IMG/VR virus record: IMGVR_UViG_3300010392_000400
Location: 5,629 to 69,628 of that record
Strand: one strand, 5' to 3'
DNA: 64,000 bases
Source of the DNA: a virus
Part shown: in pieces, positions 1 to 64,000 of the stretch
Position numbering within the stretch: the stretch's first letter is position 1
How the letters are laid out: each line of letters starts with the position of its first letter
Notes under the pieces: model-generated
What the model was told of the DNA's origin: nothing
Databases searched by the model: none
The model's input: the letters and a program-made list of their open reading frames with translations, nothing else
Translations under genes and position numbers: made by a program

Positions 1-236
1 CTTTCTTGAGCTCTGGATTTCCTTGGTTTTTTCTTAGCTTTTTGGCCTTGGCCTTCTTCCTCAGAGTCACCATCTTCCTTAGTCTGCTCTTTTTCTTGAG
101 TGCCATCGTCTTCCCCTTCAAATATAATCGTAGGTCCTTCGTCTTTTTCTTCTGGGTTTAAAGAGATTTCTCCGTCATTCTCAGAGATAGAGTCTAAGTC
201 CAGCTCTCCGTAGTCTTTGTTGTCTTTTCCGCTCAT
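1..236 (-). CDS. Probable capsid scaffolding protein, N-terminal part (runs off window)
   Basis: ATG at 236 overlaps the GroES stop (TAATG). Very acidic N-terminus MSGKDNKDYGELDLDSISEND... followed by KKPRKSRAQE; lies after portal/GroES. Confidence 0.55.
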   Translation of the reverse strand, partial: MSGKDNKDYGELDLDSISENDGEISLNPEEKDEGPTIIFEGEDDGTQEKEQTKEDGDSEEEGQGQKAKKKPRKSRAQE

Positions 237-703
237 TACGTGTTCCTGTAGTTAGCCATGCCACCCCGAAGGTTGTCCATGGGATTGATTACGTCCGGTC
301 CTTCTACTTGGAGTAAAAGTTCGTCGTCATTTAAAAGTATCAAAGTTACGCCTTGGACCCTTATCTTAGTTCCTGCGTGTTTGGACCAAACGACATAGTC
401 GCCTACTCCTGGGACCACAGAATCGTCCCCAAACTTACCGTAAGGGTTCTTCGACCCTTTATTGATAGCGTCAAAATCTTTGAACGCCGTAGGGCCTACA
501 GCGAGGATTCTCCCTACATTTGATAAGTACTGAATGTCTTGTTTGGTTTTGTCGGGTACAATGATACTACCGACTTTTTCCTCGATTTTGTGGGGACGCA
601 CGAGGACATGGTACGTCATTAGTTTTGGTAAAGGACTTGGATCAGGTATCTTGTTGTCTGAAATCCAAGAGGTATTATTTGGCTCAAAAGCAGATGCTTC
701 CAT
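236..703 (-). CDS. groES: GroES/Cpn10-like co-chaperonin
   Basis: VLVRP..EEKVGSIIVPD, GRILAVGP, VGDYVVWSKHAGTKI, LILLNDDELL motifs. Start moved to the ATG at 703 (GGAG RBS). Confidence 0.85.
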   Translation of the reverse strand: MEASAFEPNNTSWISDNKIPDPSPLPKLMTYHVLVRPHKIEEKVGSIIVPDKTKQDIQYLSNVGRILAVGPTAFKDFDAINKGSKNPYGKFGDDSVVPGVGDYVVWSKHAGTKIRVQGVTLILLNDDELLLQVEGPDVINPMDNLRGGMANYRNT

Positions 704-749
704 AGGAACTCCGTGGTATCGCCTAAAGCCCACTAAAGGGCTTCTCGGG

Positions 750-989
750 TCACTCGTCCTCTTTGAACATCCTTTGTTCTGTTTCAAGAACCAACTCAAG
801 AGCGCGAGCGATTCCGTCCAAGTACCCGATGGCTTGCTCTCGCTCGGCCACCGTAATGTCTGGACGTTTACTTATAGCTGCGATATTAGCATCTACTAGT
901 TGTTCGCGCAACACCTTGGAGCACTCTGTTAAAACAATGCGTTGGTACTCGTACTCTATTTGACTTCTAATGGTACTTTCAGTAGACAC
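750..989 (-). CDS. Small hypothetical protein between portal and GroES
   Basis: 79 aa, operon packing, EQAIGYLDGI helix. Confidence 0.6.
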   Translation of the reverse strand: MSTESTIRSQIEYEYQRIVLTECSKVLREQLVDANIAAISKRPDITVAEREQAIGYLDGIARALELVLETEQRMFKEDE

Positions 990-1001
990 TTAAGGTGGCC
1001 T

Positions 1002-3599
1002 TTACTTGGTTCCGTCTCTTCCTACTTTTCGCGCTTGGGCTGCAGCTTTCTTCATCTCTGTCGCAGCTTTTCTACGATCTCGAATATCTGCACTTAGCTC
1101 TTTCTTAGACTCACGGCGGTCTTGTCCTGCCTCCCTGACAAATATGCTTTTTTCACCCGATGCTAACTTAGCACTTTCCTTGAGGAGATCAGCAGCAAGT
1201 TTCTCTTCGTCTAGGTCGAGTTTACGCTGAGCTTCCCCGGCTTTTGTTTGGTCACGCTCCATGTCGTTGAGGAGTGCAAGGAGTTTCAATCTGAATTCCC
1301 TATCTCCTTCGAGCATTTCACGTTGCTCTTTCATACGATCTGTCTCGGCTTCCATGAGCTCTGCCTTGGCGATCATGCCAGCAGGACCACCTTCAGCTTT
1401 TTCTTGGGCCATCATTTGGTTAGTCTGAGCAACTTGCTGGGCCGCTTGCGCCAAGAGCATCTCTTGTGTCTTGGGATCAGTGGCAGCACCTGTGACTTGC
1501 ACGGTTTGTTGACCTTGCTGACCCTGCTGACCTTGGGCTTGAAGTTGTGCTTGGACCTTCTCCTGGAACGACATGATTTGATGTTCTTGGATATTGGCTT
1601 GAAGGGCTGGCATAATTTGAGGGAACATGCCCGAACCCCCTTGTGTTGGGTCTTGCATCCACGCCATTTTGAACCCAACGTGCGCTTCGTGTGCCTGCCC
1701 CGGAAACGCCTTAATAGGTTGACCTTGTTGTGCTGCAAGGACATCTTCCATAGGACCGAGGGGGGTGGCTACCGGAGGGGGCAGAAGGAACTCGTCGATA
1801 TCGTCTACGCCGAGAGCTAAGTAGAAATCTTTGTAAACCTCACGTTTGTTGTGTATCTCCGGGGCTTGTAGAGCCGCTTGGAGCTTGCTTTGCGCAAGGG
1901 AAATCCTGTGGGCTTGGGACGTAATGTTAGGGTCCGAAGCTGGAATAACGTCCACAGTCCGTGGGTCATAGTCTCTTCTAAGCACTTCACGGACACCACC
2001 AGGAACATCAAAGGGGTACTTCTCGTCGAGGAACTCGAAGTTAAGTCTAGCGAGAATCTTAAGTTCTTTGCCTTGTGACCTGTGGCATCTCTTGTGGATA
2101 GCTGAAAAGAACTTTACAGATGCTTCCAAGAGTGCCATTGTGGTCCCTACGGGGCCATAGTTAGAGCTGTCTTGGATCACCTGCTCTGTAGAGTCCGCGA
2201 ACTTTTGGGAGGCCCCCGTGAGGTACTCTAGGAGTTGGTACAACGTAGCCGAAGGTTCTTTGAACGGCAAGGGCATAAGGGATTTCTGAATGTCTTGGTT
2301 CTGTGTGTTAACCTCACGAAACTCACCCATGCCAATGGGTTCGTCCGGGGTGTCCATCTTGACCCCCTTGGCTTTAAACCCACCTTGAAGGTTAGCGTAC
2401 TGACCAGCATCTACGAGAGACCGAAGGACTACCGTAAGGGTCTTCTGCATATCCCCGAGAAGGTGAATAAGTCCAAGTCCGTGGAACCCGAATCCAGGTA
2501 CGTATTTGTAGTGGGAGAACCACTGGCTCATCTGTGCTTTTGGGTCAGACTCCGACCAGTTACGACGAACGCTTAGAAGGCTCTGTGACTCAAGGTCTAC
2601 CGTGAGAACGTAAGGACGGATAAGACCTCCGTCGATCCCTGCAGGAAGAGCCATGTAAACGTGCTGTTCGTACAAAGTGTGAATGCGGTTAGAAGGTACC
2701 GAGTGCGTAGGGTCATCTCCTATCACAGTGTTCTCGGCGTCTATAACTTGCTGAAGCCCTAGTCCCGTGCCACCCTCAGAACTGAAGAACCCTTTTGGTT
2801 CCAGGTACACGAGGGCGTTGATATCCTTTTGAAGTTGATTTGGTGTTTTCTCTATGATGTGTGTGTAGCGTTCCGCCGTCTCTAGGGACTTGGCGTTCTC
2901 TGCTACTACGAACTGGTCAACGTGGACAAATTCCGCAACTGGGCGGTCCATCGTTTGGTCCCAGTACATCTTCTTAAACGCAGAGCCGTACAAAGGAAGG
3001 TGAAACCCTAGCTTGTCCATCTCGTCTGCGTACTCTGGCATCTCGTGTGTGACTTGGTAGTTCATGTGCGTCTGTACACGAGTAGCTTGCTCTGTCTTTT
3101 CGTCAGAGCTCTTTCCGATAACTTGTGTCCGTACAGGCCCTTTTGCTGGGAGCATCTCTGCTGTAAATTTACTTTGGAACTTAACAGCGGACTCCAGGAG
3201 AAGAGGGTGCGTAGCAGTACACATACCATCAGAGTGTTTTCCGAGGTTTGTTACTGCCATGTCTGGGTCCAGCCCAAGTGATTTGACTCCTTCAGCTAGG
3301 GCAAATTTCCACTCTTCTTTTGACTCTTCGTCTGCTTCTAAGTTGTCAATAACCTCTAGGGCTAGTTCGTCAAGATCACGGTCTTCCTCAAAGTAATATA
3401 TGAGGTTTTCGTAGTGACCCCCTTCTTGGAACGCATCTGGTTCCATCTCTTCCATGTAGTCCGTGTCGGCAAGCTCTACTTCGAGACCTCCGTCGGCCAT
3501 TGGAGTCACACCTTGGTTCATAGGGGTGCCCGGCTGTTGGCTGGGCATTCCTGGGATCATAGGTACTGGGGCTGTTGGTTGCTGTGGGGGTAGGGCCAC
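1002..3599 (-). CDS. Portal protein
   Basis: 865 aa downstream of TerL. HPLLLESAVKFQ, LPAKGPVRTQVIG, LPLYGSAFKKMY, PGFGFHGLGLIHL, PVGTTMALLE motifs; Q-rich/coiled C-terminus. Confidence 0.9.
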   Translation of the reverse strand: MALPPQQPTAPVPMIPGMPSQQPGTPMNQGVTPMADGGLEVELADTDYMEEMEPDAFQEGGHYENLIYYFEEDRDLDELALEVIDNLEADEESKEEWKFALAEGVKSLGLDPDMAVTNLGKHSDGMCTATHPLLLESAVKFQSKFTAEMLPAKGPVRTQVIGKSSDEKTEQATRVQTHMNYQVTHEMPEYADEMDKLGFHLPLYGSAFKKMYWDQTMDRPVAEFVHVDQFVVAENAKSLETAERYTHIIEKTPNQLQKDINALVYLEPKGFFSSEGGTGLGLQQVIDAENTVIGDDPTHSVPSNRIHTLYEQHVYMALPAGIDGGLIRPYVLTVDLESQSLLSVRRNWSESDPKAQMSQWFSHYKYVPGFGFHGLGLIHLLGDMQKTLTVVLRSLVDAGQYANLQGGFKAKGVKMDTPDEPIGMGEFREVNTQNQDIQKSLMPLPFKEPSATLYQLLEYLTGASQKFADSTEQVIQDSSNYGPVGTTMALLEASVKFFSAIHKRCHRSQGKELKILARLNFEFLDEKYPFDVPGGVREVLRRDYDPRTVDVIPASDPNITSQAHRISLAQSKLQAALQAPEIHNKREVYKDFYLALGVDDIDEFLLPPPVATPLGPMEDVLAAQQGQPIKAFPGQAHEAHVGFKMAWMQDPTQGGSGMFPQIMPALQANIQEHQIMSFQEKVQAQLQAQGQQGQQGQQTVQVTGAATDPKTQEMLLAQAAQQVAQTNQMMAQEKAEGGPAGMIAKAELMEAETDRMKEQREMLEGDREFRLKLLALLNDMERDQTKAGEAQRKLDLDEEKLAADLLKESAKLASGEKSIFVREAGQDRRESKKELSADIRDRRKAATEMKKAAAQARKVGRDGTK

Positions 3600-3602
3600 G
3601 TA

Positions 3603-5279
3603 TTATCCTCTTGGGTTGACCAAGTTCCAGTATGTAACTCGTTTGTTCGGAACTCTGTCATCTTCGTCTTCGTCATCCTCGGGGTATTCCGAGTGCGAAA
3701 CGGAGTAAATATCTCTAAGCCAAAGTATAGCTTGCGTAAAGGTGTCTGTCAAGTCGTCGTGCTCTGCATACGGGAACTGAAGTATCTCTTCGAGGAACTC
3801 ATCCACAAAAGGTCTCCATTCGATCTCTTCTTCGGTGAGTTTCTTGGCAGGAAGCCAAATACGACCTGCTCTGCAGAACGGAGTAATGGCGTGGGCGCGA
3901 GATACTTTGTCTTTGTCTGGGACGTACTCCACGATTGGGAGGTCCCTGCGACGCATTTCTTGGATAAGGGACATCCCCGACCCTTTCTTCTCTACCAACA
4001 AGGTGTCTGGCTCATAGATATCGTTGACTTCCTGGACTTTTTGGCACAGCGTAGGAAAATCCCACCGCCCTTTTCCAGACTCTAGCAAAATAGCGTTGGA
4101 TATCATGATTTCTCGTCCGTCCAGGTTTGTCTCTACGCTTTTGAACACCCCCCAAACAGAGTACGCTGAGTAATCCGCGCTTTCCCTTGTGCTGAAGGCT
4201 GTGTCCACAGACATAATGATGTGATCTGCTAAAGGTGGTTCAGGGTCCAACCAAGGTTTAAACTCGGATTCCTTGAAAATAGACCCTTCTTCAGGAATAG
4301 GACTTTGCATGTACAAAGCTGCCCACTCCGCAGCAGTCAAGGTAGCGTCGTCCTTCTTCGCACTAAGGGCTTCGTCTGACCACATCTCAGGCCAGAAAGA
4401 GTGCCCCTCTGGGAGGTCCAAGAGCTTTGAAGACTCCTTGTCGAGGAACGCTGGGAACGATGTCACTTCCCAAGGTTGGCTGGATTCTACGTCTGCTTTG
4501 AGAAGGTACCCGCTAAGATCATCAATGTGCCACCGTGTGTTGACGATGACTTCAGAGGCTCCACTCAGGAGCCGTGTTCTCAGGCCCGAGCCGTACCACC
4601 TGTTAATCTTTGGCCGTTCTGTGTCACTCTTGGCGGTTTGTTCGTCAAGGGCATCATCACAAATACTTATGTGAGCCCTACGGCCTGCGATCTTACCACC
4701 CACCCCGGTACAGTAGTACATACCCCCTTTGTTTGTCCACCAACGTCCCGCTGCCTTAACGTCAGCACGGATGTGGATATTGGGGAAAATCTGAGAGTAC
4801 TCTGCTGTGCTCATAAGGTCTCTGATTTGCCGACCCATGTTATCTTGTGCAAAGTCTGTAGAGTGGCCTAGGTGGAGAATGTTCCACTTCGGGTGCCGCC
4901 CAAGAACCCAGGTTACAAACATATTGAGAATCTTGGATTTCATAGAACCTGGAGGCATGAAAAGTTGCCACCGGGCCCCAAACAGAGTTTCTTTGTTTTT
5001 GGACTCTTTACGTTTTAGGATGTTTGTACTTTGGGCGGTTCTTTGCTCAATCTTTTGGAGCTTTCGTGCCATGTACTGAATGTGCTTTCCGTCGATAAAC
5101 CCTTCAGGGAGTATCTCTGGAGCCATAAGCTCTACATAAGTGGGAAAGTGGACACGAGCCTTCTCAATAAGGACAGATTGGATAAATATGGAAGCCTTCT
5201 GCTTCTCTTGGTACGTAAGGGTATCCCAGGAACTCTTAAGTTCCTCAACTACCTCTCGTTTCTTAAGCTCTAAGTCCAT
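3603..5279 (-). CDS. terL: Terminase large subunit
   Basis: Walker A-like MPPGSMKS, Walker B ISICDD, TRWH, ALYMQSP, nuclease SVDTAFS...DYSA and FPYAEHDDLTD. Confidence 0.95.
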   Translation of the reverse strand: MDLELKKREVVEELKSSWDTLTYQEKQKASIFIQSVLIEKARVHFPTYVELMAPEILPEGFIDGKHIQYMARKLQKIEQRTAQSTNILKRKESKNKETLFGARWQLFMPPGSMKSKILNMFVTWVLGRHPKWNILHLGHSTDFAQDNMGRQIRDLMSTAEYSQIFPNIHIRADVKAAGRWWTNKGGMYYCTGVGGKIAGRRAHISICDDALDEQTAKSDTERPKINRWYGSGLRTRLLSGASEVIVNTRWHIDDLSGYLLKADVESSQPWEVTSFPAFLDKESSKLLDLPEGHSFWPEMWSDEALSAKKDDATLTAAEWAALYMQSPIPEEGSIFKESEFKPWLDPEPPLADHIIMSVDTAFSTRESADYSAYSVWGVFKSVETNLDGREIMISNAILLESGKGRWDFPTLCQKVQEVNDIYEPDTLLVEKKGSGMSLIQEMRRRDLPIVEYVPDKDKVSRAHAITPFCRAGRIWLPAKKLTEEEIEWRPFVDEFLEEILQFPYAEHDDLTDTFTQAILWLRDIYSVSHSEYPEDDEDEDDRVPNKRVTYWNLVNPRG

Positions 5280-5287
5280 CTATCGTT

Positions 5288-5482
5288 CTATCCTAGGAAT
5301 ACTTAGTATTCCTTCGTAAGGAATTCCTAAGAACCCCTAGGGGGTCCTTAGTGTTCCTTCGTAGTACCTTCTAGGGAGGTTAAGGACTTAGATATTCCTT
5401 GGAACTCCTTAGGGGGTACCTTAGGAATTCCTAGGAACCCCTCGGGCCTAAGACCCTTAGTATAACCTAGGAATTCCTAGGT
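5288..5482. repeat. Array of short CCTAGG/CCTTAG/GGAATTCC palindromic units in the terL leader
   Basis: e.g. tcctaggaatacttag, taaggaattcctaag, ccttaggaattcctagg, acctaggaattcctaggt. Confidence 0.75.
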
Positions 5483-5487
5483 GTCAA
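5459..5487 (-). promoter_or_regulatory. Sigma70-type promoter for terL with palindromic spacer
   Basis: Minus strand TTGACA-N17-TATACT; 18-bp perfect palindrome ACCTAGGAATTCCTAGGT at 5465-5482. Confidence 0.8.
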
Positions 5488-5548
5488 CCCCTAGCGTAAC
5501 TAGGGCGCGATCCTCCCCCTCTTCGAGGGGTAATACACTAGGGAATCT

Positions 5549-6175
5549 CTAAGCGTCATACTCTCTTGGGTCATCCTTGGTACCTTCTCTAAGGCGAGAC
5601 TTGTTTAACAAAGTCATCATAGCCTTAGTCTCATCGTCTACGTCTACGGTAGCGTCTTTCTCAGCGTCCATGAACTCCTGAGCCTTTGAGGCTATCTGAG
5701 AGTCTACCTTAGCAGTAGTAAATAACCCCATTGATTTACCAAGGAGTTCTGAGGCCTTGTTAGCTTGGGCGAAGTCCTTGGATTTCATAGCACTCTGGAA
5801 CACTTCTCTAAGGTTCGATATGACTTCGTTCTTACTCAGGGCAGCAGATTGTATCCTACGGGCCATGCCATAAGCCAAAGCCTTCTGTACTGCGGGTATC
5901 TTCCGAGTATTCCACGCTACTTGGTCCAAGCTCTTCGCAGTAGACCCAGCTACCCTGGCTGCTTCTGCCCAAGAGTCCGTGGTAAACGAAGCTTCTACAA
6001 ACCTCCGTTGGAAGACCGTAAGAGCTGTCATAGCAGTCCTAAAGTCCCCTTCTTCGTCCTCTCTCCAGTTCCCGTACCCGTTAGTAGGTTCTCCGGGGTG
6101 CTTTCTACCAGAGGGGGTATTTTCTTCAGATAAATCCTCCATAGGGTCTCTATCTTCGTGTGTGTCTTCGTTCAT
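5549..6175 (-). CDS. terS: Terminase small subunit
   Basis: LTVFQRRFVE..AEAARVAGS HTH-like segment, ANKASELLGKSMGLF; upstream of TerL. Confidence 0.8.
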   Translation of the reverse strand: MNEDTHEDRDPMEDLSEENTPSGRKHPGEPTNGYGNWREDEEGDFRTAMTALTVFQRRFVEASFTTDSWAEAARVAGSTAKSLDQVAWNTRKIPAVQKALAYGMARRIQSAALSKNEVISNLREVFQSAMKSKDFAQANKASELLGKSMGLFTTAKVDSQIASKAQEFMDAEKDATVDVDDETKAMMTLLNKSRLREGTKDDPREYDA

Positions 6176-6229
6176 CCTTATATCTCCTTTTCTCAGTGTA
6201 CTAGAGGTTAAAGGTACTTGGGGCCCCTA

Positions 6230-6520
6230 GAAAAACTGTAAACCTAAATCTGCATGTACTATAACACAGGGCCTTAGAACGGCACCAGAGGACCCCTATG
6301 GGACCCCTATGGGACCCTCTTAGAAAAATCAAAAGTAAAAAAGTTTACAATAGGGACTCCAAGTAAAATAGGGGTCCCAAAGAAAAATCCCAAGAAAAAA
6401 TGTAAGGGTTCCTAAGGAAAAAATCAAATGTGAGTGTGGGGTATGTTACTATAAATAAGAAAACAGGGCCCCTTTTTCCACCCCCCATGCTTGCATAGAG
6501 CCCCTAGGTGTCCCCTAGGT
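6230..6520. other. Probable genome terminus / packaging region
   Basis: Non-coding divergence point between late (-) and early (+) arms. Tandem GGACCCCTATG x2.6 (6290-6318), many A-tracts, C-run at 6478-6486. Confidence 0.45.
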
Positions 6521-6760
6521 AGTGCAAAGGGACCTTGACCCCAAGGAAAGATGACACGGCGTCACCTTTGAGAGAAGGGGTAGCTGAGGGGTGACACCCC
6601 GAGACCTAGGACCATAGTCCCATAAGTGTAGGATTGTATTCCCAGGATATGCCACGATATCACCTTAGTCTTGCCTTGTTCTTGCCATAGTCTATTCCCA
6701 TGTTCACTAGGCATGAAGGTCAGATCATCGTGATCGCCCCTAAGTAGAAAGGAATATGAC

Positions 6761-7021
6761 ATGTCCATCAAGTACGCTTATGCTGTGCAAGGGAGTGAAG
6801 ATGGTCTCTTGGCCGCGTTCACTAGTGCTCCCAAGGCGGTTAAGTTCGCCCGCGAGTACGTGCTCCAGAGCGGGAGTAACGAGGGCAATGAAGCCCCGCG
6901 CCTCACTCAAACACCCTTCCGCTATTGCCACGAATTGTCTATGTGGTTTACAGCTACAGTTACAGTAGAGGGCTTTGACACTAACGTATCTGCTAAAGTT
7001 ACTAAGTTACCCCTAGAATAG
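6761..7021 (+). CDS. Early hypothetical protein
   Basis: AAAGGA RBS, 86 aa. Confidence 0.65.
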   Translation: MSIKYAYAVQGSEDGLLAAFTSAPKAVKFAREYVLQSGSNEGNEAPRLTQTPFRYCHELSMWFTATVTVEGFDTNVSAKVTKLPLE

Positions 7022-7035
7022 AAAGGACTAATCCC

Positions 7036-7416
7036 ATGCCAAGTTCTCGCCAAGTACTAAGGAATATCCCTAGCGTATCCCTTGTTTCGTATGCTGAAGG
7101 GAACGCCAAAGTTCAACAGCCTAAGCCCTTAGCTCAAGAGCCTAAGGACACTAAGAAGGCTTTGCCTTCCAAAGCTGCAAAGTCTGGCTTTGCCCAATGG
7201 GTTGAGCAACTCAAAGGCCCTACTAAGAACGGCAAGCCCGTCACCCTTAGCCCCCTTGTGCATAAGGATACCTTTGCCAAGTATATAGCTTTGGCCAATG
7301 ACCCAGAGTATTGCCAAGGGTCCAAAGCTCGCGCCAAGTATCAGCAAGAGCCTAGGCTTCTACCTTCCTTCGATCCCGAAGGCAAAGCAACGTGTTCCCG
7401 TTGGGCAAAGAACTAG
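7036..7416 (+). CDS. Early hypothetical protein (basic)
   Basis: AAAGGA RBS, 126 aa, followed by a terminator. Confidence 0.65.
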   Translation: MPSSRQVLRNIPSVSLVSYAEGNAKVQQPKPLAQEPKDTKKALPSKAAKSGFAQWVEQLKGPTKNGKPVTLSPLVHKDTFAKYIALANDPEYCQGSKARAKYQQEPRLLPSFDPEGKATCSRWAKN

Positions 7417-7427
7417 CATAGACCCTT

Positions 7428-7537
7428 AGAGCCCCCTAGGCCATCCCTAGGGGGCTTTGTCTTATCTAAGCCCCCTAGTACCAGAGACTAGCTAAGGGCC
7501 ATCACAGAGCCCCCTAGGCCATCCCTAGGGGGCTTTG
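7428..7537 (+). terminator. Two identical 32-bp hairpin terminators (7428-7459, 7506-7537)
   Basis: agagccccctagg-ccatc-cctagggggcttt(g) occurs twice. Confidence 0.75.
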
Positions 7538-7731
7538 CTTTGCCTAGTGTCCTAATGACCCAAGGGTACTTTAGAGCTATTCCAGGTTTGCCTTAATGAT
7601 ACCTTAGTCTTGCCTTACTTATGCCACAAGTATGTGCTAGGTCCCTTGTGCCTTAGTTCTGACATGGTATTGCCTTGGAATAGTCTTAATTCATTCCTTG
7701 AATAACCTTAGGACCATTACCATTTAGATAG

Positions 7732-8293
7732 TGTCCCAAGGGGGACAAGTCGAACCCCAAGGGACAGCGGAAGGCCCGGTTAACCGCTTACAAAATTACC
7801 GAGCCAGTACAAGGGTTACTTAGTATGACCGAGCTTTCTTACGGGTTGGCATAAGGCTAGTCTAATGGGAACGGCAAGGCTCTGGCTAAGGCGAAAGCTA
7901 AGGCTAATATGCTAGTGACTAGGGACACCTAGGCCTTAGGAAACTAAGGCATTTTGGCACTAGGTCCCGAAACATGGATGCGGACATAATGTCCTAAGAG
8001 GCACCAAGTGTGTGCCTTATGGACAAGGCTCCCCCCTTGTGCTTTGGCCTATCGGCCTAAAGGAATTCCCAAGGGACCTAATCCCCCCTTGAGTTCCTTT
8101 AGAAGGATAAAGTCTCTTAGGTATCTCCTACAGGGACTAGGCTAAGGATGTCCCCTCTAATACCCCTAGAAAATAACCATAAAAAGAGCACAAGGCACAA
8201 CCCTTAGACCTAGTCCCCGTCGGGGATATCTAAGGATATTCCCAAGGCGGCAACAGTTTGACCCACGGAATAACCTTTGGGTTGGGCGTTGCC
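7732..8293 (+). ncRNA. Candidate large structured RNA (ncRNA or 5' leader)
   Basis: No convincing ORF. Dense stems with G-U pairs and GAAA loops; long-range 8035-8045/8185-8195 helix. Confidence 0.55.
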
Positions 8294-8312
8294 ACACCAG
8301 GCGGAGGATATT

Positions 8313-8933
8313 ATGTCTGGAAATGTAGACCTTAACTTTGAGTTCTCGGGAAATCTGACCGATTGTGCCATGGACGCTGACACTTGGAACGTGTACACGC
8401 GGAAACTTGTGAATTCCCATAAGCGTATGCGGGCTTTGCAATACCAAGTGTCTCTCGCGGCGATAGCTCACTTCTATAACACTGGGGACAAGATTCGTCT
8501 TGACCAGATTAGTGAAGTGTTGAGTGATGCCACGGGTGCTGCGTTTCGTGTCTGGGCTTTAGCTGCGCTTGGGAGCATGGTTTCCTATTCGCGCAAGGAA
8601 AGCACGTTCACGGTGGCCAAAGGTTGGGCACAAAACAAGGACGAGTTAAATGCTAGTGTCCTTGAGCAACATCCCTTGGACTTTGTAAAGGTGGAACGTG
8701 ACCCTGAGGAGTATTCCCATGTGAATGTGGAAAATACCCTTAAGTCACTCATCAAGCGTACAAGTGGCGAAGTAGGCAAGAATTTCTATGTCTCCGATGA
8801 GGAGCAGGGGATTCTTGACGCAATTCGTCCAGCCTTGGAAGCTGCTCTCGATACCATTGAGACTACTGTGCAAACCCTTGCACCCACCGAGGAAGATAAT
8901 GAGGATACTAGTGTAACCCAAATGGTTGCTTAG
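8313..8933 (+). CDS. Early hypothetical protein
   Basis: GGAGG RBS before ATG 8313; 206 aa; terminator follows. Confidence 0.75.
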   Translation: MSGNVDLNFEFSGNLTDCAMDADTWNVYTRKLVNSHKRMRALQYQVSLAAIAHFYNTGDKIRLDQISEVLSDATGAAFRVWALAALGSMVSYSRKESTFTVAKGWAQNKDELNASVLEQHPLDFVKVERDPEEYSHVNVENTLKSLIKRTSGEVGKNFYVSDEEQGILDAIRPALEAALDTIETTVQTLAPTEEDNEDTSVTQMVA

Positions 8934-8958
8934 TATCTTCCTATGGCCTATGTAACTT

Positions 8959-8995
8959 AACCCAGGGGCACACTCTACGTGTGTCCTTGGGTTTA
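8959..8995 (+). terminator. Hairpin terminator
   Basis: aacccaggggcacac-tctac-gtgtgtccttgggtt then tat. Confidence 0.65.
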
Positions 8996-9025
8996 TCCTA
9001 TGGATAGCTTTAGGAAGGAATTCCT

Positions 9026-9205
9026 ATGTCTCACCTTATCATCTCAGGTATTGTGACCTTCTGTATCTTCGTGTACCTGTTGTTTCTCATAGTGGGTTGG
9101 ATTAGCTTCATGCACATGATGTATACATTTGTTAAGTTCTTGGTAAGAAAGTACCTAGTCATACAAAGGCACAAGGAAGGAATTCCTATGTCTGACCTTA
9201 AGTAA
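9026..9205 (+). CDS. Small membrane protein, 59 aa (not in ORF track)
   Basis: AGGAAGG RBS; MSHLIISGIVTFCIFVYLLFLIVGWISF... Confidence 0.6.
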   Translation: MSHLIISGIVTFCIFVYLLFLIVGWISFMHMMYTFVKFLVRKYLVIQRHKEGIPMSDLK

Positions 9206-9231
9206 GGAATCTCTTGAAGGAGCCTAGTATA

Positions 9232-9417
9232 ATGAAAGGTTTAAAGACAGTCTACGGACACCCTGTGCGTGACCTAGAGAACGCAGTAATTGTGTCACAC
9301 GAAGAAGCTCTTCGACTTTACAAAGTAGCTAAGGAAGGTGACAAAATCCGCGCTAGGTTCAATCTGAAACCTTGGATAAAAGAAGACTACGTGCCAGAGG
9401 AGTTCCGTGATGCCTGA
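9232..9417 (+). CDS. Hypothetical protein
   Basis: AAGGAG RBS before ATG 9232. Confidence 0.6.
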   Translation: MKGLKTVYGHPVRDLENAVIVSHEEALRLYKVAKEGDKIRARFNLKPWIKEDYVPEEFRDA

Positions 9418-9508
9418 AGATCGTAATTAGAACGCCTTGTTCTCTGGCTCACGGACGAACCTAAACCATTGCGCCTTCCACCCCGCCCAAAAGAACAAAG
9501 GACTTAGC

Positions 9509-9537
9509 TTGACATTGTACCCTTAATATGTTACGGG
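9509..9537 (+). promoter_or_regulatory. Sigma70-type promoter (weak -10, TG extension)
   Basis: TTGACA-N12-TATGT-TACGGG; same TATGnTA pattern as the promoters at 10360, 19122 and 28207. Confidence 0.5.
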
Positions 9538-9664
9538 TATCTAGGTGTGGCACGGTATACAAGACGCAGCACAGGCAAAACCAGGATGTAAACCCCTTGG
9601 GGATAGGACTGGTTTTGGAGCTCCCGGTGTGTGTGTCCGTGTACCGTGTCACTCCTAGGTATCC
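9536..9664 (+). ncRNA. Rod-like ~130-nt hairpin RNA / leader
   Basis: gtggcacggtatac/gtgtaccgtgtcac, gacgca/tgtgtc, caaaaccag/ctggttttg nested stems with several G-U pairs. Confidence 0.6.
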
Positions 9665-9680
9665 AAGGAGGGCCTAGAAG

Positions 9681-9878
9681 ATGACCTGTGTTAAGAAGTA
9701 CTACGATGTGAACGTACCCGATGTCCCTTACCTTGGAGTTGTGGATGTCACAGTGTCCAAGGACGGGTACGACAATGAGTTCGAAGTAGAACAAAGTAAC
9801 CCTGGGTGGAACTCTCTCACCAAGGTGCAACAGGATTATATCCTAACGCACATAGAGGAAGAAGGAACAGGAGGCTAA
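9681..9878 (+). CDS. Hypothetical protein
   Basis: AAGGAGG RBS, 65 aa. Confidence 0.65.
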   Translation: MTCVKKYYDVNVPDVPYLGVVDVTVSKDGYDNEFEVEQSNPGWNSLTKVQQDYILTHIEEEGTGG

Positions 9879-9882
9879 AGGT

Positions 9883-10137
9883 ATGGACGGAATAGATGTA
9901 ATTGAGCAACACTGTGGAAAAGACACCGTGGATAAGCTCATAGCCGGGGACGACATAGCAGATACCTTAGAAGGCGACCAAGTCCTCTGGGACAAGTTGT
10001 ATGAGCTCTACCTCCCTGATATGCCCTACGGCACAGCCAAGGCGCGGGACGGGGACCCTGGTGAGTTTATCACAGATCAGCTTGAGTACGAAGTACAAAG
10101 AGCACAGGCTCTCAAGGAAAACCAAAGAGGCACTTAG
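9883..10137 (+). CDS. Hypothetical protein (MPYGTAKARDGDP motif, recurrent in small phage proteins)
   Basis: GGAGG RBS, 84 aa acidic. Confidence 0.7.
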   Translation: MDGIDVIEQHCGKDTVDKLIAGDDIADTLEGDQVLWDKLYELYLPDMPYGTAKARDGDPGEFITDQLEYEVQRAQALKENQRGT

Positions 10138-10138
10138 T

Positions 10139-10303
10139 ATGCCTAAGGACAAACCACCCTCTAAGAGAAAGACACGGAGACCTCCAGAAACCCTGAGGGC
10201 ACGAGGGCACGTTATACGTGTACCGAAGAAAACCAAAGATAAAGTCCCCAGGCGAACAAAGCACAAGACCGCGCCTTTGGACTTGGAAGATCAGAAGGAT
10301 TAA
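10139..10303 (+). CDS. Small basic protein
   Basis: GAGG RBS; MPKDKPPSKRK...RRTKHK. Confidence 0.55.
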   Translation: MPKDKPPSKRKTRRPPETLRARGHVIRVPKKTKDKVPRRTKHKTAPLDLEDQKD

Positions 10304-10309
10304 ACACTT

Positions 10310-10560
10310 CCCTAGTAAACTAAGGAATACCCTAGTAAAATCAATTCCTTAGTAAGGGGTTGACTTTCAGTCCGAAGTATGGTACTTAAGGTCTTCCTTA
10401 GTTAGTACAAAGACGTTCCTAGGAACACCTAGCAGTATCTTAACTGTCCTCCTTTCCTAGGAGTCTAAGTATTCCTAGGATAGCTTAGGAACCCTTTCTT
10501 AGGGGTTAAGGAACAAAGGGTATTCCTTAGTTCACTTAGCTATCCCTAGTATACCAAGGA
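10310..10560. repeat. Second CCTAGG/CCTTAG/CTAAGG short-repeat array
   Basis: Non-coding; 10465-10483 is the exact reverse complement of 5288-5306. Confidence 0.7.
10360..10388 (+). promoter_or_regulatory. Sigma70-type promoter
   Basis: TTGACT-N17(..TATGG)-TACTTA. Confidence 0.6.
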
Positions 10561-10567
10561 GCCTCTA

Positions 10568-10753
10568 ATGCAAAGAAAGACCAAACTTGAGGGCAGTCAC
10601 AAGCTACCTTCATTAGAAGCTGCTGAGCGTGTCAAAGCTTTCCTCGACGATGCCGATGCAGAGCCAGGTGACGCTGCCGCACACTTGACGCAGCTACGCA
10701 TGGATATGGCAGAGGTTGTCGAAGTCTTGAAGGAGAGGAAAGCAAATGACTAA
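10568..10753 (+). CDS. Hypothetical protein
   Basis: AAGGAG RBS, 61 aa. Confidence 0.6.
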   Translation: MQRKTKLEGSHKLPSLEAAERVKAFLDDADAEPGDAAAHLTQLRMDMAEVVEVLKERKAND

Positions 10754-11027
10754 ACCCCTTACAGAAGAAGAGGTGGACATTTGGCTTTGGAAAATTGCAA
10801 CGGCGGTCCAGTACGGACATCGCGGGCCACCTCGCACACAGGAAGTCGCACTAGCTGCCCATGACCTAATCCAATCCCTTAGCGCACGTGTAGAGAGGCT
10901 TGAGGGGGCGCTGGAACCGCTTACCGCACTCGCTGAAAAACACATTTATCCGCAGCCTGACAAACCGAATAGTGATTGGGCGACGGTCAAGGCCGCCCGC
11001 GCTGCACTCACAGGAAAGGAAGCGTGA
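10746..11027 (+). CDS. Hypothetical protein
   Basis: Coupled ORF ending ..ARAALTGKEA, typical of small prophage genes. Confidence 0.65.
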   Translation: MTKPLTEEEVDIWLWKIATAVQYGHRGPPRTQEVALAAHDLIQSLSARVERLEGALEPLTALAEKHIYPQPDKPNSDWATVKAARAALTGKEA

Positions 11028-11281
11028 TGGCTAGATGTTCTGATTGTCGTTTTTGGAGCCAAATGGTCGCTATGGCCGTGGACGAGCGCGGTGTTCAAGC
11101 CATGTGTCTCGCTGATGGTGGGCCGGAGCAGTCAAAGTATACGACAGCCAGCCAATCGTGCTCGGGCTACAAGCCACGCACATACGGCGCTGTTGATGAC
11201 CCGCCGAATTATGGCGAAGAAACCCGCCCTCTGTATATAGAGGCAGAAGGCCCTGACGCATTGAAGGCAACAACCACATGA
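11027..11281 (+). CDS. Small Cys-containing (CSDC..C..C) protein
   Basis: TGATG overlap, start MARCSDCRFW. Confidence 0.6.
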   Translation: MARCSDCRFWSQMVAMAVDERGVQAMCLADGGPEQSKYTTASQSCSGYKPRTYGAVDDPPNYGEETRPLYIEAEGPDALKATTT

Positions 11282-11538
11282 CTGATAAAGCAACAGCGCG
11301 TCCACTATGCCCACAGAACACGGGAGGGAGAGTGATGGATCAAGAACACAGCTATGATTTGCCATCAGACAACGAAGATCGACGGGAGGGGGACATACCC
11401 CTCGTTGAAATTAAGATTGAGGGCGGCACCATGCGCGTCACGTTGCATGACAGCAACTCATTCATCATCCTTGACGAAAGCGAGGCTCGCAAGCTGGCAA
11501 TGGTTCTGAAAACGCATGTCGGGTGGGACACCCCATGA
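11278..11538 (+). CDS. Hypothetical protein
   Basis: ATGA overlap. Confidence 0.55.
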   Translation: MTDKATARPLCPQNTGGRVMDQEHSYDLPSDNEDRREGDIPLVEIKIEGGTMRVTLHDSNSFIILDESEARKLAMVLKTHVGWDTP

Positions 11539-12524
11539 CCCAAACCCCAGATACGTCAAAAGAGGCGGTGGAGCAGCTTTGCCAAGCGGCGCGTGATGCT
11601 TCAATAGAGCTAAACGGCGGTGTTGAACACAACCTTTCGATGCTGTGTGACGCGGCAATAGACCTTGAGCAACAACTGGCCGCATTGCAGGAGGTGATTA
11701 TGTCAGGAACAGTATTCGAGAACGGCGGACCATCTTACTACAACGGAAGTATGGAAAAGCTACTCGGTATTGATACGCCTACGGATGATAAGTGTGCCGC
11801 GTGTGGCGCAACAGAAGATTTGCGCGGATCGCCGTGGCATTCTTCTCCTATCTGTAAACAATGCTTCATTGTTTGGTACGACTGCATGGATAGCCTTGAA
11901 GATGCCCGCGATCCTGCAAAGGTTGGCGCTGAAAGTATGCGGCGCAAAGAAGCGGGTGAATTTCCTTGGAATGCCACAACGGATGATGGAGATGGCCCCA
12001 TGACCAAAGTTCCCAAGCATATCAAAGAGCTTGTCAAAGGAATGCAAGCGCATGGCATAAGGTTGGAAGACCTTTCTCAATATCAGGCTGACCAAGCAAC
12101 AGCGCGTGAGCCTGAGATACCTCACCATGGAGGAAGGATGAAGATACGCATGGAAATCGAATTGGACTATGACGACGAGCTTATGCACGGTGATGATGAG
12201 GAAGCACGGAAATGGTTTTTGTTCGACATTTTGCGGGGAAACCACTTGGTTCTCCTTGATGTGGGGGATTTAGGGGATGAGGTTGGGCGCGTCCGTGTGA
12301 CCTCTTTCAAAAAGACAGCCAAAAGCCTGAGAACCGTTTGGAACAGGCTCGAAGCCATTGGCGACCCCGTGGTGGTGGCTGAGAACATTGGGGAACTGGT
12401 GGAGTCACTAGAAGAACTTTATTGGCTGGCCGATGAAACCAATCGGTTGCGTTATGCTCGGCAATATGACGCGGCTCAAGCCACCCTCGCCAAAATCAAA
12501 GGAGCCACTAATGACGCGGGATGA
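11535..12524 (+). CDS. Mosaic hypothetical ORF with internal in-frame starts
   Basis: RBS+ATG at 11700, 12000 and 12138; CAAC..CKQC zinc-finger-like segment. Confidence 0.6.
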   Translation: MTQTPDTSKEAVEQLCQAARDASIELNGGVEHNLSMLCDAAIDLEQQLAALQEVIMSGTVFENGGPSYYNGSMEKLLGIDTPTDDKCAACGATEDLRGSPWHSSPICKQCFIVWYDCMDSLEDARDPAKVGAESMRRKEAGEFPWNATTDDGDGPMTKVPKHIKELVKGMQAHGIRLEDLSQYQADQATAREPEIPHHGGRMKIRMEIELDYDDELMHGDDEEARKWFLFDILRGNHLVLLDVGDLGDEVGRVRVTSFKKTAKSLRTVWNRLEAIGDPVVVAENIGELVESLEELYWLADETNRLRYARQYDAAQATLAKIKGATNDAG

Positions 12525-12744
12525 ACTGAGAAAGAGAGTGCTAGGCGCAATCAAGAAAACAGTCGAAGGGCCTGAACCCACAACCAATAAAGAAGCTGAG
12601 AACTTGCTATCCGACGCCGCCATAGTCGCTGTGCTGAATGTGGTCAGCGAGTTGATCCCGGATGATCAGTGGGTTGGCCCGGGAACGGAGAAGTTTCACG
12701 CCCTCCTATCCCAATTCAATCAGACAACAGAGCAAGAGGAATAA
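12511..12744 (+). CDS. Hypothetical protein
   Basis: AAGGAG RBS before ATG 12511. Confidence 0.6.
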   Translation: MTRDELRKRVLGAIKKTVEGPEPTTNKEAENLLSDAAIVAVLNVVSELIPDDQWVGPGTEKFHALLSQFNQTTEQEE

Positions 12745-12752
12745 CGAGTTAT

Positions 12753-12888
12753 GGCGCGGGCTTACATGATGCGCATGTCGGTGTGAGAAGTCCGTTTAAA
12801 ACTTAAAGCTCCGAAGTTTGGCTAAGATAGGTGCCAACACCGAGGCCGGAGCCAACGGTAGGTAGTCAATCCTGCCCCGCGCCACCCA
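12753..12888 (+). ncRNA. tRNA-like RNA with expanded central arm
   Basis: 8-bp acceptor GGCGCGGG/CCCGCGCC, T-like arm GTAGG-TAGTCAAT-CCTGC, 3' ACCCA. Confidence 0.55.
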
Positions 12889-12931
12889 ATAAGTACCCTA
12901 AGTAACTCAAGAAGGAACATAAGGAGGTCCT

Positions 12932-15361
12932 ATGAAACCCTTGAAGTCTAAGACAGCCAACATGCAGATCGAAGGCGACGGTCTGCGTAAAACTAAGTTC
13001 AAGGTTGGTGTCTCAGAGGCGCAGATTATCAAGTACCTTACTTCGTTGTACTCGGACAAGTACCGAGCAGCGTTCTCTGAGATAGCGTCTAATGCAATGG
13101 ACGAAGTGCTCTTTGCCTTCTCTGAGGACAGAGACATCGAACCCTACGAAATCCTGTTACCTACCCAGGATGACCCTAACCTTCGCATTCGTGACTATGG
13201 ACGAGGAATGGAAAGGGAGTTTGCGTTCAACCAAATGACAACCTACGGGTTCTCTACGAAAGACGAGGACAACGTAGCCCTAGGGGGCAAAGGGATCGGA
13301 CTTAAGTCACCCTTGGCCCTAGGACCTTTCTCTGTTGAGACTGTCCACAAAGGCTTACTCACAGTGATAGCCAATGTCCCCGATGGTGGCGAAGGCAGTC
13401 CTGAGGCTATTGAAACCTTTCACGGTCCTACCGATGAACCCGATGGCACTACTGTAGTTATCCCAGCAGGGCAAAGGGACGTTCCTGAGTTTACTCGTGT
13501 GTGCAAGGAGTTCTTGAAGTATATGCCAAAGAAGGTACGTCCCAAGGTATCTGGAGTAGAGGTAGATTACTTCTGGGATCGCAAAGGGGCTACGGACTTG
13601 AGGTCCCATAAGATTCCCATTGTGTACGACAGGGACGCTGAGAGACAATACTACCGTTCTGATGATACTACGGAGCTTACGTTTATCATAGGGTATCGAC
13701 CATACACAGTGCGTATGTCCTCCATGCCCCTTGAAGCCCGTAACTCCCACGAGACTATCCTCAAGTTCATAGACAATCCCATTTACATCTTTCCCATTGG
13801 GTACCTGAGTATCTCGGACAACAGGGAAACCATAGACCTTGACAGAGTGACCATAGAACGTCTTGAAAAGCACTTCAAAAACACCGAAGGCAAGCTCATA
13901 GGGTACTTTGAGGAAAAGCTCAAGACAACCAAAAGCATAGACGAGGCCCTCGAAGCTGCCCAAGTCCTACGAGGTGCCCTAGGACGCCAAGACTACGACT
14001 GGACAAGCCCAGAAGGGCACACGTTCACTATCACAGATTATGGCAAAGTGAAACTAGAGAAGTACTTCATAGGCAAGCTTGGTAAAAGTACGTTCTACGA
14101 GAAGACCAAAGAGACTAACCCCATTACCAAAGACACCAAGACAGTAGAGACAAAGCGTAAGCTCGCCCAGGAAATATCGTTCTCAGGCAACTCCGTGGGG
14201 TCAAAGAAGTACCAGTACGGGCTATCGTGTTTTACCGAGGAAGATAATGAGGACTACTTTAGACTTTACGAGTACTGCGAAGACTGGTTAGACGACGACG
14301 GTAAGTTTCCGATCCTTTGGTGTGACCGCAGTAAGGCTAAGAACTGGAAAGTACGGGCTAAGTACTTTGTGTCTGAGGAAGGCAAGGACGCCTTGGACCA
14401 TTCCTTTGGAGAGGAGTATCCTAGTAGGTATGGTTCTAAGATCATCGTGTACTTCTTTGACCCCACTTGTCTTACAGAGGCGTTCCCAGACATGTACGAG
14501 GTCATAGCGTTGCACGACTTGGTAATTCCCAAGAAGACATCAATTTCCTCTAGTCCCAAGTCCTTCCTTGAGAAGATCATACTCCACGGAAGCAACTCTT
14601 GGTCGGCTAGGTACATAGATGAGGTATCCAAGAACCGTTCCAAGTACCTTTCCTACGAGTACGAAGACTCTTCGATACCCAAGAACATAGGCAACATCTA
14701 CTACGTACCTATTGTAGGCTCTGGTTACACAGATTACCCATTCCACAATGATACTTATGGGTACGGTCCAAACCGAGGCAGGTACTCACAGGACCATCTA
14801 AGGAGTGACATACACAGGATGATAGACGGAGGAGCCCTCAGGGCTAACGATGTCATAGTGTTCCCTAGCCTCAGTATTCGTCGTACCAAAGCGTGGGCTA
14901 CCGCTGTTAAATCCAGGGAGGTAAAATCCTTCCTTCACCTGTATCGTAGGTTCTACGCCAGGACGTCTTACGGACAAGGAAGTTCAAGGCAACACCTTGA
15001 CACTTCTGATGCTAGAAGGACTAGGCACTCCTTAGATAATTTTCAGAGGACCTTTCGAATCTTACAGGAACCAAGTCTACTAAAAGAAGCTCAGGAAGAG
15101 ACTACGAAAGTCGAGAAGTTCCTAGAGGATAACAGAAGTGATAACACAGGCAACAGCTTAGAAGCTAGTACCTTTTTCCCTGAGTACCTTAGGAAGCACA
15201 AGGGTATCAGGTACAAAAAGGTAGAGGCAAAAGGAAATATCGACGGACCCAAAGCGTTCGTACAAAAGTTTTCCTTGCTCGAAGACCGCCAAGGTCTCCA
15301 GAAGTACTACTTGGAGAAGGAAGGTCTTGGGCAGGGGGGTACCACCCCACCGACTAACTAA
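12932..15361 (+). CDS. rIIA: rIIA-like protein (GHKL ATPase N-domain)
   Basis: LYSDKYRAAFSEIASNAMD, IRDYGRGM, GFSTK..ALGGKGIGLKS, ISDNRETI; adjacent to rIIB. Confidence 0.85.
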   Translation: MKPLKSKTANMQIEGDGLRKTKFKVGVSEAQIIKYLTSLYSDKYRAAFSEIASNAMDEVLFAFSEDRDIEPYEILLPTQDDPNLRIRDYGRGMEREFAFNQMTTYGFSTKDEDNVALGGKGIGLKSPLALGPFSVETVHKGLLTVIANVPDGGEGSPEAIETFHGPTDEPDGTTVVIPAGQRDVPEFTRVCKEFLKYMPKKVRPKVSGVEVDYFWDRKGATDLRSHKIPIVYDRDAERQYYRSDDTTELTFIIGYRPYTVRMSSMPLEARNSHETILKFIDNPIYIFPIGYLSISDNRETIDLDRVTIERLEKHFKNTEGKLIGYFEEKLKTTKSIDEALEAAQVLRGALGRQDYDWTSPEGHTFTITDYGKVKLEKYFIGKLGKSTFYEKTKETNPITKDTKTVETKRKLAQEISFSGNSVGSKKYQYGLSCFTEEDNEDYFRLYEYCEDWLDDDGKFPILWCDRSKAKNWKVRAKYFVSEEGKDALDHSFGEEYPSRYGSKIIVYFFDPTCLTEAFPDMYEVIALHDLVIPKKTSISSSPKSFLEKIILHGSNSWSARYIDEVSKNRSKYLSYEYEDSSIPKNIGNIYYVPIVGSGYTDYPFHNDTYGYGPNRGRYSQDHLRSDIHRMIDGGALRANDVIVFPSLSIRRTKAWATAVKSREVKSFLHLYRRFYARTSYGQGSSRQHLDTSDARRTRHSLDNFQRTFRILQEPSLLKEAQEETTKVEKFLEDNRSDNTGNSLEASTFFPEYLRKHKGIRYKKVEAKGNIDGPKAFVQKFSLLEDRQGLQKYYLEKEGLGQGGTTPPTN

Positions 15362-15371
15362 GGAGGTTCTT

Positions 15372-16325
15372 ATGAATTACCCAGACGGTGTAGCAGTCAT
15401 TTTCACAGGTGACGCTGTTACTGTGTCCTATGGGCCCAGTATTAAAACTGTGAAGCGTGGTCAAGAGCAGTACACCCCAGTAATGGAGCACTTGCGTTCT
15501 TGGGAAAACAAAGGTGTACACTACGGCTACGTAGCCAAGGAAGAGTGGATTGAGAGCTTACTTAATGCCTTCGAACCCTCTCGTGTCTTGGAATCATACC
15601 TAGGCTCTCTAGGAGAAGCATCAAAGATCACATACGAGAATGGCCGAGTGTTCTACGATGGCAAGGAACTCCATAACACGGTGACAGAGCGTATCCGCGC
15701 CCTAGCCCGTGAAGGACTTACCATTGAGTACCTTTTGACGTTCTTGGACAGCCTGTTCCAGAATCCTTCGTACCGCTCAGTAGAGCAACTGTACGGGTTC
15801 CTGGAGAAGCACAAGATGCCTATTACCGCAGGTGGGTGCTTCAAAGCGTACAAAGTCATCAAAAGCAATTTCACGGATTGCTACACAGGGAATATTGACA
15901 ACTCTGTGGGACGTACCGTGAAAATGAACCGTAACCGTGTCGAAGACAACCCTGATCTGACATGCTCCGCTGGGCTCCACGTATGTGCCCACGAGTACGC
16001 TATTGGGTTCTTCTACGGAAGTGGTCGTATCTTGGTCGAAGTCGAGATTAACCCTCGTGACGTTGTGTCCATTCCAACGGATTACAACAACGCCAAGATG
16101 CGTGTATGTCAGTACAAGGTAACTGGGGTTCTTGAGGACCGGACTGATGTCCTTTCCAATCGCATTTACGATGGGTACGATGCCCGTGTAGCCTTTGACG
16201 AAGACAGCCCGGATTTCGGAGATGAGTACGACGAATCCTGGGTGTGGTCTGAGGACGAGGAAGATTCGTACGATCCCTATGATAATTGGGACGACGATGG
16301 CACGTACGATGATATTCCTTTTTAA
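15372..16325 (+). CDS. rIIB: rIIB-like protein
   Basis: QNPSYRSVEQLYGFL, GCFKAYK, TCSAGLHVC, INPRDVVSIPTDYNNAKMRVCQY. Confidence 0.9.
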   Translation: MNYPDGVAVIFTGDAVTVSYGPSIKTVKRGQEQYTPVMEHLRSWENKGVHYGYVAKEEWIESLLNAFEPSRVLESYLGSLGEASKITYENGRVFYDGKELHNTVTERIRALAREGLTIEYLLTFLDSLFQNPSYRSVEQLYGFLEKHKMPITAGGCFKAYKVIKSNFTDCYTGNIDNSVGRTVKMNRNRVEDNPDLTCSAGLHVCAHEYAIGFFYGSGRILVEVEINPRDVVSIPTDYNNAKMRVCQYKVTGVLEDRTDVLSNRIYDGYDARVAFDEDSPDFGDEYDESWVWSEDEEDSYDPYDNWDDDGTYDDIPF

Positions 16326-16347
16326 GGAAACCTAGGAGAAGTAGCTT

Positions 16348-17016
16348 ATGGATTACACAGTACACGTTACCCCTAAGTCTACCAATAAGAAGACTGGGCC
16401 AATCCCGGTAACGACAACAGAGAGGTCAACCTGCCCACCTTCCTGTTCTTGGTACGACAAGGGGTGCTACGCAAAGTATGGTCCTCTTGCCCTTCATTGG
16501 AACAAGGTTTCTGACGGTTCCAGAGGGGGTAATTGGGCTAAGTTCATAGAATGGGTCTCAGAGCTCCCTGAGGGCACTCTGTGGCGACATAACCAAGCTG
16601 GGGACCTCCCAGGCACTGAGGAGGCTTTAGACTCTGAGAAGGCCTTAGAGCTCTCCCTAGCGGCTAAAGGGACTATGGGGTTCACGTACACCCATAAGGA
16701 CTACAAGAAGAACTACGATGTTATTCAAAGTATGAACACCAATGGGTTCACTGTGAATACCTCGTGTGACACTTTAGATGATGCCGTGGAGTCCTACAGC
16801 CTTAACCTTCCTACTACTGTGCTTATTCCAGAGGCGTACGAAGGCCAGTCAAAGTTCAACTATAAGGATGTAGTGATAACGAGGTGCCCGGCAGAGTACC
16901 TTGACAAGACCTGTAAAACGTGTATGTTGTGCGCCCGAAGGTTCAGAGCTTCCGTTGTAGGGTTCACACCGCACGGCACAGGAAAGAAACACGTAAAGGA
17001 GGCCCTAAATGGCTAA
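16348..17016 (+). CDS. Gp88-like Cys-rich (putative Fe-S/metal) protein
   Basis: NKKTG..TCPPSC..GCYA, WRHNQAGD, FTYTH, CPA..CKTCMLC, GFTPHG. Confidence 0.65.
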   Translation: MDYTVHVTPKSTNKKTGPIPVTTTERSTCPPSCSWYDKGCYAKYGPLALHWNKVSDGSRGGNWAKFIEWVSELPEGTLWRHNQAGDLPGTEEALDSEKALELSLAAKGTMGFTYTHKDYKKNYDVIQSMNTNGFTVNTSCDTLDDAVESYSLNLPTTVLIPEAYEGQSKFNYKDVVITRCPAEYLDKTCKTCMLCARRFRASVVGFTPHGTGKKHVKEALNG

Positions 17017-17233
17017 GTGGCGCTCAATGAAAACTGCCCCAAAGGATGTTCCGATACTTGTTTGGGGATGCGCAGAAGGGGAATTATCCCAAAAGGAGAG
17101 GGAACCAGGAGTACACCATGTAAACAACTTTTTTGGTGGATGGTCTTGCATGGACTGTGATGGGTACTCTGTTTGGGTAGCTGAACCCCTTTGTTGGACA
17201 CCGGAACCTAAAGGACTTACAAATGAACGTTAA
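17009..17233 (+). CDS. DUF551-like small protein
   Basis: WRSMKTAPKD...PLCWTPEP. Confidence 0.65.
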   Translation: MAKWRSMKTAPKDVPILVWGCAEGELSQKEREPGVHHVNNFFGGWSCMDCDGYSVWVAEPLCWTPEPKGLTNER

Positions 17234-17471
17234 AACTAAGATTGTGACGAAGGGCGAAGAACCAAACGTCACTTCATTTGAGCCTGGTATCTTCTACCAA
17301 CACCTAACCTCTAGACGAGTATACTACTGTGCGTTTGGCAAATCTCGTATAAACCCTTACTTACTTAGTATCCACCCTAGAATTGACGACGAGTACGTAA
17401 CCACTAAGGACTACCTCCCTTCTTCTTACAAAAAGTTCGAAGGCATCTTAGAGATTACCCAAGAAAAGTAA
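17223..17471 (+). CDS. Hypothetical protein
   Basis: AAAGGA RBS, 82 aa. Confidence 0.6.
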   Translation: MNVKTKIVTKGEEPNVTSFEPGIFYQHLTSRRVYYCAFGKSRINPYLLSIHPRIDDEYVTTKDYLPSSYKKFEGILEITQEK

Positions 17472-17480
17472 GGACTTAGG

Positions 17481-17927
17481 ATGACTTGTAAATTCATCGT
17501 AACCGGAGGCTTTGACCCTCTACACCGAGGACACTTGGAACTCTTTTCCCTAGGGCCTACCATCGTAGGTGTTAACTCAGATGCGTGGTTGGAGCAAAAG
17601 AAAGGCACTTGGTTTCTCCCCTTGGAAGAACGCATGGCCGTTGTAAGCTCCTTAGTTAACGTGGAACGCGCCGTAGATTTCAATGACGACGATGGACACG
17701 CTGGGTGGTTCTTGAAGTGGTGTGCTATGACTTACCCTAAGGACGCATTGTTTTTCCTTAACGGAGGGGACAGGTTTTCTATGAGAGACCTTCCTAAGGA
17801 AGAACAGGATGCTTTGTACCAGTACAACATTACCCCCTTGTTCATAGCAAGTCCAAAGTCTAACTCATCCAGCAAGATACTAAAGGAATACTTAGAGAGG
17901 ACGAATAATGGAACAAGAACTAATTGA
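17481..17927 (+). CDS. Cytidylyltransferase-like nucleotidyltransferase (HIGH family)
   Basis: TGGFDPLHRGH, VGVNSDAWL..KKG, NGGDR, KSNSSS. Confidence 0.88.
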   Translation: MTCKFIVTGGFDPLHRGHLELFSLGPTIVGVNSDAWLEQKKGTWFLPLEERMAVVSSLVNVERAVDFNDDDGHAGWFLKWCAMTYPKDALFFLNGGDRFSMRDLPKEEQDALYQYNITPLFIASPKSNSSSKILKEYLERTNNGTRTN

Positions 17928-18255
17928 AATGTTACTAAGGCTTGAGGGCCAAATTAACGGAGCTGCTCCTGTTGCGTGGGAGGCTATTGTACGGGGTGTT
18001 TATGCTAAATCTGTCATAGAGGCATTTGTATGGATGTCTAGTATTCCTATGCTCTTGTACACAGGTTACCGGGCGTTCACGTATGACCAATGGGAGCATA
18101 GTGAGAGAAGTGAAATTATTTTTATGTCTACCCTATTATTTGGGGCACTAGGGCTTCTGTTCTTTGTCTTGGGATTAGTCTTTGGGTGGTTTACCCTACT
18201 AGGGCTTACTGACCCTGAGTCAAGAGCAATACTAGAGTTAGCAGGGATTATGTAG
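17908..18255 (+). CDS. Membrane protein
   Basis: Two hydrophobic segments. Confidence 0.65.
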   Translation: MEQELIEMLLRLEGQINGAAPVAWEAIVRGVYAKSVIEAFVWMSSIPMLLYTGYRAFTYDQWEHSERSEIIFMSTLLFGALGLLFFVLGLVFGWFTLLGLTDPESRAILELAGIM

Positions 18256-18338
18256 GGTGACTGAGAAAACCCTAAGAAAGCCCTGTAACCTAGGTTTTAT
18301 CTGTGGCTAGGCCACAAGTGTTACACAGGAGTTAAGGC

Positions 18339-18644
18339 ATGATTGAAGCATTTGCATTAGTGTTTTGCTTGGACCTCAGTTTTTCTAGCAGCAGTATTCA
18401 AGGGTACCGTGCTGGAGCCGCAGTTCATTGTGAATCTGTGTATGGACTGCCCACGCAAGAAGTATGTGAGCAATTAGGCTCTGATATGTCAGACAACTAT
18501 GCTTTGTACTATAACCCTCGTGCTATCGGAGTTGCGAGGAATAGAGGGCAATCAGAGAGAACCGATAGGTATAGTGTTCGTAGGGACCGCCTTCAGTACC
18601 AATGTGTTCCCAGTAAGGTGTCTTCACCAGAGGAAAGCAAATGA
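18339..18644 (+). CDS. Hypothetical protein with N-terminal hydrophobic stretch and C..C..C..YQCVP pattern
   Basis: AGGAG RBS, 101 aa. Confidence 0.6.
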   Translation: MIEAFALVFCLDLSFSSSSIQGYRAGAAVHCESVYGLPTQEVCEQLGSDMSDNYALYYNPRAIGVARNRGQSERTDRYSVRRDRLQYQCVPSKVSSPEESK

Positions 18645-19009
18645 TAAATGATAGGGCCTTTACCTTCCGGGAATGGGGGGAGATGCAATTCTTCCAAGGA
18701 AATTCCTTAGAAGAGTTTGACTTTGAGTTCCAGCCCAAACTACTCCGGGTAAAGCCTGGACAGTCCCTCAGTCTTCAGCGCCATGCCAGCAGGGCAGAGT
18801 TCTGGGTTTGCCTAAAGGGGGAGGGGTTAGTTGCCTGGGGGTGGCAACGAGATAACCTCCACACAAAGGACCTCTCTCCGGGAGAGACAACTGAAATTCT
18901 TCCAGAGATGTGGCACAAGCTCATCAACGTGTCTTCTACGGAAGGGCTCGTTATCTTTGAACTCCAGTATGGAACGGAGTGTAACGAAGAAGACATAGAA
19001 AGGGTCTAA
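18641..19009 (+). CDS. Mannose-6-phosphate isomerase type II C-terminal cupin
   Basis: REWG, VKPGQSLSLQRHASRAEFW, WHKLIN, ELQYGTECNEEDIER. Confidence 0.88.
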   Translation: MINDRAFTFREWGEMQFFQGNSLEEFDFEFQPKLLRVKPGQSLSLQRHASRAEFWVCLKGEGLVAWGWQRDNLHTKDLSPGETTEILPEMWHKLINVSSTEGLVIFELQYGTECNEEDIERV

Positions 19010-19036
19010 AGGAATTCCCTAGAAGGGTCTTCCTTA

Positions 19037-19119
19037 GGGCGTGTAGCCAGTTCAGGTTTCTACCCTGTTATCTGTAATCGGAGCTGAAAATGAGGGTTCG
19101 AGTCCTTCCACGTCTACCA
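19037..19119 (+). tRNA. Atypical/pseudo tRNA with G3.U70 and A73 (Ala-like acceptor), no canonical anticodon arm
   Basis: GGGCGTG/CACGTCT-A-CCA, T arm GAGGG-TTCGAGT-CCTTC, U8A9. Confidence 0.6.
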
Positions 19120-19121
19120 CC

Positions 19122-19150
19122 TTGACATCCCCCTAGGGATATGGTAAGGA
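19122..19150 (+). promoter_or_regulatory. Sigma70-type promoter upstream of replication genes
   Basis: TTGACA-N17(..TATGG)-TAAGGA. Confidence 0.55.
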
Positions 19151-19471
19151 GTACCTATGAAAGTCTTAGTACTATTTTTGTTCATCCTTGTCATCCTAGG
19201 AGCCATGAGTCTTGTCTCGTAAAATTACCAACGATTCTTTTCGTAGTACCCCTACCCACGTCATTCTGTCCCTCGCTTTATCTATGGAACGCAGGTACGA
19301 ATCAGTCCTAGCTAAACGAGGTGTAACACGACAAGTCAACGTCCTCTTCTACCTGTGTTCGGTGCTATGGAAAGTCATAGAACTCAAAGAGAAACGAAGA
19401 CTTACGAAGAACAAGGACAAGGAGTTGTACTCGCAGTACCTATTATACATCACGAACCTTTAGGAGTCCTT

Positions 19472-19606
19472 ATGGATATCTATGAAATATCTATCTTCGT
19501 CTGTTTCCTATTCTTACTCCTAGGGTACGGAGTAGACACTAGGTTTTTCGTCGTACCTATCTTTTTACTACTGTGGATGGTTGGAACACTACACGGTATC
19601 AATTAA
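19472..19606 (+). CDS. Small membrane protein, 44 aa
   Basis: AGGAG RBS before ATG 19472; two hydrophobic stretches. Confidence 0.5.
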   Translation: MDIYEISIFVCFLFLLLGYGVDTRFFVVPIFLLLWMVGTLHGIN

Positions 19607-19644
19607 GGAAATACTCAGATACCAAGCTAACTAAAGGAATACCT

Positions 19645-21426
19645 ATGGAAAAATCCTACGGGCGCACCGTAGAACAGCACCTTCCCTGTTGGGACTGTGA
19701 TTCTTCGGATGCCGCTGCCATATATCAAGACGCTAAAGACCCCTCTCGGTACTACGGCAAATGTTACAGCAACGATTGTACTAAACAATTCACAGAAGAA
19801 GAGGCCCTCAAATACGTCGAAGACGTCAAGGGAACCAGGGTATCCGCACCCAAGGTTAATTCCTCTATTGCGGATGAACTACCTGAGTTCAAGAAACCCC
19901 CAGCCCCTATCAGAGGAATCCCTACAGACGTCCTCTCTCGGTACAAAGTAGATTGGTTCAAGAAGGACGACGGCTCCCTCGTAGCTCACAACTATCGCTA
20001 CGGTACTAAGACCGACAAGGGGTGGGAGTATACGTGCATCAAGCACAGGTACGCTAACAAGGAGTTCCGTTGGACCAAGCTAACTCAGGAATCTCCTAGA
20101 GAAGCTGGGTTCTTTGGCCAAGGGTGTTCCTTTGAACCTTCGAAGTCTGTGATGATTACCGAGGGTGAGATCGACGCCATGAGTGCGTACCATCTGCTAG
20201 ATCATAAGATGCCCGTGGTGTCCTTAAAGAACGGTGCTGGGGACGTAAGGGTTAACGAGTCCCAGAAAGAATTCCTGGACAAGTTCGAGTTAATCTACCT
20301 GTGCTTTGACATGGACGACAACGGAGAGACGGCTGCTAAGAGATTCTCTCAAGCGTTTCCCCCGTCCAAAATACGTGTAGTCCACTTAGAAGGGGTTAAG
20401 GACGCTAACCAAGCCCTCCTTCACGGACGACGTAAGCAGTTCAACATGTCCGTTGCCATGTCCACCTCTGTGATCCGAGAAGGGTTCATCCTAGGTAAGG
20501 ACACGAAGAAGTATCTCTTTGAAGAGCCTGAGAAACTCCACGAGTACCCGTGGAAAGGTCTCAACGACATGTGCTACGGCATCTCCGATGCTGGGGAACT
20601 CATCGTGCTTCTCTCTGGTTCTGGCTCTGGCAAGACGACGATCCTAAAGACACTAGCTCTGCATTACTTCCACACTACTCCGTGGACTATCGGCACTATG
20701 TTCTTCGAGGAGAACGCCAAGAAGAAAACAATCAGGCTCATGTGTGGTATGCACATAGGAAAGAACCAAGCTCTGCCTGACATACGGGAAGAGACGACAG
20801 ACGAAGAAATCGGGGAAGCTTGGGACGCTGTCTTTGACAACGACAGGTGGGTTATCAAGGACAAGTGGGGTTCCGAGGACACCAGCGCTATCATCGACAC
20901 CATCAGGTACATGGTAGTGAACTTCGGAGTTAAGCTCATTCTCCTCGACCACCTTAGTATCATCTTTTCAGGGTCCACAGACGCTAACGAGCGTAAGGCT
21001 ATTGACAAGCTCATGACGGACCTTAGAACCCTCATAGATGAACTAGAGTTCTCTGTAGTAGCTGTGTGCCATCTTACCAAGAAGAACGACGGACTAGGCC
21101 ACGAAGAAGGAGCCCGAGTAGGTCTTAAAGATGCTCGGGGTGCTGGGTCTATCTACCAACTAGCAGACACAGTCCTAGGGGCAGAGAGAAACCAGCAAGA
21201 TGAGAGCAAAGCCCACAGGCTCCTAATTCTCCTCAGGGTTCTGAAGAGCCGTACTTCGGGAGAAACCGGGCCAGCAACCCGGCTCGGGTGGAACAAGGCC
21301 AAGGGGCTCTTAAGGGAAATATCTGAGGACGATTTCAAGACCTTGAACGGAATCCCAGACCCCATAGAACAGATTATGTTTGTAGAAGGAGACTACGATG
21401 ACCAAGGAAATGCTGAAAACGGGTGA
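19645..21426 (+). CDS. T7 gp4-like primase-helicase
   Basis: Zn finger CWDC..CYSNDC, TOPRIM ITEGEIDAMS and FDMD, KDAN, Walker A SGSGSGKTT, LDHLS, RGAGSIYQLAD. Confidence 0.95.
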   Translation: MEKSYGRTVEQHLPCWDCDSSDAAAIYQDAKDPSRYYGKCYSNDCTKQFTEEEALKYVEDVKGTRVSAPKVNSSIADELPEFKKPPAPIRGIPTDVLSRYKVDWFKKDDGSLVAHNYRYGTKTDKGWEYTCIKHRYANKEFRWTKLTQESPREAGFFGQGCSFEPSKSVMITEGEIDAMSAYHLLDHKMPVVSLKNGAGDVRVNESQKEFLDKFELIYLCFDMDDNGETAAKRFSQAFPPSKIRVVHLEGVKDANQALLHGRRKQFNMSVAMSTSVIREGFILGKDTKKYLFEEPEKLHEYPWKGLNDMCYGISDAGELIVLLSGSGSGKTTILKTLALHYFHTTPWTIGTMFFEENAKKKTIRLMCGMHIGKNQALPDIREETTDEEIGEAWDAVFDNDRWVIKDKWGSEDTSAIIDTIRYMVVNFGVKLILLDHLSIIFSGSTDANERKAIDKLMTDLRTLIDELEFSVVAVCHLTKKNDGLGHEEGARVGLKDARGAGSIYQLADTVLGAERNQQDESKAHRLLILLRVLKSRTSGETGPATRLGWNKAKGLLREISEDDFKTLNGIPDPIEQIMFVEGDYDDQGNAENG

Positions 21427-21685
21427 AGTCTTTGACTGGAGTTTCTACGAAAAGGTTGGAGACCTATGTAAAGTGCAGTATGATGACGAGGTTCCTTTGC
21501 TCCTTTGGGTATCTGAGTCTGACGGTAAGTACTTTCTAATGAGTACCCAACCTTCTATGGGCTGGCCTTGGACTCCCGCTGATTATACTAAGAAAAAACC
21601 ACACCTAATTCGCGTTGCCAGAGAAGACGAAGTATTTAATGCTAAGAACAGAGAAAAAATTCCGTACTGTTGGAGGTATTCCTAA
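21398..21685 (+). CDS. Hypothetical protein
   Basis: AAGGAG RBS; fills the gap between helicase and polymerase. Confidence 0.6.
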   Translation: MTKEMLKTGEVFDWSFYEKVGDLCKVQYDDEVPLLLWVSESDGKYFLMSTQPSMGWPWTPADYTKKKPHLIRVAREDEVFNAKNREKIPYCWRYS

Positions 21686-21687
21686 GT

Positions 21688-23553
21688 ATGGCTAAGACAG
21701 CAATCGTTGACGTAGAGACCGATGGCCTCGACTACACGAAGATTCACTGTGCTGTTGCCTACGTTATCGAAGAAGAGAAGTACTTCGTATTTCTTCCTAG
21801 GAAGTTTCGCCCTAGTGAGATACCCAAGAGGTTCAAAAAGGATAACATAGAACTCCTATACGTACGAGACATCGAAGACTGGGGCTCAGGTGTAAGCCGT
21901 TGGATTATGCACAACGGTATAGCCTTTGACCGCAAGGTGTTCAAGAAAGTCCTGGGATTCGAGATACCCTTGTCCAAGATGTTTGATACCCTAGTGTTTT
22001 CTAGGCTTGTTTCTATAGAACGCGCTAGACATTCTGTAGATTCCTACGGCAAACAGTTCAACCTCCTTAAGCCTGAACATGAACAATGGGATGTCTTTTC
22101 GTGGTCTATGCTAGACAGGTGCCTCAGGGACGTAGACATCCAAATGAAAATCTACGGGTACCTAAACTTCAAACTCCAAAGAGGCGGAGGAACTTATGAG
22201 CCTTTGTGGCTGGAGCAAGCCGCCCAAGAACTCATGCTACGGCAGACAGAGAACGGGTTTTACCTAGACCTACCTAAGGCTCAAGCTCTTAGAGACGAAC
22301 TTGCTACGGAACACACACGGCTTACGAGTACAATCCTTAAGGTATTTCCTCCAAAAGCCAAGAAGCTAGGGGACGCAACTCCAAGAAGGAAGAACGACGA
22401 CACCTGGTACTCAGTAGACCTCCGGTGGGTCCAAGGATTCTGTGACTACTTAGGAGGGTATGAGGACCCAACGGAAGTCCTCGGTGGTCCTTACTCCAAA
22501 GTCGAGTTTAGGGAGTTTAACCTTAATAGCGCCCCACAGCGCGTAGAACGCCTGCAGGACGTGGGTTGGGAGCCCATTGAGTTCACCCCAGTAGGGAACC
22601 CTAGGTTCACAGAGGAGTCTGTGAGGCTCTCTGGGGACAAACTACCAAAGGAAGTTCAACTCCTTGGAACGTATCTTATGGTACAAAGCCGACTAGCCAC
22701 CGTGGAGTCCTGGCTCAAGCTAAGGGATGCTAACGGGTACGTCCACGGCAAGATCATAACCCTTGGTGCTAGAACGCACAGGATGTCCCACAATAATCCT
22801 AACATGGGAAATATTCCTAAGCCAAAGAAGGACAAGGAAAAGATTCCTATCAAAGGCCTCAAAGGGCGCTACGGGTATGAGTGCCGAGAGTGCTGGAGGG
22901 TGGACCCCAAGCATAAGGACAATGTTCTCCTTGGGTGCGACGCCTCTGGAATTCAACTTAGGGCCTTGGCCCACTACGCTAACAACCCTGAGTACATAAG
23001 GGAAGTATGTGAAGGTGATATCCATAGTGTTCACGCAGATATCTTAGGGTGTGACAGAGATACTTCGAAAACTTTCATCTATGCGTGGCTTCTAAATGCT
23101 GGTCACGCTAAGCTAGGCGCTATCCTTGGTGGTACGAGGAAAGACGGTAAAGACGCCAACAAGAGGTTCATTGGACGTATGCCGTTCCTAGGGACGGTAA
23201 AGAAGACCTTTGAAGACTACGGAGAGACCTCAGACTACAGGGCTCTCGACGGGCGACGCATCTATATTCCCAGTGCTCACCTTGCTTTGTCCACAGGGCT
23301 CCAATCCTTTGAGTCCATAATAATGAAATGGGTGATGCGAGCGTACCACTTGAAGTTTAAGAACGAAGACATTACCTTCTGGCAACGGAACATGGTACAC
23401 GACGAGTTCCAGATAGAAATACCAGAGGAGTACGCAACCTACGCGGGAGAAGCTCTCAAGGAACTCTTCGCTAAAGCGGGACAGGCCCTTGGGTCTAGGT
23501 GCCCTCTGGATGGGGACTACAAGATAGGGAAAGCGTGGAGCGACACACATTGA
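21688..23553 (+). CDS. Family A DNA polymerase with 3'-5' exonuclease (T7 gp5-like)
   Basis: ExoI DVETDG, HNGIAFD, motif A DASGIQLR, motif B RDTSKTFIY, motif C VHDEFQ, WSDTH end. Confidence 0.95.
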   Translation: MAKTAIVDVETDGLDYTKIHCAVAYVIEEEKYFVFLPRKFRPSEIPKRFKKDNIELLYVRDIEDWGSGVSRWIMHNGIAFDRKVFKKVLGFEIPLSKMFDTLVFSRLVSIERARHSVDSYGKQFNLLKPEHEQWDVFSWSMLDRCLRDVDIQMKIYGYLNFKLQRGGGTYEPLWLEQAAQELMLRQTENGFYLDLPKAQALRDELATEHTRLTSTILKVFPPKAKKLGDATPRRKNDDTWYSVDLRWVQGFCDYLGGYEDPTEVLGGPYSKVEFREFNLNSAPQRVERLQDVGWEPIEFTPVGNPRFTEESVRLSGDKLPKEVQLLGTYLMVQSRLATVESWLKLRDANGYVHGKIITLGARTHRMSHNNPNMGNIPKPKKDKEKIPIKGLKGRYGYECRECWRVDPKHKDNVLLGCDASGIQLRALAHYANNPEYIREVCEGDIHSVHADILGCDRDTSKTFIYAWLLNAGHAKLGAILGGTRKDGKDANKRFIGRMPFLGTVKKTFEDYGETSDYRALDGRRIYIPSAHLALSTGLQSFESIIMKWVMRAYHLKFKNEDITFWQRNMVHDEFQIEIPEEYATYAGEALKELFAKAGQALGSRCPLDGDYKIGKAWSDTH

Positions 23554-23643
23554 CCTAGGCAAACCTTGGGTTTTCCTTGTAACTTGCCCCTAAGGACCTA
23601 GGGCGGTACAATACCTCTAGGGGTGGTTGGAGGCCCCTAGCCT

Positions 23644-23970
23644 ATGCTTAAGGTGAAGATACAAAACGGAGGGTACATCGTGGAAGGACTTTCTCAAGAG
23701 CACGTCAATGCACTTAGTTACGCACTAGAGACTGCTTCAGAAACAGGTGATTTCTACGACGGTACAATGCACTTTGAACTAGAGAAGTTCTTCGGAGACC
23801 TTTACTCCGGGGAAGTTACCGAGGAGGAGGAGGAGGGGGACGAACTGTACTCTAACCTCTTGACAACTACTTCAGTACGTGCTATGGATGAACAAGATGT
23901 CGTCATTGATTTCACAGAGGCCTTTGAAAAAGACAGAGCCGCTCACTGGGAAACTGAGGACGACTACTAA
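23644..23970 (+). CDS. Acidic hypothetical protein
   Basis: GGAGG RBS, 108 aa, very D/E-rich. Confidence 0.65.
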   Translation: MLKVKIQNGGYIVEGLSQEHVNALSYALETASETGDFYDGTMHFELEKFFGDLYSGEVTEEEEEGDELYSNLLTTTSVRAMDEQDVVIDFTEAFEKDRAAHWETEDDY

Positions 23971-24133
23971 GACCCAAGTATAACCTTGGGCAAACTTAAG
24001 GGAACTGTCCCTTCAAAAGGTAAAGGAGAGCCCAGTTATACGATGAGTTCTCGGGTATACACCGAGTTCCCGTTTAAACACTGAGCACTCCTTCAACCAG
24101 ACCTAGATACACCTAGGTCAAACCAAAAGGAGT

Positions 24134-24628
24134 ATGACATTGTCTGATACACAATGGAATCAATCCCGTGGCGTTGCGTACTTCGCCAAACTTAACTACG
24201 AAAACCCCGATAAAGGTTACGAGGGTAATCGTCCGAATCTTCAGCTGTGCTTTGTTCCTGATGACCCCAAGGAATTTACCAAAGAGGGTCTGGAGCTCAA
24301 AGATGCTACTGAGAAGATTCCTGAGAAACACGTAAAGATTACCACGAAGTTTGTGGAGCGTCCTCTACGTGTCGTAGATGCCAAAGGCAATAGCCTTCCA
24401 CACACTTTCATAGTAGGAAATGGGTCCGTTGTAAATGTACAGTGGTCGCCTAACGACTATGGCCGTGGTGTCAGTGCTATGCTTAACGGAGTTCAGATCA
24501 TCGAACTTGTTGAGTTTGAGCCTGATGACAGTGCTTCGTTTTCCGAGGCGGAAGGTTTTGAGTACAACCCCGCTAGCGACGCCTCCTCTGCTAGCGATGA
24601 AAGTGCCAGAGCCAACGACGGCCTCTAG
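24134..24628 (+). CDS. ssDNA-binding protein (T7 gp2.5-like)
   Basis: RGVAYFAKL, VVDAKGN..IVGNGSVVNV, LNGVQIIELVEF, acidic tail. Confidence 0.8.
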   Translation: MTLSDTQWNQSRGVAYFAKLNYENPDKGYEGNRPNLQLCFVPDDPKEFTKEGLELKDATEKIPEKHVKITTKFVERPLRVVDAKGNSLPHTFIVGNGSVVNVQWSPNDYGRGVSAMLNGVQIIELVEFEPDDSASFSEAEGFEYNPASDASSASDESARANDGL

Positions 24629-24635
24629 CACTTCT

Positions 24636-24668
24636 CCTTGGGGGGCCACGCGCCCTGGCCCCCCAAGG
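24636..24668 (+). terminator. Strong 13-bp hairpin after ssb (terminator or processing/stability stem)
   Basis: ccttggggggcca-cgcgccc-tggccccccaagg; no U-tract. Confidence 0.55.
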
Positions 24669-24686
24669 CTTACAAAGGAACATACT

Positions 24687-24920
24687 ATAGAACGTATTAT
24701 AGAAATCACAGTAGCAGTAGTAGTCGCCTTAGGTCTAGGAATCTTTGTCCTTACGCCCTTGGCGATGCTTCTAGGTGGTGTATCAGCCATGTTTTCCCTC
24801 GGACTCCTTATGGGGTTCGACGGCTTGTTTGGCTTTACCAATTTCCAAGTGGGGGCACTCCTTGGGTTCATAGCGTCGATCTTAGGCACGAATAACCTGA
24901 GAGACACGGTGATAGAATAG
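24687..24920 (+). CDS. Membrane protein with apparent ATA start
   Basis: AAAGGA RBS then ATA GAA CGT; hydrophobic 77 aa. Confidence 0.45.
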   Translation: MERIIEITVAVVVALGLGIFVLTPLAMLLGGVSAMFSLGLLMGFDGLFGFTNFQVGALLGFIASILGTNNLRDTVIE

Positions 24921-24932
24921 AAAGGACGTAAC

Positions 24933-25061
24933 ATGGAAAAAGTTACTGAATTCTTTGGTAAAATAAAGAACGGCTGGAACGGTCTACATCTTTTTATCAA
25001 GTGTGGCATCGTAGCCGTAGCACTTCTCATTGCGTTCCAAGCAATAGTCAACTTGTTCTAA
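24933..25061 (+). CDS. Small membrane protein, 42 aa (not in ORF track)
   Basis: AAAGGA RBS; MEKVTEFFGK...IVAVALLIAFQAIVNLF. Confidence 0.6.
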   Translation: MEKVTEFFGKIKNGWNGLHLFIKCGIVAVALLIAFQAIVNLF

Positions 25062-25071
25062 GGAGTACTAA

Positions 25072-25935
25072 GTGACCCTTAAGAAAAACTTGGGAACTCT
25101 TCTCCCTGATATCCACAGGATATTTGAAGGACCCCACGAAGTTAGCGAAGAAAACCTTGACCTCTTGGCCGAGAACGTCAAGGAAACAATACGTAGAGCC
25201 GTGCAGGAAGCCGGTGTCCCACGCGACTCTACGCTGAGAATGTCCGTACTGGGCACTCCCAACCGCAAACTGTGGTACTCCATGAAATATCCCAAGGAAG
25301 CCGAAGAGTCTTTGGCTGCACAGCAGCACATTAACTTTTGCTATGGGCATATCATAGAAGAGTTCCTCCTTTTCTTAGTCCGCGAGGCAGGACACGAGGT
25401 TGCTAACGAACAAAAGGAAGTCGAAGTCAACGGTGTCGTAGGGCACATTGACTGCGAAATTGACGGAGTCCCCGTAGATGTCAAGAGTGCGTCTGAGTGG
25501 GGTTTCAAGAAATTCAAAGATGGCAACCTACTCCGAGGGGACGATCCTTATGGGTACGTACACCAGATATCCGGGTACACAAATGCCCTTGGGAAGAACG
25601 AAGGCGCGTTCGTTGTAATGAACAAGAACCGAGGGGAGCTATGCGTCTTGGAGGTTCCTTCGTTCTTTATCGAAGACACGCCCAAGCGTATCGACGAAAT
25701 CCGAGACGTCCTAGACAAAGAAGAAGTTCCTCCACGGTGTTACGACGACCAACCCTTTGGGAAAGCTGGTAACCGAGAGCTAGTTATGTCGTGTGTGTTC
25801 TGCCCCTTCAAGTTCAAGTGTTGGCCTGAGACAAGGGTCTTCAGGTACTCAGATAAAGACAGGTTCCTCACCACGGTGGTGTCGAAGCCTAAGGTAGACG
25901 AAGTTACTCAAGGGTACAAGGACGAGCTAACATGA
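25072..25935 (+). CDS. PD-(D/E)XK (Cas4-like) exonuclease
   Basis: LRMSVLG..RKLWY, YGHIIE, GHIDCEIDG..DVKSAS, QISGY, CVFCPFKFKCW. Confidence 0.88.
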   Translation: MTLKKNLGTLLPDIHRIFEGPHEVSEENLDLLAENVKETIRRAVQEAGVPRDSTLRMSVLGTPNRKLWYSMKYPKEAEESLAAQQHINFCYGHIIEEFLLFLVREAGHEVANEQKEVEVNGVVGHIDCEIDGVPVDVKSASEWGFKKFKDGNLLRGDDPYGYVHQISGYTNALGKNEGAFVVMNKNRGELCVLEVPSFFIEDTPKRIDEIRDVLDKEEVPPRCYDDQPFGKAGNRELVMSCVFCPFKFKCWPETRVFRYSDKDRFLTTVVSKPKVDEVTQGYKDELT

Positions 25936-26150
25936 TGGACTCACAAAGGCTAAGCAAGGTCTTAGACCAATTAAGCAAGGCTGGAAATGGTATGGGTACA
26001 AGAAACCCTGATGATTACACGTTTATGTTGACAGTTGGTGAGGCAATCGCCCTACGGGACTATATCTCTAGGCTTAAGGACAAGGAACGTATCTTAGACA
26101 GTCAAGGGAGTTCCGAGGCGGATTGGTTCTTTAATGAAATTCCAAAGTAA
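25932..26150 (+). CDS. Hypothetical protein
   Basis: Overlapping start, 72 aa. Confidence 0.55.
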   Translation: MMDSQRLSKVLDQLSKAGNGMGTRNPDDYTFMLTVGEAIALRDYISRLKDKERILDSQGSSEADWFFNEIPK

Positions 26151-26539
26151 ATTTGAAGAAGTTACCGATGGGTACAAGGATACTATGAAATGAAATGGAA
26201 AGATCGAAGAGTTATTTGTAGAGAGCATCTGTTTAAAGAAGGTGTCCCAGCGCCCTTCGCACTGTTACCTTATAGAATAGGAGATACATGGTATTGGCTT
26301 TGTACTCCTAACTATAGGCGTTACGCATATACCACAGATAGTGATGGTGGCTGGGATGCTAACCTGTATAAACACAATGAAACAGGGAAATCTTCCTATG
26401 GAGCACATTTTCCCAGTAACTTAGCTATACCTCTACTACTTCTAAGTACGGTCGTTGTTGTAATAGGAGGCTTATCTTTAGGTGGGTAAAATGCAACGTA
26501 ATTTTCTATGAAATTCCAAAGTAAATTTGAAGAAGTTAC
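26134..26539 (+). repeat. 32-bp direct repeat (26134-26165, 26508-26539) = start of endonuclease gene
   Basis: atgaaattccaaagtaaatttgaagaagttac occurs twice. Confidence 0.9.
26190..26489 (+). CDS. Hypothetical protein with C-terminal TM helix
   Basis: 99 aa, lies between the 32-bp repeats. Confidence 0.6.
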   Translation: MKWKDRRVICREHLFKEGVPAPFALLPYRIGDTWYWLCTPNYRRYAYTTDSDGGWDANLYKHNETGKSSYGAHFPSNLAIPLLLLSTVVVVIGGLSLGG

Positions 26540-26906
26540 TTACGCAGTTCTCAAAGCCTTCAAAGGCATACTCGTAGGGTACGAAACAGAGAAATTGTAC
26601 TATGCAATTCCAGCTAGGAAAGCTCAGTACACTCCTGACTTTATCCTAGAGAATAAAGCAAAGACCAAGAAGGTTTACATAGAGACTAAGGGGTACATGC
26701 GTCCTACGGACAGAGTTAAAATGCTACGGGTTAAGCGCAGTCATCCCGACTTGGATATCCGTATGATCTTCCAACGTGACAACAAGATTAAGGGAACTAA
26801 GATGAACTACTCAGATTGGGCAGTTCGTCACGGGTTTCCCTACGCCATCGGAGAAAAGGACGAGGTGATCAAGATTTGGGCTAAGGAACTACGAAAGGAA
26901 AGCTAA
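26508..26906 (+). CDS. T7 endonuclease I-like Holliday junction resolvase
   Basis: FQSKFE, YTPDF, IETKG, DRVKM..HPDLDIRMIFQ, YSDWA. Confidence 0.92.
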   Translation: MKFQSKFEEVTYAVLKAFKGILVGYETEKLYYAIPARKAQYTPDFILENKAKTKKVYIETKGYMRPTDRVKMLRVKRSHPDLDIRMIFQRDNKIKGTKMNYSDWAVRHGFPYAIGEKDEVIKIWAKELRKES

Positions 26907-27178
26907 TGAGCGGTGGTACTACAGAAGAATACGTAAAAGACTTCTTGAGCTCCTTGGTCAACAACGCCATGTGGGTTGACGTAGACGGAGAGATTACCTT
27001 TGATGTATCTGAGGATACTTGCGGCATGGTCATGTCCTTAGCGTCAGACTTTGTCTTTGGAAATCCTGAGGATCGGTTCGAAGAGATGGAGCCCATGGAG
27101 GATAACAAGTCTGTGTCCACTTCGCCCTTCGATGATGACGAGGAAGACGAAGACACTCATGAGAGTGATTTCTATTAA
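26906..27178 (+). CDS. Acidic hypothetical protein
   Basis: TAATG coupling. Confidence 0.6.
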   Translation: MSGGTTEEYVKDFLSSLVNNAMWVDVDGEITFDVSEDTCGMVMSLASDFVFGNPEDRFEEMEPMEDNKSVSTSPFDDDEEDEDTHESDFY

Positions 27179-27527
27179 AGACCAAGAGTTCTCTCTTGGT
27201 GAAATTGAGTATATCGTAGCCCACCGGGGCTTATTCCAAAGAGCCCCTATCCCTGATTACGGAAGTGCCCTAGACGAACCTTACCTGTGGAGAGCGGTGT
27301 TAGACAGGGCTCTCCTTGACTACATCAAAGGTCCAAAGGAAGTTGGAAGGGACTTTGCTAGAGTTTCAACGTGGTTGAACTATAAAGACCTAGACGAAGA
27401 AGGAGACGCTACGGGAGACTTTGGAGCTGTGTGTGCGTACGCCATAGTTGACGAGGACACAGTACGTACAATGTTTAACAAGTGTAGATACGAGGAGATA
27501 CAAGGTGATGGCAAAGGACTACATTAA
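27159..27527 (+). CDS. Conserved-looking phage hypothetical protein
   Basis: LWRAVLDRALLD..W..DFGAVC pattern; start at ATG 27159. Confidence 0.6.
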   Translation: MRVISIKDQEFSLGEIEYIVAHRGLFQRAPIPDYGSALDEPYLWRAVLDRALLDYIKGPKEVGRDFARVSTWLNYKDLDEEGDATGDFGAVCAYAIVDEDTVRTMFNKCRYEEIQGDGKGLH

Positions 27528-27729
27528 CAACAAAGGAGCTTCTAGGAAGCTCGCAGAACTCATTAACACGTACTGGAAGAAGAACGGAAAACCCTGGGTC
27601 CGCGCCTACGTAGAAGCTGAGGAGCACCCTACGGCAGACGGTGTGTACAATGAAATCTATGTTATTCGTAGTAACCTGGGGTTCAAGTGGAACAAGGGTG
27701 GCCAGTACTACTCGGCAACCAAGCTGTGA
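27508..27729 (+). CDS. Small hypothetical protein (LA..I..YW..IRSN pattern recalled from alphaproteobacteria and their phages)
   Basis: GAGGAG RBS; family assignment from memory only. Confidence 0.55.
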   Translation: MAKDYINNKGASRKLAELINTYWKKNGKPWVRAYVEAEEHPTADGVYNEIYVIRSNLGFKWNKGGQYYSATKL

Positions 27730-27825
27730 CCCTGTTTACTCTGGGGTTTCTCCTTGGGAGCGCCTTAACGCTTGTAGCTGAGTTTCTTTACATCAGGCAC
27801 TTAGTCTATAAATCTAGGTATTAGA

Positions 27826-28131
27826 ATGGGACGCTGTGTAAAAAGAAGAGTTTTAGCGGTAGCTTTCGTTGATGGAGAAGTACTCATAGGAGAGAACGGG
27901 GTCGAAAATGAACAAGAGGTTTGCCCCCGTAAAGACATGAAAACTGGGGAGGGGTGGGAACTTTGTAAGTCTGTTTGTGCTCAAAGCGGCCACGCAGAAA
28001 TAGACCTAATTAAAAAAGCTGATGGTAACTTAAAGGGGGCTAACGTCGTTATTTTTAATCACTATTGGGTGTGTGACTCTTGTAGGAAAGCCTTAGAAGA
28101 AGCTAATGTAGGTGAGGTTATCTTTGGGTAA
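27826..28131 (+). CDS. dCMP/cytidine deaminase-like protein
   Basis: GHAE and WVCDSC zinc motifs. Confidence 0.75.
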   Translation: MGRCVKRRVLAVAFVDGEVLIGENGVENEQEVCPRKDMKTGEGWELCKSVCAQSGHAEIDLIKKADGNLKGANVVIFNHYWVCDSCRKALEEANVGEVIFG

Positions 28132-28206
28132 AGACCTTCGCCTCCCTTGTGATTGCCATAGGTATTACCCTAGTAGTACGAAAAGCCCTTAATTACTAAG
28201 GCGTCC

Positions 28207-28235
28207 TTGACTTCCCCAGATCACTATGATATAGT
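28207..28235 (+). promoter_or_regulatory. Sigma70-type promoter for RNR operon
   Basis: TTGACT-N17(..TATGA)-TATAGT. Confidence 0.75.
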
Positions 28236-28288
28236 CAAAGTCTTTTGTGCCTTAGCAGGTACTAACCTCCCTAAGAGAACAGGCAACC

Positions 28289-30229
28289 ATGTCCTTGAAC
28301 CCCTTTGAAAAACTTTCCAACCCAACTTATAGTGCATTCATAGCGCTAAGCCGCTACGCCCGTTGGCTCCCCGAGGAAAACCGAAGGGAGACTTGGGAAG
28401 AAACTGTAGATCGCTACTTCACGTTCATGGACGGACACCTGAAGAAGAAGCACAAGTACGCCCTTCCTAAGGGCCTTAGGAAAGAACTTCGTGACGCTGT
28501 GTACAACTTAGAAGTTATGCCCAGTATGAGAGCCCTGATGACCGCTGGCCCTGCCCTAGAACGATGTAACGTGGCAGGGTTCAACTGTTCCTACCTTCCT
28601 ATAGATCACCCTCGCGCCTTTGACGAGCTTTTGTACATCCTTATGTGTGGTACAGGGGTAGGGTTCTCTGTGGAAAAGGAGAACGTCCACAAACTTCCCG
28701 AAGTAGATGAAAACCTCGAACCTTGTGACACGACGATAATCGTAGAGGACTCCAAGGAAGGGTGGGCTAAGGGCACTAGACAGCTTATCTCCCTTTTGTA
28801 CGCAGGTCAAATTCCTGGATGGGACACAAGCCAACTAAGGAAGGCTGGGGCTCGCCTCGTTACCTTTGGTGGACGCTCCTCTGGTCCAGAGCCCCTAGAG
28901 GACCTCTTCCAGTTCGTCGTAGACATCTTCATAGCAGCCCAAGGAAGACAGCTAACGTCCTTGGAGTGCCACGACATAGCCTGTAAGATCGGAGATGTCG
29001 TAGTCGTAGGAGGTGTACGCAGAAGTGCCTTGATATCCCTTAGTGATATCGAAGACATACGGATGAGGGAGTCTAAGACAGGGCAATGGTACGATACTCA
29101 TGGGTGGCGTAAGCTGGCCAACAACTCAGCGGTGTACTCCCGAACCCCAGATATGCAACTGTTCTTCGAAGAGTGGCACTCCCTGTTTAAGTCCAAGTCT
29201 GGGGAGCGGGGTATTTTCAACAGGCAAGCCGCGTACAACGTCATGCCTGAGAGACGCCTAAGGAAGGTTGAGCTAAAGAACTCCGTATCTTGGATTCCCT
29301 TTGGGTGCAACCCGTGTTCTGAGATCATCCTTAGACCTTATCAATTCTGTAACCTCACTGAGATCGTAGCCCGTGCTTGGGATACAGAGGAAACTTTAGA
29401 CCGCAAGGTATTCCTTGCTACAGTCCTAGGGACTCTCCAAGCAACTCTTACGGACTTCAAGTACCTTAGGAAGATTTGGCAGAAGAACACGGAGGAAGAG
29501 CGACTCCTCGGGGTATCTATCACCGGGATCATGGACAGCCATATCTTAGCTGGTCGAGGGTATGAAGAAGGGCTTGAGTTGTTCAAAGAACACGCCGTAG
29601 CTACAAACAAGGAATTCTCGAAGAAGATCGGCATCCCCCAGAGCGCCGCGATTACTTGTGTCAAACCCTCAGGGACCGTGTCCCAGCTTGTGGATAGCGC
29701 CTCTGGCATTCACCCGAGACACTCAGAGTTCTATATCCGTAGGGTCCGTCAAGACACGAAGGACCCCCTTACTCAGTTCATGATAGCCCAAGGGTTTCCT
29801 AGTGAACCTGATGTCACAGACAGGGCAAATACCACAGTGTTTTCCTTCCCCATGGCCGCGCCTAAGGGGGCCTTGACACGCGATGATATATCTGCTATAG
29901 ACCAACTAGAATACTGGAAAGCCTACCAAGAACACTGGTGTGAGCATAAGCCTTCTTGTACTGTGTACATCCAGGAAGACGAGTGGCTCAAGGTAGGAGA
30001 CTGGGTCCACAGTCATTTTGACATGATGTCTGGTGTGTCCTTCTTTCCCTTCGTGGACCACGTATATCAGCAAGCCCCTTACGAGGAAATTACTGAGGAC
30101 GACTACGAAGAGCTAGTAAAGGAAATGCCCAAGGATGTCGATTGGACAAGGCTGCAAGAGTACGAAAAGGAAGATACAACAGTGGGTTCCCAAGAGCTTG
30201 CCTGTCAAGGGGGAGTCTGCGAAATCTAA
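28289..30229 (+). CDS. nrdJ: Class II (adenosylcobalamin-dependent) ribonucleotide reductase
   Basis: RRETWEET, PSMRALM, FNCS, VVGGVRRSA, NPCSEI, CNLTE, VKPSGT, EHKPS, C-terminal CQGGVC; no beta subunit adjacent. Confidence 0.92.
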   Translation: MSLNPFEKLSNPTYSAFIALSRYARWLPEENRRETWEETVDRYFTFMDGHLKKKHKYALPKGLRKELRDAVYNLEVMPSMRALMTAGPALERCNVAGFNCSYLPIDHPRAFDELLYILMCGTGVGFSVEKENVHKLPEVDENLEPCDTTIIVEDSKEGWAKGTRQLISLLYAGQIPGWDTSQLRKAGARLVTFGGRSSGPEPLEDLFQFVVDIFIAAQGRQLTSLECHDIACKIGDVVVVGGVRRSALISLSDIEDIRMRESKTGQWYDTHGWRKLANNSAVYSRTPDMQLFFEEWHSLFKSKSGERGIFNRQAAYNVMPERRLRKVELKNSVSWIPFGCNPCSEIILRPYQFCNLTEIVARAWDTEETLDRKVFLATVLGTLQATLTDFKYLRKIWQKNTEEERLLGVSITGIMDSHILAGRGYEEGLELFKEHAVATNKEFSKKIGIPQSAAITCVKPSGTVSQLVDSASGIHPRHSEFYIRRVRQDTKDPLTQFMIAQGFPSEPDVTDRANTTVFSFPMAAPKGALTRDDISAIDQLEYWKAYQEHWCEHKPSCTVYIQEDEWLKVGDWVHSHFDMMSGVSFFPFVDHVYQQAPYEEITEDDYEELVKEMPKDVDWTRLQEYEKEDTTVGSQELACQGGVCEI

Positions 30230-30239
30230 AGGAGACTTC

Positions 30240-30473
30240 GTGACCAAGAAAAATGTAAGAGCCACTAAGTTCTATTCTCAGGCGTGTAGCGTAGTGGCTA
30301 CTACAACTAAGTACATACGGTTCTTAAACAAGGAACCTAACCAGTTAGACCTAGTAAAATCCATAGGAACTTTAGTAGACCTAGAAAACTCTGTAGAAGC
30401 TTTCCTAGGGACTATCCGCGAAACAAAGGAGAACTTAACAGCTAAGTTTTCCCTTGCCCCACCAGAGGAGTAG
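30240..30473 (+). CDS. Hypothetical protein
   Basis: AAGGAG RBS before GTG 30240. Confidence 0.6.
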   Translation: MTKKNVRATKFYSQACSVVATTTKYIRFLNKEPNQLDLVKSIGTLVDLENSVEAFLGTIRETKENLTAKFSLAPPEE

Positions 30474-30476
30474 CCA

Positions 30477-30911
30477 ATGCCTAAAAGACCAAGCGTGGTC
30501 GTCTCAAGGGAAGACGCAAAGATCATCCGAGAAAATCAATTAGAGTACGACCACACCCCATTAGAAGATACGTATGCTACTGAGGATGCTCCTCAGTTAG
30601 ACCTTGACTTAGACAATGGAATCCCTCTGGTTAACGTAGCCCACCCAAGTATTTTCCCAGTAAGTGCACTTGAGACAGCTGAGATTGAAATTCCTTTGGG
30701 TGCTTTAGACGAACAAGTGGGTGGGGATCACTACAAAGATTGCAAGATTCAACCTTTAGAGTACGCCTACGCTAACGACCTGAATGTCTGTGAACACGCT
30801 ATTGTCAAGTACATTACTAGGCACCGTAAGAAAGGCCAAGTCCAAGACCTTGAAAAGGTCATTCACTATGCTCGGCTAGAAGCCAAGCTCACCTATGGAG
30901 AAGATATCTAA
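30477..30911 (+). CDS. DUF3310 (T7 gp1.7-like nucleotide kinase) domain protein
   Basis: QVGGDHYK..IQP, IVKYITR..KKG..QDLEKVIHY. Confidence 0.85.
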   Translation: MPKRPSVVVSREDAKIIRENQLEYDHTPLEDTYATEDAPQLDLDLDNGIPLVNVAHPSIFPVSALETAEIEIPLGALDEQVGGDHYKDCKIQPLEYAYANDLNVCEHAIVKYITRHRKKGQVQDLEKVIHYARLEAKLTYGEDI

Positions 30912-31213
30912 TGTCCACAAAAGAACCAAGAGTTCGCCTTAACCAACCTGAGCAAGAACTGTACGAAGCAGACCTCGAAAAAGCGTTCATCCAATTTAAC
31001 AATATCCGTGTAGGACGTTGGGAAATCAAAGAACACGACGAATTCGACAGAGTCTTTGCACGTATCATGAACAAGTCACCCTACGACCTCACAGGTCCTT
31101 TAACCTTTACTAACTGTGTGACCGGTGATGTTTTTATTATTTCCCCTAGTATGTCAATGTGTGTTGCTGCGGGATTCGATAAGGACACAGTAGGCACTGG
31201 ACTTGACCACTAA
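30911..31213 (+). CDS. Hypothetical protein
   Basis: TAATG coupling, 100 aa. Confidence 0.6.
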   Translation: MSTKEPRVRLNQPEQELYEADLEKAFIQFNNIRVGRWEIKEHDEFDRVFARIMNKSPYDLTGPLTFTNCVTGDVFIISPSMSMCVAAGFDKDTVGTGLDH

Positions 31214-32027
31214 TGAGCATCTCCACGCCTTCCTTGGATACGACGAAAAGCAAGACCTCGCGTGGGAAGTCTGCGCAGAATCCATCCGTCAAAGCGCTTC
31301 AAGGCCTGTATCCATTCACAAGTTGGACCATAGAATGCTACGGGACCTTGGATTGTTCGACCGGGAGTGGGTCGTCGAAGGAAAAACCGGAAGGTACAAA
31401 GACACCGGAGACGGAAAGCCAGCCAGTACTCAGTTTTCGCACAGCAGGTTCTTGGTTCCTGCACTGGTAAAGCACCTTGGCATTAACCAAGCGCACAACG
31501 CTTTGTTTGTTGACTCAGACTTCGTGTTTCTTGATGACCCCTATGAGTTGCTCTGGGAGTGTGGTCTTACCGAAGGCAATCATACACAGTTCCCCGTACA
31601 CGTAGTCAAGCATGAGTACAACCCGGACAAGGGTCTTAAGATGGACGGACAAGTCCAAGTACCCTATGCCATGAAACTCTGGAGTTCCTTGATGGTCTTT
31701 AACCTGAGGGACCCAAGAATCTACGACCTCACAGCGAACAAGGTTAATACTATGACTGGTAGGGACCTCCACCAGTTCCAGTGGCTTAACCCTAAGAAAG
31801 ACCCTCTCTGGAACAGTGATAATTTCTTAGGTAGAATCTCGGAACGGTGGAACTTTATCCCAGACCACTCAGAACCTAGAGTACCTGAGAAGGACATAGG
31901 GGCCGTACACTGGACAGAAGGCATTCCTTCTATTCCTGGGTACTCAAATTGTAAGTACGCAGATATGTGGAATGACGTGTGTCGCAAAGTGTACCGCACC
32001 AAACTAAAGATGGATTTTTATGAATAA
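31203..32027 (+). CDS. GT-A fold glycosyltransferase (CDI-like)
   Basis: FLGYD, STQFSHSRFLVP, FVDSDF (DxD), VVKH, KMDGQVQ, WSSLM, LHQFQW, HWTEG. Confidence 0.85.
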   Translation: MTTNEHLHAFLGYDEKQDLAWEVCAESIRQSASRPVSIHKLDHRMLRDLGLFDREWVVEGKTGRYKDTGDGKPASTQFSHSRFLVPALVKHLGINQAHNALFVDSDFVFLDDPYELLWECGLTEGNHTQFPVHVVKHEYNPDKGLKMDGQVQVPYAMKLWSSLMVFNLRDPRIYDLTANKVNTMTGRDLHQFQWLNPKKDPLWNSDNFLGRISERWNFIPDHSEPRVPEKDIGAVHWTEGIPSIPGYSNCKYADMWNDVCRKVYRTKLKMDFYE

Positions 32028-32351
32028 GTATCACGTAGTAACATCGTTCTCAGATAAGCTTTGAAAAAGTGGTGTACGAAAGACTAGCAAAGGAATAGTA
32101 AGAAATACTATGGAATATGACTACGAAGTAACAGCTGGACAGATGATTGTCTGGTGCATTATTTTCCTTCCCATCTTCTTTGTGATGGCCCCTGTTTTTT
32201 TCCTTTGGTGCTTAGCCCTTTTAGGCATTACCTTTGCGGGTTTTCTCCTAATTGCCACCCTTGGCGCTAAGATAGACAAGATTCTGGAAAGGAACTCTAA
32301 GTGACCAAGTACCACGTAGTAACATCGTTCTCAGATAAGCTTTGGAAAAGT
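32026..32351 (+). repeat. Direct repeat of glycosyltransferase gene start (32-bp identical core 32032-32063, 32313-32344)
   Basis: cacgtagtaacatcgttctcagataagctttg occurs twice; the first copy ends in TGA where the gene has TGG. Confidence 0.9.
32110..32304 (+). CDS. Small membrane protein
   Basis: 64 aa, hydrophobic; lies between the repeats. Confidence 0.6.
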   Translation: MEYDYEVTAGQMIVWCIIFLPIFFVMAPVFFLWCLALLGITFAGFLLIATLGAKIDKILERNSK

Positions 32352-33176
32352 TACGCTCAACATACTGTCCCTAGTGTCTACGCTAACCTCCCCGAGGGGG
32401 TTGGCCTCACAGTGTGGTACAACGGGGACTATGATCCCAAGTGGAAAGAAGCTCTGCCTGAGGCGGAGTTCAAAGACCTTAACGCTGTGGCAGACTACCA
32501 GTACTACCGCCAGAAGTACAAGGGAGTCCAAGCTCCCGAAGGAGTCGAAGAAGGACACAAGTTTCGCTTCGACCACCTTCCCTTCTGGAACAAGGTGTGC
32601 GCTCTGTACAAAGAAGCTATGGATTTGTTTGTACACGGTGCAGACTATGAATATCTTGTGTGGATCGACGCTGACGTTCTTTCCCAAAAGAAAATTCGAA
32701 TTAAAGACTTCGACCGTTGGACTAACGATGCTGACGTAGCCACCTTGGTACGAGGAAAGCCTTGGAATACTTGGGACACTGGATTCTTAGCTATTCGTTG
32801 GAATGCGCTTAAACTTGTTGAAGAGGTCTTTGACCTGTACATGAGTGGACGTATCTTTGACCACAACGAGTGGCACGATGCGTACTTGTTCACAGTGATG
32901 TACAAGAGATACAAGGAAGACCTTAGGCTCAAAGACCTTAACATGATGTCCTCCTCTGCTCACCCCTTTGACTCTTCGATCCTTCCTCCGTATCTCATGC
33001 ACCTTAAGGGCCCTAGGAAGAAGACCTTGGAAATTCTAGACCCCCGCTCTCTCAACGGGGTGTTTACTTCGCTCTACACAGGGGTCATAAACGAGAGGAA
33101 AGAGACCGTAGGAACCCTAAAGGAAAACGGAGACATTGTTCACCCCAATGGGGGCATAAGGAGTATCTATGAGTAA
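32301..33176 (+). CDS. GT-A fold glycosyltransferase
   Basis: VVTSF, FRFD..FWNKV, WIDADV (DxD), DTGF, EWHDAY, HLKG. Confidence 0.75.
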   Translation: MTKYHVVTSFSDKLWKSYAQHTVPSVYANLPEGVGLTVWYNGDYDPKWKEALPEAEFKDLNAVADYQYYRQKYKGVQAPEGVEEGHKFRFDHLPFWNKVCALYKEAMDLFVHGADYEYLVWIDADVLSQKKIRIKDFDRWTNDADVATLVRGKPWNTWDTGFLAIRWNALKLVEEVFDLYMSGRIFDHNEWHDAYLFTVMYKRYKEDLRLKDLNMMSSSAHPFDSSILPPYLMHLKGPRKKTLEILDPRSLNGVFTSLYTGVINERKETVGTLKENGDIVHPNGGIRSIYE

Positions 33177-33720
33177 ATCAAAACTTATCTCAGACGAGTA
33201 CGTAGCTTTGAACAAAAATCTTCACGCAGATAACCCTCTGTACGGGTCGAAGTCCTGGAAGCAGCTTGAGAACGTAGTCCACTCTCTTGACCTTAAAGCA
33301 GGAGATACCCTGTTGGACTACGGATGTGGCAAGGCGTCCCTCCAAAGGGAACTTGCCAAGAGAAGTATTAACGTAGTTAGCTACGATCCTGCTATTTCTG
33401 CGTATGCTAAGCACCCCTCAGAGTACAAAGAGTATCCCTTTGAGTACGTAGTATGTATGGATGTTCTGGAGCACGTAGAACCTGACATGCTCCCCCACGT
33501 ACTCGACGATATCCAAAAGAGCTTCACAAAGAAGGCGTTTATCCTTATCTCCACGGAACCTTCGAATAAGACCCTTAAGGACGGAAGGAACGCCCATTTG
33601 ATTATTCAGGCCCGTAATTTCTGGATGGACAGGCTGGCAGACCGAGGGTTCAACGTAGAGAAGTTAGTAGACAATCGCAAGGGCTGGGTAGGTGTCCTTT
33701 GCGCCAAGGAGTCGAGCTAG
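33169..33720 (+). CDS. Class I SAM-dependent methyltransferase
   Basis: LLDYGCGK, YDPA, VVCMDVLEHV, DGRNAH. Confidence 0.88.
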   Translation: MSKSKLISDEYVALNKNLHADNPLYGSKSWKQLENVVHSLDLKAGDTLLDYGCGKASLQRELAKRSINVVSYDPAISAYAKHPSEYKEYPFEYVVCMDVLEHVEPDMLPHVLDDIQKSFTKKAFILISTEPSNKTLKDGRNAHLIIQARNFWMDRLADRGFNVEKLVDNRKGWVGVLCAKESS

Positions 33721-33721
33721 C

Positions 33722-34405
33722 ATGGGATTTAAAGTAGCTACAACAGCAGAGGTATACGAAGAACTCCATAGCAACGGAGCTAGTGCCAGTAGTTCAGTAG
33801 ATAGGATCAAGGCTATAACTGGGGAGTTAAAAAATGCTTTGGAAAGTGGTGCTGAAGGTGACGTATATGAATTTGGAGTATACAAAGGCTCTACTTCGTT
33901 GGTCTTAGCAGTATCACTAGCACACCCTGGTATAAATAAGAAATTGTACTTGTACGATACTTTTGAAGGTATGCCAAAGGGTGACCCTGAAGTAGATACT
34001 AAGATTAAAATTTCCAGAGGGCCTTTACCTGAAGGAGCTTTAGCCTTTTCTGAAGAAAACCTTATAAGTTTCGTAGAAGAAAAAACTGCAAAGCTAACTG
34101 GAAAACCCCCTGCCTTTACCACAATAAAAGGTGACATAAGGGAAACGTACAAAGGGTGTTCTCCAATAGCTTTCGCTGTTATGGACGTAGATTACTACGA
34201 CACTACAAAGTTTCTCTATGATACTATGGCACCCAATCTTTCCGTAGGTGGCGTTGTATACGTAGACGATTACTTCAATTGGGAGGGAGCTAGGAAGGCT
34301 ACTGATGAATTCTTAGACAAAAACACAGAATTCGAAGGGTACCTTGTTCGTCCTAAGTGGTTCTTTATTCGGAGAAAATTGAAGGGAAATTCTAATGGGG
34401 TTTAA
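33722..34405 (+). CDS. TylF/MycF-like sugar O-methyltransferase
   Basis: GDVYEFGVYKG, YDTFEGMP, KGD, DVDYY, GGVVYVDDY..WEGARKA. Confidence 0.88.
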   Translation: MGFKVATTAEVYEELHSNGASASSSVDRIKAITGELKNALESGAEGDVYEFGVYKGSTSLVLAVSLAHPGINKKLYLYDTFEGMPKGDPEVDTKIKISRGPLPEGALAFSEENLISFVEEKTAKLTGKPPAFTTIKGDIRETYKGCSPIAFAVMDVDYYDTTKFLYDTMAPNLSVGGVVYVDDYFNWEGARKATDEFLDKNTEFEGYLVRPKWFFIRRKLKGNSNGV

Positions 34406-34973
34406 AGTATCCCAAGAACAAGAGGAGATCGAAGCCCTCCTAAAAGAGGTCGGAGAGATTTCTTCGTACTTGGAAATTGGTTCGTACGCTGGGGAATCCC
34501 TTCTGTACGTTTACAAGTACCTTAAGGAAGGCTCCACTGTGGTCTTGGTAGACTTGCCTGTGAACCAAAAGGCTAGGGACCACCTCATGAAAGTCATAGA
34601 GACCCTAGGTAAAGCTGGGATCACAGTTCACCTTATCTCAGGGGACTCCCAAGACCCCTTTATTATAGAGAAGGCCAGAGAGTTTGCTCCTAGTGGGTTC
34701 TACGACTTAACTTTTATCGACGGTAACCACGACTTTGATTACGTTGTGAAAGACCTTCACGCCTACGGCCCTATGTCCAAACGTATTGCTATGCACGACA
34801 TTGACCCTAGGGCTATCAAAGCTAACAAAGCTAAACACGGATACGAGAAACCGAGTGCCGCCCACGTATGGCAAGTTCTTAAGATGTCTGGAGAGACACA
34901 AGAGTTTATTAAACAGGGATCATCCAAACCTAGAGGTCTGGGATTACTAAGAGGAACAAGTATAAGTGCCTAA
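34395..34973 (+). CDS. Methyltransferase (Methyltransf_24-like)
   Basis: YLEIGSYAGES, GDSQ, DLTFIDGNH..VVKD, MHD. Confidence 0.85.
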   Translation: MGFKVSQEQEEIEALLKEVGEISSYLEIGSYAGESLLYVYKYLKEGSTVVLVDLPVNQKARDHLMKVIETLGKAGITVHLISGDSQDPFIIEKAREFAPSGFYDLTFIDGNHDFDYVVKDLHAYGPMSKRIAMHDIDPRAIKANKAKHGYEKPSAAHVWQVLKMSGETQEFIKQGSSKPRGLGLLRGTSISA

Positions 34974-35790
34974 AACACCTGAAATAGAACTAGAGGAAAT
35001 GCTGGAGAGGTTCAAAGCGGACCACGAAGCTAAAGGACTAGCCCTCTCTACAGAGACGAAATACTCTGGGGGCAAGGTATCTGAGAGTAACCCTCTGCGT
35101 ATTGTAACGTGGTTTTGGAACGACCCAGAAGCTAAGAACCTAGCGTTCTTTGAGTGGACCCCAGACCACGTCCATAAACTTGCCGCAGGGTTCAAACGGC
35201 ACCTTAAGATTCCTCACGAGTTCTGTGTTGTGACAGACAGAGGGTCTGAGCTAGACGCTAGTAAGGTCCGTATCATCCCTATGTGGGACGACCTGAGAAA
35301 CTGGAAGAGGTGTTACACACGACTCAAAGCCTTCTCCCCGGAGATGTACAACACCATAGGTCCACGGTTTGTCTCGGTAGACCTAGACACCCTGATCGTA
35401 GGGGACATCACTTCGATCTTTGATCGCCCTGAACCCTTCGTAGGGTACCGGGATTCCAAGAACCCTCTGTGTTACTCAGGGGCTTTGTGGATGAAGGACT
35501 ACGAGGCAGAGAACCAAGTCTGGGAGACCATACGCCTCGTACGTGCCTTGGACCTTGGGGAAGCTCGGTACGTAGGGTCTGACCAGTGCTGGATTACTAC
35601 GGCCATTGGCCCTAAGTTGCGCCCACGGTGGTCGAGGGAGGACGGTATCTACGACTTTTGGAATATCGAAGGGTTGCCTAAGCTCCCTGAGAATTCCAAG
35701 ATCATCTTTTTTAACGGTATGACCAGGGATATGTCTATGAAGAAATTCCAAGACACTTGTCCTTGGATCGAAGAACACTGGAAGGAGTAA
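34966..35790 (+). CDS. GT-A fold glycosyltransferase
   Basis: HEFCVVTD, RLKAF, VDLDTLIVG, SDQCWI, IIFFNG. Confidence 0.78.
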   Translation: MPKTPEIELEEMLERFKADHEAKGLALSTETKYSGGKVSESNPLRIVTWFWNDPEAKNLAFFEWTPDHVHKLAAGFKRHLKIPHEFCVVTDRGSELDASKVRIIPMWDDLRNWKRCYTRLKAFSPEMYNTIGPRFVSVDLDTLIVGDITSIFDRPEPFVGYRDSKNPLCYSGALWMKDYEAENQVWETIRLVRALDLGEARYVGSDQCWITTAIGPKLRPRWSREDGIYDFWNIEGLPKLPENSKIIFFNGMTRDMSMKKFQDTCPWIEEHWKE

Positions 35791-35793
35791 CTT

Positions 35794-36009
35794 ATGGGTA
35801 GCATCGAATGGGATTGTGCTGGTAAGACAGCTTTGTTTTTTGGAGGGATACTTCTTTGGCCGATTGGGCTTGGCTACGGAATAGCCACAGAAAACAGGGC
35901 TTTGCTATTACTTCTCATAGCTTCCCTTATACTAGGAGGTATAGGAGTACTCGCTGTGAACTTTTATCGAATTTGTGCCAGAGAAAAGAGGATTAAAAAC
36001 CATGACTAA
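35794..36009 (+). CDS. Small two-TM membrane protein
   Basis: AAGGAG RBS; hydrophobic. Confidence 0.6.
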   Translation: MGSIEWDCAGKTALFFGGILLWPIGLGYGIATENRALLLLLIASLILGGIGVLAVNFYRICAREKRIKNHD

Positions 36010-36319
36010 CGAAGTAACCAATACCCAAGGTATCTGGATTGAAACAGTATGTGTCCCTCTGCCTTCCGCCGTAGTTGGAGGATTTGACCCGAAGGGCCTT
36101 TGGGTTATCACGAAGAAGAACGAAGAACCCCCTATGCCTTTAATGGGTTCTGCCCCAGATGTTCTCCATTATGATATCTCAGGTCAGTGGCTCCCGTTCA
36201 GTGAGAACACTTTGTTCTTTGAAACACCGGAGCAAGCTGAGAGATGTGCTAAGAAAATCTTGGCCTTTACCAAGGAAACACGCTCTGTTGAAGAGACTAA
36301 CGTAACGGAGTTGAATTAG
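36002..36319 (+). CDS. Hypothetical protein
   Basis: GAGG RBS before ATG 36002. Confidence 0.6.
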   Translation: MTNEVTNTQGIWIETVCVPLPSAVVGGFDPKGLWVITKKNEEPPMPLMGSAPDVLHYDISGQWLPFSENTLFFETPEQAERCAKKILAFTKETRSVEETNVTELN

Positions 36320-37233
36320 TGGCAGCTAAGCACGTCAAAGTAAAGCCTGTAGACTGTGAGCCCGATGAAGTCATAGCACGGAATATAATCCATAATTGCC
36401 AGATGATAAAGAACTGGCTTGGCCCGTGTAAGACCCACGACATGCAAGCGTGGTTGTTCTCTGCTGGCCCTTCCTTAGACTTCGCTACAAAGGAGATGTT
36501 TCCAAAGAAGTACTTTGATGGGCTTCCTCGGGACTCCTATCGTATCTTCTGTATCAAACACGCTCTCCCAGCCCTCAAAGAAGCTGGGGTTATCCCGGAC
36601 TTCTGTGTGGCCCTTGACCCTCGGGAGATCAAAGGGACCTCTACACACGGGAAACCCCGTGAGGAGCTCTACGCTGCTGCCCCTAAAGAAACAACGATGC
36701 TCATAGCATCCATGACACACCCTAGCGTTACCAAGTACCTCCTAGATCGTGGGTACAAAGTTGTAGGGTGGCACGCCGCCTCAGGAGCTTTGAACTCCTT
36801 GTTAGAACAAGGTATCATGAAACAGTGTATCCAACTGGACGGGGGGACTTCTTCTGCTATGCGAACACTGTCCATTGCCCACCACCTAGGGTTCCGAGAA
36901 GCCAACCTTGTAGGCTTTGATTGTTCCTTGGAGGGAGAACCTAAAGAGAACGAGTTACAGCCTTCAGACAAACCTGGAGGCCCTGAGAGGTACAAGTACT
37001 TCGAGGTCAAGAACCCCAAGGACAAAAGGGATCAGTTTGAGTTCTGGGCCTCTGGAGAGCTAGTAGCCCAAGCCCAAGATATCGAAGCTGCTTTGGCCAA
37101 TGCCAAGTTAGCAGACCTAGAGCTAAGGTTCTACGGACTGGACCCAGAGAACAGCTACGGTGGTAACGTAGTAGAGCACACTAAGAATTTGACTAAGTTC
37201 CCTTTATACGAAGAAAGGTTCCCAAATGTTTGA
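36319..37233 (+). CDS. DUF115/Maf (MptE-like) family protein, putative sugar transferase
   Basis: SAGPSL, GVIPDFCVALDP, ASMTHP, GGTSSAMR, LGFR..LVGFD. Confidence 0.72.
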   Translation: MAAKHVKVKPVDCEPDEVIARNIIHNCQMIKNWLGPCKTHDMQAWLFSAGPSLDFATKEMFPKKYFDGLPRDSYRIFCIKHALPALKEAGVIPDFCVALDPREIKGTSTHGKPREELYAAAPKETTMLIASMTHPSVTKYLLDRGYKVVGWHAASGALNSLLEQGIMKQCIQLDGGTSSAMRTLSIAHHLGFREANLVGFDCSLEGEPKENELQPSDKPGGPERYKYFEVKNPKDKRDQFEFWASGELVAQAQDIEAALANAKLADLELRFYGLDPENSYGGNVVEHTKNLTKFPLYEERFPNV

Positions 37234-37456
37234 ATCTCGAAGAAGATTCGGGGACGCCCCCTACAGACCAAAAAACTTCGGAGACGAAGAGTCCCCAAGA
37301 AACTTTAACATCTTAGCTTCCATAGGGGGAACCCTCGTATCAATCGGAGGGCACATGGTATCTTCTAGTAGAACTGTGACAAGCCTTGCCCTTAGTAACT
37401 TAGGTATTGGTACCGCCCCAGAGAAACGTGAAGGAGAGTACGTTGAGTACGACTAA
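37226..37456 (+). CDS. Hypothetical protein
   Basis: Overlapping operon ORF, 76 aa. Confidence 0.5.
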   Translation: MFESRRRFGDAPYRPKNFGDEESPRNFNILASIGGTLVSIGGHMVSSSRTVTSLALSNLGIGTAPEKREGEYVEYD

Positions 37457-38246
37457 AACTGGACTCGTCATTGGAGATGCCCACGCTACGCCCTCGATTT
37501 CCAATAGGAGATTTGATTGGCTTGGTAACGCTATCCTCGAAGAAAAGCCTGACTTCATCATCAACATAGGAGACTTTGAAGACTTTGAGTCCCTTTGTTC
37601 TTACGACAGAGGTACCAAGTCCTTCGAAGGCAGACGCCTTAAAGAAGACTACGAGTGTGCTAACGATGCGGGAAGACGCGCCTTCGGACCCATAGATCGC
37701 TATAACAAGCGAAGGGTTTCCAATAAGAAACGTAAGTACACCCCTGACCTCTACCACCTTGGGGGTAACCATGCTGAAGCACGTATCAAAAAGATGCTTC
37801 AGAACCACCCAGAGTACGAAGGCATCTTCGGGGTCGAAGACGGGGAAATCAACCTGTCCTACATGAAAAGGGCTGGGGGGCAATACGTACCGTTCCTGGA
37901 AACCCTTACGTACGAGGGTATTCAGTTCTCCCACTACTTCTACAAGACTATGCAAAGCTACTCCCCGCCTTCCGTAGTAGCCATGCTCAACATCACTCGT
38001 AGTAGTGCTGTCATGGGGCACAACCACTTAAGGGGCTTCGAGGAGGTTGTCCAACCTAATGGCCAGAGAGCCTGTGGAGCCTTTGCTGGGTGCTTCTTAG
38101 ACCACGAGCTCAAATGTGATAACTTCAATTACGCAGGTCCCCAGAAGAAATGGTGGTCTGGGCTCCTTTGGCTCCACGATGTACAGGACGGGTACTTCGA
38201 TCCCCAGTTTATGAAGATGAGCAAGGTAAAGGAGTTGTATTCCTAG
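37443..38246 (+). CDS. Calcineurin-like metallophosphoesterase
   Basis: IGDAH, IGDFED, GGNH, FSHY, MGHNH; AAGGAG RBS before TTG 37443. Confidence 0.88.
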   Translation: MSTTKTGLVIGDAHATPSISNRRFDWLGNAILEEKPDFIINIGDFEDFESLCSYDRGTKSFEGRRLKEDYECANDAGRRAFGPIDRYNKRRVSNKKRKYTPDLYHLGGNHAEARIKKMLQNHPEYEGIFGVEDGEINLSYMKRAGGQYVPFLETLTYEGIQFSHYFYKTMQSYSPPSVVAMLNITRSSAVMGHNHLRGFEEVVQPNGQRACGAFAGCFLDHELKCDNFNYAGPQKKWWSGLLWLHDVQDGYFDPQFMKMSKVKELYS

Positions 38247-38263
38247 GGTTCCTAGGGTATACT
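38235..38263 (+). promoter_or_regulatory. Promoter resembling the terL promoter
   Basis: TTGTAT-N17(tcctagggttcctaggg)-TATACT. Confidence 0.6.
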
Positions 38264-38289
38264 TGGGAGCATGGAGGCCCTAAGATAGT

Positions 38290-39144
38290 ATGTCAGTAGT
38301 TAAACGAAGACGACCAAAGAAAAACAGACGTAAACAAGAATCCCACAGTGACCGTATGGCTGACTGGGAAAGGCGTAGTGAGCCTCGGCGTATCCAAGAA
38401 GCCCTTGTAGCAGGTAGTATCTACGGCTCTGTCACACCCTCTAACGGTGTACGCTTAGACGAAAACGTAGGTGATACTGAGTACAACAAAGGTGTCATAG
38501 ATGAGATACGCAGGCTTAGAACCGAGCGTTCCGAGAGAGCAAGACGAAGAGGACGAAGTTACCAAGAAGGTGGCCCAGTCTCTAACGCAGATCGTTACCA
38601 CGCCCGTAAAACAAGGGCTGGCGAGGCCCCTGATAGTCCAATGACAGACAGAGACCTTGTCATGCTCCTTCGTAGAGAGGCTAGTCGCAATCCAGAGAGT
38701 CCTCGTCCTAGTGTTCCTAGACACCAACGTAGAATGGCGCAGGAAGAGCGAAGCCCTATCCCCATCATACCCAATTCCTCAGGTACTGGAAGGTCTACTT
38801 CGTACCCCAACCCAAGACAACCTACTAGAACCCCCGTTGAGCCTCGCCCATCCCCCACCCCTAGGGGACACTTTAGACCGCGTGTCAGGGACCACGCAGA
38901 CTCAGTATCACAACAGATGCGCCGTAACCTCAGGTCCTTTGACAGGGACCACTTGGCAGACAGCGCCCAGGAATGGCTAAGTCGCCCAGACCTGAGTGAC
39001 GCAGAACGCAGGTACTATGAAGACCTTCTGCGTAGAACTCGCCCCCTCCCTAAGACGTACCCCAACGGGAACACGGGTGGCGGAGGTGGCTATAAGAACG
39101 GTGGTCGCGTTAGAAAGCTCATGAGAGAGCGGAAAGGACACTAA
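38290..39144 (+). CDS. Arg/Pro-rich protein with two YxxGGxV tags
   Basis: GGAGG RBS; YQEGGPV (38560-38580) and YKNGGRV (39091-39111). Confidence 0.7.
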   Translation: MSVVKRRRPKKNRRKQESHSDRMADWERRSEPRRIQEALVAGSIYGSVTPSNGVRLDENVGDTEYNKGVIDEIRRLRTERSERARRRGRSYQEGGPVSNADRYHARKTRAGEAPDSPMTDRDLVMLLRREASRNPESPRPSVPRHQRRMAQEERSPIPIIPNSSGTGRSTSYPNPRQPTRTPVEPRPSPTPRGHFRPRVRDHADSVSQQMRRNLRSFDRDHLADSAQEWLSRPDLSDAERRYYEDLLRRTRPLPKTYPNGNTGGGGGYKNGGRVRKLMRERKGH

Positions 39145-39152
39145 GAAGGCCT

Positions 39153-39305
39153 ATGTCGTACGTAGAAGAAATCAATGAGTGGCTTAGGGACTCTATCCGA
39201 CAAGATGCTATTGATGCTGGGGTTGACTCTGAAGCATACCTTTGGATTGTCGAAGCCCTTGCTGAGAAAATAAGGGAACAGTGGAAGAGACCCTCGGATG
39301 CCTGA
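39153..39305 (+). CDS. Small hypothetical protein, 50 aa (not in ORF track)
   Basis: MSYVEEINEWLRD...; overlaps lysozyme start. Confidence 0.5.
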   Translation: MSYVEEINEWLRDSIRQDAIDAGVDSEAYLWIVEALAEKIREQWKRPSDA

Positions 39306-39894
39306 TAACTTTTGTAAACCTTTAGAAACAAGGGAAAGTGCTGTGAAATACCCGTATGAGTGGGCTCCGTTTATCGAAGCTCTCAAGGAAGTAGAGAACG
39401 CAGGGAAAACTGGGTACGATACTCACACTAAAACGTGGATGCCCCATCAGTCCCCCGAAGGTGGTCTACCTACCCTAGGGTACGGACACAAGTTGAAACA
39501 GAGAGATATAGATAATGGAGATTTGGTCATTACTGGAGCTCGCTATCCCATCTGGGGTTTGCCTGATGATATTGTTACTACTCTTCTCATTGAAGATGTA
39601 AAGAAGTCCTACGCTACTGCTATGGGGGAATGGAACGTACTAAGTGTCTCCCCAAGTACTCTTTTAGACCTGAAGTATCGCTCCGTTCTAGCTGCCATCG
39701 TATTTAACGCAGGAACCCTTCGGAACTCCAAGGGAACCTTGGGGTGGCCCAAGCTATTCGAAGCTATCAAAAAGCAAGATGATGCCGAGGTCCGAGAGCA
39801 GATGCTTACCTCGTACACCATGCCCAACGGAATCAAGGTCAAGTTAACGAAACGCAGGGATATCCTTGCGGATGCCATAGGACTCAAAGAATGA
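39298..39894 (+). CDS. Lysozyme-family endolysin
   Basis: ALKEVEN, SPEGGLPTLGYGHKL, LLIEDV, IVFNAG, LTKRR. Confidence 0.8.
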   Translation: MPDNFCKPLETRESAVKYPYEWAPFIEALKEVENAGKTGYDTHTKTWMPHQSPEGGLPTLGYGHKLKQRDIDNGDLVITGARYPIWGLPDDIVTTLLIEDVKKSYATAMGEWNVLSVSPSTLLDLKYRSVLAAIVFNAGTLRNSKGTLGWPKLFEAIKKQDDAEVREQMLTSYTMPNGIKVKLTKRRDILADAIGLKE

Positions 39895-40250
39895 GGGTCC
39901 TAGTGTGCGGTGGAAGGGACTTCTCTAATCGGAGGGGTCTCTTCGAAGTCTTGGACAAGCAACATCGCTTCAAGGAAATTACAGAGATTGTCGAAGGAGA
40001 CGCCCGAGGGGCTGACCGTATGGCAGGGGAGTGGGCAAAAGAAAACGGAGTTAAGCTCACAGCGGTACCCGCTAAGTGGGACATCCACGGCAAGAAAGCG
40101 GGATTCCTACGGAACGTAGAGATGGCTGATCTTAACCCCGACCTTTGCTTAGCCTTTGAGGGCGGTGTAGGGACTGAGATGATGCTTCGTATTTGTTCAG
40201 AGAGAGGCATCAAACACGTACACCTTAGAAAGGAAACTAGCGATGCTTAA
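39891..40250 (+). CDS. DUF2493 / YspA-related SLOG protein
   Basis: MRVLVCGGRDF, GDARGAD, GKKAGFLRN, GGVGTEMM. Confidence 0.88.
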   Translation: MRVLVCGGRDFSNRRGLFEVLDKQHRFKEITEIVEGDARGADRMAGEWAKENGVKLTAVPAKWDIHGKKAGFLRNVEMADLNPDLCLAFEGGVGTEMMLRICSERGIKHVHLRKETSDA

Positions 40251-40413
40251 CAAATACAGTATAACGAAGAACGGAAAACACTTCGAAGGCCCTCACAAAA
40301 GTGCTGAGAAAACGAAGAAACACCTCGAAAGACTCAAAAAAGAGTCCCCTAAGGACTCTTGGGATATCCAAGTTCTCGTAGACAGAGGTAGTGGAATCAA
40401 GGATTCTTCCTAG
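40243..40413 (+). CDS. Small basic hypothetical protein, 56 aa (not in ORF track)
   Basis: AAAGGA RBS; MLNKYSITKNGKHFEGP... Confidence 0.55.
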   Translation: MLNKYSITKNGKHFEGPHKSAEKTKKHLERLKKESPKDSWDIQVLVDRGSGIKDSS

Positions 40414-40706
40414 TCATTCTGGGTATGTGGAGAAAGCATAGGTTCCCTGTTGCAATGCAGCATTCTCGGTGTTACATTGAGCTTAGAAAGGAACCAAACC
40501 CCATGTTTTACCGAGTTTTCGACGTACTGTGTACAGCAACCCTGTTGTTCTACACATCCTTTGTAGTGTACTACCTAGTAAATACCCTCTAAAAGAGAAT
40601 ACCCTCTGGGAGGCTCTCAGACGCCTCAGGAGAGCCGAAAGGACCCCTAGGCTCTAAGTGACCCTAAAGGTCCCTAAGGGCCTCCTCTGTACCCCCTAGG
40701 GGCTAC

Positions 40707-41180
40707 TTAGGAACGATCCCCCGTAACAGTGTTGATAACTGTGTCATCTTGCCTCTGGGAGAACACAGCTTCTGCGATCTTCTCCCCGGAACGGCCCATG
40801 ACGTACCCGCCTAGCCCAACAGTGACAAGGGTAAAGAACGCTTGCTCTATCTGAGGGTCTGCCGCTGGCACCAAGATTTCCAAGGGAATCCCCGCCCCAA
40901 AGAGCGTAGAGAACCCCGCTATTAGAGGGGCTACGAACCACCTCCACATGATAACCGATAGGAACGAGAGCATGGTTATAGGACGCCAGGACCTTGTGAT
41001 CCAAGATTGGCTCTTTGCTTCCGTCGTAACGACCTCTGCTTGGGCGCGGACAAGAGCAGCTTCGTGCTCCAGTACGGTGGCCCGTAGAGCGTTCCTTAGT
41101 TCGTCTCTTTTGTTTTGGTCTGGGATAACACGTTCAATAACTGTGTCAGCCAAACCTAAGATTGTACCTAGTAATGCCAT
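40707..41180 (-). CDS. Holin of GTA 3TM family
   Basis: IERVIPD, EAKSQSWITRSWRP, GLGGYVMGRSGEK. Confidence 0.85.
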   Translation of the reverse strand: MALLGTILGLADTVIERVIPDQNKRDELRNALRATVLEHEAALVRAQAEVVTTEAKSQSWITRSWRPITMLSFLSVIMWRWFVAPLIAGFSTLFGAGIPLEILVPAADPQIEQAFFTLVTVGLGGYVMGRSGEKIAEAVFSQRQDDTVINTVTGDRS

Positions 41181-41192
41181 AATGCTTTCTCC

Positions 41193-42182
41193 TTAGTCTC
41201 TACTATAGCCCTTTAGCCAGTCTCGCGCAGCTTCCTCTAGCATCCACTGTCTTAGTCTGTCATCTGATCGGAACTCGTCGTAGTACTCCGGAGGTGGTAC
41301 CCAGCTTTCTTCTTCGTAAAACCTAGGGTTCTCATCAGCCCAGCTCCTAGACTCTGAATCTCCTCTGCGGTAGAATTCTTCCACAAACTCGGGGTCTTCT
41401 CCCCTTAAGTCAGCTTGGTCTCCTGAGATGTTATAGATAGCAGCGTGACCAGGAGAGTCTATCTTAAACCAGTAAGGTATTTCATTGTAGTCGTAGCCCT
41501 CAGCAAGTTCTCCACTTCCAAAGTCATTTCCTCTGTACTCGTTAGGTGGGATGATCCTGTCACCAGTCCGCTCCCCCCGTATGTCCTCAGCTCTCCTAGT
41601 TAACCCCTCGTGTCCTCTGTGTCTATTCTCGTGGGCAAGGACATCGTTAAGGCTTCCAGAGCCCCAAGCTTCTCTGTCTAACCTGTGAGAATTCTCTGGG
41701 TCCCAGTACTCAGTGTTAACGCCGATACCGTGAGGAGGAACCCCCCACGGGTTAGTCCCAATGTCTCGGGCATTATAGATACCGCGTAGGTCTCTACCCG
41801 GAGAAGTATCTTGGAATAGGGTAAAATCTTCCATAGGTTTCTCGTGGAGGAGGTACCCCATTAAACCTAAGGGGTCCCTTTCGTCTAGGCGATTCTGACT
41901 TTCGAAGGAGTCTGCCACCCGAGGGTCCATCATAGGACGGTCCCTACCGGGGTCATCTCTTAGACCTTGTTCCAAAGAACGGCGGTAGTCCATCTCCCTT
42001 AGGGCTTCTCCGTAAGGGTCACTTTCAAATTCACCTTGGACAATACGATAGGCTTCTTCTCTACCTACTTGGTCTCGTAGGGTTTGAAATCTACGCTGGA
42101 CCTCTGGGTCACTCCAGTAGTCTAACTCCTCCTCAGAGAGAGTGCTTCCGTACATCCATTCTGTTTCACTAGGTGATGGCAT
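41193..42182 (-). CDS. Acidic protein with HExxH metallopeptidase-like motif
   Basis: VLAHENRHRG, upstream LRGIY strand; likely start ATG 42182. Confidence 0.6.
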   Translation of the reverse strand: MPSPSETEWMYGSTLSEEELDYWSDPEVQRRFQTLRDQVGREEAYRIVQGEFESDPYGEALREMDYRRSLEQGLRDDPGRDRPMMDPRVADSFESQNRLDERDPLGLMGYLLHEKPMEDFTLFQDTSPGRDLRGIYNARDIGTNPWGVPPHGIGVNTEYWDPENSHRLDREAWGSGSLNDVLAHENRHRGHEGLTRRAEDIRGERTGDRIIPPNEYRGNDFGSGELAEGYDYNEIPYWFKIDSPGHAAIYNISGDQADLRGEDPEFVEEFYRRGDSESRSWADENPRFYEEESWVPPPEYYDEFRSDDRLRQWMLEEAARDWLKGYSRD

Positions 42183-42186
42183 ACGA

Positions 42187-42498
42187 TTACCCTCCGCTAC
42201 CCCCAAAGAGCTTGAACCAGGCTGTGAGAGCACTCCAGATAGCGAGGATACCCCCGCCTAACCAGAAGATTCCCTTCAAGGCTCCTTTTCCCCAGGTCAT
42301 TTCCTTTGTTAGCTCCTTAGCCAACTTTTGGTTTTCTTCGATCATCTTTTCGTGTTTATCAAGACGGGCTTCAAAGTGTTTTGCTTGCATACGCGACTCT
42401 GTACGGTGCTCCCTAATCTCTATGAGGAGTTTTATCTCCATAGGAAGGTCTTCAACTGTCCCGAGTAAAAGGTCTTTATCGTCGTTGTTATCTATCAT
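42187..42498 (-). CDS. Coiled-coil protein with C-terminal TM helix
   Basis: ...WGKGALKGIFWLGGGILAIW. Confidence 0.65.
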   Translation of the reverse strand: MIDNNDDKDLLLGTVEDLPMEIKLLIEIREHRTESRMQAKHFEARLDKHEKMIEENQKLAKELTKEMTWGKGALKGIFWLGGGILAIWSALTAWFKLFGGSGG

Positions 42499-45400
42499 TC
42501 GTCTTCCAATTGAAATTCATTTTCACCCCAACGCGACCCTTCAGGGGCATCAAATTCGGGTTGTCTCGTGCCAGGACGTTCACCTTCTGTAAAGGCACCT
42601 GGATCAACTCTTTGTGTAATTTCCCTCGCCACTTGGCGTCGGATGCTTGTCATCAGTCTCGGAGGTGGCACAGTGTTATGGGCTGCCATAGACACGTAGA
42701 AGTCAAATATTCTGTCGTTGAACGCGTCAGTAAGCTCCGCAGTCCTTTCCACATTCCCTGCTTCTTGGCTGTAGTGGATATTTACCCCGATTTCCGTTAG
42801 GTCACGATAGAGAGCCCTTCGTGCAGGTACGATGTACTGTTCTTCCAGTGAGCGCCACGTATACGAATTCAGGTTTCTCTCGGACACAGACAGAGGCTGG
42901 ATGCCAAGGGCACGTAGAGCAACCTCGTCAAACCGGATTTCCTCCGGTCCTACATATTGTACACCACGAGTGGTTTCTACGCCAGAAGAGGCCCAATCCA
43001 AGGAACGGAAGATGTTCTGTGCTGCTACGGGGGCTAGCCTGTCAAAGCGCCCTGCCCCTGTGTCCGCCAAGAGACGTCCCGGAATACCTGTGATCCGTTG
43101 CTGAGCGTAAGAGGAGTCTGGGTTGGCCATAAAGGAAACCGCGTTCTCAAAGGGAAGCGGGATACCAATACGACGACTCATGTCCATGTTCATAGATGCC
43201 AGAGACCCGTTAGTCAGGATACGCGCTACCTCAGGCTCTAGTCCAAGCTCTTGTGTAAGGTACCAATTCAGTCTTTCGTCAGCGTTGACAATTCTTCGTT
43301 TGTCTTTAGGCACCAAGTATTGCATGATGAACTCAAAGAGCTCTTTGTAAGTCTCAGCCCCAGGGAATCCGTTGATCCCGGCGAACACGAAGAACATAGT
43401 CATTGCCAAAGCAAACGTCTGCTTACCTTGAACCCCAGTGTGGAAAGCGGAGTTACCCAGGAATTCCAGGACAGTAAGAGGATAGGTCATGAATGGGAAT
43501 ATGATAGACCCAGCCCACCCTCTTTGGATAGCGCCACGGCCTGTCTTGTCGTAGACCCCGTGTGTGTCTTGTACCATTTGTACTGCGATGGGACCTAGAA
43601 CCCTAAGGTCTGATGCATCGGTGATCTTTCTGTTCTCTAAGATAGTCCCAATGAGAGCGTTATCTTTGTTGGACGTCAGGTAGCTGTTGATCGCATCTGT
43701 GTTCACAGTACCGTCGTTACTCACCATGAGATCAAGGTACGACAGGAACGCAGACAGACGAGTGTACCGTTCCGCCATGTGAAGGGGGAACCCGGCAAAC
43801 ATAAGGGTCTTGTCCTTGAACCTACCAAGGGCACTCTGGACCTTTCCTTGGTACTGGTCGTGGACACTTTGGAGCCGCCCACGGGTAAAGGACTCTTCCA
43901 TAATGGACTGCTGAAGGTGTACCATGTTGTTCTGGGTAACACCCATAATCGTTTCTACCTTCTCCTTAGGGAAGTGCTTACGAAGGGTTTTTCTCAGGCT
44001 TGCTTCAGAATACCTGAGTTCAATCGTACGTCCTTTAATATCAGTGTTGTTTCTTCCAGCTTCTACTTCCGCTGTATGTATAATCTCTGCTGCTGCTGCA
44101 CTCATCTTAGCCATAGTCTTAGCGTTACCTAGTACGCTTGTGCGGAACGAAGAGAGACTAGGGTACACAACGGTTGGGATTGTGAATAAGTTAAGGAACG
44201 CTGTAGACAACTGGAAACCTAGAGCGTAGAAGAAGTTCAACTGACGCATCAGGCTTAGGTCATTCGCAGGTTCTGTCATGTACTCCCATTGTTTCTTAAG
44301 GAACGCACGTTGTTCCTCTGGGAAGTGTTCGTTAATAGTATCCGTAGATAAATCTCTTGTAGTGTTATTCAGAATATCTCCGTACCTTTTGAACACGTCG
44401 GCGTACCTGTCATTAGCAAGAACCCACGGTGCGTTGGACAAGTACTCACCTAAGACTGATACGTAATCTTGGCTATACCCACCGATATTCGTAGTCATAC
44501 GAACGTACGACATAAGAGACCCTTTGCGGCCCTCTGCAGACATTCTCTGGGACCTACGTGATCTAAGGTCCTTGATAACTTTTTGCATGTCTTTGGAGGA
44601 CAAATCAGTAGCCCGTAGTACGTGCCCCATATCTTCGATGGTAGCTTCGAACCCAAGTTCTGTTAGCTCGCCTCGTTTGATACTGGACCTATCTACAGGA
44701 GTAGTCTCTTCGTACTGTACGATGTTCAAGTCAGGGTAGTGAGCTTGGTAAAGCTGTACCATATCCTTCTGCACTCGGGCGCGGGCAGCAGCAAGGCCTT
44801 CAACTGAAGGTTTGTTCTTCTTGTTCACAGGTATCTCTACGACCATCTTAAGGTACTTGTCCCCACGAGGTCCTGCGTCAGGGTTCAGGACACGTATTCC
44901 TTTGGAGTTCTTGAAGTAGAAAGCTTGGAACATAGTGTTCGGAGAACTTCTAAGGTGAGGGAAGTAAGGACGTGACGGGTCCAGGAGAACTTCGGAGAAT
45001 TCCAACGTGTTCGCGTAGACTTCTGCTCGGTCAACATTTTCTTGCAGCTTTGCCTTGGCAGGTGATTCCACTGTCATAGCACTTAGTTCTTCCGTAGCGT
45101 TCTCAATCCACTGGTAGACTTCCTTAGAGGTTGTTTCTACGTCGCCTAGGGTTCTACCATCTACGGAGATTCCTAGATCACTAATAGACTCCTGAGTCAT
45201 CACCTTGTACATCAAAGGCACTTTCTTAAGGGTCTTAGTCAGGTTATCCACCGCCGCTGTTTCTTCAGGTGTTAGGGCAAAGGTACGTAGCTCTCCTGAG
45301 CTTGGGTCCCAAGCCTTGTAAAGGAGTCTGTTGTCATCCGTACGGTTCTCCAAGGATTGTCCCGTAGCGTTCATGATGTCTAGTCTGTGGAGTGCTCTCT

Positions 45401-48400
45401 CCGTTTGTTTCACTTTCTCGGGGTTGTTAAAAGGCACCGCGTCAGCGAAGTCCGTTTGGAACTCCAACATGATTTTTTCAATGAGAGTGTTCCTAGAACG
45501 TACAGCGTCAACTAAGGTGGCTAGGGCAGGAAAGTCCTTAGCTTGTCTTTGAAGTGTTCTCCAGGACTTCTGAGATTTGAACATCGCGTCAAAGTTATTG
45601 GAACCTTGGAGAGCGACGGTGTTAGGATTAGCGGACATCTGATCTGACGCTATAAGGTCTACGACACCTCTGCCTTCTTTGTTCATACCCTCTGTAGTAT
45701 TTCTACGTACTTCACGTCTGATGCTGCTTTGGTAGTACTTATGCGAGGCCTCTTCAATACCTCTACGCACTTCGTAACTGTCCCAAGTGTTCCCAAGGAG
45801 ATTCTTTAGGTCACCGTTAGCGGCTCTGCTCATGGATGTCTGGGCTCTCATGAAATTAGGATAGAAAGCCTCACGTACTGCGTGAATGATAACTTTCTTA
45901 GTCATGTACTGGGAGAAGGCTTCTGATGTAATGACTTCTGAGAATTTGTTCTTGCCAAGGTCACGGACAAGGGAGCTTTGGACGTTGGCGTCCAGGTCCA
46001 TCAAAGAGTTCTTGATAGTCTTTGGGTTGATGTCGTACATCTTAGCGAGCTCTTGAGGCGACCAGAAGTCCATCTCACGAAGAACGTGAAACAAAGCAGT
46101 ACCATCGTTTACACTAAGGTTGTCCATGTTGTTCATGGCGTACGTAAGGGTAGTGACACGAGCTCTAGCATCTAGCGAAGTTTCAAACGCACGGATGTCT
46201 CTTTCCAAGTTATCTCGAAACTTCTTTAGACCTGGTCCTGCGAACGCTTGGTTTACAAGGGCGCTTGTGTTCCCCCTATAGTTGGAGAAGGACGGAGCGA
46301 TCTTAGCTTGCTGGAAGTTTGTCCAAGTGATGTCACTGAGACGGACGTCTTGGGCATCTACGCTATACAGGTTTGTATCAGGTGTAGCAAAGGCTTCTCC
46401 TATGCTGTCCAAGAGTTTCCCAGCTTTGATTTCATCGAGGACACTGTCTAGTTCTTTGTACGCCTTGTCCATTTCCTTGAGCTTAGCTCTAGGGACACGT
46501 CGCATTATTTCGCTAGGTACTCTCCAAGCAGATGAATTAAGGAGTGTTCTAGGGTCTACTCCAGATTCCTCTGCTTTCTTCACAAAATTGTCGTAGGCGC
46601 TTTGGGCTTTCCCTTTGATGTTGCCTAGGGAACTGGGGTGTATAGTAGGAGCGCCTTCTGGTTGAGCTTTTAGGGCATCTTCAATCTGAGCCAACACAGG
46701 GTTCTCCCGAGAGAGTATCTCACGGCTTTGGTCCTTACGAATCTGGTCCATGACAGTAGAGTACCTTTGTTGGTCTTGGTCCATCATAGCGTTAGCTTGT
46801 TTAGACAGACCACCTACGGCACTCTCAATATTCGTAGTGTCCATGTCTGTACGGTCTGGAGTCTTCTGTGTGTACCTTAGGTAGTTTGCTAATTCGTTGG
46901 AGACCCTCGGTGTCATCAAAGATAGTTGCTCTACCGAGAAGGGTCTAAAGGACACAGTCTGATCTGGATTGCCAGGGTCTCTCTGTGTGGCTTCGAACTC
47001 GCTAAGGAATTTTCTGTCTTGGTTGACTTGTTCGTTCCCTGTGTTGAAGACCTCACTAAGGGACATACCTCGGAAGTTATTCGCCCCGTATCCTGTGAGT
47101 TTCATGGTTCCCGCCGCCATAGCAATCTCTGCCAAGTTAATAGCTTCTTGGTCAGGAAGGGCAGCAATAGATTCTTCTGTCATAGCCCCTACTCCAACTT
47201 CGGGAGGAGTTACAGCAGTAAGAATTTCTGTTACCATATTCCCTGTCGTTCTAAGGTAAGCTCTGGCATCCTGAGGTGTCTGGAATACGTGACCTCTGAT
47301 ACGATTACGCTCTCTCGTAAAAGCTTCGTTCTTAGCGTTGTCAAGGACACTTGTTACTTCTCTGGTTGACAGGGGAAGGAACGTAGGTGTGTCGTCATAA
47401 AGGTCGTCTACAGAGACAACGTCGTTCTCTACGGCTTCTGTGGCTCTACTTTGGATGGCTCTAGAGGTAAGAGCAGGGTTAACATAGTGGTTTACCCCGG
47501 AGATACCACTACCTAGAGGACCTTCCATAAGGGCTCCACCAAGGGCGCTCCACGCGTACTCCTCAAGGGCGTCAGGACCTAGGACTTCAACTCCGGGAGC
47601 CGCAAGGCGTTCAAAGCCAGCTTGGAGTGTTTCCTCTGTAGCCCCGGTGCCAGCGCCTATGAAGAACTCCCTAGTCACTGTGGACAGAAGGCCTCTACGA
47701 GCTTCTTGGCTCATAGTTGTTTGCGCAGCTTCCCCAGTCATACGACTAGCAAGGTTTCTGAGGACAGGGTTAAGAAGACGAATGGGTACGATGGCTTGAC
47801 TAAGACCTTCTACCGCCGCAGCGGGTAGAGCGAGGCCCATAGTTTGTACTGCGTTGTAATCTGGGTCTTCTCCGTCTTGGGTTGTTTCCTCGTAGTTGCG
47901 GTTCATCATCTCAGACAGAATGAAGGGATACGAAGCTACTGTTGCTGTGGCTCCACCAGCGACCAAAGCTGCTGCGCCTTCCGCAGGAGCGGCGGCTCCA
48001 ACAGCAGCCCCAGCAGCTAAGATAGGAAAGGACCGTCCAAAGGTCTCCCTAAACCACAGAGTGAAGTCACCCCAGTTCTGTAGAAAGGACTCGTCGTCAA
48101 AGACATCCCGTAGGTCTGTCCACTCCCCACGCTCTTCCCTGCGTCTGTTGATTTCGTCGATAAGGTGAATACGATCTTCGTGCGTAGCATCATCTTGACC
48201 ACCTAGAGGCCCCCAGTTTGTATCAAAGGCATCACCTAGTTGTACACCGAGACGAGGAATATCATCTTGTATCCCTGAGATAAGACCACCAAAGAATCCA
48301 GGCTTCTTATCCCCTTCTTCCCAAGGGTGCCAAGGGTTAGGTCCTTGTGCACCTAGGATAGCTGCTCTGTGACGTTCCGTGCGTGTTTCCGCAGGACCTT

Positions 48401-48551
48401 CGTGCTCTGTGATTACATCGGGGAGAAAATCCCCTGCTAGGACTGGTTCTTCTGTTCCTTGGGCTTGCGACGCAGGTAGGTACTGGTTGGTCTCAGGATC
48501 ATAGACCAAACCCATGGTTTCGGCATAAATTGCGTCGTACTCTTTGGGCAT
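42495..48551 (-). CDS. Large internal virion / DNA ejection protein (T7 gp16-position analog)
   Basis: 2018 aa, Ala/Gly hydrophobic segments, GATEETLQ/EYAWSALGG repeats, last in structural module. Confidence 0.7.
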   Translation of the reverse strand: MPKEYDAIYAETMGLVYDPETNQYLPASQAQGTEEPVLAGDFLPDVITEHEGPAETRTERHRAAILGAQGPNPWHPWEEGDKKPGFFGGLISGIQDDIPRLGVQLGDAFDTNWGPLGGQDDATHEDRIHLIDEINRRREERGEWTDLRDVFDDESFLQNWGDFTLWFRETFGRSFPILAAGAAVGAAAPAEGAAALVAGGATATVASYPFILSEMMNRNYEETTQDGEDPDYNAVQTMGLALPAAAVEGLSQAIVPIRLLNPVLRNLASRMTGEAAQTTMSQEARRGLLSTVTREFFIGAGTGATEETLQAGFERLAAPGVEVLGPDALEEYAWSALGGALMEGPLGSGISGVNHYVNPALTSRAIQSRATEAVENDVVSVDDLYDDTPTFLPLSTREVTSVLDNAKNEAFTRERNRIRGHVFQTPQDARAYLRTTGNMVTEILTAVTPPEVGVGAMTEESIAALPDQEAINLAEIAMAAGTMKLTGYGANNFRGMSLSEVFNTGNEQVNQDRKFLSEFEATQRDPGNPDQTVSFRPFSVEQLSLMTPRVSNELANYLRYTQKTPDRTDMDTTNIESAVGGLSKQANAMMDQDQQRYSTVMDQIRKDQSREILSRENPVLAQIEDALKAQPEGAPTIHPSSLGNIKGKAQSAYDNFVKKAEESGVDPRTLLNSSAWRVPSEIMRRVPRAKLKEMDKAYKELDSVLDEIKAGKLLDSIGEAFATPDTNLYSVDAQDVRLSDITWTNFQQAKIAPSFSNYRGNTSALVNQAFAGPGLKKFRDNLERDIRAFETSLDARARVTTLTYAMNNMDNLSVNDGTALFHVLREMDFWSPQELAKMYDINPKTIKNSLMDLDANVQSSLVRDLGKNKFSEVITSEAFSQYMTKKVIIHAVREAFYPNFMRAQTSMSRAANGDLKNLLGNTWDSYEVRRGIEEASHKYYQSSIRREVRRNTTEGMNKEGRGVVDLIASDQMSANPNTVALQGSNNFDAMFKSQKSWRTLQRQAKDFPALATLVDAVRSRNTLIEKIMLEFQTDFADAVPFNNPEKVKQTERALHRLDIMNATGQSLENRTDDNRLLYKAWDPSSGELRTFALTPEETAAVDNLTKTLKKVPLMYKVMTQESISDLGISVDGRTLGDVETTSKEVYQWIENATEELSAMTVESPAKAKLQENVDRAEVYANTLEFSEVLLDPSRPYFPHLRSSPNTMFQAFYFKNSKGIRVLNPDAGPRGDKYLKMVVEIPVNKKNKPSVEGLAAARARVQKDMVQLYQAHYPDLNIVQYEETTPVDRSSIKRGELTELGFEATIEDMGHVLRATDLSSKDMQKVIKDLRSRRSQRMSAEGRKGSLMSYVRMTTNIGGYSQDYVSVLGEYLSNAPWVLANDRYADVFKRYGDILNNTTRDLSTDTINEHFPEEQRAFLKKQWEYMTEPANDLSLMRQLNFFYALGFQLSTAFLNLFTIPTVVYPSLSSFRTSVLGNAKTMAKMSAAAAEIIHTAEVEAGRNNTDIKGRTIELRYSEASLRKTLRKHFPKEKVETIMGVTQNNMVHLQQSIMEESFTRGRLQSVHDQYQGKVQSALGRFKDKTLMFAGFPLHMAERYTRLSAFLSYLDLMVSNDGTVNTDAINSYLTSNKDNALIGTILENRKITDASDLRVLGPIAVQMVQDTHGVYDKTGRGAIQRGWAGSIIFPFMTYPLTVLEFLGNSAFHTGVQGKQTFALAMTMFFVFAGINGFPGAETYKELFEFIMQYLVPKDKRRIVNADERLNWYLTQELGLEPEVARILTNGSLASMNMDMSRRIGIPLPFENAVSFMANPDSSYAQQRITGIPGRLLADTGAGRFDRLAPVAAQNIFRSLDWASSGVETTRGVQYVGPEEIRFDEVALRALGIQPLSVSERNLNSYTWRSLEEQYIVPARRALYRDLTEIGVNIHYSQEAGNVERTAELTDAFNDRIFDFYVSMAAHNTVPPPRLMTSIRRQVAREITQRVDPGAFTEGERPGTRQPEFDAPEGSRWGENEFQLEDE

Positions 48552-48553
48552 TA

Positions 48554-51500
48554 CTATTGTAGTCCATTTCTATTTTCGAGTTCCCTCTGGATGTTCGCGG
48601 CAAGCTGCTCAGGAGGGATTCCTTCAGAGTACACCTCTCTAGGTATACCTGCTGCATCTAGGTACTGCAAGAGGGTTCCTATACGGGCGTTCTCTGGAAT
48701 ACTCGGGTCATTTAAGAGAGCGGAGACAAAGTCGTGGGCCCTCGTTGGGCTGCTTAGAACTTCGTTAAACATAGAGTCTCTCTGAGAACGTCTCTGAGCT
48801 ACCTCTGCCATAGCCTCTTCTCTTTGGGCTCTTTCGTGTTGAGCCCTTGCTATCTCCAGAGCTTCCCTTCGCATATCGTTGTCTTGCTTTCGTCGCTGAG
48901 CTTGCATAATAGACTGCTGTTCTTGAGCTTGCTGTTCCTGTGCCCTTGCTTGTTCTTGTGAAATATGGTTTATGGCTGGCCCTGCACCTTCTGTGGCCAT
49001 AAGGAGTCCACCTTGAACTAGGTCCCAACGAATTCTGTCTAACCAAGAAGGTTCTTTTTTAGAGTTTCCTTGGGGCTTCCTTAGCATTTCTTCTGCCATT
49101 TCCTCTAACGGGGACCCTCCTGCTTCTACGGGTTCTGGGTCCTCGTACGAAGGCCACTGGGGTCTTTGCACGGGCCTCGCCATAGGACCCTGGTAAGGTC
49201 CTGGCTCTTGGCCCCCTGTTAAGTACGATGGGAGATTCCTAGGAGGTTCTCCGTATGTTGCTAAAGGATTTTCTGAAGCTCTCCCCATGTCCATTGGGAC
49301 ATTAGTAGGAACTCCGTACATACCTGTGTTAACCCCAAGCATGTTATTAATTCTGTCCATAGGGTTCAACTGGTCTAGGACTCTTAGACCACCATCGGCA
49401 AAGCCTTGGACCTCTCCCCCGTCCTTGAAGCTCGAAGACCCACCTTGGCCTTCTTGTTTCCAAAAGTCGAAGGGACTTCCACCGCCTTGTCCAGCAAGGA
49501 AGTCTTCCCCGAAGTTTACGTTCATGCCTTGCCATCCGAAGTTCTGACCCATGCCTCCTTGTTGCTGTTGTTGCCCACCTTGTCCACGTTGTGGTCCAAC
49601 AGGTTCCATTGGGTGGCTAATCTGAGGGACATCTGCTGATACAATAGGGGCCGCAGGTTTAAATGTACCACTTTGTAAAAGGCTCATAAGACCACCTTGG
49701 GGAATACCCATAGGGGGTGCCATGCCTTCCATAGCACTCATGGGATTCTGTTGGAGGCCCATTGGAGAACCTCCAGTGGGGTTAAAGCCCGGTGCGTTCC
49801 AACCTGCTTCAGCAATTCCGTAGTTCACGTTCCCAGCATCCCTTATTTGGGGTTGGAAGGACCCTTCTCTCATTTGTCTTTGGTAGACACCGGGTGGTGT
49901 TATTTGTTGCCCACTGTGTCCGTACCCTGTGTACCCTGTGCTTCCTGCACGGAGGACTTGGCCACCATCAGCAAATCTTAGTCTAGCTTCCCTATTTTCC
50001 TGAGTGTTATAGTAACCTTCGTAGTCAGGGTCTGTTCCAAAGTATCGTCCAAGGTCTTCTTCATTCCTTTGGCGAAGAAGGGTGTTAAGAGGTGTTGGGT
50101 CTTCTTGGTTATTTACGATGCTTATAATTGAATCAGCTAAGTACTCATCTTCCTCGGTATAAGGAAAATTTTCTTTGTAATACTCTGCTACTCTTTCTGA
50201 AATCCTTAGTGTATCTTCTTCACTAACTCCTCTTTCTCTTAAAACTCTTGCAAACTCCCCTGCTGCAGGGCTTACCCCTCTGACAATATCATAGTTGTAC
50301 ATATCACCTAAGGTATTTCGATAAGGCGTTTCATGACTTCCGTAGTAGTCATCCCTATTGCTTTCTGGTGAAATCCCTTCTCTTTGGAGGATGCGAGACA
50401 CAGCATAATTTAGGCTTTCTAGGTTTCGATAAAGGGAGTTTTCCTCTATTTGTTCTCGTTCCGAAAAGAAGAATGGGTTGGAGGTTGAAGGGTCTCCGCC
50501 ATCAGGGCCTCTATCATGTGGGAGTAGGCCTAGGGATTCAATGAGGGCTTGGGTGTCTCTAGCTCCTCTATCGTGTAGGTCATACCTAAGGAGCTTACCA
50601 CCTTCGCCATCGTCAGGGTACCTTCCTGTACCAATAAGCCGCTCCAATTGAACCTTTCTAAGGTCTGTAGGATTTCTAAAGTAATCGTTCATGAGGGGAT
50701 ACGCAAAATCCATTAAACCCCCTTGTTCCTGGACAGTATCGAAAGCCTCTTCCCAGGTTTCTTCATTATTAAAGGCCTCTGGGATTAGACCCCCTGAAAA
50801 GGTATAAGCCGGGTCAACTCTTTGGGGTACTCCACCTTTGTATTCGTCTGATACTAGACGACCAGAAACCCTTCCTCCATCTTGGTACGCTGGGTACCCT
50901 GTGCTTCCTGCACGGAGGACTTGGCCACCATCAGCAAACCTAGGTTGACCTTCAGAGTTTCTACGTGTATCTGAGATACGTCTTCCTAAGTGAACCGAGT
51001 TCTCTCCTGCGTATAAGTCTTCTATAATTTGGTCTGTGATCCCTCGGATTTGGGACTCACTTACGTCTTGGGCTCTTAGGGCGTCTGCGAAAGCACTAGA
51101 GTAAACGTCTCTGTCCCTTAATACATCTTCTGCAAAGATTTGACCAAGGTTGTCTCCGCCTTGGAGTCTAGAGTTGTCTAAGACAAGTCCTGCAGCAAAG
51201 GACAAGTAGTCCCTATCGTCTGTCCTTTGAAAATCTCTTAGAAGACCCCTGTTTTCCTCTGCACGTACCATGGCATCAAAAGGAGGGATTAGGGTAACAA
51301 AGTTATCTGCCATATCATCCCAGTCTTCCACTTCCCTTTGGGCGTATCTTCTTCTGCGGTCTCTCCCACGCTCACCTGCGTCCATGTATTCTTGGAGAAT
51401 ACGGTCTCTACCTGGATCAGACTCAGGGTATTCTTGCTGACCCCTTCGGTAGTTCACAGGGCCACCGTCTTGGTACGCCGGGTAATTATGCCCGAAGCGG

Positions 51501-53323
51501 TCACTTAGATTTCCTGTGTTACGGCCTTGGCTGGCCACTGAAGGGCGTTGAGATTGCCTCCGGCTTTGCCTCCACTCCTGCCCACCAAGTCCTGGTAGTC
51601 TTCGTCCTGGTCTGTCTCTCCTACTAGAGTCTCCACCTAGGGGTGTCCCAGCAAAGGCTGGTAGCGTAGGTGCTGAGGCATTATACCCATTTGGTCCGTA
51701 GACTTCTGGGTAGTGCTCCTCAGCGTACGGTGACATACCGTAGAGTTGGTTAATGAAAGGATTGTAAGCCACGGTTCCTGAAGGAGTTCCGTGTGACATA
51801 GACCCTTGTGGCATTCCGAATGGTGCTTCGCTACTCTGGCCAAGAAGACCTGCTAAAGGACTTCCTTCAGGTGTACCTGGAGTTCCGTTGCCCATTTGGT
51901 TCATCATGGCCATCATTTCTAAGGTACTTCTGTAGTCTGACCCAAGTCGATCATAGGCTCTACTGTCGGTAGGATTTGGAGAACCCCAAGAGTCTAAAGC
52001 AGCTTGGTCTCTTTCGTTGAACAGGATGCCGCCTTGTTCGTCTAGGTCGTAATGAATTTGGTCTCTTCCGTGGGGGTTTCTCTTGTTGTTGAAGGATACG
52101 TACCCACCATCTTGGTACTCGTCCTCGGGTCTACGTTGTGCGTAGGTAACACCGGGGGGAGGTGCTCCGTACATTCCTGGACGGTAGCCTTCTATAAGTT
52201 TCCAAAAAGGGGTGTCGTACCCTACGTCTGGGAAGCTCACGATGCGTTCCAACCACGAAGGGTTCTCGTGTCCACGTTCTTCACGGACGATCTCTCCACC
52301 GTCTGCGTAGCCTCCAATGAGACCTCCGTCTTTGACCATAGGAGCAAACTGACCCGGTGGCATAGCAGCGTTAGTTGCCCCGCCACTCAACATGTTTCCA
52401 AACCCTAGCGCCGCCATGGGGTTTCCACCCATGAGGCCAGCAACACCCATAGCACCACCTAGGACTTGCTCAAAGAGACCCGGTCCTGGTTGTGTAGTTG
52501 TCGTTGTACCTTGGGATGTTCCAGAGGTATGTTGAGGGGAGGACTGCCAAGGGTACCCGTAGGCAATGTTTGAGTAGAACTGAGCTGTATCAAAAGGATA
52601 CTGAACACCTCTTCCGAACTCCCCTACTCCAAAGTCCAAAGCGCCTTGAGCTTGTCCTTGGTACTGTTGCCCAATGTTTAAGAGGTTCTGAGCGTTGGCT
52701 ACCTGTTGAGAGCGTAGGGCCTCACTAGTCCCCATACCAGTTCCAATGGCAGACGCGTTAGCACCTTGACCCCTGTACCAGTTGTCGAGGGCACTGTTGT
52801 AGGCGTCTTGTTGACCCCCGTAAGAAAGCTCCATGGCATTTCGGAGGTGGCCACGTTGAAGTTCACCTTCTTGCACCCCGTGGCGACTTCCTCCAAACGA
52901 CCCCGCTAGCGCTTGGTTGCCATAGAGTTGTTGACGCATTACGTCGTATTGCTCTTGGAGATTTTCCATACCGATGTCCGTAACATTCTGTGTGTACGGG
53001 TTCATCCGACCTTGGATTTCTTGAGAAGTAGGGGGACGACCTGCTTGGTCTAGGAGAGCTAGGGTGTTCCCTGTCACCGCTTCGTTAATGGGGTACGCAG
53101 CGTCAGAGACCCCTCGGATACGTTGGTGTCCCTCAAGAGAGTCTGGTGCAAACGAAGCAACAGGCACCCCTGGGTAGGCTTGGAAGGACTGATCAGCAGC
53201 ACTCCCTGCCATGCCCAAAGCTCTTGTCCAAGCGTTCTGTGCTTCCTGTGGAACTTGGTACTCGCTCCACTGGTCAAAGCTCTGGTTAGTGTTATGTGTA
53301 CTTGTTTGTGAGCCTTTGCCCAT
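48554..53323 (-). CDS. Internal virion / DNA transfer protein, modular, with nine xxDGG tags
   Basis: N-terminus MGKGSQTST..QAYPG..MNPYTQNV..AGSFGGSR..QYP..TTTTQPG typical of podoviral ejection proteins, then tag-separated modules. Confidence 0.75.
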   Translation of the reverse strand: MGKGSQTSTHNTNQSFDQWSEYQVPQEAQNAWTRALGMAGSAADQSFQAYPGVPVASFAPDSLEGHQRIRGVSDAAYPINEAVTGNTLALLDQAGRPPTSQEIQGRMNPYTQNVTDIGMENLQEQYDVMRQQLYGNQALAGSFGGSRHGVQEGELQRGHLRNAMELSYGGQQDAYNSALDNWYRGQGANASAIGTGMGTSEALRSQQVANAQNLLNIGQQYQGQAQGALDFGVGEFGRGVQYPFDTAQFYSNIAYGYPWQSSPQHTSGTSQGTTTTTQPGPGLFEQVLGGAMGVAGLMGGNPMAALGFGNMLSGGATNAAMPPGQFAPMVKDGGLIGGYADGGEIVREERGHENPSWLERIVSFPDVGYDTPFWKLIEGYRPGMYGAPPPGVTYAQRRPEDEYQDGGYVSFNNKRNPHGRDQIHYDLDEQGGILFNERDQAALDSWGSPNPTDSRAYDRLGSDYRSTLEMMAMMNQMGNGTPGTPEGSPLAGLLGQSSEAPFGMPQGSMSHGTPSGTVAYNPFINQLYGMSPYAEEHYPEVYGPNGYNASAPTLPAFAGTPLGGDSSRRDRPGRRLPGLGGQEWRQSRRQSQRPSVASQGRNTGNLSDRFGHNYPAYQDGGPVNYRRGQQEYPESDPGRDRILQEYMDAGERGRDRRRRYAQREVEDWDDMADNFVTLIPPFDAMVRAEENRGLLRDFQRTDDRDYLSFAAGLVLDNSRLQGGDNLGQIFAEDVLRDRDVYSSAFADALRAQDVSESQIRGITDQIIEDLYAGENSVHLGRRISDTRRNSEGQPRFADGGQVLRAGSTGYPAYQDGGRVSGRLVSDEYKGGVPQRVDPAYTFSGGLIPEAFNNEETWEEAFDTVQEQGGLMDFAYPLMNDYFRNPTDLRKVQLERLIGTGRYPDDGEGGKLLRYDLHDRGARDTQALIESLGLLPHDRGPDGGDPSTSNPFFFSEREQIEENSLYRNLESLNYAVSRILQREGISPESNRDDYYGSHETPYRNTLGDMYNYDIVRGVSPAAGEFARVLRERGVSEEDTLRISERVAEYYKENFPYTEEDEYLADSIISIVNNQEDPTPLNTLLRQRNEEDLGRYFGTDPDYEGYYNTQENREARLRFADGGQVLRAGSTGYTGYGHSGQQITPPGVYQRQMREGSFQPQIRDAGNVNYGIAEAGWNAPGFNPTGGSPMGLQQNPMSAMEGMAPPMGIPQGGLMSLLQSGTFKPAAPIVSADVPQISHPMEPVGPQRGQGGQQQQQGGMGQNFGWQGMNVNFGEDFLAGQGGGSPFDFWKQEGQGGSSSFKDGGEVQGFADGGLRVLDQLNPMDRINNMLGVNTGMYGVPTNVPMDMGRASENPLATYGEPPRNLPSYLTGGQEPGPYQGPMARPVQRPQWPSYEDPEPVEAGGSPLEEMAEEMLRKPQGNSKKEPSWLDRIRWDLVQGGLLMATEGAGPAINHISQEQARAQEQQAQEQQSIMQAQRRKQDNDMRREALEIARAQHERAQREEAMAEVAQRRSQRDSMFNEVLSSPTRAHDFVSALLNDPSIPENARIGTLLQYLDAAGIPREVYSEGIPPEQLAANIQRELENRNGLQ
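49931..50938. repeat. 45-bp perfect direct repeat (49931-49975, 50894-50938) encoding FADGGQVLRAGSTGY
   Basis: gtaccctgtgcttcctgcacggaggacttggccaccatcagcaaa occurs twice. Confidence 0.92.
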
Positions 53324-53332
53324 GTTTTTTCC

Positions 53333-54217
53333 TTATTTACCTGTACCTACACGGCCATACGTAGTCTCAGCAGCAGCATTAATCGTCTGGTCAATTTCTA
53401 AGTCAGATAGCCCTTGGCTTCTAAGGTATGCGGCGAATCTACCGTTAAAGGCATTTCCTTCCTGTACGTCTTGGGCAAGCATCCTTGCTAGTCTGTCGGT
53501 GTCATTCCCATAAGAATCTCCATAGGTATTAAGGATATCTTTGTATATTCCAACATCGTACCCACTACGCCCCTGTGGAGAAACCCCCCCGCCGTCTTGG
53601 TACTTCTTGGCTAACGCGGATAACAGCCTGTTTTTCACGGGACCTCCATTCTTGTATTGCCCTGGCGTATAATCGTCAAATTCAGAAACCCCGTAGTCTG
53701 GGGTACCTAGTTTTGCTGCTGCCCAAGAAGCGGCATCAAGTCGGGCGTTGAAATTATGAGATTCACCTGCCCTATAGTCTCTTGTTTGATGTCCAATGGC
53801 GTAAGGGAACTCTCCTTGCTCCCAATCACTTGCTGTACCCCTGTGGTAATCTCTAACGAATGCCTGAGCAATAGCCTCTATTTCCCCTTCGTCTGGAGGG
53901 GAGCGCACTCCTTCGTAGTCGTCAACATTTCTTTCGTATACTTCTCTTATCACAGGTAGAATTTCTCGGAACAGGCTATGTTCTTTTTGTCCCCAGTCAT
54001 CTTCAACGTAGCCATTCCTATGAGAATACCTTTCCCCGTACCTTGGTAAAGACCCACCTTCAAAAAGGTTCATTTCCTCTAGGGCAAAACGTGCCTCGTC
54101 GCTTCCAACGAAACGGCCCTTATCGTCGAAGACATCAGGGTATCCTGAGATAGCCGCCCTACTTCGTGGACCTAAGTCTCCGATAGTTCCTCCGTCTTGG
54201 TATTTTCTTCGTTGCAT
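53333..54217 (-). CDS. Hypothetical virion-associated protein with three YxxGG tags
   Basis: YQDGGTI, YKNGGPV, YQDGGGV. Confidence 0.7.
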   Translation of the reverse strand: MQRRKYQDGGTIGDLGPRSRAAISGYPDVFDDKGRFVGSDEARFALEEMNLFEGGSLPRYGERYSHRNGYVEDDWGQKEHSLFREILPVIREVYERNVDDYEGVRSPPDEGEIEAIAQAFVRDYHRGTASDWEQGEFPYAIGHQTRDYRAGESHNFNARLDAASWAAAKLGTPDYGVSEFDDYTPGQYKNGGPVKNRLLSALAKKYQDGGGVSPQGRSGYDVGIYKDILNTYGDSYGNDTDRLARMLAQDVQEGNAFNGRFAAYLRSQGLSDLEIDQTINAAAETTYGRVGTGK

Positions 54218-54220
54218 TTC

Positions 54221-54739
54221 TTATCCTTTGTGTATCAACACGCTCCCTAGCTTGTCGAAGCCTTTCCTCTTAAAGTATTTCTCTAGCACCTCTACTTGGT
54301 CAGTGTACTGGAACGTTGATCCGACTAGGGGGAACCCCGACATCTTCGCAAAGTCAATAGCAATTTCCATGAGACGGTTAGCTAGATTGTAGCTTCGATA
54401 TAACGGATTCACATAGAACACGAGGTTTACGAGCATCCGATCTTTGCTCCACCAAACTCCTTCGAGTCGGAGAGCCATAATCCCTGTTAGTATATCACGC
54501 CCCTTCTTGTCTGTAAAGGAGGTAACCCATACAATCCCCTCCTCATTTGGACCAAGGAGGTTCCAGAAAGTTGTCTTCACGGCTTCAGCGTCCTTTGGAA
54601 GGAACCCGTGAAGGTTGTTTTGTACGTCGAGGTCATCTCCTACGAGAAAGTTAACAATACTCTCTATGTCTAAGATGGTTGCTCTACGGAGCGCGTGGCG
54701 GTCTTTGGGCTCTTTGGCCACCTTGGCGTTTTGGGGCAT
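54221..54739 (-). CDS. GNAT-fold acetyltransferase-like virion morphogenesis protein
   Basis: LRRATILDI, FYVNPLYR..LANRL, YFKRKGF. Confidence 0.8.
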   Translation of the reverse strand: MPQNAKVAKEPKDRHALRRATILDIESIVNFLVGDDLDVQNNLHGFLPKDAEAVKTTFWNLLGPNEEGIVWVTSFTDKKGRDILTGIMALRLEGVWWSKDRMLVNLVFYVNPLYRSYNLANRLMEIAIDFAKMSGFPLVGSTFQYTDQVEVLEKYFKRKGFDKLGSVLIHKG

Positions 54740-54995
54740 TCTTCTGCTTTCCTAAGACCGCTTGGAAATCCACAGGCTTAGCCTTGTTTCCCTTGTAGTT
54801 CTGGCGGATACCATCCACCAAGCGGTTAAGCGCCTCAGCCCCTGCTTTCGTATTTCCGTCGCCTATCATGGCCACTACGTCAGCAGGGATTACATACTCC
54901 CCCTCAGAAACCTTGGCAATAATGTCGTCGTCACGCCCCTTGTTCGGGGTGCTCATGACAGAGCTTGCCAGCATATCCATTAAATTGTCAGCCAT
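54684..54995 (-). CDS. Stand-alone GEYV domain (tape-measure C-terminal-like)
   Basis: DDDIIAKVSEGEYVIPADVVAMIGDGNTKAGAEAL. Confidence 0.72.
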   Translation of the reverse strand: MADNLMDMLASSVMSTPNKGRDDDIIAKVSEGEYVIPADVVAMIGDGNTKAGAEALNRLVDGIRQNYKGNKAKPVDFQAVLGKQKNAPKRQGGQRAQRPPRAP

Positions 54996-55147
54996 AAGTA
55001 ACCCCTCGCTAATGTTCTTTCAATATCTTCGATAGCTTCTAGGATATCATAGGGTATTTCCCAGTTTTTCCCAAAATCTCCTTCGTCTGCCAAGGAGTAC
55101 TTTGAGATATCGTCGATATAATCTTCCATGTTCTTGTATCCTATCAT
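54980..55147 (-). CDS. Small acidic hypothetical protein, 55 aa (not in ORF track)
   Basis: MIGYKNMEDYIDD... fills the operon gap. Confidence 0.4.
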   Translation of the reverse strand: MIGYKNMEDYIDDISKYSLADEGDFGKNWEIPYDILEAIEDIERTLARGYLWLTI

Positions 55148-55163
55148 ACGTACCACCAGAGCG

Positions 55164-55670
55164 CTAGTTAGCTTGTAACGTGCTCAACTGAGCCCATCTA
55201 GGTTCATTTGTTACTTGGACTAAGGAAATTGTGTCATACTGTGTAAGGACTTTGTCTGTTCCAGAGTCTAGCTCTTGCTCCGCGTTATTCTCCACGGTAA
55301 CCGAATTTGCACCGTCTAGGTTTACGACTATGACCATAGTCCACACGTACGCGTTGTCTAGCCCTTGGATTACTACATCACCCCCTAGACTATCCGCCCA
55401 GATAAGAACTGGTGCTCCTAGGGACAACTGGGAGTACTTGAGGTCTACCCGGATATTCCCGGATTTCCCGTTGAGGTTCACTGCCTCCCGATGGGGATTA
55501 CCATCTGCCGTAGCAGGGCGACGAGCCTCTGCGTACACTCGCTCTAGGCTTCTTTCGAGGTCCTTTAGGAAGGCTTCGAGGTACCTGGATTGGTTGTCGT
55601 CAAAGAGCTTAGGGGGCACTGTGGGGAGCTTAGCCGTAAACTCTTTTCTGTCGATCTTCTCAAAGGCCAC
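55164..55670 (-). CDS. Structural protein downstream of tail nozzle
   Basis: LPTVPP..LERSL helix then beta-rich domain; GGAG RBS. Confidence 0.6.
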   Translation of the reverse strand: MAFEKIDRKEFTAKLPTVPPKLFDDNQSRYLEAFLKDLERSLERVYAEARRPATADGNPHREAVNLNGKSGNIRVDLKYSQLSLGAPVLIWADSLGGDVVIQGLDNAYVWTMVIVVNLDGANSVTVENNAEQELDSGTDKVLTQYDTISLVQVTNEPRWAQLSTLQAN

Positions 55671-55672
55671 AT

Positions 55673-55912
55673 CTACTCCTCTACATCTTTGCTAGCTATA
55701 GCGTCTTCGATATCCTCGGTAATAGGCTTTACGTAGACACAGTCTTCTGCTACTACGTCTACTCCGATACGACACTTGATAAGGACTAGGTCCCTTTGAA
55801 GCTCGCTCCAAGCCACCGCCCCAGATACTGCTACCCCGAACCCGCTAATAAGAATCCCAACAATCCAGATAGGAAGCATTTTCTTAAAGTGATCTTCTAT
55901 ATATTGCCACAT
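55673..55912 (-). CDS. Small membrane protein
   Basis: One TM segment; TAATG coupling. Confidence 0.55.
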   Translation of the reverse strand: MWQYIEDHFKKMLPIWIVGILISGFGVAVSGAVAWSELQRDLVLIKCRIGVDVVAEDCVYVKPITEDIEDAIASKDVEE

Positions 55913-57732
55913 TAGCGCTCTCCATCGGGTTGTAACCTGACCCTCATATCCCCAATACGGAACTCCGCATTAGCCACGGTACACTGAACAAGGACGTTCA
56001 TCTGGCGACCTCTAAGTCGTACTGATTTCTTCCCTGTTGTCTCCGTGATGACTAGAGGACCCTTAGTAAACATCTCAGCTTCTTGTGGGTACTTCTTAGC
56101 GTCAAGGAATACTTTAACGGGGGCTGTTTGACGGAAGTCTGGGACGAACTGGTCCACAAACAACATCTTGTCGCCGTTAGCCCCTTCTTCGTTTAGCTGG
56201 ACTTCTCCAGAGCGTATGAAGGCACCCATGACATTGACCCCATCGTTATACCCTGTTTCGTGCTCTAGGTAAGCGTGGGATACGGAGACTGCTTCTGTAG
56301 CAATCGGGGTATCGAAAAGGTCTGACCCGTCCCACGTAGTCCGTACCATATTTCCGTCATAAAAGGTATCTTCAGAGTAATTGTACACAACGTACCTAGA
56401 GTTCTCTATGTTATCCCCAGCGGGGTAGAACCACCACAGTTCACCAAAGTCTGAGTTAACCCCACAGAAAACCTTTTCCTTTTGGTTCAAGTTTAATCGG
56501 TACGGATGATTCTGGGAGAACAAGGCTTCGTCTAAAGAACTTGCTAGCCTGCGTACCGTTCCGTCGTACACATAGAGTGATCCTGCAGCCATCCAGTATA
56601 GGAGGCCGTTGACCTCACACCCAGCGTTCATGCCTACCATGCCACAGTTACCACCTAGTCTATCAAATGAGTAGTAGTTAGGAGGACCTTCGTAGTTCAT
56701 AGCGTAAGAGCCTTCATCTGTGAAGATAACGTGTTGTTTCTTTGAGTCCATAGCTCCGACGATCTTAGAACCTACAGGAATACGGTAGTCTCCAGAGCCA
56801 TTTGTTACGGCTGCTGTCCACTCTGTGTAATCTTCTGTATCTGACCAACGAATAAGCATAGGGTCATAGTTCCCCCCTGCTACACAAGTGCCACAAAGGA
56901 CGACTTGGCGGGAAGGGTTGCTAAGGAACATGAAACTGTTCTCAGTAGGAGCGTTGTTGACTACGGAGGCTCTACCTCCAGCAGATGTTTCTCTGTAGTA
57001 CAAAGCGCCTTGTCTTTGACACGCTATGAGGTCTTCTCCCCAGTTAGCGAGGGACCATTGGCGAAGATCAGTGGCTACACCACCAGACCCAGCGAGACCG
57101 TAGAAACCATCTGAGTAAGAATCTGAGCCCCACCCAAAGAGGGCTCCGTTAGACTTTAGACCTGCTGTGATAAGAAATTGAAACGAAGTAGACACAGCAC
57201 TTTCAGAAGAATAACTCGAAACTGCTTCCTCCCGAAGGGATATGTCAAAGTGATCTGTGCCAGCAGACACAACACGGTACAGACCAACTGAGGCTGAGTG
57301 ATTTCCGTCTGTAAGGTACGTAGAGGTGCCAACGTGAACTAGATCGTTTGTTTGGGCTCCGTGCCCCGTAAGAGATACATTAGCTACCCTAGATGATGCT
57401 GTTCCTGAGAAAGCGGAGGCTGCTACGACAGAGGCCCGAAGAGGTGTAATATCTGCGAAGGCCCCACCTTCCTCGACCCAAAGGGAATTATGTGTTCCCA
57501 AGGCTACGAGTTTAGAGCCGTCTAGTGTGCTCCACGAGTGTACTGCTCGGGCAACTCCCCAATAGAAAGAGCCGTCGGTTGTCTTCTCAGACCATCCACC
57601 GATCTTCTCAGCGTTACCGTGAGAGAACCGCATCTTGTCTGCAGAGACCCATGACCCTTCGGCTTGGTACTCTGTGACATTCCTGTTGATGCCGGGTTGG
57701 ATGCGGAGTTTAGTGAGGGCTCCTTCGCTCAT
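55912..57732 (-). CDS. Tail nozzle / stabilisation protein (P22 gp10, T7 gp12-like)
   Basis: QPGIN..EKIGGW, WSLANWGEDL, DPMLIRWSD, FGELWWFYP, RTTW, RLRGRQ, QPDGER. Confidence 0.8.
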   Translation of the reverse strand: MSEGALTKLRIQPGINRNVTEYQAEGSWVSADKMRFSHGNAEKIGGWSEKTTDGSFYWGVARAVHSWSTLDGSKLVALGTHNSLWVEEGGAFADITPLRASVVAASAFSGTASSRVANVSLTGHGAQTNDLVHVGTSTYLTDGNHSASVGLYRVVSAGTDHFDISLREEAVSSYSSESAVSTSFQFLITAGLKSNGALFGWGSDSYSDGFYGLAGSGGVATDLRQWSLANWGEDLIACQRQGALYYRETSAGGRASVVNNAPTENSFMFLSNPSRQVVLCGTCVAGGNYDPMLIRWSDTEDYTEWTAAVTNGSGDYRIPVGSKIVGAMDSKKQHVIFTDEGSYAMNYEGPPNYYSFDRLGGNCGMVGMNAGCEVNGLLYWMAAGSLYVYDGTVRRLASSLDEALFSQNHPYRLNLNQKEKVFCGVNSDFGELWWFYPAGDNIENSRYVVYNYSEDTFYDGNMVRTTWDGSDLFDTPIATEAVSVSHAYLEHETGYNDGVNVMGAFIRSGEVQLNEEGANGDKMLFVDQFVPDFRQTAPVKVFLDAKKYPQEAEMFTKGPLVITETTGKKSVRLRGRQMNVLVQCTVANAEFRIGDMRVRLQPDGER

Positions 57733-57740
57733 GGGGCCTC

Positions 57741-58613
57741 CTACTCAGTAGCGCCTTGGAAGAAGTACCAAGCGTGGCTGTCGCTACCCTCCTGTTTGAT
57801 TACTTGGACAGCAGCACCAGCCCCATAGTTATTAAGACCTGTGTGTGCAGAAGTGTTCACGATGGAGGCAGATACCCCCGCGCCTGAGACGACCACCGCA
57901 GCGGTACCTAAACGAACCATAGTGATAGTCCAGCCCAGAGGCATGTTCACAGGGAGTACTTGATTAATAGATGTACTGTTTGTGTAAACAAAGGTACGGC
58001 CTGAGTCAGAAGAGGTAAACGTGTGTGGACCTGAAGAAGTTTTGACAGAGGCTTTGTACCCCTTAATTGTGTTTCCTTGGAAGTTATTACCTTGGTCGAG
58101 CCTTGCTACCGAGTTAGCCAGTTCCACGTCAATCTTAGATACGTGAGCCCGTAGTGACGTAATATCCTCTCGGAGGGCAGAGGACACACTTCCAACGTCC
58201 CAGCTCCTAGCTGCTTCGTACGCTCGGTTACCATCTGAGATTACTGCTCCTACGAAGTCCGAAGGAATCTTAAGAGTGTTACCTCCACCCCCTGGGGTCA
58301 TCTTCACCGAAGCTGTATTAGTAAACTTGTTTCGTACAAAGTATAGCTGAGGTGACGTAGGAAGGTTCAGGTTAACAACGGACGTTGGAGCCCCTGTAAG
58401 GATAAGGACCATGTGACGAGCGTCGTCGTCTACACCGTTTGCCTCACTTAAGGTAACGTCTCCAGCGGTTGTCCCAAAGGTAATAGACACTTGACCAGCA
58501 ATGGCAGCGTCTACTTGGTCTATCAACGAGTTAAGCTTGGTTCCCCAAGTGTTCTCGTTTTCTCCAATGCCTTGCTTTTCTAGTCTTAGACTGTCTGTAA
58601 ATGAACTACTCAT
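57741..58613 (-). CDS. Tail fibre/spike-like structural protein
   Basis: N-terminus MSSSFT..LRLEKQGIGENENTWGTKLN typical of tail appendage anchors. Confidence 0.65.
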   Translation of the reverse strand: MSSSFTDSLRLEKQGIGENENTWGTKLNSLIDQVDAAIAGQVSITFGTTAGDVTLSEANGVDDDARHMVLILTGAPTSVVNLNLPTSPQLYFVRNKFTNTASVKMTPGGGGNTLKIPSDFVGAVISDGNRAYEAARSWDVGSVSSALREDITSLRAHVSKIDVELANSVARLDQGNNFQGNTIKGYKASVKTSSGPHTFTSSDSGRTFVYTNSTSINQVLPVNMPLGWTITMVRLGTAAVVVSGAGVSASIVNTSAHTGLNNYGAGAAVQVIKQEGSDSHAWYFFQGATE

Positions 58614-58622
58614 GTGTTATCC

Positions 58623-59291
58623 TTAGTTTTCTCCGCTGAACGTATTGTTCACTTTTTGAGGGTTGCTAAGGGGTTCCGTAGAATCCCTGCGTGATCTTCG
58701 ACCCTCATTGTTCACAGCTTGGATTGCTTCCATATACCGAGTATCCCAAAGCTGTACTTGGCTCCATTGCTTTGAAAACTTGGCTACTTCGGACATTGTA
58801 GCAAAGTACAAGGCGTCTGGGTAGAAGTTCGTAAATACGTTAGTGGACACGGCAGCAGTTATCTTAGTAGGTTGAGCCTCGTGAGTCACAACAAGCTGGG
58901 AATTTCCATCGGGCGTAGGTGCGAGGAGAAACGCCGAAACATTGGCATCTGCGTAGTACACGGGGGTTCCCCCTGAAGCTTCGTAAGGCCAATAGTACTC
59001 ACAGTAGGACCTTGTCCGTTTTCGTAGGACCTTTCGGTCTCCGTTAGCCTTTTTGAACAGAACTTCGTGCCCTACCCGGTACCCTGAAGGTTTATCTACA
59101 AATCTGTTACCGTTTGTTGCAGAGACTGTCGTTGTCACTAGGAGGACTTGGGAGTCCATCTCCCGTGTCATACGATCCTCAGCCAGCCCAATAGCTGTAG
59201 GAATAAACGCACGAAATTCAGTGGAATCGTCCTCTTGCGTGTTAACCACAGCGGATACTAGCGTTGTGTAGTTTGAGATGATCTCTGCCAT
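58623..59291 (-). CDS. Head-tail adaptor (tail tubular A-like)
   Basis: NYTTL, FIPTAIGLAEDR, GTPVYYA, LAPTPD, PDALYFA. Confidence 0.78.
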   Translation of the reverse strand: MAEIISNYTTLVSAVVNTQEDDSTEFRAFIPTAIGLAEDRMTREMDSQVLLVTTTVSATNGNRFVDKPSGYRVGHEVLFKKANGDRKVLRKRTRSYCEYYWPYEASGGTPVYYADANVSAFLLAPTPDGNSQLVVTHEAQPTKITAAVSTNVFTNFYPDALYFATMSEVAKFSKQWSQVQLWDTRYMEAIQAVNNEGRRSRRDSTEPLSNPQKVNNTFSGEN

Positions 59292-59301
59292 AATGGGTCC
59301 T

Positions 59302-60192
59302 TTAAGTCCTCAGTATATCACGGACCACAGGGGTAGACAACGCATGGTCTAGCTGCTCTGTAGTTGTAACCCCTAGGACAAGATTCTTAGTAAAAGGCTT
59401 ACGAATTACGTAGTCTATAGCGACTTGAACAGGGGAGATTCCTAGGGATTCTGCTCTGGCTATTACTTCGTCTACTATAGGAGATTCCTTTAAATGACTA
59501 ATGTCAACCCCAAAGTTGTCTCGGAGCCAAGGGAGCCTAGAGCCTTTAGGGAGAGCCCCATCTAAGTATTTTCCAGAGAATGACCCGTACCTAAGGACAC
59601 CGTAGGCCATCAAAGGCACTGGTGCTTGGCCTACCCCAGTAGGGTCAACTCCATAGGAATACCTGTTCTGTACGATACTAGGGGGAGGTGCGTTGAGCCT
59701 CTTAGAGGCATCTACGTACATCTCATAGCCTTCGTACGAGGTGTTGCTAAGACCCCACGAAAGAATCTTTCCCTCTTGCATCAGCTCCTTCATAGTCCCT
59801 GCTACGTCTTCTACCTCGTCTGGTTTGTTTGATATCCAATGGAGCATATAGCAGTCTATACAAGGAAGGCCAAGACGTTCCATGGACCCTTCAAGAGCAA
59901 GACGTATCTCGTCTCTGTCTAAGGTGGTCTTGCCTCCTCGGAAGACGTCACCAGGGCCAAAGACCTTGGTATTAATAAGGATATCTTTTAGGTCCCTTGA
60001 TCTGATCCAGTCACCTAGTAAGAACTCTGTCTGTCCGTGGGTCGCAGGCCTCATAACCGTAGGGTACCCTTCAGCGGTATCTAAGAACCTTAGGCCCTTC
60101 TCATAAGCTTTGTCTAGGACTTTGAAGCTCTCATCCTTAGAAAGCTGAGACCCCATTGTACACGTACCTAAGGACAACTTTGGAAAGATCAC
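59302..60192 (-). CDS. Aldo-keto reductase (Tas-like)
   Basis: LSLGTCTMG, FLDTAEGYP, TKV, SMERL..IDCYMLHW, GKILSWGLSN, IVQNRYS, AYGVL. Confidence 0.9.
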   Translation of the reverse strand: MIFPKLSLGTCTMGSQLSKDESFKVLDKAYEKGLRFLDTAEGYPTVMRPATHGQTEFLLGDWIRSRDLKDILINTKVFGPGDVFRGGKTTLDRDEIRLALEGSMERLGLPCIDCYMLHWISNKPDEVEDVAGTMKELMQEGKILSWGLSNTSYEGYEMYVDASKRLNAPPPSIVQNRYSYGVDPTGVGQAPVPLMAYGVLRYGSFSGKYLDGALPKGSRLPWLRDNFGVDISHLKESPIVDEVIARAESLGISPVQVAIDYVIRKPFTKNLVLGVTTTEQLDHALSTPVVRDILRT

Positions 60193-60893
60193 GTAGAAGG
60201 CCCCCTGTCAAATTGGTCTACAAAGAGATCACGATGTGCTCTGTGTAACGGTGCGTAGTATTGACCTAGAAGGACATGTCTAGAGCCTTTAGTGACTTCG
60301 CGTACTAAGTGCTTCATAGGCGCGGGAAAGCAAAGAACATCCCCTGTGGTAGACTTAATAACTTTGTTCTCTGAGGGAAACTCAAGTTCGCCACCTTCGT
60401 ACTCTGAGGAATCCGACAGGCCGATGACTACCATGAGAACTCGGCAAACATCTCTGCCTTTTACCTTGAAGTCGTAGTTGAAGTTCCCTCCGTCACTGTG
60501 GATTAGGAAGAAGTCCCCTTTGCCGTACTTAATCACCTGTCCGTTCTGCCCAAAGAACCACTCATCAAAGTACTGTGGAAATCTCTCCCACCACTCTTCT
60601 GCGAAGACACCCGCCTTTTCCATGTAATCCCAGAACTCTTCGTTATGGGTTTTGTCCATGAGAGTTACGGAACTTCTTCGTCCTTCATCGTCTCTAGCGA
60701 CTAAGGGGTACTTGCCGTGTTCATCTGGTTCAGCGTCAAAGTCAGCTGCAAGGATTTTAGCCTTAGTGTACTCAAGGCTCTTTGCCTTCTCTACGAGTTC
60801 TTTAGGTACATCTAGGTGTCCAAAGACGAAGGGCTCCTTAGAGCGTACTTCGCCTTCGAGGTAGACCTTTGAGGCTTCCTTTAGTGAGTACAT
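60189..60893 (-). CDS. 2OG-Fe(II) oxygenase
   Basis: KY..GDFF..HSD, SEYEGGELEF, FP..MKHLVREVTKGSR. Confidence 0.88.
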   Translation of the reverse strand: MYSLKEASKVYLEGEVRSKEPFVFGHLDVPKELVEKAKSLEYTKAKILAADFDAEPDEHGKYPLVARDDEGRRSSVTLMDKTHNEEFWDYMEKAGVFAEEWWERFPQYFDEWFFGQNGQVIKYGKGDFFLIHSDGGNFNYDFKVKGRDVCRVLMVVIGLSDSSEYEGGELEFPSENKVIKSTTGDVLCFPAPMKHLVREVTKGSRHVLLGQYYAPLHRAHRDLFVDQFDRGPST

Positions 60894-61393
60894 TAGGCAG
60901 TTACCGTTGTTTCAGTTGTTACCGTTGTAACCGTAGTTCCTCCACCACTTTGGGAAGTACAACTAATCTTGTAGTACCCCGTTCCTCTTACAACTTGTTC
61001 TTGGGCATCTCTAATTTCAATCTTTAACACAATATCAATCGTAGAGCTGTCCTCGTCCGAATTGCTTAGAATATACGAGATGTCAGAGCTCAACGCTTCC
61101 CAAGTGGCAAGGCTCCCTGTCCCTAAAGAAGACTCTGTGCCAGATTCCTTTGTAGCTCTAATTTCGTATGAGTTACCTGGATTCCCTGTAGGAGGGTCGT
61201 GCCAATCATCGTAGTCTGTGTTCCACGCCCCTTCTCGTTGGTCCGTAGTGCCATCTGTCTTGAACTTCCACCCAGCCGTAGCTGTACCCGTAGTTGTCCT
61301 CTCAGCCTCTTCTGGAGACTCTGAGGTCCCTAGGAGACTTATGGGAAATACCTGTTTGAACCCGTCGATCCAACCTGCTAAAAAAAGAGCCAT
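60893..61393 (-). CDS. Tail-associated beta-rich protein with Thr-rich C-terminal peptide
   Basis: 166 aa ending SGGGTTVTTVTTETTVTA. Confidence 0.65.
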   Translation of the reverse strand: MALFLAGWIDGFKQVFPISLLGTSESPEEAERTTTGTATAGWKFKTDGTTDQREGAWNTDYDDWHDPPTGNPGNSYEIRATKESGTESSLGTGSLATWEALSSDISYILSNSDEDSSTIDIVLKIEIRDAQEQVVRGTGYYKISCTSQSGGGTTVTTVTTETTVTA

Positions 61394-61396
61394 ATC

Positions 61397-62143
61397 CTAT
61401 CCTCCGCTCACTACAACGCCAATTATTTGGCTCTCTACTGTGCCACTCATCGTCTGCCCAAAAGCACAAGAAACATCATGAGATGCTCTTGTTACCCCAG
61501 AAGCAGAAACCTTCGCCGTAGTTAAGACAGCACCGTTGCCACTCCAATCCTCTTGGAGTGTTGCCCCGCCCCATGTAGCTGACGCTGCTATTGAAACATT
61601 CCCAAAGATATTAGTCTGGTAAGCCGCTTCTGCACTCGCAGGAATTGCCTGGGTTAACATATGGTTATTCGAGGCCCCTGAAGTGCCTGAAGTTGCCGCA
61701 GCAATAAACGAAGGCGTAAGATTAGGGGAATGAACAACCCAAGAAGACATAGTTCCGTGTCTTGCGTCACCTGACGCCGCCATAGACACAGAGACAATAG
61801 CTGAAGAAGTCCCTTCTGCCAATTCGATGTGCCACGCGGAAGAATTCAAAGTGTCTTGTATGCCCTGTTTAATATTTGTTGCTTCAGAGCCGTTTACGAG
61901 CACCTGTCGAACAGAGGTATTCGTTCCGGCGCCCGCTCTTATGCACAGTAAAAACAGAGCTTCATAGCTTCCCTGGCTAATGCCACTATTCACGTTCACG
62001 CTATCAAACCACAGATTAATTTGACCGAGGGCGCCACCTATGTCATTATAGAAATTACGGTAGGATAAAAGGTTAGCGCTCACAGCTCCAGCACCTGCGA
62101 CTACATCTGGCGCTAGTGGGGGATTAGTATACATTAGGACCAC
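61397..62143 (-). CDS. Putative tail fibre/receptor-binding accessory protein
   Basis: 248 aa, A/S/G-rich beta-type composition, tail region. Confidence 0.55.
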   Translation of the reverse strand: MVLMYTNPPLAPDVVAGAGAVSANLLSYRNFYNDIGGALGQINLWFDSVNVNSGISQGSYEALFLLCIRAGAGTNTSVRQVLVNGSEATNIKQGIQDTLNSSAWHIELAEGTSSAIVSVSMAASGDARHGTMSSWVVHSPNLTPSFIAAATSGTSGASNNHMLTQAIPASAEAAYQTNIFGNVSIAASATWGGATLQEDWSGNGAVLTTAKVSASGVTRASHDVSCAFGQTMSGTVESQIIGVVVSGG

Positions 62144-62658
62144 CTTGCATCAGCATCGTAATCATCAGGAATTGGGCTAAGATTTTTAATGTCTTTGCTT
62201 TTCTGTCGCAGTGTTTTCAAGGTCTGCCAACCTGTTTTAATACGATTCCATCGAGTCTGCTGCGCCTGTGTAAGAGTGCCACCAGCATCTTTGATTTCCT
62301 TTAGTTCAAGGTAATCTTGAAAGGCTTCAAATTGTACGCGCAGAGTAATGTTAAGATTGCTAACCCGCCGCTCGAACTCTTCTTCTACGTCATCTTCATC
62401 AGGCCAGGCAACTCTTTCACTTGTAGCGACCCTAGTGACTTCGTTACCATCAAAGGTATCTTGCCATCCTGTCTTTCTGTGGTACTTAGGAGTATCCTTA
62501 GAGATTGCTATAGAAACTACCATTTCATCTCCGTTGAATTGCCCGGCAAGGCCAGGAGACACCGTATCCCCTGAAGCCCAAAAAATTCTCTTCGGCACAT
62601 AATCCCAAGGCCCTTGGGTAATCTTGCTTAGTTGAGTATCCCAAATACAATACGTCAT
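62134..62658 (-). CDS. Putative tail fibre assembly chaperone
   Basis: Downstream of fibre; ends PIPDDYDADARWS. Confidence 0.6.
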   Translation of the reverse strand: MTYCIWDTQLSKITQGPWDYVPKRIFWASGDTVSPGLAGQFNGDEMVVSIAISKDTPKYHRKTGWQDTFDGNEVTRVATSERVAWPDEDDVEEEFERRVSNLNITLRVQFEAFQDYLELKEIKDAGGTLTQAQQTRWNRIKTGWQTLKTLRQKSKDIKNLSPIPDDYDADARWS

Positions 62659-64000
62659 TGCATCGCCTTCACATTCAAGTGGCTATAGTTTGCCCCGTCA
62701 TTCTCAGTAGTCTGGGCATAGCAGATAAAGTGAGAACCCACAGAGGTGTCAAAGGCATCCCCGTCCACCAAGACCCAGCCTGAGGTTGTTATCGCCCCCG
62801 CGCCCGTGGAGTTACTGATTATCATCGTAACATAACCTGTCTGTGTATCCGGGGCCAGTGTATGTGCCCCCATGTTGTTGTATGCCTGCATAGGTCTCAA
62901 GCCATAATCCAAAGTATGCGTTCCTGTGCTTACATCCCCTATATCGTAGACAGAGACCAAAGCACCCCCGGTGATGATTTGTCCTGTGTCTTTCTTGGTA
63001 AGACCGTGAGCAATACTAAGAGCAACGGAGGCAAAGGAAGATACTCTCATACGTTTTTCTTTGCTAAGAGCATCCATGACAACAATCTGAGAATGGCCAC
63101 GTTGTCCCCAGTCTGCCACTGTGCAAGAAGCAAAGGTTTCCATGTCCCATTTAAGATGCGCTTGCCCACTCCCAGGAGAGCCTTGTTCTTGGAAGGTAAG
63201 GCCTTGACCTACGCTAAGTTTAAAGCCTCGTGTACTTGTCGCGTCTGTAGACGTTAAAATAGCATTTGAAAGAACATTGTCCTGCTTGGAGACTACCCCA
63301 GTGATACTTGTGTATTCCGTAAGCTGAGCAGAGGTAAGGTGGTAATACTCATCCGTAGTTCCGCCTTGTAAGCCTCCCAAGTCACCGTGGTCAGATGCGA
63401 CACCGGGTGAAAAGACCGTATCAAAGGCACTCTCGATATCTGTGAAGGTTGCTGCACTTTTCTTAATGATGATCTTGGAACAAAGAATAGCATGGAGACC
63501 TGTGATTTGTAGGGGAAGAGACGCGGGTGTAGTAGCATTCTCAGCTTCCGTAAGAGTATATGTGTCTGTCCCGTAGACAACCAGAGTTTCCCCGTCGATT
63601 GTCTTGTAAACCCAGTGAACCCCGTATTGGTTATTTGATAGGGTAGCTAAAGTTCCAGAGCCATCATCGTACTGTGTGTTATCTATGGCAGCCTGTGATG
63701 TTACTTCGGTAAAGCCCCCCGATCCATCACTATAGAAGTACGAGAACCTGTCTGCTCCAGAAGAATCAAAAGCGGCTAAAGAGTACGTTGTAAGAGCCAG
63801 CCAAACTGTCCCCGCCGTAATTGATATATTTCTTGTTCCTGTCTCAGCAGTTGCTAAGCCTGATTGCCGAGTCACCCCATTAACAAGAGCAAGGCGTCTA
63901 GCAAGTTTCTGCCCTACCTGCCCCGGAGGCACATTGACGTTAGAAAGGTGCAAGGAATTACCATCTCTGTAAACGACTCCTACGATTACATTCTGGTACA
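62655..64000 (-). CDS. Tail fibre protein, C-terminal part (frame is open to the window edge)
   Basis: TQYDDGSGTLATL, DHGDLGGLQGGTTDEYYHLT, NMGAHTLAP; no stop between 63953 and 64000 in frame. Confidence 0.75.
   Translation of the reverse strand, partial: YQNVIVGVVYRDGNSLHLSNVNVPPGQVGQKLARRLALVNGVTRQSGLATAETGTRNISITAGTVWLALTTYSLAAFDSSGADRFSYFYSDGSGGFTEVTSQAAIDNTQYDDGSGTLATLSNNQYGVHWVYKTIDGETLVVYGTDTYTLTEAENATTPASLPLQITGLHAILCSKIIIKKSAATFTDIESAFDTVFSPGVASDHGDLGGLQGGTTDEYYHLTSAQLTEYTSITGVVSKQDNVLSNAILTSTDATSTRGFKLSVGQGLTFQEQGSPGSGQAHLKWDMETFASCTVADWGQRGHSQIVVMDALSKEKRMRVSSFASVALSIAHGLTKKDTGQIITGGALVSVYDIGDVSTGTHTLDYGLRPMQAYNNMGAHTLAPDTQTGYVTMIISNSTGAGAITTSGWVLVDGDAFDTSVGSHFICYAQTTENDGANYSHLNVKAMQ

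What the first reader, a model, noticed from the sequence alone, without database searches (positions are those of the whole stretch)
48554..54995. Candidate tag-and-reader system: a repeated [YF]xxGGx[VI] peptide tag plus a stand-alone GEYV domain
Seen: the 1589-aa ejection protein carries nine copies: VKDGGLI 52316-52336, YADGGEI 52289-52309, YQDGGYV 52097-52117, YQDGGPV 51455-51475, FADGGQV ~50918-50938, YQDGGRV 50867-50887, FADGGQV ~49955-49975, FKDGGEV 49409-49429 and FADGGLR 49382-49402. They separate unrelated-looking modules. The adjacent 294-aa gene has three more (54182, 53636, 53582) and the distant 284-aa gene two. Just upstream, a 103-aa ORF encodes DDIIAKVSEGEYVIPADVV..IGDG..AG..AL with no tag of its own. 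Established (recalled): in siphoviral tape-measure C-termini such as lambda gpH (FATGG...VHRGEFV...YATGG) the two motifs are contiguous in one polypeptide, and gpH is proteolytically processed. Inference: here the domain is split. The small protein would recognise the tag in trans and either cleave the polyprotein into injected effectors or load tagged cargo into the head, a system I do not know to be described for podoviruses.
Basis: partly seen in the sequence, partly recalled or inferred. Interest (0 to 1): 0.88.

Follow-up and report, generated by a model that had tools for sequence, protein, structure and literature searches.

The report
Split tag-and-core module in ejection proteins
A short peptide motif repeated along a phage's injected proteins and a small neighbouring protein are two parts of a very common but unnamed building block of phage DNA-injection proteins, here unusually encoded on separate genes.

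Summary
The 1589-aa protein carries 8 strict [YF]x[DN]GG tags plus VKDGG (0.22 expected; 0 of 2000 shuffles reach 8), and the 294-aa neighbour carries 3. The 103-aa GEYV ORF belongs to a conserved family.

The window is the ejection-protein module of a 69.5-kb podovirus. The GEYV core is widespread: a profile finds 14,351 protein clusters. No match turned up in Pfam, NCBIfam or solved structures.

In 68 of 80 related viral loci the core ends a 257-1353-aa protein at the same syntenic position. In 12 loci and the window it stands alone. Tags follow the core:
- They lie in the core-bearing protein when it is fused (43 observed, 6.35 expected).
- They lie in the downstream proteins when it is free (44 observed, 2.37 expected).
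- Four core-less related genomes have none.

Tags sit at cassette and gene junctions.

So the "split module" idea is supported. Nothing supports a protease. AlphaFold2 folds two cores confidently against each other but leaves tags disordered.

My best reading is a non-catalytic docking and oligomerisation system. Function remains unproven.

The parts
54684..54995 (-). P0002, 103-aa stand-alone GEYV core protein. It has a conserved N-terminal LMDMLA segment, then GRDDD...SEGEYVIPADVVAMIGDGN...AG..L, then a basic, proline-rich tail. It carries no tag.
   Evidence: Translation. Eight-member stand-alone family at 49-57% identity to P0002. GAGGGG lies 8 nt upstream of the ATG. hhalign to the tandem family gives 99.5% probability.
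54221..54739 (-). P0004, a 172-aa GNAT-like protein. It is the conserved neighbour between the core gene and the ejection proteins.
   Evidence: phrog_1249 acetyltransferase, E 3.4e-7. A ~145-172-aa ORF sits at this position in most related loci. It is annotated as acetyltransferase in CRP-902, Octadecabacter DB2 and vB_OspP_OH.
53333..54217 (-). P0003, a 294-aa tagged protein. It corresponds to a cassette that in L004/L005 is part of the N1 protein's extension.
   Evidence: blastp of residues 13-187 matches L004 and L005 residues 346-443, E 4e-6.
54182..54202 (-). Tag YQDGGTI, P0003 residue 6, at the N-terminus of the protein.
53636..53656 (-). Tag YKNGGPV, P0003 residue 188.
53582..53602 (-). 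Tag YQDGGGV, P0003 residue 206. It forms a doublet with the previous tag, 18 residues apart.
48554..53323 (-). P0001, a 1589-aa ejection-type protein. It is a fusion of the conserved N1 domain with the product of the next gene in relatives. Cassettes are separated by tags.
52424..53323 (-). N1 domain (P0001 residues 1 to ~300). It is conserved in 53 ORFs, the window's own included.
   Evidence: phmmer. 59% identity to L003 residues 1-296. Also similar to GB2A gp064c and MinM2 MM2_23.
52358..52486 (-). Glycine-rich hydrophobic segment (residues ~280-322), just before the first tags.
   Evidence: Highest Kyte-Doolittle 19-residue windows start at residues 280-294. Lambda gpH has the same order, a Gly-rich hydrophobic stretch and then a tag.
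52316..52336 (-). Tag variant VKDGGLI (residue 330).
52289..52309 (-). Tag YADGGEI (residue 339). A first tag follows the N1 domain at residues ~303-461 in every uncut N1 of a locus with a stand-alone core.
52097..52117 (-). Tag YQDGGYV (residue 403). It aligns with the tag at residue 10 of the separate 1046/1144-aa proteins of L003/L004, so it marks a gene-fusion point.
   Evidence: Alignment A4.
51455..51475 (-). Tag YQDGGPV (residue 617). It is conserved as Y[VA]EGG in L003/L004.
50918..50938 (-). Tag FADGGQV (residue 796).
50867..50887 (-). Tag YQDGGRV (residue 813). It forms a doublet with the tag at 796.
49955..49975 (-). Tag FADGGQV (residue 1117). Its DNA is identical to that of the tag at 796. 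It aligns with RYADGGQV of L003.
49409..49429 (-). Tag FKDGGEV (residue 1299).
49382..49402 (-). Tag FADGGLR (residue 1308). The doublet is conserved in L003 as FRDGGGVQGYANGG.
38290..39144 (+). P0005, a 284-aa arginine-rich ORFan with two tags. It lies outside the structural module and on the other strand.
   Evidence: No relatives were found.
38560..38580 (+). Tag YQEGGPV (P0005 residue 91).
39091..39111 (+). Tag YKNGGRV (P0005 residue 268).
55912..57732 (-). Tail hub/nozzle-type virion protein. It is the syntenic anchor of the module.
   Evidence: phrog_3287, E 4.8e-58. Relatives in 25 phage records.
42495..48551 (-). 2018-aa giant protein downstream, with no tags. It is the counterpart of the ~2000-2400-aa proteins of relatives.

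Best explanation
The window holds the internal (ejection) protein module of a ~69.5-kb podovirus.

Shown:
- The tag, consensus [RK]x[YF][AQ][DE]GGx[VI], and the GEYV core (...GRxDx-PAx-SxGE[YF]V-PAxVVxx-GxGN..AG..L) are two parts of one very widespread, unannotated module. That module occurs in tape-measure proteins and in tape-measure-like podoviral ejection proteins.
- In its canonical form the tag sits 15-19 residues upstream of the core's Glu in the same chain.
- In this lineage the core is a free 103-aa protein.
- Fourteen tags are spread over P0003, P0001 and P0005, where they mark the junctions between shuffled cassettes.

Inferred:
- The core is not an enzyme. It is a small strand-strand-helix-helix unit that folds only when paired with a second core. 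The free protein therefore probably acts as a dimer or higher oligomer.
- The tags are disordered docking peptides that bind the core, in cis in most phages and in trans here.
- This binding would bundle or order the long, largely unfolded ejection proteins during assembly, or anchor them near the hub.

Only the membership, the split and the co-variation are shown. Binding and its purpose are inference.
For: 1. Prevalence. The core profile finds 14,351 clusters at E<=1e-3 and 3,086 at E<=1e-10 among 1.84 billion representatives. Most hits lie near the C-terminus of 200-5000-aa proteins and most carry two units. Some of these proteins carry PhageMin_Tail. The Douge tape-measure protein has the unit twice, each time as YA[GN]GGFLSG-GTGRSDS...SNGEFI.
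2. Cis spacing. 78 of 304 units have a tag 5-45 residues upstream, and 48 of those lie at 15-19 residues. Control windows give 211 of 3390. Strict tags number 67 against 9.4 expected in the 156 representative proteins.
3. Co-variation. In fused loci, the core protein has 43 tags against 6.35 expected, the four downstream proteins 11 against 10.15, and other proteins 4 against 10.39. In stand-alone loci, the downstream proteins have 44 against 2.37 and other proteins 6 against 3.83.
4. N1 homologues. 9 of 9 uncut ones carry at least one tag where the core is free, against 2 of 39 where it is fused.
5. Core-less controls. Four complete genomes of core-less relatives have 0 tags against 3.08 expected in sum, while this genome has 16 against 1.95. 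The CRP-902 module has no core and no strict tag.
6. Several lineages. The stand-alone state needs at least 2 changes on the tree, and 4 by parsimony.
7. Cis relative. P0018, a close 140-aa relative, has YADGG in cis upstream of the core.
8. Junctions. Tags lie at cassette and gene junctions.
9. Structure. AlphaFold2 on a tandem protein gives pLDDT 77.9 and pTM 0.64, with cores above 90. The single-unit P0018 gives pLDDT 63.2 and pTM 0.26.
Against:
- In both AlphaFold2 models the cis tags are poorly ordered: pLDDT 55-70 and no regular secondary structure apart from one bridge residue. The alignments behind these models were shallow, 17 and 20 rows.
- Only 26% of cores have a cis tag, so the core does not need one.
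- P0002 has its own conserved LMDMLA segment where a tag would sit. That segment might already occupy any tag site.
- The stoichiometry is odd: one core gene against about 14 tags.
- The loci are related to one another, so the counts are not independent. Most stand-alone tags come from the window, L003 and L004/L005.
- Gene sets were greedy longest-ORF calls, not annotations.
Confidence: 0.4

Rival explanations
1. Tags and core are functionally independent. The tags are flexible hinge or docking motifs for some other partner, such as the hub, the portal, the N1 domain or the host envelope. Alternatively they are simply junction linkers that favour cassette exchange. On this reading, the co-variation with the core arises because a tag-bearing region moved between neighbouring genes. 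The free GEYV protein would then be only the retained C-terminal oligomerisation or hub-anchoring domain of a truncated tape-measure-like protein.
For: - Tags are disordered in both AlphaFold2 models.
- 74% of cores (226 of 304) lack a cis tag.
- Orphan tags occur hundreds of residues from the core in fused proteins.
- Cassettes are exchanged, fused and split exactly at tags.
- The tandem model suggests that the core's own role is pairing.
- In lambda, the extreme C-terminus of gpH (818-849), not the GEFV region, contacts gpI (passages read).
Against: - The sharp 15-19-residue spacing in distant families is hard to explain without a structural link.
- Tags are absent from four core-less relatives and from the CRP-902 module, all of which keep the hub and acetyltransferase genes.
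- Tags are not enriched in downstream proteins when the core is fused (11 against 10.15 expected).
Confidence: 0.3
2. The tags are proteolytic processing sites. The long proteins are polyproteins cut into cassettes, either by the GEYV protein itself or by an unidentified phage or host protease.
For: - In relatives, separate genes begin a few residues before a tag that is internal in P0001. That is what a polyprotein junction would look like.
- Lambda gpH is cut at about residues 690-710, some 20-40 residues upstream of its first tag. Both the site and the enzyme are unknown (passages of PMC12617516).
- The T5 tape-measure protein is also cleaved (passages of PMC10038345).
Against: - No catalytic-type residue is conserved across unit types. 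The Glu of GEY is Ser, Thr or Ala in the first unit of tandem proteins. GRxD is missing from the second unit.
- The core is a ~45-residue strand-strand-helix-helix unit with no match to any solved protease: Foldseek finds nothing at E<=1e-3, and the best VIA Z is 2.5.
- No peptidase family was matched in the 69.6-kb genome among the ORFs scanned.
- T5 cleavage is after R1127, which is not described as such a motif.
Confidence: 0.1
3. The motif is a by-product of low-complexity, glycine-rich sequence or of recent DNA duplication, and has no function of its own.
For: - The tags at residues 796 and 1117 share identical DNA.
- The flanks are rich in G, P, Q and R.
- L004 shows a ~118-residue periodic repeat with tag doublets.
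Against: - 0 of 2000 composition-preserving shuffles reach the observed count.
- Synonymous codons differ among the other tags.
- Tags stay conserved while their flanks diverge, at 50-57% identity to L003/L004.
- In 47 instances, G-G is invariant, Y or F fills 46, and V or I fills 37 at position +6.
Confidence: 0.03

Closest known systems
C-terminal region of siphoviral tape-measure proteins (lambda gpH residues ~715-790; mycobacteriophage Douge gp16 around residues 956-1007 and 1412-1449)
   Same: Both show the same order of elements: a glycine-rich hydrophobic stretch, an aromatic-x-x-G-G tag, then a GE[FY][VI] core. The Douge units match the core profile (E 1.8e-5). PHROG tape-measure families phrog_3547 and phrog_6090 match the core.
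   Different: In those proteins, tag and core are contiguous in one long chain of a long-tailed phage. Here the core is a free 103-aa protein of a short-tailed phage and the tags lie on other proteins. Lambda gpH itself does not reach significance against the profile. The region is unresolved in both the lambda and the Douge structures (passages read), so no function is known for it. Pfam Tape_meas_lam_C covers a different part of gpH, residues 627-701.
Fused GEYV proteins of HTVC023P-like, MinM2-like and Caulobacter GB2A-like podoviruses (for example GB2A gp065c, annotated as tape measure protein; MinM2 'calcium-binding protein')
   Same: They share the syntenic position after the hub gene and before the acetyltransferase and N1 genes. 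They share the same core at the C-terminus and carry tags in the same chain. Some carry lysozyme and LysM domains, as ejected cell-wall-degrading proteins do.
   Different: They are 257-1353 aa long and carry their own tags. Their N1 proteins are short and untagged. In the window the long body is missing from the core gene, and the tags sit on the N1 fusion protein and its neighbour.
T7 gp16-N 'molecular tape' model for ejectosome assembly
   Same: Both involve the idea that short segments of one ejection protein bind and stitch together disordered parts of another (passages of PMC8954989).
   Different: There is no sequence relation. The T7 case is a single segment, not a repeated motif with a dedicated small partner.
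T4 capsid targeting sequence with prohead protease (recalled, not from a call)
   Same: Both involve a short N-terminal peptide that marks proteins for inclusion in the head. Several tagged proteins here begin with a tag at residues 6-12.
   Different: T4 needs a prohead protease and a scaffold core. No protease was found here. The tags here are mostly internal and repeated.

Membership tests
Unnamed tag-plus-GEYV module of tape-measure and tape-measure-like ejection proteins | Significant match to the core profile (GRxD...SxGE[YF]V.PA..V...G.GN..AG..L) | tested here: met
   P0002 is the seed of profile A1. hhalign of A1 against the tandem family A3 gives 99.5% probability, E 4e-23. phrog_3547 tape measure protein, E 1e-5. 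Douge gp16, E 2.7e-4.
Unnamed tag-plus-GEYV module of tape-measure and tape-measure-like ejection proteins | Core placed within ~25 residues of the C-terminus of a long protein | tested here: not met
   P0002 is only 103 aa. This feature is met in the 68 fused ORFs among the 80 viral loci and in GB2A and MinM2. The window and 12 loci have the stand-alone form.
Unnamed tag-plus-GEYV module of tape-measure and tape-measure-like ejection proteins | Aromatic-x-x-G-G tag 15-19 residues upstream of the core Glu in the same chain | tested here: not met
   P0002 has no tag. Across the family this feature holds in only 78 of 304 units. The tags are on P0001, P0003 and P0005 instead.
Lambda-type tape measure C-terminal domain (Pfam PF09718 Tape_meas_lam_C) | Match to the Pfam model | tested here: not met
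   No Pfam hit for P0001, P0002 or P0003, even at E<=10 for P0002 and P0003. In gpH the model covers residues 627-701, not the tag/GEFV region.
Peptidases (any curated family) | Match to a peptidase family, or a conserved catalytic dyad or triad | tested here: not met
   P0002 and its relatives get no match in Pfam or NCBIfam; PHROGs gives only partial matches to tape-measure and unknown-function families, none a peptidase. Invariant columns are mostly G, P, A and hydrophobic residues. The Glu of GEY and the GRxD motif are each lost in one unit type.
Peptidases (any curated family) | Protease-like fold | tested here: inconclusive
   For the tandem model, Foldseek against PDB gives no hit at E<=1e-3. 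VIA-align against 48,161 chains gives a best Z of 2.5. A missing match does not prove a different fold.
Capsid-targeting-sequence plus prohead-protease cargo loading (T4 type; features recalled) | A prohead maturation protease encoded by the phage | tested here: inconclusive
   None was detected in the 69.6-kb genome among the ORFs of 79 aa or more that I selected for the scans. The major head protein matches only the capsid part of head-protease fusion families. Unannotated ORFs remain.
AbrB/SpoVT-like swapped-hairpin domains (resemblance of G-x-V-x-I-P-x-x-V...G recalled from memory) | Match to the Pfam family or to the fold | tested here: inconclusive
   No Pfam hit at E<=10 for the 17 tandem members. 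No such chain appears among the VIA matches. The model has helices where AbrB has a second hairpin.

The most novel reading that the evidence does not exclude
A dedicated small 'reader' protein (the paired GEYV core) binds a repeated short linear motif carried by every cassette of the injected proteins. This would be a modular tag-and-adaptor system that loads, orders or tethers exchangeable ejection-protein cassettes in a podovirus. The same tag-core contact, made in cis, would be the unexplained function of the unresolved C-terminal region of tape-measure proteins such as lambda gpHC. If so, new cargo could join the virion simply by acquiring a tag.
Probability: 0.3. Interest if true: 0.8.

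Novelty: new variant of a known kind. Interest (0 to 1): 0.6.

Why it matters
The core-plus-tag unit is one of the commonest unannotated elements I could find in phage DNA-delivery proteins, with 14,351 clusters at 50% identity. It has no Pfam or NCBIfam model and no solved structure.

Its motif-level counterpart in lambda (no significant profile match) lies in the part of gpH that recent cryo-EM work could not resolve. That part is next to a cleavage whose site and enzyme are still unknown (passages of PMC12617516).

A lineage in which the two halves are on separate polypeptides offers a natural split-domain experiment. The small protein and synthetic tag peptides could be tested directly for binding. 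That is far easier than working with an 850-1700-residue tape-measure protein.

If tags prove to be docking signals, they would also explain how ejection-protein cassettes are exchanged between phages.

Tried and rejected
- Complex prediction (P0002 family with P0001 residues 785-830) was unavailable. The central binding claim is therefore untested.
- The single-unit model with a cis tag (P0018) came out at low confidence, pLDDT 63.2 and pTM 0.26, with no strands. It says nothing reliable about tag packing.
- The protein Atlas gave only a poor model of P0002 (pLDDT 0.52) and a chance-level lead to crAss cargo protein 1, score 0.83. No Pfam match backs that lead. Two further Atlas calls failed.
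- Lambda gpH against the core profile was not significant. Lambda is therefore a motif-level resemblance only.
- I checked whether the N-terminal GRYGDTMLMHVNP...TINPxTGxPEAF motif of fused proteins is a diverged GEYV unit. It is rejected: hhalign gives 0.7% probability.
- I checked whether the long body of fused GEYV proteins is homologous to the tagged extension of P0001. No hit appeared outside L003/L004.
- P0003 as a paralogue of P0001 residues 787-1035 is weak only: 23% identity, E 0.001 without composition correction, and E 0.27 with it.
- P0005 has no relatives.
- Names from sources: one of 10 clusters carries a name, and it reads only 'hypothetical protein'.
- Literature: searches for the tag strings returned only primer-like matches. 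Searches for tape-measure-like motifs in podoviruses, short linear motifs and capsid targeting sequences found no description of this motif pair. I did not open any supplementary files.
I replaced it with a codon table.
- The third row was a one-base placeholder sent by mistake and should be ignored.
Full report
**Context.** The window is 64 kb of a 69,628-base contig whose first 30 bases recur 127 bases from its end. It is therefore most likely a circularly assembled phage genome.

- The minus strand from about 64000 down to 40700 carries a podovirus-type structural module. It includes an SU10-type adaptor (58623-59291), a hub/nozzle-type protein (55912-57732, phrog_3287, E 4.8e-58), a 3-TM holin (40707-41180) and several very large ORFs.
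- The portal and the terminase subunits lie at 1002-6175. A major head protein lies just outside the window.
- The hub protein has relatives in 25 phage records. These include pelagiphages HTVC023P and HTVC027P, roseophages CRP-901 and CRP-902, Synechococcus phage MinM2 and Caulobacter phages GB2A and RW.

- With the strict pattern [YF]x[DN]GG, P0001 (1589 aa) has 8 copies against 0.22 expected from its own composition. None of 2000 shuffles reaches 8.
- P0003 (294 aa) has 3 against 0.065 expected, again with 0 of 2000 shuffles.
- The neighbouring 2018-aa protein has none.
- Over the whole genome, [YF]x[DNE]GG occurs 16 times against 1.95 expected, and 13 of these lie in P0001, P0003 and P0005.
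- Codons at synonymous positions differ among the tags. The exception is the pair at residues 796 and 1117, a recent duplication.
- From 47 instances in the window and its closest lineages, the consensus is [RK]-x-[YF]-[AQ]-[DE]-G-G-x-[VI]. G-G is invariant, Y or F fills 46 of 47, and V or I fills 37 of 47 at position +6.
- Tags often come as doublets 9-18 residues apart, and successive single tags or doublets lie roughly 100-360 residues apart.

**The 103-aa ORF is a real gene.**

- It has a Shine-Dalgarno-like GAGGGG 8 nt upstream.
- It has seven stand-alone relatives of 87-100 aa at 49-57% identity. Their invariant block reads GR.D..(P)A..SEGEYVIPAD.V.M.GDG...AG.

**The core is a widespread, unannotated element.**

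- A profile of the eight sequences finds 14,351 clusters at E<=1e-3 (3,086 at E<=1e-10) among 1.84 billion representatives.
- The match is mostly near the C-terminus of proteins of 200-5000 residues and is usually present twice.
- Of 15 hits scanned against Pfam, two carry PhageMin_Tail, i.e. they are tape-measure proteins; one of these also carries lysozyme-like and NlpC/P60 domains, one other hit has a GDSL lipase domain, and most have nothing.
- No Pfam or NCBIfam model covers the core.
- The only solved entry with the sequence is the tape-measure protein of mycobacteriophage Douge. Only residues 1658-1699 of that protein were modelled (passages).
- Douge shows the canonical unit twice: YA[GN]GGFLSG-GTGRSDSMLARVSNGEFI. 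That is a tag, about seven residues, GRxD, then GE[FY].
It does not reach significance against my profile.
- Pfam's Tape_meas_lam_C lies upstream of this region, at residues 627-701.
- According to the passages I read, gpH is cut at about residues 690-710. The site and the enzyme are unknown, and residues ~690-817 are unresolved. Only residues 818-849 are seen, bound to gpI.

**Tag and core belong together.**

- In the 156 representative proteins there are 67 strict tags against 9.4 expected.
- Of 304 core units, 78 have a [YFW]xxGG 5-45 residues upstream of the core Glu, and 48 of those lie at 15-19 residues. Control windows in the same proteins give 211 of 3390.
- A close relative of P0002, P0018 (140 aa), has YADGG upstream in the same chain.

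**The split is real and the tags follow the core.** A scan of viral contigs gave 385 relatives, of which 80 loci were kept.

- In 68 of the 80, the core lies within about 25 residues of the C-terminus of a 257-1353-aa protein. Five of these ORFs are cut by contig ends.
- In 12 of the 80, and in the window, the core is a 92-119-aa protein.
- Synteny is conserved: hub, two small genes, the GEYV protein, a ~160-aa acetyltransferase-like gene, an 'N1' protein homologous to P0001 residues 1-300, a ~470-aa protein and a ~2000-2400-aa protein.

Tag counts against composition-based expectation:

| Loci | Protein class | Tags observed | Tags expected |
|---|---|---|---|
| Fused core | The core protein | 43 | 6.35 |
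| Fused core | Four downstream proteins | 11 | 10.15 |
| Fused core | Other proteins | 4 | 10.39 |
| Stand-alone core | Four downstream proteins | 44 | 2.37 |
| Stand-alone core | Other proteins | 6 | 3.83 |

- Among N1 homologues, 9 of 9 uncut ones carry at least one tag where the core is free, against 2 of 39 where it is fused.
- Four complete genomes of hub-protein relatives have no core hit: phiM5, Octadecabacter DB2, MJing1 and vB_OspP_OH. They have 0 tags against 3.08 expected in sum.
- The CRP-902 module has neither a core nor a strict tag.
- Caveats: the loci are related to each other, most stand-alone tags come from the window, L003 and L004/L005, and genes were called by a longest-ORF heuristic.
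- On a tree of the short domain, the stand-alone state needs at least 2 changes and 4 by parsimony. The tree is poorly resolved, and the direction of change is unknown.

**Tags mark cassette junctions.**

- P0001 is a fusion. Residues 1-295 match the N1 protein of L003 at 59% identity.
- Residues 397-640 align from the very first residues of the separate 1046/1144-aa proteins of L003/L004. Those proteins begin MNNRRTYKGYQDGG, so their tag at residue 10 is P0001's internal tag at residue 403.
- P0001 residues 1124-1298 match L003 residues 478-632, between conserved tags.
- P0001 residues 624-1116 have no counterpart there.
- P0003 matches a piece of the N1 extension of L004/L005.
- Tags are conserved where their flanks have diverged.

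**What the core looks like.**

- AlphaFold2 on a tandem two-unit protein (P0085, 17-row alignment) gave mean pLDDT 77.9 and pTM 0.64.
- Each unit is strand, strand, helix, helix, with cores above pLDDT 90. The tag regions score 55-70 and have no regular structure.
- The single-unit relative with a cis tag (P0018, 20 rows) gave pLDDT 63.2 and pTM 0.26.
- I infer that a core is stable only when paired with another core. A one-unit protein such as P0002, or the C-terminus of a fused protein, would then act as a dimer or higher oligomer.
- The tandem model matches no solved structure. Foldseek finds nothing at E<=1e-3. VIA-align against 48,161 chains gives a best Z of 2.5, rmsd 4.3 Å over 86 residues.
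- In the viral model library it matches only uncharacterised proteins of uncultured phages.

**Mechanism.**

- A protease role for the core is unlikely. The Glu of GEY is Ser, Thr or Ala in the first unit of tandem proteins. GRxD is absent from the second unit. What stays invariant is mainly G, P, A and hydrophobic residues.
- No peptidase family was matched in the genome among the ORFs scanned.
- What fits best is a non-catalytic system. A paired core domain acts with disordered tag peptides that dock to it, in cis in most phages and in trans here. This would organise the long, mostly unfolded ejection proteins.
- I put this at 0.4. The binding itself is inference. The tool that could have tested it was unavailable, and the monomer models gave it no support.
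- The main rival, at 0.3, is that tags serve another partner or are only junction linkers, and that the free core is just a retained oligomerisation or anchoring domain.
- Processing at tags by some other enzyme stays possible (0.1). This rests on the gene-fission pattern and on the unexplained cleavage of lambda gpH.

**Novelty.**

- I found no description of this motif pair. I did not open any supplementary files.
- The element sits within a known class, tape-measure and ejection proteins. The module itself, its tag-core duality and the split arrangement appear to be undescribed.

Noticed in passing
window 54221-54739 (minus strand); same position in most of L003-L082, and in L085, L088 and L090: A ~145-172-aa GNAT-like acetyltransferase gene sits between the tail hub genes and the internal virion proteins across this whole phage group, including relatives that lack both the GEYV core and the tags. 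Its usual acetyl-CoA glycine motif looks degenerate in the window copy (judged by eye against a motif I recalled). Its role in the virion module is unknown.
   Followed up: partly
L021:7826-8065, L036:2948-3247, L058:7358-7657, L062:2340-2639 and others: A second conserved short module, GR[YF]GD[ST]MLxHVxPxE..GL.S....T[IV]NPxTGxPEAF, lies at the N-terminus of the long GEYV proteins and of some N1 proteins. It is followed by a glycine-rich hydrophobic stretch. It is absent from the window and is not homologous to the GEYV core (hhalign 0.7%).
   Followed up: yes
window 38290-39144 (plus strand): P0005 is a 284-aa arginine-rich ORFan with two tags. It lies at the end of the plus-strand block, far from the structural genes. 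No relatives were found in the viral contigs or among 5.8 billion proteins. It may be an extra tagged virion protein.
   Followed up: partly
window 59302-60893 (minus strand): An aldo/keto reductase (E 4e-40) and a 2OG-Fe(II) oxygenase gene are embedded between the head and tail genes. HTVC023P has several 2OG-Fe(II) oxygenase genes in the same place.
   Followed up: no
window 16348-19009 and 33169-37233 (plus strand): Two groups of genes suggest sugar or nucleotide modification: DUF7227, a cytidylyltransferase-like gene, a cupin/mannose-6-phosphate isomerase, three methyltransferases (including TylF-like and CmcI-like) and an MptE-like protein.
   Followed up: no
window 236-799 (minus strand): A 187-aa protein with a GroES/Cpn10-like domain lies just downstream of the portal gene (Pfam E 8e-7; phrog_3188 E 3e-9).
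   Followed up: no
L004:6530-9208: The N1 extension of this relative has tag doublets at residues 453/464 and 571/582 and a single tag at 689, a period of about 118 residues. That suggests tandemly repeated cassettes, each headed by tags.
   Followed up: no
window 54996-55160 (minus strand): A small acidic 58-codon ORF fills the gap between the 168-aa gene and P0002 and overlaps the P0002 start. I did not check whether it is conserved.
   Followed up: no
genome contig ends (G000:C1 1-127 and 69502-69628): The first 30 bases recur 127 bases before the contig end. This points to a circular or terminally redundant assembly of about 69.5 kb.
   Followed up: partly
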